Below are positions 1 through 33,422 of a DNA stretch of 33,422 bases, piece by piece. The notes under the pieces are model-generated. The model saw nothing but the letters and a program-made list of their open reading frames with translations, had not been told where the DNA came from and did not search any database. The DNA comes from Dongiaceae bacterium (GTDB lineage: Bacteria; Acidobacteriota; Polarisedimenticolia; Gp22-AA2). The number at the start of each line of letters is the position of its first letter. Within the stretch, counting starts at the first letter, position 1. Where the stretch lies: positions 1 through 33,422 of the forward strand of contig DATKFL010000278.1 of NCBI GenBank assembly GCA_035511355.1, read 5' to 3'. Made by a program: the position numbers and the translations under genes.

Positions 1-1
1 G

Positions 2-2313
<2,312 letters not shown>

Positions 2314-2317
<4 letters not shown>

Positions 2318-2760
2318 CGACGACGCGTTGGGACCCGTTCCGCGATCTCCTGGCGATCCAGGACCGGATGAACCGCCTGTTCCAGGAGACCATGGCGCGC
2401 CAGCGCGGACAGGACGAGGTCGAGGCCGGCCAGTGGTCGCCGGCGGTCGATATCGTCGAGACCGCCGACCGGATCGTGCTGCGCGCCGACCTCCCCGGCA
2501 TGGAGCAGGGGGAGATCGAGGTGCGGGTCGACGACAACACCCTGACGCTGCGCGGCGACCGGCGGGCGACGGGTGACGCGCGTCCCGAGGATTTCCATCG
2601 CGCCGAACGGCCGCATGGGCCGTTCGTGCGCTCGTTCAGCCTGCCGCAGAACGTCGATCAGGCGGGCATCCGCGCGGTGCAGAAGAACGGCGTGCTCGAG
2701 GTGCTGCTCCCCAAGCGGCCCGAGGCGCGCGCCGCCTCCATCCGCGTCGAGGTGAAGTGA
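2314..2760 (+). CDS. Small heat-shock protein, Hsp20/alpha-crystallin family
   Basis: Alpha-crystallin domain ([23 protein letters not shown] ... GVLEVLLPK). ATG 2314 lies inside the ATGA overlap with the clpB stop. Confidence 0.9.
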
Positions 2761-3600
2761 ATGAACACGATCAAGACCGCGTTCTTCCTGGGGCTCCTGT
2801 CGGCGCTGATCGTCGTGGTCGGCGGCGCCATCGGCGGCCGGCAGGGCATGGTGATCGCCCTGCTCTTCGCCGCCGGGATGAACTTCTTCTCCTACTGGTT
2901 CTCGGACAAGATCGTGCTGGCGATGCACGGCGCGCAGCCGGTCAGCCGCGAACAGGCGCCGCAGCTCTATGAAATCCTCGAGCGGCTCACCGGCCGGAAC
3001 GGCATGCCGATGCCGCGGGTCTACATCCTGCCGGAGGAGGCGCCCAACGCCTTCGCCACCGGGCGCAATCCGTCGCATGCCGCGGTCGCGGTCACCCAGG
3101 GCATCATGCGGCTCCTGACCGCCGAGGAGATGGAGGGCGTGCTGGCGCACGAGCTGGCGCACGTCCACAACCGCGACATCCTGATCTCGTCGGTCGCCGC
3201 CACGCTCGCCTCGGCGGTGATGGTGATCGCCAACATGGCGAAATGGTCGGCCCTGTTCGGCATCGGCGGGCGCGACGATCGCGACGGCCCCAACCCGATC
3301 GTCCTCCTCGCCACCGCGATCGTCGCGCCGATCGGCGCGATGATGATCCAGAAGGCGGTGTCGCGCTCGCGCGAGTACCAGGCCGACGCGTCGGGGGCCG
3401 GGATGACCCACAACCCGTACGCCCTCGCGAGCGCGCTCGGGAAGCTCGATCAATACAGCAAGCGGATCCCGATGCTGAGCGCCAACCCCACCTCGAACCA
3501 CCTGTTCATCGTCAACCCCTTCAGCGCGGCGGGCTTCCAGAGGCTGTTCAGCACCCACCCGCCGATCCCGGAGCGGATCAAACGGCTGACGGGGCGGTGA
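2761..3600 (+). CDS. htpX: HtpX-type M48 membrane zinc protease
   Basis: N-terminal TM helices, NAFATG, zinc motif HELAHVHNRD and C-terminal STHPPIPERI. The ATG directly follows the hsp20 stop with no gap. Confidence 0.9.
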   Translation: MNTIKTAFFLGLLSALIVVVGGAIGGRQGMVIALLFAAGMNFFSYWFSDKIVLAMHGAQPVSREQAPQLYEILERLTGRNGMPMPRVYILPEEAPNAFATGRNPSHAAVAVTQGIMRLLTAEEMEGVLAHELAHVHNRDILISSVAATLASAVMVIANMAKWSALFGIGGRDDRDGPNPIVLLATAIVAPIGAMMIQKAVSRSREYQADASGAGMTHNPYALASALGKLDQYSKRIPMLSANPTSNHLFIVNPFSAAGFQRLFSTHPPIPERIKRLTGR

Positions 3601-4229
3601 TGGCCGACCCCAAGACGCCCGAGACGGCGCGCGGCGCCGGCGCGCCGGCCCCCGGGCCCGACGCCGAGCCGTCCTTCACCGTGGTCGATCGTCGGCCGCG
3701 CTATGACGAGGGCGATCCCGCCCCGGACGACCCGCCGCGCGAGCCGACCGTCGTGCAGGAGTTGCGCGCCCGGGTCGAGGAGGCGGAACGCCGCACGCGC
3801 GAGATCTCCGCGGCCTACCGCAAGATCGACCAGGAACGCGACGCCTTCCGCGAGCGGCTGTCGCGCGATCTCGAGCGGCGCGTCGACATCGCGCGCGCCG
3901 AGCTGATGCGCCGCGTCCTGCCGGTGCTCGACGATCTCGATCGGGCGCTCGCGGCGGCGCGCGGCGCCGGGCGCGAGGCGGGCCTCGCCGAGGGGGTGGC
4001 GCTCATCCGCGAGCGCTTGCGGCAGGCGCTCGCCGCCGAGGGGGTCGAGGCGATCCACACCAGCGGGGAGCCGTTCGACCCCGGGGTCGCCGAGGCGGTG
4101 TCGACCGAGATCACCGCCGATCCGGCGATGAACGGCGTGGTGGTCGAGGAGCTCGAACCCGGGTACCGGCTGGGCGCGGCGCTCCTCCGACCGGCGCGGG
4201 TGCGGGTCGCCCGGCTCGCCGAAGAGTAG
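3600..4229 (+). CDS. grpE: GrpE nucleotide exchange factor
   Basis: ATG 3600 shares its A with the htpX TGA. Coiled-coil region followed by GrpE beta-domain motifs (VLPVLDDLDRAL, FDPGVAEAV, ELEPGYRL..LLRPARVRV). The upstream part of the track ORF (from 3243) overlaps htpX and was rejected. Confidence 0.85.
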   Translation: MADPKTPETARGAGAPAPGPDAEPSFTVVDRRPRYDEGDPAPDDPPREPTVVQELRARVEEAERRTREISAAYRKIDQERDAFRERLSRDLERRVDIARAELMRRVLPVLDDLDRALAAARGAGREAGLAEGVALIRERLRQALAAEGVEAIHTSGEPFDPGVAEAVSTEITADPAMNGVVVEELEPGYRLGAALLRPARVRVARLAEE

Positions 4230-4240
4230 CGCGCGATCGC

Positions 4241-5179
4241 CTACAGGATGGTCTGACCGAGGGCCGAGAGGATCAGTTCGGCCCCGACCTCGGCCGAGCG
4301 GTTGCGCACGTCGAGCGTCGGGTTGAGCTCGACGAGATCGATCCCCGCCAGCCGGCCGCTCTCCGCCACCATTTCACACAGGAGGTGCGCCTCGCGATAC
4401 GACAGGCCGCCGCGCACCGGCGTGCCGACGCCCGGGGCGACCTCGGGGTCGAGCCCGTCGAGGTCGAGACTCAGGTGCAGGCCCTGGGTGCGCGCGCCGA
4501 TGGTGCCGAGAATCTCCTCGAGGATCGGGCCGATGCCGCGGCGGTCGACGTCCGACATGGTGTAGGCGCGCACCCCGCTCTGGCGCACGTGATTGCGCTC
4601 GCGCTCGTCGAGGTTGCGGATGCCGAGGAGCGCCACGTCCTCCGGTCGCACGCTGGCGCCGCCGCCGATCGCGACCAGCGACTCCGGCCCCTGACCGAGG
4701 CAGGCGGCCAGCGGCATGCCGTGCACGTTCCCCGAGGGGGAGGTCTCGGGTGTGTTCATGTCGGCGTGCGCGTCGACCCAGATCACGCCGAGCCGGCCCC
4801 CCTTCGCCCCGAGCGCCTGCGCCACCCCGGCGATTGACCCGGCCGCGAGCGAGTGGTCGCCGCCGATGCAGATCGGCGTGCGCCCCTCGGACACCGCCGC
4901 GCGGGTCAGGTTCGCGACCGCGCGGCAGACCGCGGCGATCTCCGCGACATAGCGCTGCCGCTCCCCGCCCACCGGCGTCGTCTCGGGGAGCGGGACGTCC
5001 ACGTCCCCGAGATCGGAAACCACGAGGCCGAGGGCGGCGAGACGCGCCCCGAGGCCGGTGATCCGCACGGCCGACGGACCCATGTCGACGCCACGGCGCC
5101 CGGCGCCGAGGTCGAGCGGGACGCCGATGAGGTCGACATGACGGGGACGGAACGGCACGGTGGGCGGCATGCCGGTCAT
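4241..5179 (-). CDS. rocF: Arginase (ureohydrolase family)
   Basis: Mn-binding motifs GGDHSLA, DAHADMNTP and SLDLDGLDP, plus arginase-type SGNVHGMPLA and GGLSYREAH. An alternative start at ATG 5170 (MPPTV...) fits a leaderless model (see findings). Confidence 0.85.
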   Translation of the reverse strand: MTGMPPTVPFRPRHVDLIGVPLDLGAGRRGVDMGPSAVRITGLGARLAALGLVVSDLGDVDVPLPETTPVGGERQRYVAEIAAVCRAVANLTRAAVSEGRTPICIGGDHSLAAGSIAGVAQALGAKGGRLGVIWVDAHADMNTPETSPSGNVHGMPLAACLGQGPESLVAIGGGASVRPEDVALLGIRNLDERERNHVRQSGVRAYTMSDVDRRGIGPILEEILGTIGARTQGLHLSLDLDGLDPEVAPGVGTPVRGGLSYREAHLLCEMVAESGRLAGIDLVELNPTLDVRNRSAEVGAELILSALGQTIL

Positions 5180-5202
5180 TATAATCGGCCGTGGAGGAAC
5201 TC

Positions 5203-6054
5203 ATGCCGATTCAACGGGTGCTGGTCGTGGGGGCCGGAACGATGGGTCAGGGGATCGCCCAGGCGGCGCTGCAGGCCGGCTACGACGTGACCCTCTCGGA
5301 CGTCGCGGCGCCGCCGCTCGAACGCGGGCTGGCGCGCCTCCGGGAGGGCCTCGAGACCGCGGTCGCGAAGGGGAAACTCGACCCGCCGGCGCGCGACCAG
5401 GCGCTCGGGCGGCTCGGCTCGACGACCGATGCGCGCGCCGCGGCGGCGGCGGCCGACCTGGTGATCGAGGCGGTCCCCGAGTCGATCGAGATCAAGCGCT
5501 CGCTGTACGCGGCGATCGATGCGGCGCTCCGCCCCGAGGCGATCCTGGCGAGCAACACGTCGTCGCTCGGCATCGCCGACCTGGCCGGCGGTCTCGCCCG
5601 ACCGGAGCGGTTTCTCGGGATGCATTTCTTCAACCCGGTGCCGGTGATGGCGCTCCTCGAGCTGGTGGTGCATCCCGGGACGGCGCCGGAGGTGCTGGAG
5701 GCGGCACGCGCCGTCGGGGCGCGGCTCGGCAAGACCTGCATCACCGTGAAGGACTCTCCCGGATTCGCCAGCAGCCGCCTCGGGCTGGCGCTCGGCCTCG
5801 AGGCGATGCGCATGCTCGAGGAAGGAGTGGCGTCGGCGCAGGACATCGACACGGCGATGGAGCTGGGCTACCGCCACCCGATGGGTCCGCTCAAGCTCAC
5901 CGACCTCGTCGGTCTCGACGTCCGCCTCGGGATCGCCGAGCACCTGCACCGGACTCTCGGGCGCGACCGGTTCGAGCCGCCGCGGATCCTGCGCGAGCAC
6001 GTCGCCGCCGGGCGTCTCGGCAGGAAGTCGGGGCGCGGCTTCTACGAGTGGTGA
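5203..6054 (+). CDS. hbd: 3-hydroxybutyryl-CoA / 3-hydroxyacyl-CoA dehydrogenase
   Basis: Rossmann VVGAGTMGQGIAQ, plus NTSSL, HFFNPVP and SPGF motifs. SD GGAGGA lies 4 nt before ATG 5203. The track start, GTG 5191, is an alternative. Confidence 0.85.
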   Translation: MPIQRVLVVGAGTMGQGIAQAALQAGYDVTLSDVAAPPLERGLARLREGLETAVAKGKLDPPARDQALGRLGSTTDARAAAAAADLVIEAVPESIEIKRSLYAAIDAALRPEAILASNTSSLGIADLAGGLARPERFLGMHFFNPVPVMALLELVVHPGTAPEVLEAARAVGARLGKTCITVKDSPGFASSRLGLALGLEAMRMLEEGVASAQDIDTAMELGYRHPMGPLKLTDLVGLDVRLGIAEHLHRTLGRDRFEPPRILREHVAAGRLGRKSGRGFYEW

Positions 6055-6058
6055 CCGC

Positions 6059-6084
6059 CCGGGGCGGCGCCCTCTGCGCCCCGG
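6059..6084. terminator. GC-rich 8-bp hairpin between the convergent hbd and ubiA-like genes (no U-tract)
   Basis: CCGGGGCG (6059..6066) pairs with CGCCCCGG (6077..6084) around a 10-nt loop, in the 52-nt convergent intergenic gap. There is no T-run on either side. Confidence 0.2.
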
Positions 6085-6106
6085 ACCTCGCCGCCGGCAC
6101 ACCCGG

Positions 6107-7093
6107 TCACAGCAGGTAGGCGATCGCGAACCCGATCTGGGCGCACATCATCATGAGGTACATGTGCGTCCAGGAGGGGTGGTTCTCGGTCGACGCGAGT
6201 GACGCGGGGTCTTTCAGGATGAGCCGCGCCGTGTAGCCGCCCCAGGCGGCGAGCAGCAGCCCCAGCCCCGCGAGCAGGATCGGGTTGCCGGTCAGGATCC
6301 TGCCGCCGCCGAACGGGTCGTCGAGCACCGTCCCGAGCGGGATCAGGAGCCACGGCAGCACGAAGAAGGGCGCCGCGAACCGCGCCGCCCGCTCGACCCC
6401 CCAGGCGATCGGCAGGGTGCGGCAACCGTGCGCCGCGTCCCCCTCCATGTCGGAGAAGTCCTTGCTGGTGGTCGCCCCGAGCAGGAACAGGAGGAAGACC
6501 AGCCCGATGTACCACGGCTCGACGTGCAGGACGCTCCCGACCATCGACCAGCCGGCGACTTTGAGAAGGCAGCCGCGCGGCACCGCGATGGTCACGTTGG
6601 CCCACAGCCCGAAGCGCTTCGTCCGGCCCCAGGCCGGGTCGGAGTAGACCAGGGTCAGGATGAGGCCCGCGAGATAGATCGCGAAGCACTCGTGCGCGGC
6701 GAGCGGCGCGAACAGCCGCTCGGCGAACGACGCCCGCGGGTGGATCACGACGAGCCAGGTCGGCAGGAGCGCCGCGAGGTACAGGAGCGCGGCGAACCGG
6801 CGTGCCGCCGCGAGGGTGACCGTGCCCGCCGGCAGCGGCCGCTGCGGCTTGTTGCGCCGATCGATCTCGAGGTCGTGGATCTGGTTGAGCACGTTGCTGG
6901 CGGCGTTGAGCAGCGCCGCGCACAGCGAGCCGAGCGCGATGGTGGTCACCACCGCCAGGGTGAAGCGGCGCGCCGGGTCGGGGTTGTGCGCCGAGCCGAA
7001 GGCGGTCAGCGCCCCCGAGACCACCCCCAGCGTCGGCGGGAGGAGGGTGAACGGGCGGGTGAAGTCGGCATACAGCCGGAGGCGGTTCGTCAC
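6107..7093 (-). CDS. UbiA-superfamily aromatic prenyltransferase, homogentisate-prenyltransferase/chlorophyll-synthase-like
   Basis: Polytopic membrane protein. First Asp-rich motif is NQIHDLEIDRRNKPQRPLPAG (codons at about 6860..6886); second is KDFSDMEGDAAHGCRTLPIAWG. The GTG start overlaps the upstream stop (GTGA at 7090..7093). Confidence 0.8.
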   Translation of the reverse strand: MTNRLRLYADFTRPFTLLPPTLGVVSGALTAFGSAHNPDPARRFTLAVVTTIALGSLCAALLNAASNVLNQIHDLEIDRRNKPQRPLPAGTVTLAAARRFAALLYLAALLPTWLVVIHPRASFAERLFAPLAAHECFAIYLAGLILTLVYSDPAWGRTKRFGLWANVTIAVPRGCLLKVAGWSMVGSVLHVEPWYIGLVFLLFLLGATTSKDFSDMEGDAAHGCRTLPIAWGVERAARFAAPFFVLPWLLIPLGTVLDDPFGGGRILTGNPILLAGLGLLLAAWGGYTARLILKDPASLASTENHPSWTHMYLMMMCAQIGFAIAYLL

Positions 7094-8442
7094 CCCGCCG
7101 CCCCGACGCTCGCCGATGCGAACAGCGCTCCGGCCACGGCGGCGAGCGCGCCGACGAGCGTGTTGGAGAAATTCACCGCTTCATTGTCCATCAGGCCGCG
7201 CCGCTCGAGCGTCGCGCCCAGCAGCGAATCGGCGCTCGACCCGAGGAACGCGGCGACCAGGATGATCGGGATCGCCGCCGGGCCGACGAGACCGAGAGCG
7301 CGGGCGAGCCCCGCGACGACGAGCGCACCGCCGAAGCCGGCGAGCGTCCCGAGCAGGCTGACGGCGCCGTCGGTGCCGACCGCGACCCGCCGGAGCGTCG
7401 TGATCATCACCGGCCGCCCACCCCAGGCCTGGCCGATCTCGCTCGACAAGGTGTCGAAGGTCGCCGTCGCGTAGGCGGCGACGAACGCGACCAGGTACAA
7501 GGCCGGCGCCGGCGCGGTCGTCGCGAGAATCGCGAGATAGACCGCGACGCCGCAGTTGGCGATCGCATGCCGCGCCGAGCGCGCCCCCTTCTTTCCCTGC
7601 GCCACGCCGAGCCTCTCCTTGCGCGCCCGCCCGAGGCGGGTGGTCGCGGAGCCGAGCAAGAAGAACGCGATGAGAATGGTGAAGGCCGCGGCCCCCCCGA
7701 ACGTCCAGGTCAGGGTGCCGACCGCGAATCCGGCCGCCATCCCGGATCGATCGACCGTTCCGGTCCAGCGGAACAGGACCGCGAGGAGGGCGTTGACCGC
7801 GACGGCCGCCGCGAACGGCCGTCCCAGCGCCGGCAGGACTTCCGGAAGCCGGGTCGCCTGCGCCTGCACCAGGCCGCACAGGAAGAGCGCCGACAGGAGC
7901 GGCACCGTCAGGTTGTCGTTCAGCCGCCAGGGCAGCGACTCGACGAACGCCGCGAACAGCGCGGTCGGCGCCGCCAGGAGCGCCGCTTCCGGCGCCTCCC
8001 GTCCCATGTAGACCAGGATGCCGAAGGTCGCCGCGAAGGCCGCCACCGCGAAGGCCGCGGTCCCGATCAGGGTCTTCGATCGGTTCCACGGCACCCGGCG
8101 GCCGCCGAACGACATCCCCGCGGCGCGCGCCGCCGGGTCCCCCGCCGCCATGATCACCCAGCCGGCCGCGGCCACCTCCATGCGCCAGCCGAAGACCAGC
8201 ACCAGGATCAGCACCGCGAAGGGATAGAGATGGATGCCGGAGTCGAGCCACCCGCGTCGCTCGCCGTCGCGAAACAGGCGCGCGCCGAGGATCGGCAGGG
8301 CCGCGACGTTGAACACCACCGCCGCCGCGGCGACCAGCGCCGCCTGGGGCACGGTCAGGAACTTCAGGGTCAGCGCGAGAAGTCCGGCGCCGCCGTGCAC
8401 GAGCCCGCGCAGGAGCTCGCTCGTGCCAGTGCGGGCGCGCAT
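7090..8442 (-). CDS. Fusion protein: N-terminal CTP-dependent polyprenol (phytol/dolichol) kinase-like domain plus C-terminal DUF92/TMEM19 (phytyl-phosphate kinase VTE6-like) domain
   Basis: N-terminal half: GDPAARAAGMSFGGRRVPWNRSKTLIGTAAF and ESLPWRLNDNLTVPL (VTE5/dolichol-kinase signature). C-terminal half: GSATTRLGRARKERLG, DTLSSEIGQAWGGRPVMITT and GTDGAVSLLGTLAG (DUF92 signature). ATG 8442 shares one nt with the upstream TGA; the longer track ORF (to 8664) would overlap the upstream gene. Confidence 0.75.
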   Translation of the reverse strand: MRARTGTSELLRGLVHGGAGLLALTLKFLTVPQAALVAAAAVVFNVAALPILGARLFRDGERRGWLDSGIHLYPFAVLILVLVFGWRMEVAAAGWVIMAAGDPAARAAGMSFGGRRVPWNRSKTLIGTAAFAVAAFAATFGILVYMGREAPEAALLAAPTALFAAFVESLPWRLNDNLTVPLLSALFLCGLVQAQATRLPEVLPALGRPFAAAVAVNALLAVLFRWTGTVDRSGMAAGFAVGTLTWTFGGAAAFTILIAFFLLGSATTRLGRARKERLGVAQGKKGARSARHAIANCGVAVYLAILATTAPAPALYLVAFVAAYATATFDTLSSEIGQAWGGRPVMITTLRRVAVGTDGAVSLLGTLAGFGGALVVAGLARALGLVGPAAIPIILVAAFLGSSADSLLGATLERRGLMDNEAVNFSNTLVGALAAVAGALFASASVGAAG

Positions 8443-9449
8443 CACGCGTGGTCCCGCGGTCCCGCCGCCGCCGCGGTCGCGGACATCGACGTGAGAGTCG
8501 CGCCCAGCGCCTCGACCGGCGGGGTCATCGTGTAGCCGATCTCCGCCGCCGCGCGATCGGAACGGTACGCCCACTCGTGCCGGAAGGTGCGCACGACGCC
8601 CGGCGTCACCTCCGGCGGGTGCCCGGTGAGACGCGCGCGCAGGATCTGCAGGCCGCCGACCCACTCCCCGAGGCGGTACGGCACGACGATCCGCGGCGCC
8701 GGTCTCCCGGTCAGGGCGGCGAGGTGCATGAACAGATCGCGCTGCGTGAGGTTGGCGCCGCCGAGGATGTACCCCGGACCCGGCCGGCCGCGCTCGAGCG
8801 CCAGGAGATGGCCGCGCGCGACGTCCTCGGCATAGGCGTAGCAGATGCGCAGGTCGTCGCGCCCGAGGCGCGCATGCAGCCGCCCGCGACGGTAGTCGTC
8901 GAGGACCGGCCCGATCAGGTTTCCCTCGGTCGCGGCTCCCGGCCCGAAGACGATGCCGGGGTAGACCACCACGATCGGCTGGCCGGCGGCGAGGCGCGCG
9001 CGCACCCTGGCGAGCGAGATCCGCTTGGTGCGCTCGTAGTCCGTGAAACCGGGCGCCGTCGCCGGCGGGCGGCTCTCGTCGCCGATCGACCCGTCGGTCG
9101 GCCCGATCGCCACGATGCTCGAGGTGTAGACGATCCGCGGCGTTCCGGCCTCGGCGGCGAGCGCCAGGATCCGCTCGGTCCCCTCGACGTTGACCCGGTC
9201 GAACGCGGCGCGGTCGCGCGCCCAGCGCTTCACCATCGCCGCCATGTGCACGAGCGCCTGGCAGCCGGCGAGCGCCGCGCGCAGCGCCGACGCGTCGAGC
9301 AGGTCGCCGGTGACCGGCACGCAGCCGGCCGGCACGGCCGCCTCACGACCCGGGCGGCAGAGCACCCGCACGTCGTGCCCGCCGGCGACCAGCGTCCGCG
9401 CGACCCGGGCGCCGAGGTACCCGGTGGCGCCGGTGATCAGCACCTTCAT
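8442..9449 (-). CDS. NAD-dependent epimerase/dehydratase (extended SDR; dihydroflavonol-reductase/HpnA-like)
   Basis: MKVLITGATGYLG Rossmann motif and catalytic YERTK (YxxxK). The ATG sits in an ATGA overlap with the rmlD-like stop (9446..9449). Substrate not assignable from sequence. Confidence 0.8.
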   Translation of the reverse strand: MKVLITGATGYLGARVARTLVAGGHDVRVLCRPGREAAVPAGCVPVTGDLLDASALRAALAGCQALVHMAAMVKRWARDRAAFDRVNVEGTERILALAAEAGTPRIVYTSSIVAIGPTDGSIGDESRPPATAPGFTDYERTKRISLARVRARLAAGQPIVVVYPGIVFGPGAATEGNLIGPVLDDYRRGRLHARLGRDDLRICYAYAEDVARGHLLALERGRPGPGYILGGANLTQRDLFMHLAALTGRPAPRIVVPYRLGEWVGGLQILRARLTGHPPEVTPGVVRTFRHEWAYRSDRAAAEIGYTMTPPVEALGATLTSMSATAAAAGPRDHA

Positions 9450-10318
9450 GCGAACGCCCCGCCGCCGAGCGCATCGGCGAGCGCCTGCTGCCAGGCGCGC
9501 GGCATCGCGCCGGTCAGCCGCTCGTACAGTCCGGTTGAGAGCGCCGTGTAGGCCGGCCGGTCGGCGGCCGGAAAGAGCTCGCGCGCCGCCACCGGCGTGA
9601 CCGCCACCTTTCCGGCGAGCCCGAGCGCGGCGAGGATGACCTCGGTCATCTCGAGACGCGAGCCGACGCCGCGGTTGACCAGATGCACGACGCCCCGATG
9701 CTCGACGCGCAGAAGCCGCGCGATCCCGTCCGCGAGGTCGTCGACGAAGGTCGGCGAGCCGGTCTGGTCGGACACCACCCGCAGCGGCTCGCCGGCGAGC
9801 GCGCGCCGTCGGATCCCGGTCACGAAGGCGCCGCCGTCGCGCCCGAACAGCCACGCGGTCCGCACGATGAGATGATCCGGCGCCGCGGTCGCCACCCGAC
9901 GCTCGCCGTCCAGCTTCGAGCGGCCGTACTCCTGGATCGGCCCGACCGGGTCGTCCTCGACGTACGGCCGGGTCCCGACGCCGTCGAAGACGTAGTCGGT
10001 GCTGATCTGCACCAGGCGGCAACCCGACGCCGCGGCGGCGCGTGCCGCGTTCTCCGCGCCGATCGCGTTCACCGTGCGCGCCCGCTCCGGTTCGCGCGTG
10101 CAGCCGTCGACGTCGGTGAAGGCGGCGCAATTGATCACCACGGTCGGGTTCAGGCGTTCGATCTCCATCTCGAGGCGGAAGCGATCGGTGACGTCGGCCT
10201 CGGCGCGGGTCGCCGCGACCGTCTCCGGGAACTCGGCTTCGAGCCGGCGCGTCAGGGCCCGCCCGAGAAGGCCCGAAGCGCCGATCACCATGGGGCGGGG
10301 CGTCGCGGGGTCGGCCAT
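9446..10318 (-). CDS. rmlD: dTDP-4-dehydrorhamnose reductase-like SDR (RmlD/RfbD family)
   Basis: VIGASGLLG, INCAAFTDVDGCE-like segment, STDYVFDG and YGRSK. ATG 10318 shares its A with the lptD TGA. No rmlA, rmlB or rmlC in the window. Confidence 0.75.
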   Translation of the reverse strand: MADPATPRPMVIGASGLLGRALTRRLEAEFPETVAATRAEADVTDRFRLEMEIERLNPTVVINCAAFTDVDGCTREPERARTVNAIGAENAARAAAASGCRLVQISTDYVFDGVGTRPYVEDDPVGPIQEYGRSKLDGERRVATAAPDHLIVRTAWLFGRDGGAFVTGIRRRALAGEPLRVVSDQTGSPTFVDDLADGIARLLRVEHRGVVHLVNRGVGSRLEMTEVILAALGLAGKVAVTPVAARELFPAADRPAYTALSTGLYERLTGAMPRAWQQALADALGGGAFA

Positions 10319-13074
10319 CAGAGCCCACCGCCGGTGCGCTGGTGGAAATCGATCACGTTGCCGACCCCCTTGAGATTGATCAGGAACCGGAATTCGGTCT
10401 GCTCCGAGCCGACGAAGTTCCGGTTAAGGTACTCCAGCTGGAACCCGCAGCACTGCGTGTTGTAGCCGGCGCGGTAGCGCTGGTCGCGCATGCGCGGCTC
10501 CCCCTCGACCACGTCGCCCAGCTCGTAGTTGATCTGGAAGCCGAGCAGGAGCCGGCGCGCGAAGACCGTGGTCTCCCCCATCAACCCGATCTGGCTGCGA
10601 TCGAACGGCGTCGTGAACGCCAGCCCCTGGTCCTCGAGAGCCTTCCCCTCGAGGTCGCGGGTCACCGTCCAGGTCAGATCGAGGAAGCCGCGGCCGGGGC
10701 TCCTGAGATTCGCGCTCAGGCTGGCCTCCCGCACCTGGCGGAAGAGAACGTCGAACGACGTCCGCATGTCGATGCTGGTGTTGATCGACGGGTTGAACCG
10801 CAGCGTGCCGCGGATCGGCGACACCGGCCGGTTTTCGCCGAGCGCCGCGGAGATCGACAGAGGCCCGAGGAACGAGTAGTCCTGGGTGACCTCGAGGGTC
10901 GCCACCTCGACCGTGTTGAGCGATTTCGGGCTGCCGGAGCCGGCCGCGGGCGTCTCGCCGGTGCCGGGCGGGGCGATCGAGGTGTTCGCCTTGCGGAGAA
11001 GGTCGGCGAGCTGATCCTGCGGTCCGCCCATCGACCCGGGGACGTCGGTCCCGGGGAAGCCGGTCTGCGCCTCGCCGGTCGCCGGCCGCCGCGCGAACAG
11101 CCGCGTGGTCAGGCCGTAGGTCAGGCGGTTCGACTCCCCGGGGATGGTGTCGATCTCGTCGAACGGGATGATCCGGGTGCTGTTCTCCACCGACGAGATG
11201 TAGGTGTAGCGCAGCGTCGGCTCCCACGAGTTCTTGAATTGCGGCGAGAAGTGCGAGTCGGGCGTGTCGAAGATGCGGTTGAACTTGGGGCCGACGAGGC
11301 TCAACCCTGCCTGGTACAGCCGCCGGTCGAGGTTGTCGTCGACGATCGCCGTGATCTCGGCGTCGCGCACGCCGTTCCCCTCGCCGTAGTCGCCGGTGCC
11401 GGGAATGCCGTCGCAGCCGATGTCCTCGGCGGCGTCGAAGACGCCGTCGCCGTTCAGGTCGGCCTCGCGATCGGCCAGCCCGTTCCCCTCCCCGTAGTCC
11501 CCCGAGTCGGGGATGTTGTCGCACCCGACGTCGCCGCGCTGGCTGCGGGTGTAGTAGGTGGCGCGCGCCGAGGCGGTCGCCTCCACGTCGAGCCACGGCA
11601 GGGGGGAAAGCTGCGAGGAGATCTGCGGGAAGGCATCGGCGCGCTCGTAGGTGGTGTCGCGATCCCCGCGATCGAGGTGGTCGACCGTCCCCTCGACGGC
11701 GAAGAAGAAGGGCGAGTCGGCGATCCTCTGGCGCCGTCCGCGGAACTCGACCTCCGGCGCCACCCAGCGGACGATGGTGTCCTGCACGAACCCCAGGGTC
11801 GGGCCGCCGACCGGCACGAGCAGGACCGGGTCCTGCACCAGGAGCTCGCGGCGCTCCGTCCAGGCGTTCAGGGAGTAGAAGCCCCAGTTGCGCGTCAGGT
11901 ACGCCTTGCTGACCGCTTGCGGGCTCGACGACACCCGGATGTCGCGCTCGAAGTCGAGGTAGTAGTCGAAATCGCTGACGAAGTTGGCGTTCACCACGAA
12001 GCGCCACTCGGAGGTCAGGTCCTGCTGGTGGTTGTAGTCGATCACCCAGCGATCGACCGGGACGCCGGGGACGTTCTCCTCCTTGGCCACCTGGTCGCGG
12101 ATGTAGTAGCCCGAGAAATGGCCGCGCCCGGTCTCGCTCGGCATGTAGCGATACTCCAGGCCCGAGCCGTATCCCGACTTCGACATGTAGTCGAAGTAGT
12201 AGGTCGCGTCCATGCTCCGGTTCATGGCCCAGTACCAGGCGTCGGAGATGACCGTGCCGCTGCGCTTGGAGAACCCGAACTCCGGGAAGAGGAGGCCGGA
12301 GACCCGGTCGCGCTTGATCGGCCAGACGAGGTACGGGGTGTAGAAGACCGTCGCCTTGCCGACCTTGAAGGACAGGTCGTGAAGATAGGCGTATTCGTCG
12401 AGGCGCAGGATCCCGTGGCCGATCTTGAACGACCAGTAGGGCGTCGGCTGCGTGCAGGCGGTGAACGAGGCATTCTCGAGGACCAGCTCGGTCTTCGACG
12501 TCTGCTCGACGCGCGCCGCTTCGAACAGGATGCTCGGCTCGGCGTAACCGCGTGCATTGAGGAACTGCCCGGTGCCGGTCTCGAGGTTGTAGTCGAGGCT
12601 GTCCGCGGTGATCCGGACCTTCGACTGGTCGAGGACGACGTTCCCCTCGGCATGCGCCTGGTGGGTCGACGGCACGTAGCGCACGAGGTCGGCCTGCAGC
12701 CGCAGGTCACCGCACTTGATGTCGACATATTCCTTGAGGATCAACTCCTCGGGGTCGAGCACCGACCCGGGTCCGGCGGCGATCTCGAGGGCGCAGCCGC
12801 CCGGACCGGCGCCGGCGACGGTCGGTGCCACCGAGACGCCGCCGTGCGTCGCGCCGGGCGTCGGAGCGGCGGGCGGCGCGGGCGGCGGCGTCGGCGCGTC
12901 GGCGGCCGGCGGCGCGGGCGCCTCGGGTCCCCCGGCGGCCGGCGGGGTGACCGGGGGTGGCTGGGTCTCCTGCGCGGGGGGATCGTCGGCAACCGCGAGC
13001 GCCGGCACGCCGGCGAAGGCCGCGCCGAGAAGCGCCATCAGGAACGGCAGGCGTAGTGGGCGGCGGCGCCGCAT
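10318..13074 (-). CDS. lptD: LptD/OstA-family outer-membrane LPS-assembly protein, with a Pro-rich N-terminal linker and a Ca-binding-like insertion
   Basis: Signal peptide MRRRRPLRLPFLMALLGAAFAGVPALA. OstA-N jellyroll (LRLQADLVRY..AEGNVVL..ITADSLDYNLETG) followed by a long beta-barrel (FTACT...YWSF, SGLLFPEFGFS, WYW...). ATG 13074 shares one nt with the upstream TGA; the 1209-aa track ORF is a run-on into the upstream gene. Confidence 0.85.
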   Translation of the reverse strand: MRRRRPLRLPFLMALLGAAFAGVPALAVADDPPAQETQPPPVTPPAAGGPEAPAPPAADAPTPPPAPPAAPTPGATHGGVSVAPTVAGAGPGGCALEIAAGPGSVLDPEELILKEYVDIKCGDLRLQADLVRYVPSTHQAHAEGNVVLDQSKVRITADSLDYNLETGTGQFLNARGYAEPSILFEAARVEQTSKTELVLENASFTACTQPTPYWSFKIGHGILRLDEYAYLHDLSFKVGKATVFYTPYLVWPIKRDRVSGLLFPEFGFSKRSGTVISDAWYWAMNRSMDATYYFDYMSKSGYGSGLEYRYMPSETGRGHFSGYYIRDQVAKEENVPGVPVDRWVIDYNHQQDLTSEWRFVVNANFVSDFDYYLDFERDIRVSSSPQAVSKAYLTRNWGFYSLNAWTERRELLVQDPVLLVPVGGPTLGFVQDTIVRWVAPEVEFRGRRQRIADSPFFFAVEGTVDHLDRGDRDTTYERADAFPQISSQLSPLPWLDVEATASARATYYTRSQRGDVGCDNIPDSGDYGEGNGLADREADLNGDGVFDAAEDIGCDGIPGTGDYGEGNGVRDAEITAIVDDNLDRRLYQAGLSLVGPKFNRIFDTPDSHFSPQFKNSWEPTLRYTYISSVENSTRIIPFDEIDTIPGESNRLTYGLTTRLFARRPATGEAQTGFPGTDVPGSMGGPQDQLADLLRKANTSIAPPGTGETPAAGSGSPKSLNTVEVATLEVTQDYSFLGPLSISAALGENRPVSPIRGTLRFNPSINTSIDMRTSFDVLFRQVREASLSANLRSPGRGFLDLTWTVTRDLEGKALEDQGLAFTTPFDRSQIGLMGETTVFARRLLLGFQINYELGDVVEGEPRMRDQRYRAGYNTQCCGFQLEYLNRNFVGSEQTEFRFLINLKGVGNVIDFHQRTGGGL
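11341..11535 (-). repeat. Intragenic tandem duplication in lptD encoding two Cys-containing acidic Gly/Asp repeats
   Basis: GCDNIPDSGDYGEGNGLADREADLNGDGVFDAAEDI is followed by GCDGIPGTGDYGEGNGVRDAEI. The two units are clearly related at both protein and DNA level. DLNGDGVFD resembles DxDxDG-type calcium-binding loops. Confidence 0.6.
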
Positions 13075-13883
13075 CAAAGGACGGCGACCCCCGCATAAGC
13101 GACGACCGAGTCGTGGTCTCCCGTTCGCTCGCCGGAGTGCCCGTACGCGACCAGGCGCGCCTCCGAGGCCCCGAGCGCGACCGCCGCCTCGAGCCCGGCG
13201 ACCACCGGTGCCATGCCGCACATGCTGATGTCGGCGGCGGTCACCTCGCGGTGCAGCCCCGCCGGGTCGAGGGCCAGAAGCGGGGCAAGCGCCCGGCGAT
13301 CCAGGCGGTCGGCCTCGGTCGCGGGCAGGTAGTGCGACATGTCGCTCGAAAGGACGAGAAGGGTCGGCGCCGCGATCGCCGCGACCGCCTGGGCAATCGC
13401 CCGCCCGAGATCGAGAAGCCTCCCGAGACGGTGGGTGCCGACGCAGATCGGCACGAAGCTGAACGACGGGGCGAGCTGCTGCAGGAGCGGGATCTGCACT
13501 TCGAGGGAGTGCTCGCGCTGGTGCGCGACTGCGTCGATCGACGCCCCGCCGCAGCGTTCGAGAATCGCGGCGGCGAGCGGCGCGTCGATGGGAACGTCGC
13601 CGAACGGCGTTCTCCAGTCCCCCTCCGCCATCACGGCGATCGGCTCCCCCAACCCCGTATGGTTCGGTCCCAGGATCACCACCCGCCCCGGAAGGTGGGT
13701 CGCGAGATACGTTTCGACGGCGATGCCGCCCGAATAGATGTAGCCGGCATGCGGAACCATGACCGCGATCGCGGCGGGCGCGCGTGGCGGGCGACGCCCC
13801 GCGACGAACCCCGCGATCTCGGCTTCGAGCGCTCTCGGATCGGCCGGATAGAAGGTGCCGGCCACGGCGGGCCTGCGAATCAT
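13074..13883 (-). CDS. MEMO1-family protein (AmmeMemoRadiSam system protein B-like)
   Basis: AVAGTFYP, VPHAGYIYSG, LGPNH, HSLEVQIPLLQ, SSDMSHY and MCG motifs typical of the Memo family. First gene of the lptD operon. Confidence 0.8.
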   Translation of the reverse strand: MIRRPAVAGTFYPADPRALEAEIAGFVAGRRPPRAPAAIAVMVPHAGYIYSGGIAVETYLATHLPGRVVILGPNHTGLGEPIAVMAEGDWRTPFGDVPIDAPLAAAILERCGGASIDAVAHQREHSLEVQIPLLQQLAPSFSFVPICVGTHRLGRLLDLGRAIAQAVAAIAAPTLLVLSSDMSHYLPATEADRLDRRALAPLLALDPAGLHREVTAADISMCGMAPVVAGLEAAVALGASEARLVAYGHSGERTGDHDSVVAYAGVAVL

Positions 13884-13919
13884 GGCCGTGTTCCCAAAAA
13901 AACCGCGCCATGCTAGCAG

Positions 13920-13947
13920 ACAGTACCGGCAAAGTAAAGAAACTCAA
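13920..13947 (-). promoter_or_regulatory. Candidate sigma-70 promoter of the memo-lptD operon
   Basis: Minus strand reads TTGAGT (13947..13942), 16 nt, TACTGT (13925..13920), about 37 nt upstream of ATG 13883 in an AT-richer intergenic region. Confidence 0.3.
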
Positions 13948-13978
13948 CCACTTGCGATGCCCGGCCGGGCCGCCGCCG

Positions 13979-13987
13979 TGGTATCAT
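13979..13987 (+). promoter_or_regulatory. Candidate extended -10 element (TGgTATCAT) for the C-N hydrolase/radical SAM operon
   Basis: TGGTATCAT lies 36 nt upstream of ATG 14024, with no acceptable -35 at 16-18 nt. The 10-mer GGTATCATCC recurs upstream of lemA. Confidence 0.3.
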
Positions 13988-14023
13988 CCGGGCTTTCACA
14001 ACGCTTCGTGAGGTAGGTTCCGG

Positions 14024-14956
14024 ATGACCGCCGCTCGCGGCAGGAAGAGGCGTGATCCAGGTGGCGGGGCGGGGCGCCGAGGGGGTCTCCGGATCGCCCT
14101 GGCGCAGCATGCCCCGATCCTCGGGGATCTCCGTCGCAACGTGCACGCGCACGTCGAGCTGGCGCGCCGCGCCGCGGCGCGGGGCGCCGATCTGGTGGTC
14201 TTCCCCGAACTGAGCCTGACCGGATACCGCCTGCAGGATCTCGTGTCGGAAGTCGCCGTGCGGCTCGATCGCCCCGGACCGCTCGCCCCCCTGCTCGCGG
14301 CCAGCCGCCGCATCGGCATCGTCGCCGGCCTGGTCGAGGAGTCGGAGGGTCACCGTTTCTACAACGCGGCGGTCCATTTCGAGGGCGGGCGGATCCGCCA
14401 CGTGCACCGCAAGGTGTATCTCCCGACCTACGGAATGTTCGAGGAGGGGCGCTACTTCTCCGCGGGCGACACCTTTGCCGCCTATCGCAGCGCCGCCGGC
14501 CGCACCGGCCTGCTCGTCTGCGAGGACGCCTGGCACCCGGCGAGCGCCCTGGTCCTGGCGCAGGACGGCGCCGACCTCGTGCTCGTCCTCGCGAACGGGC
14601 CGAGCCAGGCGGTCGGCGTCGCGGGCGGGCCGCGCAACCACGAGACCTGGCTCGATCTCGCGCGCGTGACGGCGCAGATGCAGACCGTCTTCGTCGCCTT
14701 CGTGAACCGGGTCGGGGTCGAGGATGGGGTCGGCTTCTTCGGCGCCTCGATGGTGGTCGACCCGCTCGGCCGGGTGGTCGCCTCGGCGCCGACGCTGCGC
14801 GAGGATCTGATCGTCGCCGATCTCGACCGCGCGCTTCTCCGCCGGGCGCGCACCTACTACCCGCTCCTGCGCGACGAGCGGCTGCCGGTCCTGGCGCGCG
14901 AGATCGCCCGCCTGGCCTCCGCCCCGCAGGCGCGCCGCGGTCCGGGGGGCACGTGA
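14024..14956 (+). CDS. Carbon-nitrogen hydrolase (nitrilase superfamily amidase)
   Basis: Catalytic triad contexts VVFPELSLTGY (Glu), HRKVYLPTYG (Lys) and LLVCEDAWHP (Cys). The stop overlaps the downstream GTG (GTGA at 14953..14956). Confidence 0.85.
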   Translation: MTAARGRKRRDPGGGAGRRGGLRIALAQHAPILGDLRRNVHAHVELARRAAARGADLVVFPELSLTGYRLQDLVSEVAVRLDRPGPLAPLLAASRRIGIVAGLVEESEGHRFYNAAVHFEGGRIRHVHRKVYLPTYGMFEEGRYFSAGDTFAAYRSAAGRTGLLVCEDAWHPASALVLAQDGADLVLVLANGPSQAVGVAGGPRNHETWLDLARVTAQMQTVFVAFVNRVGVEDGVGFFGASMVVDPLGRVVASAPTLREDLIVADLDRALLRRARTYYPLLRDERLPVLAREIARLASAPQARRGPGGT

Positions 14957-16650
14957 AGATCCTCCTGGCCTACAAGTGCCACGATCTCGGCCGGATGGAG
15001 TTCTACTCGCGCTTCACCCCGCTCGGCCTCGGAACCATCGCCGCGCACCTGCGCCGCGAGGGGTTCGACGCCACGCTGGTCAATCTCTCCGCCTGGTCCT
15101 GGCCGAAGGTGGCGCGCTATCTCGAGGCCGAGCGCGCCGATCTCGTCGGCGTCTCCGCCTTCACCTTCAACCGGCACGAAGCGATGCGGGTGGCGGCCCT
15201 GGCGCGCGCCGCCAACCCCGCTGCGTTGATCGTAGCCGGCGGGCCGCACGCCACCCACCTGCCGGAGCCGCTGCTCGAGTCCTATCCCGCCGTCGATCTC
15301 GTGGTGCGCGGCGAGGGGGAGGAGACGCTCCTCGACCTGGCGCGCCGGGTCGCGACCGGGACGGCGTTGCGCGGCGCCAGCGCCGGCGCCGCCCTCGCGA
15401 ACATTCCCGGGATCACCTGGCGCGACGGTGCGGGACTCCGCGCCAACCCCGATCGCCCGGTGATCCTGGATCTCGACCGGCTGCCGCACCCCGCCGCCAA
15501 CCCGGCGATCGTCGGCATCGAGGCCGATTCCCAGTTCGAGTTCACCATCACCTCGCGCGGCTGCCCCGCCGCCTGCACCTTCTGCTCCTCGCCGGAGTTC
15601 TGGGGGCGCGGGCTGCGCTTCCGCTCGGCAGCGCACATGCTGGACGAGGTGCGGCTCCTCCGGGAGCGGCACGGCGTGGTCTACGTTTCGGTGCGCGACG
15701 ACACCTTCACGGTGAACAAGAAACGGGTGATCGACTTCTGCCGCGGCCTCATCGACGCGAAGCTCGACCTTCTCTGGGACTGCCAGTCGCGGGTCAACAT
15801 CGTCGACGAGGAGCGGCTGGTCTGGATGCGCCGCGCCGGCTGCACCCACATCCAGTACGGCGTCGAGTCGGGTTCGCCGCGCATGCTGGAGCGGCTCAAC
15901 AAGGGGATCCGGCTCGAGGAGATCCGCGCCGCCGCGGCCCTGACGCGCAGGGTCGGTCTCGGACTGTCGATCTACCTGATCACCGGCATCGACTCGGAGA
16001 ACGACGACGACCTCGGCTCGACCCTGCGGCTGATCGAGGAGATCCGCCCGCACGACGGCCTGGTGTCGCCGCTCACCGTCTACCCCGGGACCGGTCTGTA
16101 CGAGGAGGCGAAGCGCCGATTCGGCCTCGGCGACGACTACTGGGTGAACGATCGACGCGAGGCCTACTACGTGCGCGAGGATCCCTGGACCCGGCGCGCG
16201 GTGCGCACCCTGCGATCGGCGCTCAAGCGGGTCGGTCGCGACGCCGCCTACGGCCCGGAGGACTTCGCGCGGCAGCGGGCCCTGGTCGGCGACTGCTACG
16301 CGCTGCGGCTCGCCGTGGGCGAATACGAGGAGCGGCGCGGCCGGCTGCGCGCCGCGGCGGCGGAGTACGAGCGCCTCCTCGCCGACGACCCCGCGAGTCT
16401 CTGGGCGCGGATGCGGCTCGGGCATGTCGCGCTGCGGCGGAAGCGACCGGCCGAGGCGGTGGCGCACTACCACGCCGCGGCCGCGCTCGTCCCCGCCTTC
16501 CGGCACGCGCGCCGCATGCTGCGCGAGAGCCGGGCGCGCGCCGCGGCCGCCGGCGTTTCGGTGACCGCGACGCGGCGTGCCGCGCCACCGCGGGCCGGGT
16601 TCGGGCGACGGCCGGCGGCGCGGGCCGCGGGCGCGCCCGCCTCCGCCTGA
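14953..16650 (+). CDS. B12-binding-domain (class B) radical SAM protein with a C-terminal TPR-like region
   Basis: N-terminal cobalamin-binding-like Rossmann domain (DLVGVSAFT...IVAGGPHAT...VVRGEGE), a CPAACTFC (CxxxCxxC) cluster, a radical SAM TIM-barrel core, and a C-terminal helical-repeat tail (AAAEYERLLADDP...). Confidence 0.8.
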   Translation: MKILLAYKCHDLGRMEFYSRFTPLGLGTIAAHLRREGFDATLVNLSAWSWPKVARYLEAERADLVGVSAFTFNRHEAMRVAALARAANPAALIVAGGPHATHLPEPLLESYPAVDLVVRGEGEETLLDLARRVATGTALRGASAGAALANIPGITWRDGAGLRANPDRPVILDLDRLPHPAANPAIVGIEADSQFEFTITSRGCPAACTFCSSPEFWGRGLRFRSAAHMLDEVRLLRERHGVVYVSVRDDTFTVNKKRVIDFCRGLIDAKLDLLWDCQSRVNIVDEERLVWMRRAGCTHIQYGVESGSPRMLERLNKGIRLEEIRAAAALTRRVGLGLSIYLITGIDSENDDDLGSTLRLIEEIRPHDGLVSPLTVYPGTGLYEEAKRRFGLGDDYWVNDRREAYYVREDPWTRRAVRTLRSALKRVGRDAAYGPEDFARQRALVGDCYALRLAVGEYEERRGRLRAAAAEYERLLADDPASLWARMRLGHVALRRKRPAEAVAHYHAAAALVPAFRHARRMLRESRARAAAAGVSVTATRRAAPPRAGFGRRPAARAAGAPASA

Positions 16651-16663
16651 CCCTGCACCGCCT

Positions 16664-17770
16664 TCAGGCCATCGATTCCAGGATCCGGATGCGCGACTCG
16701 ATCGGCGGGTGGGTGCTGAACAGCGCGCTCGCGCCGGGCCCGGCGGCGCGCACCGGGTTCGCGATGAACAGATGCTGGGTGGCGCGATTCGCCGCCTCGA
16801 GCGGCGCCGGGTCCGAGCCGATGCGCCGGAGCGCGCCGGCGAGCGCCAGGGGGTTCCGGGTCATCTCCACCGCCGAGGCGTCGGCGTAGAGCTCGCGGCG
16901 CCGCGAGATCGCCATCTGCAGCAGCCGCGACGCCAGCGGCGCGAGCAGCGCCATCACGAGCGCGATCAGCACGACGAGGACGCCGCCGCCCCGCGAGCCG
17001 CCCCGTCGTCCCCCGACACCGACCCAGCGCGTCGATCGGAGATGCGCGTCGGCCACCATCGCCACGCCCGCGACCAGGATCCCCGCGATCGTCGCGAAGC
17101 GGACGTCGAGATTGCGGATGTGGCTCATCTCGTGCGCGAGCACTCCCTGCAGCTGATCCCGGTCGAGCTTGTCGAGAAGACCGCGGGTCACCGCGATCGC
17201 CGCGGTCGCCGGCGAGCGTCCCGTGGCGAAGGCGTTCGGCGCGGCGGTCTCCATGATGTAGAGGCGCGGCTTCGGAAGCCCCGACGCGATGGCGAGCTCC
17301 TCGACGACGTTGTGCAGCATCGGCGCCTCGGCCGGCGTCACTTCCCTGGCGTCGCTGGCCGCGAGGATGGCGCTCGATCCCCCGAACCAGGCGAACCCCG
17401 CGCTGGCGAGACCGAGCGCGACGCTCAGGAGAAGTCCGGCGCGCACCGTGCCGTAGGCGCCGCCGATCGATCCGCCGAGGAGGGCGAGCACCAGGACGAA
17501 CCCCGACATCAGGAGCCACGACCGCCAGCGGTTCGCCGCCTGCTCGGCACGGAAGTCGCGCCGCCGGCCGATCGGACCCGCGGGCGCGGCAGCGGGCGCA
17601 GTGGGCGGCGCGAGCGCGCGGGCCGGCGCCGCGGGCGGGGCCGCCGCAGCCGGCGGCGGGGCAAGCGCGCGCCCGCCGACCGGGGCCGGGAAGCGCTCCT
17701 GGCAGAGCTCGCAATACTCCGCGCGCGGGGCGTTCAGCGCGCCGCAGCGCGGGCAGGGGACGCGCTCCAT
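16664..17770 (-). CDS. M48-family (HtpX-like) zinc metalloprotease with an N-terminal zinc ribbon
   Basis: MERVPCPRCGALNAPRAEYCELC (CxxC..CxxC), an Ala/Pro-rich linker, TM helices, NAFATG, HEMSHIRNLD and STHPPIESRI. The ATG lies 1 nt after the lemA stop. Confidence 0.85.
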   Translation of the reverse strand: MERVPCPRCGALNAPRAEYCELCQERFPAPVGGRALAPPPAAAAPPAAPARALAPPTAPAAAPAGPIGRRRDFRAEQAANRWRSWLLMSGFVLVLALLGGSIGGAYGTVRAGLLLSVALGLASAGFAWFGGSSAILAASDAREVTPAEAPMLHNVVEELAIASGLPKPRLYIMETAAPNAFATGRSPATAAIAVTRGLLDKLDRDQLQGVLAHEMSHIRNLDVRFATIAGILVAGVAMVADAHLRSTRWVGVGGRRGGSRGGGVLVVLIALVMALLAPLASRLLQMAISRRRELYADASAVEMTRNPLALAGALRRIGSDPAPLEAANRATQHLFIANPVRAAGPGASALFSTHPPIESRIRILESMA

Positions 17771-17771
17771 T

Positions 17772-18326
17772 TTACGGGCGCAGGTCGACCTTCACCGGCT
17801 CCTGCTCGGACGCGGGGACTTCGAAGAGCGGCTCCTCGCGGAAGCCGAACGCGTTGGCGATGAAGTTGGTCGGGATGGTCTGCAGACGCGTGTTGTAGGT
17901 GGTGACGCTGTCGTTGTAGTACTGCCGCGCGAAGGCGATGCGGTTCTCGGTCGAGGTGAGCTCTTCCTGGAGGCGGCCGACGTTCTCGTTCGCCTTGAGC
18001 TGCGGGTACGACTCGACGACCGCGAACAGCGACCGGAGGGCGCCGGTGAGCGCCCCCTCGGCGGCGGCCGCACCGGCGACGCCGTTGGCGCCGATGGCGG
18101 CGTTGCGCGCCTTGATCACCTTCTCGAGCGTCTCCTGCTCGTACCCCATCGCGTCCTTCACCACCTCGACCAGGTTCGGAATCAGATCGTGCCGGCGTTT
18201 GAGTTGCACGCCGATCTGCTGCCAGGCGTTCTTCACCTGGTTGCGGAGCGAAACGAGGCCGTTGTAGGCGCCGACGAAGAACACGACGGCGCCTCCCACG
18301 AGCACGAGCAGGACGATTCCGAACAT
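17772..18326 (-). CDS. lemA: LemA-family membrane protein
   Basis: N-terminal TM helix, then YNGLVSLRNQVKNAWQQIGVQLKRRHDLIPNLVEVVK ... YPQLKANENV..LQEELTSTENRIAFARQYYND. SD GGAGGGA upstream of ATG 18326. Confidence 0.9.
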   Translation of the reverse strand: MFGIVLLVLVGGAVVFFVGAYNGLVSLRNQVKNAWQQIGVQLKRRHDLIPNLVEVVKDAMGYEQETLEKVIKARNAAIGANGVAGAAAAEGALTGALRSLFAVVESYPQLKANENVGRLQEELTSTENRIAFARQYYNDSVTTYNTRLQTIPTNFIANAFGFREEPLFEVPASEQEPVKVDLRP

Positions 18327-18400
18327 GCGGTCCCTCCGCGCCGACGATCCCGTGGCGTCGGTGGATGATACCGTGCCGGGCCCCCGGGGGTGCCCTGCAT

Positions 18401-19183
18401 TCAGGGAGCGGCGACGACCCGGTTGACGAGGCGCCCGACGCCGGCGACCACGACGGTCACCTGATCCCCCGGCCGGAGCGGCGCCACCCCTTCCGGCGTG
18501 CCGGTGGCGATGAGATCTCCCGGCTCGAGCGTCATCACCCGGGAGATGTAGGAGAGCAGCGTCGCGATCCCGAAAATCATCCCGGAGGCGGGCGCCGACT
18601 GCCGGCGCGCGCCGTTCACCCAGGTCTCGACCGTGAGGTCGGCGGGAGCCAGGCCCAGCGCGACGCACGGGCCGACCGGGCAGAAGGTGTCGAACCCCTT
18701 CGCGCGGGTGAACTGCACGTCTTTCTTCTGCAGATCGCGCGCGGTGACGTCGTTGACGCAGGTGTAGCCGAGCACCCCCGCGAGCGCCTCCGCCTCGCCG
18801 GCGTCCTTGAGCCGCCGCCCGATGACCACGCCGATCTCCCCCTCGTGGTCGACCCGGGCGCTGGCGGCCGGCAGGACGATGGCCGCGTCGTGGGCGATCA
18901 GCGCCGACGGTGGCTTGAAAAAGAGGAGCGGCTCCGCCGGCACCTCGTTCCCCAGCTCGGCCGCGTGCGCGCGGTAGTTGCGGCCGACGCCGACGATCTT
19001 CGTGGGGATGCAGGGAGGAAGCCAGGTGAGCCCGTCGGTCGTGCGTGGCGGCCCGACGGGATCGAGTCGGGTGCAGGGGTCCCCCGAGGCCGGGCGGACG
19101 CGCCCATCGTCGTCGAGGAAGACCCAGAAGGGGCGCGCCCCGTCGCTCAGGCGCGCAATGCGGGAGACCGAAGACGGTGACAC
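18401..19183 (-). CDS. Fumarylacetoacetate hydrolase (FAH)-family protein
   Basis: KIVGVGRNYRAHAAE, FFKPPSA, HEGEIGVVIG, NDVTARD and GDLIATGTPEGV. The start is a GTG without an obvious SD, so the 5' end is uncertain. Confidence 0.8.
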   Translation of the reverse strand: MSPSSVSRIARLSDGARPFWVFLDDDGRVRPASGDPCTRLDPVGPPRTTDGLTWLPPCIPTKIVGVGRNYRAHAAELGNEVPAEPLLFFKPPSALIAHDAAIVLPAASARVDHEGEIGVVIGRRLKDAGEAEALAGVLGYTCVNDVTARDLQKKDVQFTRAKGFDTFCPVGPCVALGLAPADLTVETWVNGARRQSAPASGMIFGIATLLSYISRVMTLEPGDLIATGTPEGVAPLRPGDQVTVVVAGVGRLVNRVVAAP

Positions 19184-19205
19184 GGGCGGGGGTGCGCCGG
19201 GCGGG

Positions 19206-19766
19206 CTACTTCGCCCGCTCGAGGTACTTCCCTTCGGCGGTGTCGATCTTGACCACCTCGCCGATCTCGATGAACTGCGGCACGCTCACCTGAAGCCCGG
19301 TCTCGAGCGTCGCCGGCTTGCCGCTGTTGGAGGCGGTCGCCCCCTTCATCCCCGGCGGCGTGTCGACCACCTTGAGGTCGACGGTGGTCGGCAGCTCGAC
19401 CCCCACCGGCCGGTGCTCGTAGAACTCCACCATCACCTTGGTGTTCGGGATGATGTACCAGGCGGCGTTGCCGAGATCCTCGCGCTGAATCGCCACCTGG
19501 TCGTAGGTGTCGGTGTTCATGAAATGGAACTCGTCCCCCGAGGCGTACAGGAATTCCATCTCGTGCTCCTCGAGGTCGGCCTTCTCGACCCGATCCTCGG
19601 AGCGGAACCGGTACTCGAAGGAGTTGCCGGTCCTGATGTTCCTGAGCTTCGTCTGCACCATCCCGCGCCAGTTGCCGGGTGTCAGGTGATGCACCGAGAG
19701 CACGCGGCAGAGGTTTCCCTCGTGCAGGATCGCCATGCCGGAGCGCAGTTGTGTCGCCTGGATCAT
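19206..19766 (-). CDS. efp: Elongation factor P family protein with a non-canonical beta3-beta4 loop
   Basis: Full-length three-domain EF-P (..FRSEDRVE.., VELPTTVDLKVVDTPPGMKGATASNSGKPATLETGLQVSVPQFIEIGEVVKIDT..GKYLERAK). GGAGG SD upstream. The loop reads LTPGNWRGMV instead of VKPGKGQAFA. Confidence 0.9.
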   Translation of the reverse strand: MIQATQLRSGMAILHEGNLCRVLSVHHLTPGNWRGMVQTKLRNIRTGNSFEYRFRSEDRVEKADLEEHEMEFLYASGDEFHFMNTDTYDQVAIQREDLGNAAWYIIPNTKVMVEFYEHRPVGVELPTTVDLKVVDTPPGMKGATASNSGKPATLETGLQVSVPQFIEIGEVVKIDTAEGKYLERAK

Positions 19767-19813
19767 GTCGGTCGGAACCTCCGGAAGCCGCGGTCCTAAT
19801 GGATGAGGCGCGG

Positions 19814-19843
19814 ATTATAGCGTTCGCGCGCGCGCCGCCGCAA
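19814..19843 (-). promoter_or_regulatory. Candidate sigma-70 promoter of efp
   Basis: Minus strand reads TTGCGG (19843..19838), 18 nt, perfect TATAAT (19819..19814), about 48 nt upstream of ATG 19766. Confidence 0.35.
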
Positions 19844-19878
19844 GCCGCGCGGCGCATTCCCCGGGCGGCGCGCCGCGA

Positions 19879-19907
19879 TTGACACCCCGGCGGGGGGCAC
19901 ATAGTCT
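19879..19907 (+). promoter_or_regulatory. Candidate sigma-70 promoter of nadE, placed to give a leaderless mRNA
   Basis: Perfect TTGACA (19879..19884), 17 nt, TAGTCT (19902..19907), then exactly 7 nt to ATG 19915. No SD is possible in that space. Confidence 0.5.
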
Positions 19908-19914
19908 TCGGCGC

Positions 19915-20769
19915 ATGCACAAGGCCGACACCAACGGGCGCGCGATCCCGCCCGAGCTGGCCCTCGACGCCGCCGACACGGCGGCGCACCTGGTCGACTT
20001 CCTGCGGCGCGAGACGCGGCGCTCCGGCTTCACGCACCTCATCCTCGGGCTGTCGGGCGGCATCGATTCGGCGGTCAGCGCGGCGCTCGCCGCCCGCGCG
20101 GTCGGGCCGCGGCGGGTGCTGGCGGTCCTGCTTCCCTACCGCACCTCGAGCCCCGCGAGTCTCACGGACGCGCGCCGGGTGGCGCGACGGCTCGGAATCG
20201 GGACCGAGAAGGTCGACATCACCCCGATGGTCGACGCCTATTTCCGGCGCGAGCGCGGCGCCACCCGGCGCCGGCGCGGCAACCGGATGGCGCGCGAGCG
20301 GATGGCAGTCCTCTACGACCTGTCGGATCGCGATCGCCGGCTGGTCGTCGGGACCAGCAACAAGACCGAACTGCTCCTCGGGTACGGCACGATCTTCGGC
20401 GACCTGGCCTCGGCGCTCAATCCGCTCGGCGACCTCTACAAGACGCAGGTCCGCCAGCTGGCCGGTCATCTCGGGATCCCCGACGACCTCGTCTGGAAGG
20501 TGCCGACCGCCGATCTCTGGGCCGGGCAGTCGGACGAAGGGGAGCTGGGCTACTCCTACGTCGACATCGACCGGCTGCTCGTCCGCCTGGTCGAGTTGCG
20601 CGAGAGCCCGGAAGAGATCGTCGCCGGCGGCTTTTCCCGCCGGATGGTCGCCTCGATCGCGCGGCGGGTGGCGGGCTCGCAGTTCAAGCGCCGCCCGCCG
20701 GTCCTCGCCAAGCTGACCCGGCGCGCGGTGAACATCGACTTCCGCTACCCGCGCGACTGGGGCTCCTGA
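19915..20769 (+). CDS. nadE: NAD+ synthetase, single-domain (NH3-dependent type, no fused glutaminase domain)
   Basis: PP-loop GLSGGIDSAV, GTSNKTELLLGYGT.FGD and LGDLYKTQV. The track start at 19879 is the TTG of the -35 hexamer; ATG 19915 is preferred. Confidence 0.85.
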   Translation: MHKADTNGRAIPPELALDAADTAAHLVDFLRRETRRSGFTHLILGLSGGIDSAVSAALAARAVGPRRVLAVLLPYRTSSPASLTDARRVARRLGIGTEKVDITPMVDAYFRRERGATRRRRGNRMARERMAVLYDLSDRDRRLVVGTSNKTELLLGYGTIFGDLASALNPLGDLYKTQVRQLAGHLGIPDDLVWKVPTADLWAGQSDEGELGYSYVDIDRLLVRLVELRESPEEIVAGGFSRRMVASIARRVAGSQFKRRPPVLAKLTRRAVNIDFRYPRDWGS

Positions 20770-20779
20770 AGCCCGCGCC

Positions 20780-21763
20780 ATGCGCCGCCGCCACCGCCAC
20801 GACCGTGCCCGCGCGCCGCTCGTGTCGCGATCCCCGGGCCCCCCCGGCGCCGCGCCGCCGGCCGCGGCACCGGCGCCGATCGCGGTGCGCGGCGTCCTGC
20901 GCGTCGTGGCGACCCCGATCGGCAACCTCGAGGACCTCGCGCCGCGCGCGGTGCGCGCGCTGCGCGAGAGCCGGATCGTCGCCTGCGAGGACACCCGCGT
21001 CACCCGCACCTTGCTCGATCGTCACGGCCTCAAGACGCCGCTCCTCGCCTGCCACAAATTCAACGAGGCGGGGGTCGCCGCGCGCCTCATGAAGATCCTC
21101 GCGGAAGGGGGCGACGTCGCGCTGGTGAGCGACGGCGGCACGCCGGGGCTCTCCGACCCCGGTGCGATCGTGGTGCGGGCGGCGCGCGACGCCGGCTACG
21201 CGGTCAGCCCGATCCCCGGCCCGTCGGCGGCCACCGCGATCTGGTCGGTGTCGGGCCTGAGCGGGCCGTTCACCGTGGTCGGCTTCCTGCCGCACCGCCA
21301 GGGGGAGCGGCGCCGGGCGCTCGAGAGCTGGCGCGCGGCGCCGCAGCCGATCGTCATCTACGAGTCGCCGCACCGCATCCTCGAGACGCTCGCCGACGCG
21401 GCGGAGGTGCTCGGCGATCGGCCGGTCTGTCTCGGGCGCGAGCTCACCAAGCTGCACGAGGAGATCCTGCACGGGCGGCTCCGGGAGATCCGGGCGCGCC
21501 TCGCGGACCGGACGCCGAGGGGCGAGTACGCGCTGGTCATCGGGCCTGACGAGACTCCCGCCCGGGCCCCGGCCGACGCGATGGCCGCGGCGGTCGCCGC
21601 GGCGCGCGACCTGATCGACGCGGGGACGCCGCTCTCCGAGGCGGCGCGCCGCGCGGCGCGCGCCCAGGGGGTGTCGCGGGGCCATCTCTACCGGCGGCTT
21701 CTCGAGGGCCCGTCCGCGGGCGCACCAGGCGCCGGGGCCCGGGCCGACGACGGCGAGGAATGA
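20780..21763 (+). CDS. rsmI: 16S rRNA (cytidine1402-2'-O)-methyltransferase RsmI
   Basis: LRVVATPIGNLEDL, ACEDTR, SDGGTPGLSDPG, IPGPSA, YESPHR and GRELTKLHEE. The first roughly 35 residues are Arg/Pro/Ala-rich, so the true start may be an internal GTG. Confidence 0.85.
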   Translation: MRRRHRHDRARAPLVSRSPGPPGAAPPAAAPAPIAVRGVLRVVATPIGNLEDLAPRAVRALRESRIVACEDTRVTRTLLDRHGLKTPLLACHKFNEAGVAARLMKILAEGGDVALVSDGGTPGLSDPGAIVVRAARDAGYAVSPIPGPSAATAIWSVSGLSGPFTVVGFLPHRQGERRRALESWRAAPQPIVIYESPHRILETLADAAEVLGDRPVCLGRELTKLHEEILHGRLREIRARLADRTPRGEYALVIGPDETPARAPADAMAAAVAAARDLIDAGTPLSEAARRAARAQGVSRGHLYRRLLEGPSAGAPGAGARADDGEE

Positions 21764-21767
21764 TCGG

Positions 21768-22592
21768 TCAGGCGGTCGGGCCGGCGTCCGCCGCCGGCTC
21801 GGCGGGGCCCGGCGGCAACGACTCGTCCTCGGGGGACAAGGGCGCCTCGCCGCCCGGAGCGTCGTACTCGTAGCGCAGGCAGCACTTCAGCCGCCCGCAC
21901 ATCCCGGAGAGCTTCGATGGATTGAGGCTCAGCTTCTGCGCCTTCGCCATCTTAATCGAGATCGGCGCGAACCCCTTGAGGAAGGAGGAGCAGCAGAGCG
22001 ACCGGCCGCACGGGCCGTACCCGCCGCCCGCCGCCGCCTCGTCGCGCACCCCGATCTGGCGCATCTCGATCCGGGTGCGAAACTTCTGCGCCAGCTCGCG
22101 CACCAGATCCCGGAAATCGATCCGTCCCTCGGCGGTGAACAGAAAGGTCAGCTTGTGGCTCTCGGCCGCCTGCTCGACCCGCACCAGCCGCATCGGCATG
22201 GCGCGCTCGCGGATGCGGTTGCGGCACCATTCGTAGGCCTCGGTCTCGGCGCTGCGCGTCCCGGTCCAGGCGCGGAGGTCGTCGTCGGTGGCGTTCCGCA
22301 GGACCGGGCGCATGCAGGAGAGGCCGCAGCCGCGGCGCGAACGGGTCGTCGCCTGCGCCACCTCGGCGACCTCCAGGCCACGCTCCCCCTTCACCATCAC
22401 CAGGTCGCCGATTTCGAAGTCGACGTCGCGCGCCGCGAACTGCTGCACCCGCGCCTGCCCCTGCAGGCGGATGCCGACGACCGAGACATCGTTGCCGGCG
22501 GCGCGGTCGCCCGGCGCCGGCAGCGCGCAGCCGCCCTCGGTCGGCGCCGCAGTTCCGCCGTTCTCCGGCTCGTGGTGTTCGGGCGTGTCCAT
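21768..22592 (-). CDS. PSP1-domain protein (RicT/YaaT family)
   Basis: PSP1 C-terminal signature IEMRQIGVRDEA....GPCGR.LCCSSFL..F.PISIKMAKAQ.LSLNPSK.SG.CGRLKCCLRYE. Confidence 0.85.
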   Translation of the reverse strand: MDTPEHHEPENGGTAAPTEGGCALPAPGDRAAGNDVSVVGIRLQGQARVQQFAARDVDFEIGDLVMVKGERGLEVAEVAQATTRSRRGCGLSCMRPVLRNATDDDLRAWTGTRSAETEAYEWCRNRIRERAMPMRLVRVEQAAESHKLTFLFTAEGRIDFRDLVRELAQKFRTRIEMRQIGVRDEAAAGGGYGPCGRSLCCSSFLKGFAPISIKMAKAQKLSLNPSKLSGMCGRLKCCLRYEYDAPGGEAPLSPEDESLPPGPAEPAADAGPTA

Positions 22593-22696
22593 CGTCTCGA
22601 TTGCTCCGGGGCGACTCCGCGTGCCGCGCCGCGCCGGACCCTCCAGGCCGCTATGCTATGGTGCCGGTCCGGACGCCGTCAAGAAACGACCACCCG

Positions 22697-23197
22697 ATGA
22701 AGAGCGACAAGGACGATCCCGAAGGCAAGGTGCTGGCGTCGAACCGCCGGGCGCTGCACGAATTCCACGTCGATGAGCGGCACGAGGCGGGGGTGGTCCT
22801 CCTCGGGACCGAGGTCAAGTCGCTCAGGACCGGAAGGGCGAGCCTGCAGGACGCGTTCGCGCGCGTCGATCGCGGCGAGGTGTTCCTCCTCAACTGCCAC
22901 ATCCCGCCCTACTCGCACGGCGGCTACGCCAACCACGACCCGACGCGCACCCGCAAGCTCCTGCTGCATCGCGCCGAGATCACCCGCCTGGCGGAGCGCA
23001 CCCGATCCGGCGGCGTGACGATCATCCCGCTGCGCCTCTACCTCCAGAACGGCCGGGTCAAGGTCACCCTGGCGCTGGCGCGGGCCAAGAAGCTCTGGGA
23101 CAAGCGGGAGGACGCGAAGCGGCGCGATCTCGATCGCGAGGCGCGGGCGGCGGCGGGCGGCCGGCGCGCGGTGAGCCGCGGCGGCGGCGAAGACTAG
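22697..23197 (+). CDS. smpB: SsrA-binding protein SmpB
   Basis: [34 protein letters not shown] and [17 protein letters not shown] 22697 gives an N-terminus that aligns colinearly with E. coli SmpB. The TAG stop shares a CTAG with the convergent thiG stop. Confidence 0.9.
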
Positions 23198-23973
23198 GTC
23201 GGCATCCCCTCGATCGGGCTGGAGGCGGTGGCATACAGCTTCTTCGGGATGCGCCCCGCCTCGAAGGCGAGCCGGCCCGCCTCGACCGCCAGGCGCATGG
23301 CGCGCGCCATGCGCACCGGATCCCTCGCCCCGGCGATGCCGGTGTTCATGAGAACGCCGTCGGCTCCCAGCTCCATCACCATCGCGGCGTCCGACGCGGT
23401 GCCGACCCCGGCGTCGACGATGATCGGCAGATCCCGGATCGCCTCGATCAGGAGGCGCAGGTTGACCGGATTCTGGATGCCGAGACCCGATCCGATCGGC
23501 GCGGCCAGCGGCATCACCGCGGCGGCGCCGGCGTCGCGCAGCCGCTTCGCCACCACCAGGTCGTCGTTGGTGTACGGCAGGACGGTGAACCCCTCCTTGA
23601 CCAGGGTGCGGGTCGCCGCGAGGAGCCCTTCGTTGTCGGGGAAGAGGGTCTTCTGGTCGCCGATCACCTCGAGCTTGATGAACTCCGACAGCCCCGCCTC
23701 GCGGGCGAGGCGCGCGGCGCGCACCGCCTCGTCGGCGGTGTAGCAGCCCGCGGTGTTCGGCAGGATCGGCAGGCGCTGCGCCTCGATCAGATCGAGGACC
23801 GAGCCCTCCTCCTTGCGGGAGAGATCGACACGCCGCACCGCGACGGTGACCATCGCCGGCGCCGCCGCCTCGAAGGCGAGGCGGGTCGTCTCGAGGCTCG
23901 GATACTTGCCCGTGCCGATCAGGAGGCGCGAGCCGAACGTCTTTCCGGCGATGGTGAGCGCGGGCCTCTGCAT
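23194..23973 (-). CDS. thiG: Thiazole synthase ThiG
   Basis: [46 protein letters not shown] and [20 protein letters not shown] upstream. Confidence 0.95.
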
Positions 23974-23981
23974 CGGTTCTC

Positions 23982-24182
23982 CTATCCGCCGCCGACGAAG
24001 CGGACCACCTCGACGACGTCCCCGTCCCGGAGGACGGCGGCGGCGTGCGCGGCTTTCGGCACCACGTCGCCGTTGCGCTCGACCGCGAGGCGGGTCGTCG
24101 CCAGCTCGAGATCCCTGAGGAGGCGCTCCACCGTGGTGCCGGGTTCGACGTCATGCGGCGCGCCGTTCAGGCGGATGTGCAT
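23982..24182 (-). CDS. thiS: Sulfur-carrier protein ThiS
   Basis: 66 aa with a ubiquitin-like fold pattern (I.LNG......G.TV..LL ... NG..VP........L.DGD.VE.V) ending in GG. Lies 8 nt upstream of thiG. Confidence 0.85.
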
Positions 24183-24190
24183 CGCCGCCC

Positions 24191-24865
24191 TCAGGCGCCG
24201 GTCGCGGCGCGTGGCGCCTCGCCCACCGGCTGGCGGGTCTCGGCGGTGTCCTTGCCGCTGACGGCCTGCACCACGAGCGCCGCGGCGCCGCCCGATGCGG
24301 CCGGCAGCGCCACGTCCAGGAGCGCCCTTCCGGAGGGGTCGGTCTCCCCGGTCGAGAGGTTCTTCGGCTTGCCGGCCCGGGTCAGGAGGCGCACCCGCAC
24401 CTCCGCGCCGGCGACGCCGTCGCCGCTGTGCGCGCGGGTCACCAGCACTTCGACCTGCGCCGTGGCGCCGGCTTCGATGGCGCGCGGGCCGAGGATCGAC
24501 ACGACGAGCGGGTCGGGCCCCATTTCCGAGCGCAGGAAGTCGAGCACCACTTCGTCGAACGAGCGGCTGCTGATGATCCCCTCGCCGAACGGCCGCGGCT
24601 TCTGCTTGACCTCGAAGCGGCCGGCGCGCACGTCCTCGATGACGCCGTTGTGCTGCGCCTCGATCCGTTTGGCGATTTCGGCCTCGGGGAAGCCGGCGGC
24701 CTTCAGGTCGTCGTAACGCGATTGCCGCGCCGCCAGGATCTCGCCGCGCATGTAGACCAGGGTCTCGATGATCGGGTTCGAGGAGCCCTTGTCCTCGGTC
24801 TGCACGTGATAGACGCGCCCCGCGTGCTCGACGTCGGTGTTGTAGCCGGTGACCATCGCCGGCAT
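24191..24865 (-). CDS. Hypothetical protein: N-terminal [10 protein letters not shown]-containing domain plus a C-terminal beta-sandwich-like region
   Basis: In operon position, 8 nt upstream of thiS, with good G/C third-position bias. No family recognised. The C-terminal part ([10 protein letters not shown]...[17 protein letters not shown]) looks like a carboxypeptidase-regulatory/Ig-like beta-sandwich. The start is either ATG 24865 or ATG 24856. Confidence 0.6.
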
Positions 24866-24894
24866 GTTACAGGCCGGCCCCCCCGGCCCGTCAA
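24864..24894 (-). promoter_or_regulatory. Candidate sigma-70 promoter for the unknown-thiS-thiG operon, abutting the start codons
   Basis: Minus strand reads TTGACG (24894..24889), then either 17 nt to TGTAAC (24871..24866) or 19 nt to TAACAT (24869..24864). TAACAT is followed by exactly 7 nt and then ATG 24856. Confidence 0.35.
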
Positions 24895-24928
24895 GGATTC
24901 CCCCCCGGGGCCCGGGATCGACGACCGA

Positions 24929-24959
24929 TTGACGCCGCCCGCCCCACCTTGGGTAGAAT
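24929..24959 (+). promoter_or_regulatory. Candidate sigma-70 promoter for the DUF2911 gene
   Basis: TTGACG (24929..24934), 19 nt (long), TAGAAT (24954..24959). It would give a leader of about 100 nt before ATG 25068 (SD GGAGGA). Confidence 0.3.
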
Positions 24960-25067
24960 GCGTCCCAGATCGACGACAACGGTGCCGGCCGGGGCCACCG
25001 CCCGGCGCGTGGAGACCCGGAAGGTCCGGCGGGCTCTCCGTCCACAGCCAACCCTGACGGAGGATTC

Positions 25068-26216
25068 ATGTCGCGCGTTTCCCAGACCGTTCTGTTCACC
25101 GCTCTGTTCCTGCTGCTCGTCGCCGCCCCCGTGGCCGCGCAGGGGGTCTCCCTGCCGCCCAGCGGCGACAATCAGAAGTGCTCGATCACCCAGCACCTGG
25201 GCCTGGCGACCGTGACGGTCGACTATTCGAGCCCCGACGTGCACGCGCCCGACGGCAGCGACCGGCGCGGCAAGATCTGGGGCGGTCTCGTGCCCTACGG
25301 ATGGAAGGAGGAGAACTTCGGGACCTGCGGGAAGAAGTGCCCGTGGCGCGGCGGCGCCAACGAGAACACCGTCGTGCGCTTTTCGCACGACGTGAAGGTC
25401 GAGGGGAAGCCGCTCGCCGCCGGCGCCTACGGCCTGCATTTCGTCCCGGGCGAGACCGAGTGGATCGTCATCTTCTCGAAGAACTCGACCTCGTGGGGGT
25501 CGTACACCTACGACGAGCGCGAGGACGCGCTGCGGGTGACGGTCAAGCCGGAGAAGGCGCCCTACCGCGAGTGGCTGGCCTACGACTTCGTCGACCGCCA
25601 TCCCGACCACACCGTCCTCGCCCTGGTCTGGGAGGAGATGCGGGTCCCGGTCGCGATCGACCTGCCGAACGCTTCGGAGCTGTACGCCGAGACGCTGCGC
25701 GAGGAGCTGCGCTCCGCCCCCGGGTTCGACTGGCACGGCTGGCAGCAGGCGGCCGACTACCTGGTGCAGCAGAAGATCCATCTCGACGAGGCGGAGCAGT
25801 GGGCCCGGACCGCGATCACCCTGCCGGGCATCGGCGAGGAGAACTTCAACACCGTGAGCAGTCTCGCCGCGGCGCAGAAGGCGCTCGGGAAGGAGACCGA
25901 GTCGAAGGCGACGATGGAGAAGGCGCTCGCCCTCCCCAATACGACCCCGTTCGACATCTACTCGTACGCGCGGCCGATGATCCGCGACGGCAATCCCCAG
26001 GAGGCGCTGCGCATCTTCCAGGCCGCCTCCAAGCGGCTCTCCGGGAAGTGGCCGATCGATCTCGGGATCGCGCGCGCCTACTCGGCGATGGGCGACTACA
26101 AGACGGCGCTCAAGTACGCGAAGACCTCGCTCGCGGTCGTCCCCGACGATGTGAACCGGGGCAACGTGACCCGGATGATCGGCCTCCTGGAGAACGGCCA
26201 GGACATGAACAAGTAG
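25068..26216 (+). CDS. Secreted DUF2911-family protein with a C-terminal TPR-like helical region
   Basis: Signal peptide (LFTALFLLLVAAPVAAQG). DUF2911-like core (VTVDYSSP..RGKIWGGLVPYG..PWRGGANENT..GKPLAAGAYGLHFVP). C-terminal helical repeats. Confidence 0.75.
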   Translation: MSRVSQTVLFTALFLLLVAAPVAAQGVSLPPSGDNQKCSITQHLGLATVTVDYSSPDVHAPDGSDRRGKIWGGLVPYGWKEENFGTCGKKCPWRGGANENTVVRFSHDVKVEGKPLAAGAYGLHFVPGETEWIVIFSKNSTSWGSYTYDEREDALRVTVKPEKAPYREWLAYDFVDRHPDHTVLALVWEEMRVPVAIDLPNASELYAETLREELRSAPGFDWHGWQQAADYLVQQKIHLDEAEQWARTAITLPGIGEENFNTVSSLAAAQKALGKETESKATMEKALALPNTTPFDIYSYARPMIRDGNPQEALRIFQAASKRLSGKWPIDLGIARAYSAMGDYKTALKYAKTSLAVVPDDVNRGNVTRMIGLLENGQDMNK

Positions 26217-26227
26217 GCGGCCCCGGG

Positions 26228-26267
26228 CTCCCGCGGGGCGTGTGCTAGGCTGACCGCCCCGCGGGAG
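26228..26267 (+). terminator. Perfect 13-bp GC-rich hairpin downstream of the DUF2911 gene (no U-tract)
   Basis: CTCCCGCGGGGCG (26228..26240) pairs with CGCCCCGCGGGAG (26255..26267) around a 14-nt loop, starting 12 nt after the stop codon. It is followed by GC-rich sequence, so this is not a canonical intrinsic terminator. Confidence 0.35.
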
Positions 26268-26295
26268 TGGCCGCGGCCGGTGTCGGGAGGTCGTC

Positions 26296-27357
26296 GTGGA
26301 CGGGACCGCGGTCGTTCTGTGCGAGGGGCACTTCGGCGACACCGGCGGCAAGACGGCACACGGACTGGCGCGGCACACGGCGCGCTACAAGGTCCTGTCG
26401 GTCATCGATTCGACCCTCGCCGGACGCGACGCCGGGGAGCTTCTCGACGGCCGGGCGAGCGGCATTCCGATCGTCGCCGACCTCGGCGCGGCGGTCGCGC
26501 GGCACGGCCGTCCCGACTACCTCGTGGTGGGCGTCGCCACGCACGGCGGCGTCCTGCCGAAGGCCCTGCGCCCGGCGATCGCCGCGGCGCTCGGCACCGG
26601 CATCAACGTCGACTCGGGCCTGCACGAATTCCTCGGCGACGACTCCGAGTTCGCCCCGCTCGCGGCGAAGAGCGGCGCCCGCATCCGCGACGTGCGGCGC
26701 ACGCCGCCGCGATCGGCGATGCACGCCTTCACCGGGGGCATCCACGCGGTCGAGGCGCTCCGGGTCGCGGTCCTCGGCACCGACAGCGGCGTCGGCAAGC
26801 GCACCACCGCGGTGCGTCTCGTGCAGGCGCTGAACGCCGCCGGACGGCCGGCGGTGATGGTCGGCACCGGGCAGACCGGCTGGATGCAGGGAGCGCCCTA
26901 CTCGCTGATCCTCGACAGTCTCGTGAACGACTTCGTCTCGGGCGAGATCGAGCACCAGGTGTTGCGCGCCGCACGGGAAGCGCAGCCCGAGGTGATCGTG
27001 GTCGAGGGGCAGGGGTGTCTCACCCATCCGGCCTATCCGGGAGGGTTCGAAATCCTCGCCGGGGCGCGGCCGCAGTGCGTGGTCCTGCACCACGCCCCGG
27101 CGCGCCGGCACTACGACGGCTGGCCCGCCTTCCCCCTGGCGGGGCCGGAGCGCGAGCGCCAGGTGATCGAGCTCCTGGGTCCGTTCAGGGTGGCGGCGCT
27201 GACCATCAATCCCCTCGGCCTCGGGCTCGACGAGGCGCGTGACGCCGCGTCGAGCCTCGAGGCGTCGATGGGTCTGCCCTGCCGCGATCCGCTGCGCGAC
27301 GACCTCGGGCCGATCCTCGCCGCGCTCAAGGTTCCCGCGCGCGGCACGGCGCGATGA
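26296..27357 (+). CDS. DUF1611-family P-loop protein (possible D-glutamate N-acetyltransferase DgcN-like)
   Basis: GTDSGVGKRTT P-loop-like motif and DUF1611-like layout. GTG start with GGGAGG SD 5 nt upstream. The stop overlaps the downstream ATG (ATGA at 27354..27357). Confidence 0.7.
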   Translation: MDGTAVVLCEGHFGDTGGKTAHGLARHTARYKVLSVIDSTLAGRDAGELLDGRASGIPIVADLGAAVARHGRPDYLVVGVATHGGVLPKALRPAIAAALGTGINVDSGLHEFLGDDSEFAPLAAKSGARIRDVRRTPPRSAMHAFTGGIHAVEALRVAVLGTDSGVGKRTTAVRLVQALNAAGRPAVMVGTGQTGWMQGAPYSLILDSLVNDFVSGEIEHQVLRAAREAQPEVIVVEGQGCLTHPAYPGGFEILAGARPQCVVLHHAPARRHYDGWPAFPLAGPERERQVIELLGPFRVAALTINPLGLGLDEARDAASSLEASMGLPCRDPLRDDLGPILAALKVPARGTAR

Positions 27358-28430
27358 ACCGGATCGTCGCGTCGCGGGCGATCGAGAAGACCTTCCGGCT
27401 GCGCGAGGGATACCGCATCGCCGGGCACACCTTCACCAGCGCCACGATGGTCCTGCTCCGGCTCGAGACCGCCGACGGGCTGGCGGGGTTCGGCTGCGCG
27501 GCGCCGTTCGAGGAGGTGACCGGCGAGTCCCCCGCCGCGTCGCTCGCGGCGCTCCGCGACCGTCTCCTGCCGCTGGCGGCCGAGGCGGCCTCGACCGAGC
27601 CCTGCGCCCCGCTTCTCGATCGTGCCGCGGCGGTCGCGCCCGGCGCGCCCGCGGCCCTCGCCGCCTTCGACATGGCGCTGCACGACCTCGCGGCGCGGCG
27701 CGCCGGCGTGCCGCTCCACAGGATGCTCGGCGCCGCGCGCACCCGCATCGCCACCAGCGTCACGCTCGGCATCGAGGCGGATGTCGAGGCGGCGGTGGCC
27801 CGCGCGGTGCGCTGGGTCGCCGACGGGTATTTCATCCTCAAGCTGAAGGTGGGAGAGGACCGCGAAGCCGACGTGACGCTCGTGCGGCGCCTGCGCGAAC
27901 GCCTCGGCCCGGCCGTCCGGCTGCGCGCCGACGCCAACCAGGGGTACGACGAGGCCGAGGCCGTCCGCTTCCTGCGCGAGGTCGCGTCCTGCGATCTCGA
28001 GCTCCTGGAACAGCCGGTCGAGGCCGGCGACGACGCCCGGCTCCGGCGCGTGGCCGACGCGACGCCGATCCCGATCATGGCCGACGAATCGCTGCTGGGC
28101 GAAGCGGACGCGGCGCGGCTCGCGGGCGCGCGCGTCGTCGACCTGTTCAACGTCAAGCTGATGAAGTGCGGCGGGATCCGCCCCGGACTCGCGATGGCGC
28201 GGTACGCGCAGGCGGCCGGCATCGGCGTGATGGTCGGCTGCAACGACGAGTCGCGCATTTCGATCGCGGCCGGGCTGCACCTGGCGCTGTCGGCGCCGGC
28301 GATCGATCGCGTCGACCTCGACGGGCACCTCGATCTTCAGGACGACGTGGCGCGTGGCGGCTTCCGGGTCGACGCGGGCTGGCTCGCGCCGCTCGAGGAG
28401 CCGGGGCTCGGGGTCTCCGCCGACTTCTGA
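27354..28430 (+). CDS. Enolase-superfamily (MLE subgroup) dipeptide epimerase / N-acylamino-acid racemase-like enzyme
   Basis: KxK motif FILKLKVG; metal ligands in RADANQGY, LEQPV and MADESL; second catalytic Lys in FNVKLMKCGGI. Confidence 0.8.
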   Translation: MNRIVASRAIEKTFRLREGYRIAGHTFTSATMVLLRLETADGLAGFGCAAPFEEVTGESPAASLAALRDRLLPLAAEAASTEPCAPLLDRAAAVAPGAPAALAAFDMALHDLAARRAGVPLHRMLGAARTRIATSVTLGIEADVEAAVARAVRWVADGYFILKLKVGEDREADVTLVRRLRERLGPAVRLRADANQGYDEAEAVRFLREVASCDLELLEQPVEAGDDARLRRVADATPIPIMADESLLGEADAARLAGARVVDLFNVKLMKCGGIRPGLAMARYAQAAGIGVMVGCNDESRISIAAGLHLALSAPAIDRVDLDGHLDLQDDVARGGFRVDAGWLAPLEEPGLGVSADF

Positions 28431-29812
28431 GCCCGGCGCGGCCGCCCGCGCGTTCCCCTGAGTCGCAGACCGTAGCGCTGGATCTTGCGCTGCAACGTCC
28501 GGAGGCCGATGCCGAGCGACTTCGCCGCGTAGGTCCGGTTGCCGGCGTGCCGCAGGAGCGTGCGGCGGATGAGATCGCGCTCGAAGTCGTCGAGCGTCGC
28601 GCCGACCGGGGCCGCGTCGGCCTCCTCGGCGACTCCGCCGCGCAGCGCCTCCGGCAGGTCGGCCGCCTCGACCCAGGGGCCTGGCCGGGTGATCGCCGTG
28701 CTCTCGAGGACGTTCTTCAGCTCGCGCACGTTGCCGGGCCAGGAGTAGGACAGGATCGCGGTCACCGCGCTCTCGGCGAGACGGCGCGCCGGCAGGCCGT
28801 TGTCGCGGCAGATCTGATCGAGGAGCGACTGCGCCAGATCCGGGAGATCCTCGCGTCGTCGTCGGAGCGGCGGCACCCGGATGGTGATCACGTTGAAGCG
28901 GAAGTAGAGATCTTCGCGGAACCGGCCGGCCGCGATCAGCGCCTTGAGGTCGCGGTTGGTCGCGGCCAGCACGCGCACGTCGACCCGCACCGGGCGGGTC
29001 CCGCCGACCCGCATGAACTCGCGCTCCTCGAGGACGCGCAGGAGCTTCACCTGCGCCGCGGCGTCCATCTCGCCGATCTCGTCGAGCAGGATGGTCCCGC
29101 CGTGCGCCAGCTCGAACTTGCCGCGCTGGCGATCGACCGCCCCCGTGAACGCCCCCTTCTCGTGGCCGAACAGCTCGCTCTCGATGAGCATCGCCGGGAT
29201 CGCCGAGCAGTTGATGGCGATGAACGGCGCTCCCCGCCTGGCGGAGTTGTAGTGGATGGCCTTGGCGACCAGTTCCTTGCCGACGCCGCTCTCACCGATG
29301 ATCAGGACGGTGCTGCGCGCCGACGCGACCTGGAGCACCTGCTCGCGGACCTTCTGCATGCCGGGCGAGCGGCTCACGAGCGTCCCGGGGAGGTAGCGAC
29401 GCACCGTCTCCTGATGCAGGTCGCGAGCCCGGAGTTCGGCCTCGTGCCAGAGCAGGAGGCGTTCGACGCGCGCCGCCATCTCGGCGCGGGTGAGCGGCTT
29501 GATCAGGTAGTCGGAAGCGCCGCGCTGCAGCGCCGCGATCGCTTCGCGCACCTCCTCGGGGCGCGCCAGGATCAGAATCGAAGGCACGCGCGCGCCGGCC
29601 GCGAGCCGCGCCAGGAGATCGCCGCCGTCGGAGGAGCGCGCTCCGACGCCGATCATCGCCATGTCGAATTCGTCGCGCCGCGCCATGAGAAGCGCCGCAT
29701 CGGGATCGCTCGCGACACTCACCCTCAGACCGAGGGCCCGGAGCGCCGCCGCCTCGGCTTCGGCCTCGTCGGCCCGATCGACCAGCAGGATCTGCTTCCC
29801 TTCGAGCGACAT
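28337..29812 (-). CDS. Sigma-54-dependent transcriptional activator (NtrC family) whose receiver domain lacks the phospho-acceptor Asp
   Basis: Walker A GESGVGKE, ESELFGHEKGAFTGA (GAFTGA), an R-finger region and a C-terminal Fis-type HTH (AAKSLGIGLRTLQRKIQRYGL). In the receiver, EFDMAMIGVGARSSDG aligns with NtrC PDVLLSDIRMPGMDG, putting Gly at the Asp54 position. ATG 29812 is preferred; the track start 29863 is a GTG inside a palindrome. Confidence 0.85.
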   Translation of the reverse strand: MSLEGKQILLVDRADEAEAEAAALRALGLRVSVASDPDAALLMARRDEFDMAMIGVGARSSDGGDLLARLAAGARVPSILILARPEEVREAIAALQRGASDYLIKPLTRAEMAARVERLLLWHEAELRARDLHQETVRRYLPGTLVSRSPGMQKVREQVLQVASARSTVLIIGESGVGKELVAKAIHYNSARRGAPFIAINCSAIPAMLIESELFGHEKGAFTGAVDRQRGKFELAHGGTILLDEIGEMDAAAQVKLLRVLEEREFMRVGGTRPVRVDVRVLAATNRDLKALIAAGRFREDLYFRFNVITIRVPPLRRRREDLPDLAQSLLDQICRDNGLPARRLAESAVTAILSYSWPGNVRELKNVLESTAITRPGPWVEAADLPEALRGGVAEEADAAPVGATLDDFERDLIRRTLLRHAGNRTYAAKSLGIGLRTLQRKIQRYGLRLRGTRGRPRRAQKSAETPSPGSSSGASQPASTRKPPRATSS

Positions 29813-29848
29813 GCGCCACGTCTCCCCGGAGCGACCGAGACCAAAATG

Positions 29849-29863
29849 GTGCCATAGTGGCAC
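29849..29863. promoter_or_regulatory. 15-bp inverted repeat GTGCCA-TAG-TGGCAC; candidate activator binding site (UAS/operator)
   Basis: Perfect 6-N3-6 palindrome, 37-51 nt upstream of the activator's ATG and about 170 bp upstream of the divergent sigma-54 promoter. Its layout resembles NtrC-type sites (TGCACCA-N3-TGGTGCA). Confidence 0.4.
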
Positions 29864-30025
29864 GATAAAGTCACGGACTAAATCGCGTCATTCTGGCTGA
29901 TTCAGGCTTGCGGCACGCCCGCGGGTCGGGCGCGAGCCGTCGCCCCGATGGGGAGATCCCGGCAATGGGCCGCTGCTCAGGTAGTTCCGGCGGGTGGCCC
30001 GCCCGCACCGCCGCGCCGGGGCGAC

Positions 30026-30041
30026 TGGCAGCGAACTTGCT
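30026..30041 (+). promoter_or_regulatory. Sigma-54 (-24/-12) promoter
   Basis: TGGCAGCGAACTTGCT against the consensus TGGCAC-N5-TTGCW. GG (30027-28) and GC (30039-40) have the exact consensus spacing, with a single mismatch (C to G after TGGCA). Predicted TSS at about 30052, followed by SD GGGAGGG (30059..30065) and ATG 30071. Confidence 0.65.
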
Positions 30042-30070
30042 GCGCATGGCCTCAAACCGGGAGGGTTGGG

Positions 30071-30274
30071 ATGAAGACCAAGACGAAAGCGCGCGTCGCT
30101 CGGAAACCCAGGAAGAATCCCTACGGCATGATCGATTTCAGCTTCGGCGACATCCAGTACCAGATCGACCCGTCGCGGCGGAAGGTGTACCACCGCTGGG
30201 TGGAGGTCGAGACCTCCAAGACGGCGCTCATCATGGGCGCCTTCAGCAGCGTGGCCGCGGCAGTCGCCAAGTAA
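30071..30274 (+). CDS. Unrecognised 67-aa protein (basic N-terminus, small hydrophobic C-terminal tail), sigma-54-dependent by position
   Basis: Strong SD 5 nt upstream. Third codon positions are overwhelmingly G/C, as in neighbouring genes. TAA stop with a terminator downstream. Sequence: MKTKTKARVARKPRKNPYGMIDFSFGDIQYQIDPSRRKVYHRWVEVETSKTALIMGAFSSVAAAVAK. No family recognised. Confidence 0.55.
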   Translation: MKTKTKARVARKPRKNPYGMIDFSFGDIQYQIDPSRRKVYHRWVEVETSKTALIMGAFSSVAAAVAK

Positions 30275-30354
30275 GTTCGGAGAGGCCCTTCAAGCACCAG
30301 CCCGCGAGGGCTGAGTTCGTTCCAAAGACTTCGCACGGCATCACACCACGAGCC

Positions 30355-30397
30355 AGAGCCGCTTCTGTTCCCATGAAGCGGCTCTCCGTGTTTTTGG
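30355..30397 (+). terminator. Rho-independent-like terminator shared by the small ORF and the convergent EAL gene
   Basis: 11-bp perfect stem AGAGCCGCTTC (30355..30365) pairing with GAAGCGGCTCT (30375..30385), 9-nt loop, then CCGTG and TTTTT (30391..30395). An A-run on the opposite strand precedes the stem, so it could act bidirectionally. Confidence 0.55.
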
Positions 30398-30409
30398 GGT
30401 CCGTTCGGA

Positions 30410-31765
30410 TCAGCCGATGACCAGCAGGTTCGGCGTCGGGAAGGCCTCGCCGGGACGCGCGAAGAGGTACCCCTGCGCGTAGCGCACGCCAATCTTCTGC
30501 AGGCAGCGCAGCTCGTCCTCGGTCTCGACCCCTTCCGCGATGAGGGTCGTGCCGCTCGACGACGAGAAACGGGTGATGGTGGCGGTGAGGTCCTGCTTGA
30601 TCAGGTGCAGGTGGATATCGCGGATCAGGGCCATGTCGATCTTGATGTAGTCGGGCCGCAGTTCGGCGATCGACTTGAGCCCCGAGTATCCCGACCCGAC
30701 GTCGTCGACCGCCAGTCGAAACCCGTTGAACCGGAAGTAGTCGAGCATCTGCCGGAACGCCTCGTGATCGTGCACCGCGGCGTGCTCGGTGATCTCGAGG
30801 ACCACCTGGGTCGGCTTGAGGTCGGCCTCCTTGAGCAGATCGAGAATCGCCTCGGAGCGCAGCACCGGGTCGTAGATCGAGTCGGGCTCGATGTTGAGGA
30901 ACAGGAGCTGGTCGGATGCCAGGCCGCGCACGCCGCGGATGGCGCGATCGCGGCAGAGCCGCTCCAGCCGCCAGATCGAGTCGTTGTCGTACGCCGCCTT
31001 GAACAGGGCGTCCGGCCCGGGGAAGGCGTCGGTCGTCAGGCGCGTCAGCGCCTCGAAGCCGATGCCGCGCTTCTCCACGAGGTCGATCACCGGCTGGTAG
31101 ACGGAACGGATCGCGCCGGTCTTGAGGACCTCCTTGAGGAGCATCGCCACCTTGCGCTGCTCGCGGGTGCGCTCGCGGATCGAGTCGGCAAACGCCTCCT
31201 CGAGCGCGGCATAGACGCGCCGCTCGAAGCGCACCGCCGGGTCCTGCGCCAGGATGGCGCAGCCGATGTAGACGCCGAAGCGCTCCTGCACGCTCGCCGG
31301 CAGCCGGTCGCGCACGAACCGCCCGAGACGCGAGGCCACCCGGCGACGGACCTTGTCGATGTCGGGATACGAGACCTCGCTCTTGCCGCGCGGGGGCGCC
31401 AGGAGCACGACGAAGGCGTTGCCGCTGATCATCACCTCGGCCACGTCGTCCTCGCGCCGCAGCGCCTCCTGCTTCACCTGCACCAGGAACGAGGCGATGT
31501 CGCGCACCAGCGACTCGTACCCCTGGCGGCCGAGGGTCTGCTCCATCCGCTCGTTCTGCAGGATGCTGATCGACAGGAGACCGAGCTCGTGCGCCTCGCG
31601 CAGCATGTTGCGGATGCGCCCGAGCAGGAGCGGCACGGTCGGCAGGTCGGCGACCCGATCGTAGAGGAATTCCGCCACCTCGTTGCCGGTATCGGGGTGG
31701 AACTCCCCCCGGGCGTGCAGCTCTTCGAGGAACTTGCGACGGCGGGTGCGGGCGCTCAGCGGCAT
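30410..31765 (-). CDS. c-di-GMP phosphodiesterase: degenerate GGDEF domain (SGNAF) plus an intact EAL domain
   Basis: EAL-domain catalytic motifs are present (FEALTR, NIEP, LEITE, DDVGSGYS, IKID, AEGVETE, QGYLF). The N-terminal domain has a GGDEF-like fold with SGNAF in place of GG[D/E]EF. Starts 5 nt after the upstream GGDEF gene. Confidence 0.85.
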   Translation of the reverse strand: MPLSARTRRRKFLEELHARGEFHPDTGNEVAEFLYDRVADLPTVPLLLGRIRNMLREAHELGLLSISILQNERMEQTLGRQGYESLVRDIASFLVQVKQEALRREDDVAEVMISGNAFVVLLAPPRGKSEVSYPDIDKVRRRVASRLGRFVRDRLPASVQERFGVYIGCAILAQDPAVRFERRVYAALEEAFADSIRERTREQRKVAMLLKEVLKTGAIRSVYQPVIDLVEKRGIGFEALTRLTTDAFPGPDALFKAAYDNDSIWRLERLCRDRAIRGVRGLASDQLLFLNIEPDSIYDPVLRSEAILDLLKEADLKPTQVVLEITEHAAVHDHEAFRQMLDYFRFNGFRLAVDDVGSGYSGLKSIAELRPDYIKIDMALIRDIHLHLIKQDLTATITRFSSSSGTTLIAEGVETEDELRCLQKIGVRYAQGYLFARPGEAFPTPNLLVIG

Positions 31766-31770
31766 CGCGA

Positions 31771-33069
31771 TCAGCCGTTCTGCACGTTGTACACGGGGTC
31801 CTCGGTCTCGTCGGAGAAGTACTTCGGCTCGCTCGCGAACACCTTGTCGCGGCCGGCGCGCTTGGCGCGGTAGAGCGCGGCATCGGCGGCGGCGATGAGG
31901 TCGGCGCCCGCCAGACCGTCATCCGGATAGGTGGCGACGCCGCCGCTCAGCGAGACCCTGCGAAGCGGCTGGGCTTCGCGGTTCGGGAAGGGATGATTCG
32001 CGACCAGGGCCCGGATCCGCTCGGCCTGCTCCATCGCGCCCTCCTTGGGCGCATGCCCCAGGAGGACGATGAACTCCTCGCCACCGTAGCGCGCCGCGAA
32101 ATCGTCCGGTCGCAGCGCGCTCCGGACCAGCTCCCCGGTGGTGCGCAGCACCTCGTCGCCTGCCTGGTGCCCCTGGGTGTCGTTGTAGTGCTTGAAGTTG
32201 TCCAGGTCGAAGATGAACACCGAGAACGGATGGTGCCCCTTGCTCGCCTCGAGGATGACGCTCGACAGCCTCTCGAGGAAGAAGCGCTTGTTGAACAGCT
32301 TCGTCAACCCGTCGCAGTTCGCCATCTCCTGCGTCTTGGTGAACAGGTCGTGGTTGTAGAGGGCGATGCTCCCCTGGTCGGCGATCAGGCCGAGGATCGC
32401 CTTCTCGTGCTTGTAGTGCCGGGTGATGCCGCCGACGCTGATGATGCCGCGCACCTTGTCCTCGTGCATCATCGGCGCGCACAGCTCGATGCGGAACGGG
32501 AAGTGCGACGGCATCTCGAAGTTCGCTCCCGCGAGGCGCTTTTCGCGGATGAAGTCGTCGGTGTCCATCGCCATGCCGGTCTGCGCCGCCCAGCCGATGC
32601 GACCCTCGCCCGGACCGACGAGAAAGGACTTCGGGAAGTCGGGCGGCAACCCCAGCTGCTGGACCAGCGCGAACTTCCCGAGCCGCTCCTCGAGCAGGAA
32701 GATGAGGATCTGCGAAGGCGCGAACATCTGCTCGACGACCCGGATGACGTGCATCGGAATCTCGCGCCGCGCGATCCGGCTGCTCATCTTCTTGGTGTAC
32801 TCGGGAAGCAGCTGGAACAGGTTGGCCAGCGCCTGGTTGTCGCTCTCGAGGCGGCTGATCGTCTTCTGCAGGTCGCGCACCTGGCTGGAGGTGGCGTCGG
32901 GGCGGGCCGGGGCGATGCGACGCCCCGAGGAACGGAGGCGCGCGATGCAGAAACCGACGATCAGCGCGACGATGGCCGCCGCGGCCGCGGGGGCCCATGC
33001 CGGCAGGTCGCTCCATGTGAAGTAGGTGTCGCCCACCACGCCTCGCGCCTCCCCGTCCGACAGCCTCAT
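31771..33069 (-). CDS. Membrane-anchored GAF-GGDEF diguanylate cyclase
   Basis: One TM helix (WAPAAAAAIVALIVGFCIA), a coiled-coil, a GAF-like region, an intact GGEEF and the I-site RPDD five residues upstream. ATG 33069 is preferred over the longer track ORF start at 33231. Confidence 0.85.
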   Translation of the reverse strand: MRLSDGEARGVVGDTYFTWSDLPAWAPAAAAAIVALIVGFCIARLRSSGRRIAPARPDATSSQVRDLQKTISRLESDNQALANLFQLLPEYTKKMSSRIARREIPMHVIRVVEQMFAPSQILIFLLEERLGKFALVQQLGLPPDFPKSFLVGPGEGRIGWAAQTGMAMDTDDFIREKRLAGANFEMPSHFPFRIELCAPMMHEDKVRGIISVGGITRHYKHEKAILGLIADQGSIALYNHDLFTKTQEMANCDGLTKLFNKRFFLERLSSVILEASKGHHPFSVFIFDLDNFKHYNDTQGHQAGDEVLRTTGELVRSALRPDDFAARYGGEEFIVLLGHAPKEGAMEQAERIRALVANHPFPNREAQPLRRVSLSGGVATYPDDGLAGADLIAAADAALYRAKRAGRDKVFASEPKYFSDETEDPVYNVQNG

Positions 33070-33090
33070 CGACTGCCGGTGCAAACCGGG

Positions 33091-33104
33091 ACTTGCCTGC
33101 AAGT
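33091..33104. promoter_or_regulatory. Perfect 14-bp palindrome ACTTGC-CT-GCAAGT in the leader/promoter of the GGDEF gene
   Basis: Seen directly. It overlaps a candidate minus-strand promoter, TTGCGC (33130..33125), 18 nt, TAACTT (33106..33101). Possible operator or leader hairpin. Confidence 0.25.
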
Positions 33105-33166
33105 TATGGTTCGGGCGGCCGTGGCGCAACCCGGGCTGGCGGCCGGTCGCTGGAGCGGCTGTTTCT

Positions 33167-33194
33167 TGACAGGCGGGCGGGGCCCCCCTAGAGT
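33167..33194 (+). promoter_or_regulatory. Candidate sigma-70 promoter of the PilZ gene
   Basis: Perfect TTGACA (33167..33172), 16 nt, TAGAGT (33189..33194). GGAG at 33201..33204 and ATG at 33213. Confidence 0.45.
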
Positions 33195-33212
33195 GCGGCC
33201 GGAGCCTGATCG

Positions 33213-33422
33213 ATGAAAGAACGCACAGCATCGCGCGGTGGTCCCCGCATCCCGGTGGCGGTCAAGGGCACCCTGCGCGTGGGGGAGGGCCCCGATCCGC
33301 GCGTGCTGCCGTTGGTCACCCGCGATCTCGGGGCGGGTGGCGCGCAGGTCAGCCTCGCCGAACCGATCCCGGTCGGAACGCGCGCCCTCCTGCGCCTGTC
33401 GATCCCGGCCGAGAAGGGTCAG
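33213..33422 (+). CDS. PilZ-domain protein (c-di-GMP receptor candidate); 3' end cut by the window edge
   Basis: RGGPR (RxxxR) followed about 25 residues later by DLGAGG, a variant of D/NxSxxG with Gly in place of Ser. The frame is open to the window end. Confidence 0.6.
   Translation, partial: MKERTASRGGPRIPVAVKGTLRVGEGPDPRVLPLVTRDLGAGGAQVSLAEPIPVGTRALLRLSIPAEKGQ

Follow-up and report, generated by a model that had tools for sequence, protein, structure and literature searches.

In the window (the whole 33,422-nucleotide stretch of Dongiaceae bacterium DNA that was analyzed), a minus-strand gene (7090..8442) encodes a fused integral membrane protein of 450 aa, in which a half resembling the plant phytol kinase VTE5 is followed by a DUF92/VTE6-like half, as indicated by the ORF, its homologues and the AlphaFold model. 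The operon that carries it, attributed to Acidobacteriota, probably salvages a free isoprenoid alcohol for use in a prenylated lipid, in a bacterium with no sign of photosynthesis; this was proposed because a VTE5-like/VTE6-like fusion stands beside an orphan UbiA prenyltransferase. We put at about one half the probability of the full reading, in which a two-step kinase that converts a prenol to a prenyl diphosphate would feed a UbiA enzyme whose product is possibly an envelope lipid. The reading was built on what was observed, namely gene structure, part-by-part homology, and the conservation of both the fusion and the gene order.

Gene structure and operon

The fusion ORF runs from an ATG at 8442 to a stop codon at 7092-7090, which makes 451 codons with the stop included and a product of 450 aa, and this ORF and all the features quoted for it in the first-pass annotation were present on the minus strand where they had been placed. 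Its TGA stop overlaps the GTG start of the UbiA gene as GTGA, as had also been noted at first pass, and no earlier start is possible in the UbiA frame. A frameshift artefact joining two genes was rejected, as the homologue alignment runs through the junction of the halves without a break, the AlphaFold model (pLDDT 92, 15 helices) is likewise unbroken there, and full-length fusion homologues form more than 100 clusters at 50-90% identity. Those clusters, the contrast in codon-position GC (GC3 0.90 vs GC2 0.57) and the DUF92 match described below indicated that the fusion is more than a chance ORF.

The fusion belongs to a string of six minus-strand genes, Memo-LptD-RmlD-SDR-fusion-UbiA, with overlaps at every junction and the SDR, fusion and UbiA genes as the final three. 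The string opens with a Memo-like gene (13074..13883; PF01875, E 6e-68), whose stop overlaps the LptD ATG and whose position is unchanged in related loci L090, L093 and L095. It is followed by an LptD-like outer-membrane LPS assembly protein of 918 aa (10318..13074; PF04453 and PF19838) with a TGATG overlap on each side. From Memo to UbiA the genes form one predicted operon, in which the three-gene module would share a transcript with lptD and rmlD.

The two adjacent SDR genes recorded earlier were confirmed directly upstream of the fusion; they are a true RmlD and an extended SDR of HpnA-like type. The RmlD gene (dTDP-4-dehydrorhamnose reductase, 290 aa, 9446..10318) passes the NCBIfam TIGR01214 cut-off (279.7 vs 224.05 bits) and shares an ATGA overlap with the second. 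The latter (335 aa, 8442..9449) is HpnA/3-beta-HSD/OleD-like with Pfam Epimerase and 3Beta_HSD matches, and it overlaps the fusion gene, stop on start, as TGATG. Its best family matches were the lipid-acting reductases HpnA (219 bits), SdmB (133) and OleD (104), with HpnA TIGR03466 below the cut-off of 367.65 bits here and in the L090 orthologue (183.8 bits); it also matched PDB entry 3wj7, a "putative oxidoreductase" (E 4.8e-40).

No photosynthesis genes were found among the window ORFs scanned with Pfam, so the earlier description of a non-photosynthetic context held within the window. The same scan returned no PcrB-family match (GGGPS/PcrB), and no HPPD, cyclase or methyltransferase genes, which bear on the possible tocochromanol-like compound or prenylquinone suggested at first pass, lie near the fusion and UbiA genes.

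The two halves of the fusion

The C-terminal half (aa 217-450; 7093..7794, minus strand) is a DUF92/TIGR00297 domain, as had been claimed: PF01940 matched with E 2e-53 and 181.8 bits against a cut-off of 27.5, covering profile positions 3-251 of 251. DUF92 is the family of the plant phytyl-phosphate kinase VTE6, which has been characterized as a kinase. The half thus resembles VTE6 (DUF92/COG1836/TMEM19) in being a full-length DUF92 domain, but it scored below the TIGR00297 cut-off (174.6 vs 205.85 bits), and the likeness stands at the family level. COG1836, the equivalent of DUF92, is cited in PMC9782597. Two motifs were located, DTLSSEIGQAWGGRPVMITT (aa 330-349; 7396..7455, minus strand), with D330, T331, E335, G337 and G341 invariant in 36 homologues, and GTDGAVSLLG (aa 356-365; 7348..7377, minus strand). 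The former is the counterpart of the first N-terminal motif, aligned to GD..A...G..GGR, although the alignment of the two halves was a weak motif-on-motif one (hhalign E 1.3e-3). A further difference from VTE6 is that the half is covalently tied to the kinase that acts one step earlier; plants encode the two by separate genes.

The N-terminal half (aa 1-208; 7819..8442, minus strand) is a phytol-kinase/prenol-kinase-like (COG0170) domain by hhalign and BLASTP. It aligned end-to-end with 24 plant phytol kinases (hhalign 99.3%, E 4e-20, 179 columns) and with the single Capsella rubella VTE5 (98.3%, score 99.4, E 1e-14), and BLASTP against the latter gave about 30% identity (E 2e-11). Direct scans gave no Pfam or NCBIfam match for this half even at E 10, PF01148 (CTP_transf_1) included. 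A curated HMM match discriminates poorly here, however, because a precomputed Pfam match is also absent from most clusters of genuine plant phytol kinases. The prenol-kinase signature announced at first pass was upheld in the profile-profile test and went undetected in the direct scans.

The motif set of VTE5, FOLK and PolK, consisting of the clamp, GD..A...G..G..K.P.N..K...G and ES.P...DDN..VP, is present in this half. Motif 1, GDPAARAAGMSFGGRRVPWNRSKTLIGTAAF (aa 101-131; 8050..8142, minus strand), reads GD..A...G..GGR..PWN..K...G, aligned to VTE5 GDGxADxxGRxFGxxKxPYNxxKSxxGS, with G101, D102, A105, G109, W119, N120, K123 and G127 invariant in the 36 homologues. Motif 2, ESLPWRLNDNLTVPL (aa 168-182; 7897..7941, minus strand), aligned to VTE5 ESLPxxxxDDNxSVPL, with E168, S169, L170, D176, N177, V180 and P181 invariant. 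In the R-(K)-x-x-H clamp, R12, V15 and H16 are invariant in the same homologues and aligned to VTE5 invariants, while the clamp K is G in the window protein and R or K in most homologues. The R..VH clamp has been described in PMC10849223.

By profile alignment, the N-terminal half is a full-length homologue of characterized phytol kinases. Like plant and cyanobacterial VTE5 and the prenol kinases FOLK and PfPolK (COG0170), it comprises about 200 aa in a small membrane domain of several helices, and all of the conserved motifs aligned. Unlike VTE5, the window protein is fused to DUF92, has no transit peptide, carries G in place of the clamp K, has only the low identity to the Capsella rubella enzyme given above, and comes from Acidobacteriota, where no photosynthesis genes were in sight.

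CdsA proper was rejected as an identity for this half, as E. coli CdsA aligned over 60 columns that contained the first motif only (hhalign 8.7%, score 26.6, E 0.004). The PDB sequence search in the CdsA test returned no matches, and the Foldseek hits to CdsA (probability 0.54-0.57, TM 0.29-0.37) were not significant. The earlier choice of a phytol-kinase-like domain over CdsA was thus borne out.

The UbiA prenyltransferase

The UbiA-superfamily protein (328 aa; 6107..7093, minus strand) matched PF01040 with 113.2 bits against a gathering score of 34.2, and both of the Asp-rich motifs claimed for it were found. The first, NQIHDLEIDRRNKPQRPLPAG (aa 70-90; 6824..6886, minus strand), aligned to NDIFDIEIDRINKPSRPLPSG of M. 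jannaschii DGGGPS, with N70, Q71, D74, D78, R79, N81, K82, P83 and R85 invariant in 28 orthologues. The second, KDFSDMEGDAAHGCRTLPIAWG (aa 211-232; 6398..6463, minus strand), aligned to KDFEDMEGDKKEGVISLPI of DGGGPS, with K211, D212, F213, D215, M216, G218 and D219 invariant. The alignment of the 28 orthologues also revealed a clade-specific C-terminal motif, ENHPSWTHMYLMMM (aa 303-316; 6146..6187, minus strand), in which E303, N304, H305, W308, M311, Y312, M314 and M315 are invariant. The C-terminus from NHPSW onward is retained in the L081 and L090 orthologues, and the L026 variant reads ...PAWRQMYLMMM.

Scores against NCBIfam models (PRK12884 110.7 bits, ChlG 89.3, DGGGPS 80.7, HPT 69.1) were all below cut-offs, and PRK12884, ChlG/BchG, DGGGPS and HPT were always the nearest families in six orthologues. 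These scores place the protein in an orphan clade near the four families. Enzymes of these four types take C20 diphosphates as substrates, the compounds that VTE5 and VTE6 together produce. The label "homogentisate-prenyltransferase-like" was correct in so far as HPT is among the nearest families, but it was too specific because the clade scores best against PRK12884, ChlG/BchG and DGGGPS, with HPT a little behind them and all scores far below cut-offs.

The closest solved structures in the PDB profile search were DGGGPS (6m31, E 1.4e-21) and chlorophyll a synthase (9sau, 5.7e-17). The Asp-rich motifs are near-identical in pattern to those of DGGGPS, but the window protein is far below the DGGGPS cut-offs (PRK12882 80.7 vs 296 bits; PRK12883 62 vs 353), its first motif opens with NQ rather than ND, it has an inter-motif insertion and the C-terminal ENHPSW.HMY motif, and no GGGPS/PcrB gene accompanies it within the window. 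Among NCBIfam families, ChlG/BchG scored highest for the orthologues at L090 and L026 (127-137 bits, nearly full length; 136.6 at most among the orthologues), yet the window protein fell far below those cut-offs too (PRK07566 89.3 vs 313; TIGR01476 77.3 vs 212.3; TIGR02056 55.5 vs 436), and a tetrapyrrole acceptor is unsupported because no bch or chl genes lie nearby. HPT/VTE2 presumably shares the NQ..D...D opening of the first motif, and we take the HPT-type motif to read LPLASG where the window protein has RPLPAG. The HPT score was below the cut-off of 226 bits (PRK12887) in the window protein and across the orthologues (56-100 bits), and HPT/VTE2 further differs in that its partner genes are missing from this neighborhood, as described above.

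Conservation and gene order

Both halves occur in 80 of the 152 nearest representatives, with the N-terminal half first without exception. Protein fusions typically unite consecutive pathway steps. A split version, two genes 180 bp apart, was found at L083.

The SDR adjoins the fusion in most related loci, and the SDR, fusion and UbiA genes stay linked down to 38% fusion identity. Identity to the window proteins was 50% (fusion) and 63% (UbiA) at L081, 38% and 50% at L090, and 37% and 48% at L026, where the order is reversed (UbiA first), the neighborhood is unrelated and no LPS genes lie nearby. The proposed partnership of the two genes was strengthened accordingly, as several diverged lineages have UbiA together with the fusion, in one or other of two arrangements. 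Among the matches listed, UbiA (66-98% identity) was better conserved than the fusion (50-90%).

LPS and nucleotide-sugar genes were repeatedly linked to the fusion family, and the lptD/rmlD-type linkage was kept across Acidobacteriota classes (L022, L081, L093, L095); the L090 locus has no rmlD. L081 has an extra NTP-transferase gene and two further epimerase/dehydratase genes, and the L022 fusion is preceded by nucleotide-sugar and SDR genes. Alkaline-phosphatase-superfamily genes follow UbiA in L095 and the fusion in L082. Fusion homologues without a UbiA neighbor occur in many unrelated neighborhoods (L021, L022, L023, L024, L082, L087, L088), with a sulfatase-family gene in its place at L082 and a MocA-like NTP transferase at L088. 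The N-terminal-half family has 7934 representatives, and the fusion family was sampled across wider taxa, some Archaea among them, than the UbiA clade seen here. Stand-alone relatives of the N-terminal half are labelled "dolichol kinase" or COG0170 by their sources, and one of them (L085) has heptose-pathway genes and a heptosyltransferase gene around it.

Proposed pathway and alternatives

The 450-aa protein would act as a bifunctional membrane kinase, probably CTP-dependent. Its VTE5-like half may phosphorylate a free isoprenoid alcohol, for which C15-C20 prenols (geranylgeraniol or phytol, for example) are the likeliest candidates, and its DUF92/VTE6-like half may add the second phosphate. 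The prenyl diphosphate would then be handed to the translationally coupled UbiA enzyme, which is predicted to ionize it on the two Asp-rich motifs and attach its prenyl moiety to an acceptor. For the upstream lipid-type SDR, the probable task is to make the alcohol or the acceptor ready, or else to modify what the pathway yields. An envelope lipid is a possible product because the module is predicted to be transcribed together with lptD and rmlD. Chain length is not readable from the sequence, and the sources' name for the stand-alone relatives is "dolichol kinase". Against the kinase-to-UbiA reading stand the lack of any Pfam or NCBIfam threshold match for the N-terminal half, the sub-threshold scores for TIGR00297 and all specific UbiA models, the several fusion homologues without a UbiA neighbor, and the lack of a GGPP synthase, reductase or candidate acceptor pathway within the window. 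The LPS/nucleotide-sugar linkage also fits no less naturally with a polyprenyl-phosphate carrier role.

Such a role was considered as an envelope glycan carrier, in which the N-terminal half would be a dolichol-kinase-like undecaprenol/polyprenol kinase that makes polyprenyl phosphate, the UbiA enzyme would load a phospho-sugar onto this as DPPR synthase does, and the SDR would epimerize or reduce the sugar on its lipid. After trimming by a phosphodiesterase or phosphatase, the product would decorate LPS. The mycobacterial DPPR pathway comprises the UbiA enzyme Rv3806c, a phosphatase and DprE1/DprE2. The window resembles it in the UbiA gene with an SDR in its module, and some relatives do so in their alkaline-phosphatase-family gene and cell-envelope gene neighborhood. 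The overlapping operon with lptD and rmlD, its persistence across Acidobacteriota classes, the additional sugar genes of L081, the heptose neighborhood of L085, the phosphatase-type genes of L095 and L082 and the "dolichol kinase" labels all favor this alternative. Homology of the UbiA protein argues against it, as DPPR synthase models reached 21 vs 207 bits (NF008978) and 19.7 vs 474 (NF008976) over aa 45-117 only, which holds the first motif alone, whereas ChlG, DGGGPS and HPT reached 55-137 bits in six orthologues, and DPPR synthase was missing from the PDB profile matches. The invariably fused DUF92 half, which has no counterpart in the mycobacterial pathway, would lack a role because a carrier pathway needs the monophosphate. 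The window SDR is extended and matches lipid reductases rather than nucleotide-sugar epimerases, unlike DprE2, which we take to be a classical short SDR. L026 retains the pair away from LPS genes, L090 has no rmlD, and a GT-C glycosyltransferase was seen in no locus. The sugar-carrier alternative offered at first pass was thus not supported by UbiA homology, but it stays alive because the linkage to LPS and nucleotide-sugar genes is real and conserved; we consider it unlikely.

A general salvage role, in which the fusion would replenish the cellular prenyl diphosphates from which menaquinone, carotenoids, hopanoid precursors and carrier lipids are made and the UbiA adjacency would be inherited gene order, was judged quite improbable. 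The many loci without UbiA and the wider taxonomic range of the fusion agree with it, as does the supply of several consumers by plant VTE5 and VTE6 (PMC9782597). However, the pair with its overlapping stop and start is kept down to 37-38% fusion identity, the rearranged pair in a different neighborhood has no easy explanation by inheritance, and UbiA is the better conserved partner among the matches listed. The chance is very small that one or both halves are CdsA/CarS-type cytidylyltransferases, in which case CMP would activate the phosphorylated product of a DGGGPS-like UbiA enzyme to give a CDP-activated isoprenoid lipid. In Archaea, CarS acts after DGGGPS, to which the UbiA protein is closer than to any other solved structure; the superfamily motif D..A...G..G...K/T..G of CdsA recurs in both halves, and CdsA also had the top, though not significant, Foldseek probability. 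Yet the N-terminal half aligned over 176-179 columns with phytol kinases vs 60 with CdsA, its second motif is of the kinase type and differs from the CdsA C-terminal signature, no CarS match for the fusion appeared in the Pfam and NCBIfam scans, and plant DUF92 (VTE6) is an established kinase.

The kinase-to-UbiA reading could be extended, tentatively and as an unlikely case, to an acidobacterial envelope lipid of a kind not yet described, C20-prenylated through an ether or ester bond and made by the SDR, fused kinase and UbiA enzyme predicted to be co-transcribed with lptD, its tail being recycled. If true, this would be the first gene-assigned prenol salvage pathway in a prokaryotic non-phototroph, and the same fusion in Archaea would fill the long-missing role of geranylgeraniol and geranylgeranyl-phosphate kinase.

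Gene structure and integrity of the fusion

The fusion gene ran on the minus strand from an ATG at 8442 to a stop at 7092-7090, encoding 450 aa, and was followed on the same strand by the UbiA-superfamily prenyltransferase gene (6107-7093, 328 aa), whose GTG was the earliest possible start in its frame. The junction read GTGA, so that the TGA stop of the fusion shared bases with the GTG start of UbiA. In a window of 72% GC, the fusion frame had a GC3 of 0.90 against a GC2 of 0.57, the coding signature of this genome, and all of the motifs quoted in the first-pass annotation were found at the expected residues. A frameshift artefact joining two genes was ruled out by more than 100 full-length protein clusters (440-451 aa, 50-90% identical to the fusion over its full length), by an alignment of 36 homologues that was unbroken across the inter-domain region, and by an AlphaFold model of the whole protein (pLDDT 92) in which a long helix bridged the halves. 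The fusion was thus one real gene, as originally read.

The clusters that carried a source name belonged to Acidobacteriota or Candidatus Polarisedimenticolia. Both halves were present in 80 of the 152 representatives nearest to the N-terminal half in a library of 1.84 billion proteins, with that half first in every case; the others were fragments or stand-alone proteins about 190-215 aa long. Beyond the Polarisedimenticolia, fusions of full length occurred in Thermoanaerobaculia and Terriglobia, and in the archaeal orders Hydrothermarchaeales (contig L024) and Methanocellales (contigs L028 and L030). A tblastn search against plasmids returned a single irrelevant DUF92 match. Two library proteins with seemingly new architectures, P0388 (an SDR plus the N-terminal half) and P0249 (the N-terminal half at the C-terminus), contained long Arg/Ala/Pro-rich stretches that looked out of frame, and most likely stem from miscalled genes or frameshifts in high-GC metagenome contigs. 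In the Methanocellales fusion (5947-7203 in L028, and in L030), the N-terminal half was degenerate, having lost the GD motif and retained only ..NENLTVPL. The L028 gene directly adjoined two cis-prenyltransferase (UPPS-like) genes, a hint of a connection with archaeal dolichol or polyprenol metabolism.

Identity of the two halves

Profile-HMM scans settled one half directly: residues 217-432 matched the full-length DUF92 domain (E 2e-53), although the score against TIGR00297 was under the cut-off. The N-terminal half matched nothing at E 10 in Pfam and NCBIfam, with or without the upstream in-frame extension, and its homology was recovered through profile-profile alignment. Pfam scans of ten distant representatives gave one marginal PF01148 match (E 0.22). 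Nothing was returned at E 10 when the full-length fusion profile was searched against PDB sequences, and Foldseek searches of PDB with AlphaFold models of the whole fusion and of the N-terminal half alone yielded no significant match, CdsA being top by probability only. The absence of a Pfam match carries little weight, because most genuine plant phytol kinases are likewise without a precomputed one.

The search for plant phytol kinases used an Arabidopsis VTE5 sequence as its query; this query was 100% identical to a cluster named “phytol kinase” by JGI, and many plant phytol kinases came next. Against 24 plant phytol kinases, the profile of the N-terminal half aligned over 179 columns (99.3%, E 4e-20; residues 12-191 with VTE5 113-310), with all invariant motifs superposed. 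Against the single VTE5 of Capsella rubella, the same profile reached a score of 99.4 over 176 columns (E 1e-14), whereas against the single CdsA of E. coli it reached 26.6 over 60 columns (E 0.004). Without a profile, BLASTP of the sequence encoded in the window against the C. rubella protein gave 30% identity (E 2e-11). The stand-alone relatives were named “dolichol kinase” by JGI and assigned to COG0170 by Tara. The strength of the phytol-kinase alignments beside the weak CdsA alignment argues that the N-terminal half belongs, by its homology, with the VTE5-type prenol-kinase domains rather than with CdsA proper, in agreement with the initial proposal.

A weak alignment, in which the motifs coincided, also linked the two halves (hhalign E 1.3e-3, 171 columns), GD..A...G..GGR and ESL...DN in aa 89-190 pairing with FDT.SSEIG...GGRP and DS.LGATLE...DN in aa 318-425. 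From this alignment, the DUF92 and VTE5-like domains appear to be distant paralogues that share a CTP-utilising superfamily.

The UbiA protein and the SDR

The product of the downstream gene was a clear UbiA-superfamily member (113 bits), both of its Asp-rich motifs being invariant across 28 orthologues. With six orthologues from diverged loci, the top NCBIfam models in every case were PRK12884 (an unnamed prenyltransferase model), ChlG/BchG, DGGGPS and HPT at 55-137 bits, and none of the six approached the cut-offs of 212-436 bits. The family profile matched the solved structures of Methanocaldococcus jannaschii DGGGPS (1.4e-21) and chlorophyll a synthase (5.7e-17), followed by ApUbiA, UBIAD1 and AfUbiA at 2e-5 or worse; DPPR synthase was absent from these structure matches. 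MenA, heme O synthase, UbiA proper and EboC were rejected as identities for the window protein at no more than 39 bits each in NCBIfam, a limit that the DPPR synthase score also stayed within. MqnP, likewise rejected, was absent among its listed matches and scored 29.6 bits in the orthologue of contig L090. The earlier description of the protein as homogentisate-prenyltransferase-like therefore held in part: HPT was among the top families, but alongside three others and with all of them under their cut-offs. Characterised members of this branch use C20 diphosphates, either phytyl-PP or GGPP. The pattern of family and structure matches places the protein, as a predicted assignment, in an orphan clade of this C20-diphosphate branch, and a C-terminal motif peculiar to the clade reads ENHPSW.HMY.MM.

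The best family matches of the extended SDR upstream of the fusion (8442-9449, minus strand) were to HpnA (219 bits, cut-off 368), to SdmB, a sterol demethylase reductase, and to OleD, each of them a lipid-acting reductase. Its best solved relative was 3wj7, an uncharacterised oxidoreductase.

Operon context and related loci

The fusion and UbiA genes were the last two of a six-gene string on the minus strand (6107-13883) with a stop/start overlap of 1-4 nt at each junction. The order was a Memo-like gene (13074 to about 13883), LptD (10318-13074), RmlD (9446-10318), the SDR, the fusion and UbiA, with TGATG at the Memo-LptD, LptD-RmlD and SDR-fusion junctions and ATGA between RmlD and the SDR. 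The remaining genes of the window were housekeeping genes (ClpB, HtpX, GrpE, arginase, EF-P, NadE, SmpB, ThiG and others), and none for photosynthesis or isoprenoid synthesis was present, so that the claim of a context free of photosynthesis genes holds within the window. Behind its signal peptide, the LptD-like protein carried a long Pro/Ala-rich low-complexity run (PPAQETQPPPVTPPAAGGPEAPAPPAADAPTPPPAPPAAPTPG..., aa about 30-110, about 12700-13000, minus strand) that looked unusual for LptD.

Polarisedimenticolia-type loci kept the order LptD-RmlD-(SDR)-fusion-UbiA, the SDR being missing in some, and Memo-LptD-RmlD-SDR-fusion-UbiA was repeated in contigs L093-L096. Four Polarisedimenticolia-type loci had a gap of roughly 2 kb between fusion and UbiA; the sole gap inspected (L006) held ORFs resembling, from translations alone, an ECF sigma factor and an anti-sigma factor. 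The more diverged L090 (fusion 38%, UbiA 50% and SDR 39% identical) retained Memo-LptD-SDR-fusion-UbiA without RmlD and with 4-nt overlaps, and in L026 (fusion 37%, UbiA 48% identical) UbiA immediately preceded the fusion, with RecN/MutM on one side and unrelated genes on the other. In L081, where the fusion was 50% identical, an NTP-transferase and two further epimerase/dehydratase genes were present. Other fusion homologues had no UbiA neighbour: the fusion followed LptD, RmlD, a Gmd-like gene and an SDR in L022, preceded a sulfatase-family gene (9360-10868) in UbiA's place in L082, preceded a MocA-like NTP transferase in L088, and stood alone in L087. A PF01663 phosphodiesterase gene (9031-10299) overlapped the end of UbiA in L095, and in L083 a DUF92 gene lay 180 bp downstream of a stand-alone relative of the N-terminal half.

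Alkaline-phosphatase-superfamily genes occupied the position right after the module in both L095 and L082, which suggests a phosphorylated intermediate or product. In L085 and L086 (Tara and ENA contigs, 2409-6213), a 191-aa stand-alone COG0170-type relative of the N-terminal half had a PfkB kinase and a HAD phosphatase on one side and a CTP_transf_like gene and a Glyco_transf_9 heptosyltransferase on the other, and so lay within what appears to be an LPS-core heptose cluster. Contigs L009 (labelled Verrucomicrobiia) and L018 (Candidatus Cryosericum) matched the Polarisedimenticolia contig L001 both in the arrangement LptD-RmlD-fusion(-UbiA) and in identity to the window (69% and 68%), and were probably mis-binned acidobacterial contigs.

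Proposed function

The most economical reading, which follows the first-pass annotation and to which we assign a probability of about one half, is a two-step prenol kinase supplying the adjacent C20-type UbiA enzyme. The fused kinase would convert a free prenol into its diphosphate in two steps, and the UbiA enzyme would then transfer the prenyl group to an acceptor. The invariable domain order matches the reaction order, and each half is homologous to the plant enzyme that catalyses that step; products of just this kind are the substrates of the nearest characterised UbiA families, and the pair persists with overlapping stop and start across deep divergence, and also in rearranged form. The main competing proposal, a polyprenyl-phosphate glycan-carrier pathway, is based on the conserved setting of the module among genes for LPS and nucleotide sugars, and on the occasional phosphodiesterase neighbour. 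We consider it unlikely, because no affinity to DPPR synthase is seen in the UbiA protein and the DUF92 half would be left without a role. Were it true, LPS modification would gain a new polyprenyl-phosphate route, defined by this locus. Drawing on both the prenol-kinase and the glycan-carrier readings, the product may be an isoprenoid envelope lipid.

The fusion taken alone is probably not new to comparative genomics, since the PlantSEED prediction of VTE6 reportedly already used prokaryotic clustering or fusion of COG1836 with phytol-kinase-like genes. We know of no gene assigned to prenol salvage outside the groups named in recent reviews. These reviews, from 2024-2026, describe salvage from alcohol through monophosphate to diphosphate as gene-assigned only in plants, cyanobacteria and Plasmodium, with the enzymes elsewhere unidentified (PMC13022625, PMC10849223). 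In the literature searched, no description was found of the dominance of the fusion in Acidobacteriota and its presence in Archaea, of its constant association with a lipid-type SDR and an orphan UbiA clade of ChlG/DGGGPS-like type, or of its location inside an lptD operon. The idea that COG0170 and DUF92 proteins act one after the other gains independent “Rosetta-stone” evidence from a natural fusion that is widely conserved, and this fusion offers a single expressible gene covering both candidate kinase steps. Set within an lptD operon in a phylum common in soils and sediments, the orphan UbiA clade and the lipid-type SDR together point towards an isoprenoid lipid that is not known from Acidobacteriota lipidomics.

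Other genes of the window

Divergent from the operon were a CN-hydrolase (14012-14956, plus strand) and a B12-binding radical SAM protein with C-terminal TPR repeats (14956-16650, plus strand), the latter with best NCBIfam scores of 200 bits (ApyD), 172 (BchE) and 149 (HpnJ), all far under the cut-offs. The same pair flanked the operon in L095 and L096, and an unrelated B12-radical SAM gene adjoined the stand-alone VTE5-like gene in L085; this recurrence may be coincidence. At 26254-28430 (plus strand), a DUF1611 protein was followed by an overlapping enolase-superfamily (MR_MLE) protein, an ordinary-looking pair that presumably resembles those tied to peptide epimerisation or murein recycling.

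Follow-up and report, generated by a model that had tools for sequence, protein, structure and literature searches.

In the 33-kb stretch of DNA analysed here (the window; GC content 71.5%), a sigma-54 activator, two putative activator sites, a sigma-54 promoter and the gene for a 67-residue protein form a unit which, judged by sequence comparison, is conserved in Acidobacteriota. We propose that this module is a compact enhancer-dependent transcription unit that has been kept as a module in these bacteria, and we consider this the probable joint explanation of the findings below. Every sequence feature listed in the original prediction was found where it had been placed, and a comparison with about 45 related loci indicates that these features are functional and not due to chance. 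All relatives of the module come from uncultured MAGs. Its regulation looks ordinary, with a standard enhancer-dependent architecture and an uncharacterised output. Acidobacteriota are abundant in soils and sediments and, to our knowledge, almost nothing is known about their gene regulation. The module would offer them a clean and testable sigma-54 circuit comprising a site consensus, a promoter and a single target gene. Current understanding is not overturned; the worth of the module lies in annotation and as an entry point for experiments.

The region upstream of the two genes and the small gene itself contain the following features.

29849..29863, no strand: putative upstream activator site 1, GTGCCA-TAG-TGGCAC (GTGCCATAGTGGCAC), from the family consensus
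29885..29900, no strand: putative upstream activator site 2 (GCGTCATTCTGGCTGA), 36 bp from site 1 at a conserved spacing
30026..30041, plus strand: predicted sigma-54 promoter TGGCAG-N5-TTGCT (TGGCAGCGAACTTGCT), from a pattern match and conservation
30059..30065, plus strand: Shine-Dalgarno sequence GGGAGGG, from the sequence
30071..30274, plus strand: gene for the 67-residue protein with its ATG at 30071, from homologues, coding signature and an AF2 model

By its coding signature, the small ORF is a real gene encoding a conserved protein family of about 60-70 residues. The GC content at codon positions 1, 2 and 3 is 0.51, 0.45 and 0.91, respectively, the reading frame is conserved, and third-position and synonymous changes are in excess. 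This agrees with the original prediction of a 67-codon ORF preceded by GGGAGGG and strongly biased to G/C at the third position. The promoter reads TGGCAG-CGAAC-TTGCT (30026-30041), with the -24 GG at 30027-28 and the -12 GC at 30038-39, 10 bp apart in a TGGCAC-N5-TTGCW-like context. The pattern TGGCA-N6-TTGC has a single match in the 33-kb window, even with one mismatch allowed, and the background frequency of the promoter pattern is 29 matches in 850 kb (0.034 per kb). Of 45 non-redundant related loci, 43 carry it at a matching position, between -115 and -172 relative to the YQ codon. This bears out the near-consensus -24/-12 promoter with GG/GC spacing that had been predicted, and transcription would start near 30052. 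The module supplies a defined promoter, including the variant of clade 2, in which TTGA replaces TTGC at -12.

Site 1 is the palindrome that had been noted originally; it lies 37-51 bp ahead of the ATG of the activator gene, and the consensus of its family (cTGTCA-N3-TGRCG) is found in nearly all loci. The second upstream site, at 29885..29900, had been missed. Paired sites are present at a spacing of 35-36 bp in all 23 clade-1 loci and of 29-34 bp in all 11 clade-2 loci, and sites 1 and 2 are the only such pair in the window. The co-occurrence of small ORF and activator was also found in the relatives: wherever a locus extends far enough upstream, a homologue of the activator lies next to the small ORF in divergent orientation. 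The pairing persists in clades that have no EAL, GGDEF, MR_MLE or DUF1611 neighbours. Since the activator stays adjacent even though the GGDEF and EAL neighbours are lost, the pair appears to be a dedicated module, as had been proposed for this regulator and target, and it is kept in all clades despite their differing flanking genes.

The activator gene was annotated as follows.

28337..29812, minus strand: sigma-54 activator (bEBP) of 491 residues with pseudo-receiver, AAA+ domain, Fis-type HTH and Arg-rich tail, from Pfam
29453..29812, minus strand: degenerate receiver domain, residues 1-120, from alignments to PDB receivers and to CheY, NtrC and PleD
28880..29377, minus strand: AAA+ sigma-54 interaction domain, from Pfam and motifs
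29273-29296, minus strand: Walker A GESGVGKE, residues 173-180
29138-29155, minus strand: GAFTGA loop (sigma-54 contact), residues 220-225
29069-29092, minus strand: Walker B ILLDEIGE, residues 241-248
28472..28597, minus strand: HTH_8 (Fis-type) DNA-binding domain, residues 406-447, from Pfam
28433..28450, minus strand: AT-hook-like RGRPRR motif directly after the HTH, from the motif and the family alignment

The GESGVGKE and GAFTGA motifs and the Pfam domains confirm that this gene encodes a genuine sigma-54 activator. The Pfam matches are to Response_reg (40.9 bits), Sigma54_activat PF00158 (2.8e-70), AAA_lid_14 and HTH_8 (7.2e-13), and all NCBIfam equivalogs, FlbD included, scored below their cut-offs. 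As a bEBP, the protein has Walker A, Walker B and GAFTGA together with a C-terminal HTH and predicted upstream sites. The Arg-rich patch after the HTH is kept across the activator family.

When the receiver was aligned to solved receivers (PleD D1 and 3q9s) and to CheY and NtrC, the acidic pair was found to be D12-R13, the acceptor Asp (CheY D57) is replaced by Gly55 and the Thr (T87) by Ala83, and the Lys (K109) is kept as Lys105. The original reading of this domain (Gly in place of Asp54, a D-R pair, the Thr/Ser lost and the Lys kept) therefore stands. The acceptor column of 35 orthologues reads G11/D14/A5/P2/F1/S1; the complete D-D-D-T-K quintet occurs in none of them, and most lack the Mg-binding second acidic residue. 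By these alignments the receiver is degenerate across the whole family, and the module supplies an activator family whose receiver appears to have lost its phospho-acceptor chemistry. With the acceptor column unconserved and the quintet absent from all 35 orthologues, aspartyl phosphorylation is very unlikely as the input, in line with the original prediction. The receiver might still be a phospho-acceptor, either through non-canonical chemistry or just in those lineages where the Asp is retained, with the module controlled by an unlinked kinase, since 14 of the 35 orthologues have Asp at the acceptor column, six of them combine it with Thr or Ser at the T position, and the K position is often occupied by Lys or Arg. 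However, the protein in the window has Gly55, Arg13 and Ala83, and close relatives switch between G, A, P, S, F and D at the acceptor column, as a site under no constraint would do. Furthermore, no HisKA or HATPase_c kinase domain was found in the genes within about 6 kb, either here or in loci L001-L011. Together with the missing quintet and second acidic residue, this leaves such control very improbable.

It had also been suggested that the activator senses c-di-GMP like FleQ or VpsR, which would link the small gene to its GAF-GGDEF, EAL and PilZ neighbours. The FleQ receiver is likewise phosphorylation-incompetent (PMC10723142), and in every clade-1 locus, as well as in L041, the convergent neighbours include EAL and GAF-GGDEF genes, with PilZ in several. 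However, the residues by which FleQ contacts c-di-GMP, R144 in the linker, R185 after Walker A and R334 (PMC10723142), align to G, K and Q in the activator, which has S at the position of E330 (the FleQ reference sequence was checked against 5EXP). None of the clade-1 orthologues has more than one of the three arginines. The GGDEF/EAL linkage is limited to one syntenic clade and, since the whole SmpB-to-FdhD region is syntenic in clade 1, it is non-specific; clades 2 and 3 keep the pair without any GGDEF or EAL neighbour. We consider a c-di-GMP input improbable.

Under the enhancer-dependent model that we prefer, the activator would bind the two inverted-repeat sites (TGYCA-N3-TGRC, 36 bp apart), which closely precede its own gene and are located about 160-200 bp upstream of the sigma-54 promoter. 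The assembled activator would then touch the sigma-54 holoenzyme via the GAFTGA loop and open the promoter using ATP. Binding at the two sites would presumably also autoregulate the activator gene, and control other than by phosphorylation may come from a ligand, a partner protein or simply the activator's own level. The product would be a monocistronic mRNA of about 340 nt comprising a 19-nt leader, the 67-codon ORF and a structured 3'UTR of about 120 nt with the terminator at its end, and the small protein would be the effector output.

NtrC at glnAp2 is the textbook NtrC-family bEBP with tandem upstream sites, and the activator has the same REC / AAA+(GAFTGA) / Fis-HTH order as this family. 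As in NtrC-family systems, the module has two dyad-symmetric sites about three helical turns apart and well upstream of a GG-N10-GC promoter, and these sites overlap the regulator's own upstream region. Unlike NtrC, the activator has no acceptor Asp, second acidic residue or Thr in its receiver, no kinase is adjacent, the target is a single small gene, and an Arg-rich, AT-hook-like tail follows the HTH. FleQ of P. aeruginosa and FlbD of Caulobacter are bEBPs with phosphorylation-incompetent receivers (PMC10723142, PMC3096577). As in these proteins the degenerate receiver is kept as a domain, and a ligand or partner rather than a kinase would be expected to set activity. The activator differs from FleQ in lacking the c-di-GMP arginines, and from both in that no FleN- or FliX-like gene lies close by and the context is not flagellar.

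Downstream of the small ORF, the following features were recognised.

30285..30313, plus strand: 3'UTR motif GCCCTTCAA followed by hairpin 1, conserved in clade 1
30298-30313, plus strand: hairpin 1 of the preceding entry, CAGCCC-GCGA-GGGCTG
30355..30396, plus strand: hairpin 2, a predicted intrinsic terminator, AGAGCCGCTTC / loop TGTTCCCAT / GAAGCGGCTCT, then a T run, from fold and conservation

The predicted terminator with its 11-bp stem is present (arms 30355-30365 and 30375-30385, then the T run), and no further same-strand gene follows it before the convergent EAL gene. That the 3'UTR hairpins are conserved had been missed. Hairpin 2, which occurs in one copy per locus, is unusually conserved: its stems are 94.6% identical over 24 loci, whereas identity is 86% at codon positions 1+2, 66% at position 3 and 44% in the spacer, so that conservation is higher in the terminator stem than in the coding core of the small protein. 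An antisense ORF was considered as the cause of this conservation and does not account for it. Hairpin 1 is retained, with replacement hairpins carrying compensatory changes in four loci, and the 3'UTR folds with z = -3.2. It is conceivable, though unlikely, that the RNA is itself the output, the conserved 3'UTR being released as, or acting as, a regulatory RNA or protein-binding element of a dual-function transcript. A precedent is GlnZ, which is released from the NtrC/sigma-54-dependent glnA mRNA (PMC9731577). Like GlnZ, the conserved structured 3'UTR of this bEBP/sigma-54-dependent transcript ends in the terminator of its own mRNA, as seen for 3'UTR-derived regulatory RNAs, here in clade 1 only. 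Unlike GlnZ, the element is clade-restricted, and it has no sequence relationship to GlnZ. Clades 2 and 3 have the module but lack this element, which has no Rfam family and, with its stem invariant, gains no support from covariation; a quick manual look at the activator 5' end found no target complementarity.

The small protein itself is the probable output. Its family comprises 54 close clusters and 839 profile-level clusters (90% identity), found only in Acidobacteriota-type metagenome contigs. The protein begins with a basic, disordered tail (net +8), which is followed by a core of beta-beta-beta-(beta)-alpha order, and its C-terminal end is variable; over 156 family members the tail charge averages +5.8 and the core is approximately neutral. 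Most likely, the protein is a small oligomerising beta/alpha domain whose Lys/Arg-rich tail would bind a polyanionic partner, with nucleic acid as the leading guess from charge and composition. The conserved sheet also contains two invariant acidic residues, E45 and E47, which count against that guess. Searches of Pfam, NCBIfam, PHROGs, PADLOC and PDB gave no match above threshold, which agrees with the earlier view that it belongs to no characterised family. The core was modelled confidently by AF2 (pLDDT 92-94), and Foldseek searches with this model found no structural neighbour (best E 1.0-1.3 in PDB and 0.26 in BFVD). This flags a widespread, unannotated small-protein family with a confidently predicted fold. 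The small-residue hydrophobic tail described originally is instead the end of the predicted C-terminal helix, which is variable in sequence and is polar or charged in other clades.

PspF-pspA is a divergent activator-target unit in which PspA binds PspF, a precedent for a feedback partner; PspF has no receiver domain. By analogy, the activator gene here points away from a sigma-54 promoter that drives a small protein, and this protein could feed back; unlike PspF, the activator has a receiver domain, and the small protein has no PspA match in Pfam. The small protein could thus be an anti-activator or co-activator that binds the activator and supplies the input to the unphosphorylatable receiver. 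The strict divergent pairing in three clades would fit this, as would FlbD/FliX, where a bEBP with a degenerate receiver is controlled by a partner protein (PMC3096577). Pfam matches to protein-binding or dimerisation modules also point this way: of 34 members, 21 match Tis1_ImmP (best E 3.9e-4; cut-off 27 bits) and 5 match the Lsr2 N-domain (hhalign probability 26%). However, these matches are sub-threshold, and the Tis1 and Lsr2 structures are both missing from the top 50 Foldseek matches, whose E-values all exceed 1. In addition, the small protein has no similarity to PspA, FliX or FleN, its strongly basic tail would be left unexplained, and a regulator known to target only its own modulator needs more targets, of which none is visible in the 33 kb. 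We regard a partner role as possible but doubtful.

Rather less likely still is an Acidobacteriota-specific dual-output switch, in which a phosphorylation-independent sigma-54 activator would drive one short transcript yielding both a small protein of a new fold and a sequence-invariant 3'UTR hairpin RNA with its own regulatory role. It is similarly doubtful that, in such a switch, the basic tail and beta3-alpha core would form a nucleoid- or RNA-associated factor or the activator's own partner.

The locus would be best explained as a standard enhancer-dependent unit, with a phosphorylation-independent sigma-54 activator and a single small protein as its output, an account that we consider probable from comparison of the sequences. 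Its regulatory parts are all of known kinds, namely a bEBP, a pseudo-receiver, tandem upstream sites and a -24/-12 promoter. What is new is the association of an activator subfamily confined to Acidobacteriota with a small-protein family that carries no annotation, together with an unusually conserved 3'UTR hairpin. All features of the original prediction (activator, palindrome, promoter, Shine-Dalgarno sequence, ORF and terminator) were recovered where it had placed them, and are listed here with a second upstream site.

28337..29812, - strand: activator CDS, 491 aa, with Response_reg, Sigma54_activat, AAA_lid_14 and HTH_8
29849..29863: site 1, the palindrome GTGCCA-TAG-TGGCAC
29885..29900: site 2, GCGTCATTCTGGCTGA
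30026..30041: sigma-54 promoter, TGGCAG-N5-TTGCT
30059..30065, + strand: GGGAGGG, Shine-Dalgarno sequence, as seen in the sequence
30071..30274, + strand: small ORF, from the ATG at 30071 to the end of the stop codon at 30274
30355..30396, + strand: hairpin 2, an 11-bp stem with a T run, intrinsic terminator

The small ORF is, by the pattern of its conservation, a real gene that belongs to a real family. A word-indexed search with the small protein returned 54 clusters (~66 aa, 60-94% identity). When 1.84 billion representatives were scanned in full with HMMER, 32 clusters at the 50% identity level emerged, and the number from a profile search was 839 at the 90% level. Where these homologues are named at all they are called "hypothetical", and none carries a Pfam domain. 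The GC content at codon positions 1, 2 and 3 is 0.51, 0.45 and 0.91 in a window of 71.5% GC. Across 36 loci the pairwise differences by codon position were 0.24, 0.19 and 0.41, and synonymous changes were 2-4 times commoner in the annotated frame than in shifted frames; with the 839 clusters, this third-position and synonymous excess bears out the reading frame that had been predicted. The core motif, (V/I)xFxFxxxxYQID(P)xRRKVYxR(W/F)(V/I)E(V/I)ETxK, is nearly invariant, the variable parts being the Lys/Arg-rich N-terminus and the C-terminal end. The 36 small-ORF loci found in GTDB genomes are all from Acidobacteriota-type MAGs (Polarisedimenticolia, "gp22" and bins labelled Terriglobia). Three contigs (loci L019, L020 and L021) are labelled Candidatus Cryosericum, Patescibacteria group and Verrucomicrobiia; since their synteny is identical to that of the Polarisedimenticolia loci, with ~70% protein identity, they are probably mis-binned or mislabelled MAGs.

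When loci were aligned by anchoring each on the YQ codon of this core, TGGCA(G/A)-N5-TTGC was found 121-144 nt upstream of the anchor in all close loci but one. At loci L040 and L042-L052, TTGA stands in place of TTGC at -12 with the TGG of the -24 kept, giving TGG(T/C)(A/G)(C/T)G-N4-TTGA ~120-170 nt upstream of the YQ codon, and in the third clade TGGCA-N6-TTGC is again found at the promoter position. The promoter proposed at 30026..30041 is therefore upheld, a -24/-12 element being kept in position in 43 of 45 non-redundant loci, with 29 matches in 850 kb elsewhere. The palindrome at 29849..29863 also stands as originally described, but it is one of two sites, the second of which had gone unremarked: the consensus cTGTCA-N3-TGRCG occurs twice per locus, and the palindrome is the first of the pair. 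The spacing of the two is 35-36 bp in 23/23 clade-1 loci and 29-34 bp in 11/11 clade-2 loci, and the 33-kb window holds no second such pair besides 29849..29863 and 29885..29900. Intergenic DNA outside the sites and promoter is poorly conserved, and an IHF-like consensus was absent between site 2 and the promoter. Since site 1 lies close to the activator gene, 37-51 bp upstream of its ATG, autoregulation of the activator is plausible; a consensus scan gave no sigma-70 promoter for this gene.

Two other promoter-like elements were seen. In the clade-3 loci L054 and L056-L059, the interval from the upstream sites to the sigma-54 promoter contains a conserved TTGACATTTC...AACTTA, which looks like a sigma-70 promoter in the orientation of the small ORF; at L058, where it also occurs, both the sigma-54 promoter and an adjacent activator are lacking. 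A loose second match to the sigma-54 pattern, TGGTGATCACGTTGA, at 28882-28896 (+) inside the activator CDS, recurs at an equal relative position in several orthologous loci and, since it is antisense in a conserved AAA+ coding stretch, most likely reflects no more than conservation of the protein.

The neighbourhood was compared over ~6 kb on either side of each locus. In clade 1, which includes the window, the co-occurrence of activator and small ORF is weak proof of a partnership since the whole neighbourhood is syntenic (SmpB, ThiG, ThiS, bMG3-like, DUF1611, MR_MLE, activator, small ORF, EAL, GAF-GGDEF and, at some loci, PilZ). At loci L042-L052 and L054-L056 these neighbours are gone, and a 48-58% identical activator is still divergently upstream of the small ORF, except at L055, which gave no activator match on the short upstream stretch examined. 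This persistence substantiates the proposal of a dedicated regulator-target pair, and by gene order the activator, with its sites and promoter, is all that stays with the small gene throughout. Activator orthologues lacking the small ORF were sought by a word-indexed search with the receiver and linker as query, which gave just nine matches, mostly fragments.

Several other features of the surroundings can be described. At six clade-2 loci the small ORF is followed in the same orientation by a large AhpC/TSA-redoxin-like gene, and no terminator was detected in the interval; the two may form an operon, a hint of a link to redox or envelope stress. The bMG3-like gene was considered as a third partner and rejected, its linkage being confined to clade 1 and L041. 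In the window it occupies 24191-24856 (-), its real start probably being M106 of the listed ORF, and at loci L025, L027 and L041 it is the next gene downstream of the activator. The two are separated in the window's clade by the DUF1611 and MR_MLE pair (26296-28430, +), which suggests an insertion. The PilZ-domain gene (33213-33422, +) begins at ATG 33213 and runs off the window end; since an overlap with it would result if the GGDEF gene were taken as its longest ORF (start 33231), translation of GGDEF probably begins further downstream, near 33069.

That the CDS at 28337..29812 encodes a sigma-54 activator was confirmed by a strong Sigma54_activat match (2.8e-70), by HTH_8 and AAA_lid_14, and by the presence of Walker A (GESGVGKE), GAFTGA and Walker B; the Response_reg match is weak (40.9 bits), and no NCBIfam equivalog reached its cut-off, with AtoC, NtrC and others far below. 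Immediately C-terminal to the Fis-type HTH is an AT-hook-like RGRPRR (28433-28450, activator aa 455-460), and nearly all clade-1 and clade-2 orthologues retain an Arg-rich patch here, either in a 14-residue form or as GRGRRP. This patch may make extra minor-groove contacts beside the AT-rich flanks of the sites. The activator CDS ends in 31 codons (28337-28430) that overlap the 3' end of the convergent, antiparallel MR_MLE (enolase-superfamily) gene. The activator tail, ...PSPGSS...PPRATSS, is conserved in close relatives with this overlap and absent in L025 and L041, which have no MR_MLE gene, and its conservation therefore looks like a by-product of that gene.

The activator's input signal was considered from its receiver domain. 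Alignments to solved receivers, the best of which include PleD, place Gly55 at the acceptor-Asp position. The second domain of PleD is itself a pseudo-receiver, and FleQ and FlbD likewise possess one. With CheY, NtrC and PleD-D1 as references, the catalytic five of the window activator are D12, R13, G55, A83 and K105, in agreement with the predicted loss of the acceptor Asp. Among 35 orthologues the composition at the acceptor column is G11/D14/A5/P2/F1/S1, Ala predominates at the Thr column, an acidic residue is rare at the second acidic position and the complete quintet occurs in 0/35; no kinase domain was found among the neighbouring genes checked in the ~6 kb range. An input other than canonical aspartyl phosphorylation, as originally proposed, is thus well supported by these alignments, and residual phosphorylation of the receiver, to which the Asp-bearing members of the column might point, seems very improbable.

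The neighbouring GGDEF, EAL and PilZ genes had led to the suggestion of a FleQ-style c-di-GMP input. In FleQ, c-di-GMP is held by R144, R185 and R334, plus E330 (PMC10723142). The FleQ AAA+ sequence was verified against PDB 5EXP and then aligned with 35 family members: the three contact arginines are replaced by G, K and Q in the window activator, with S at E330, and clade-1 activators have at most one of the three. Since the arginines are missing and the GGDEF/EAL linkage is lost outside clade 1, a FleQ-style mechanism is unsupported. Binding of c-di-GMP at a site different from that of FleQ is conceivable, and sensing of this molecule by the activator is on the whole quite unlikely.

AlphaFold2, supplied with a diverse alignment, predicted residues 21-60 of the small protein at a pLDDT of 92-94 and the first 20 with low confidence. 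The predicted fold has three strands (21-25, 28-33 and 38-41), a short bridge (44-45) and a helix (48-66). Foldseek with this model found nothing better than E = 1 (PDB) or 0.26 (BFVD), and profile searches of PDB sequences with the family found none at E ≤ 10; with no Pfam domain either, the protein belongs, as first noted, to no recognisable family. Pfam scans of 34 members one by one at E ≤ 1 gave two sub-threshold matches. Tis1_ImmP, the immunity protein that counters Tas1, a (p)ppApp-synthetase toxin, recurred in 21/34 members (best E 3.9e-4, residues 21-50), and the Lsr2 dimerisation domain in 5/34. A Tis1-like immunity protein was rejected, the Pfam matches being below threshold and 6OX6 not among the best 50 Foldseek matches; no alarmone-synthetase toxin was present among the nearby genes checked. 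An Lsr2-like domain was also rejected: hhalign of the family against Lsr2 gave 26% probability over 22 columns, comprising the FxFxxxxYxID beta-hairpin only, the topology differs past this hairpin, and the 50 best Foldseek matches (all E>1) do not include 4E1P. A PC4/Sub1-like ssDNA-binding fold gave only poor Foldseek alignments (TM ~0.3, rmsd 8-9 Å).

The hydrophobic tail originally described is not a family property, the C-terminal helix being polar or charged in other clades, and a membrane peptide was rejected on that ground. The N-terminal tail has a mean net charge of +5.8 in the family and +8 in the window, the core being approximately neutral, and in clade 3 it is longer, Lys/Ala/Pro-rich and histone-H1-like. 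In our working reading of the small protein, the core would serve in oligomerisation or in contacts with other proteins, and the tail would bind a polyanion. By analogy with FlbD/FliX (PMC3096577) it might feed back on the activator as its partner, which we regard as possible but unlikely.

Past the stop codon, clade-1 loci share the motif GCCYTTCA and hairpin 1 (30298-30313 in the window), which has a GNGA loop and the stem CAGCCC/GGGCTG; in four loci hairpin 1 is replaced by different hairpins, with two-sided changes at four pairs. A CA-rich variable spacer separates it from the terminator, hairpin 2, in which the stem GAGCCGCTTC/GAAGCGGCTC and the loop GGTnnYCAT hardly vary across clade 1. 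The hairpins were compared at the equivalents of 30285-30396 in loci L001, L005, L014, L017-L019, L022-L026, L028-L037 and L039. Stem identity of hairpin 2 is 94.6% (24 loci), higher than in the conserved coding core, where codon positions 1+2 reach 86%, and than in the spacer, with 44%. The element is missing from clades 2 and 3, and a permissive Rfam scan of 29700-30500 gave no match. Hairpin 2 is not a dispersed repeat, exactly one copy being present per locus, always downstream of the small ORF. An antisense ORF starting from the "CAT" of its loop, with GGAGAG upstream, was rejected: lengths range from 8 to 73 aa, frames differ and 4/24 loci have CGT or CAG in place of the ATG. The conservation of the 3'UTR element suggests an RNA-level function beyond termination, for which GlnZ, a sigma-54-dependent 3'UTR RNA released from the NtrC-dependent glnA mRNA (PMC9731577), offers a precedent. 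An RNA output of this kind would be compatible with the enhancer-dependent unit and its small-protein product, and we hold it to be a minor possibility.
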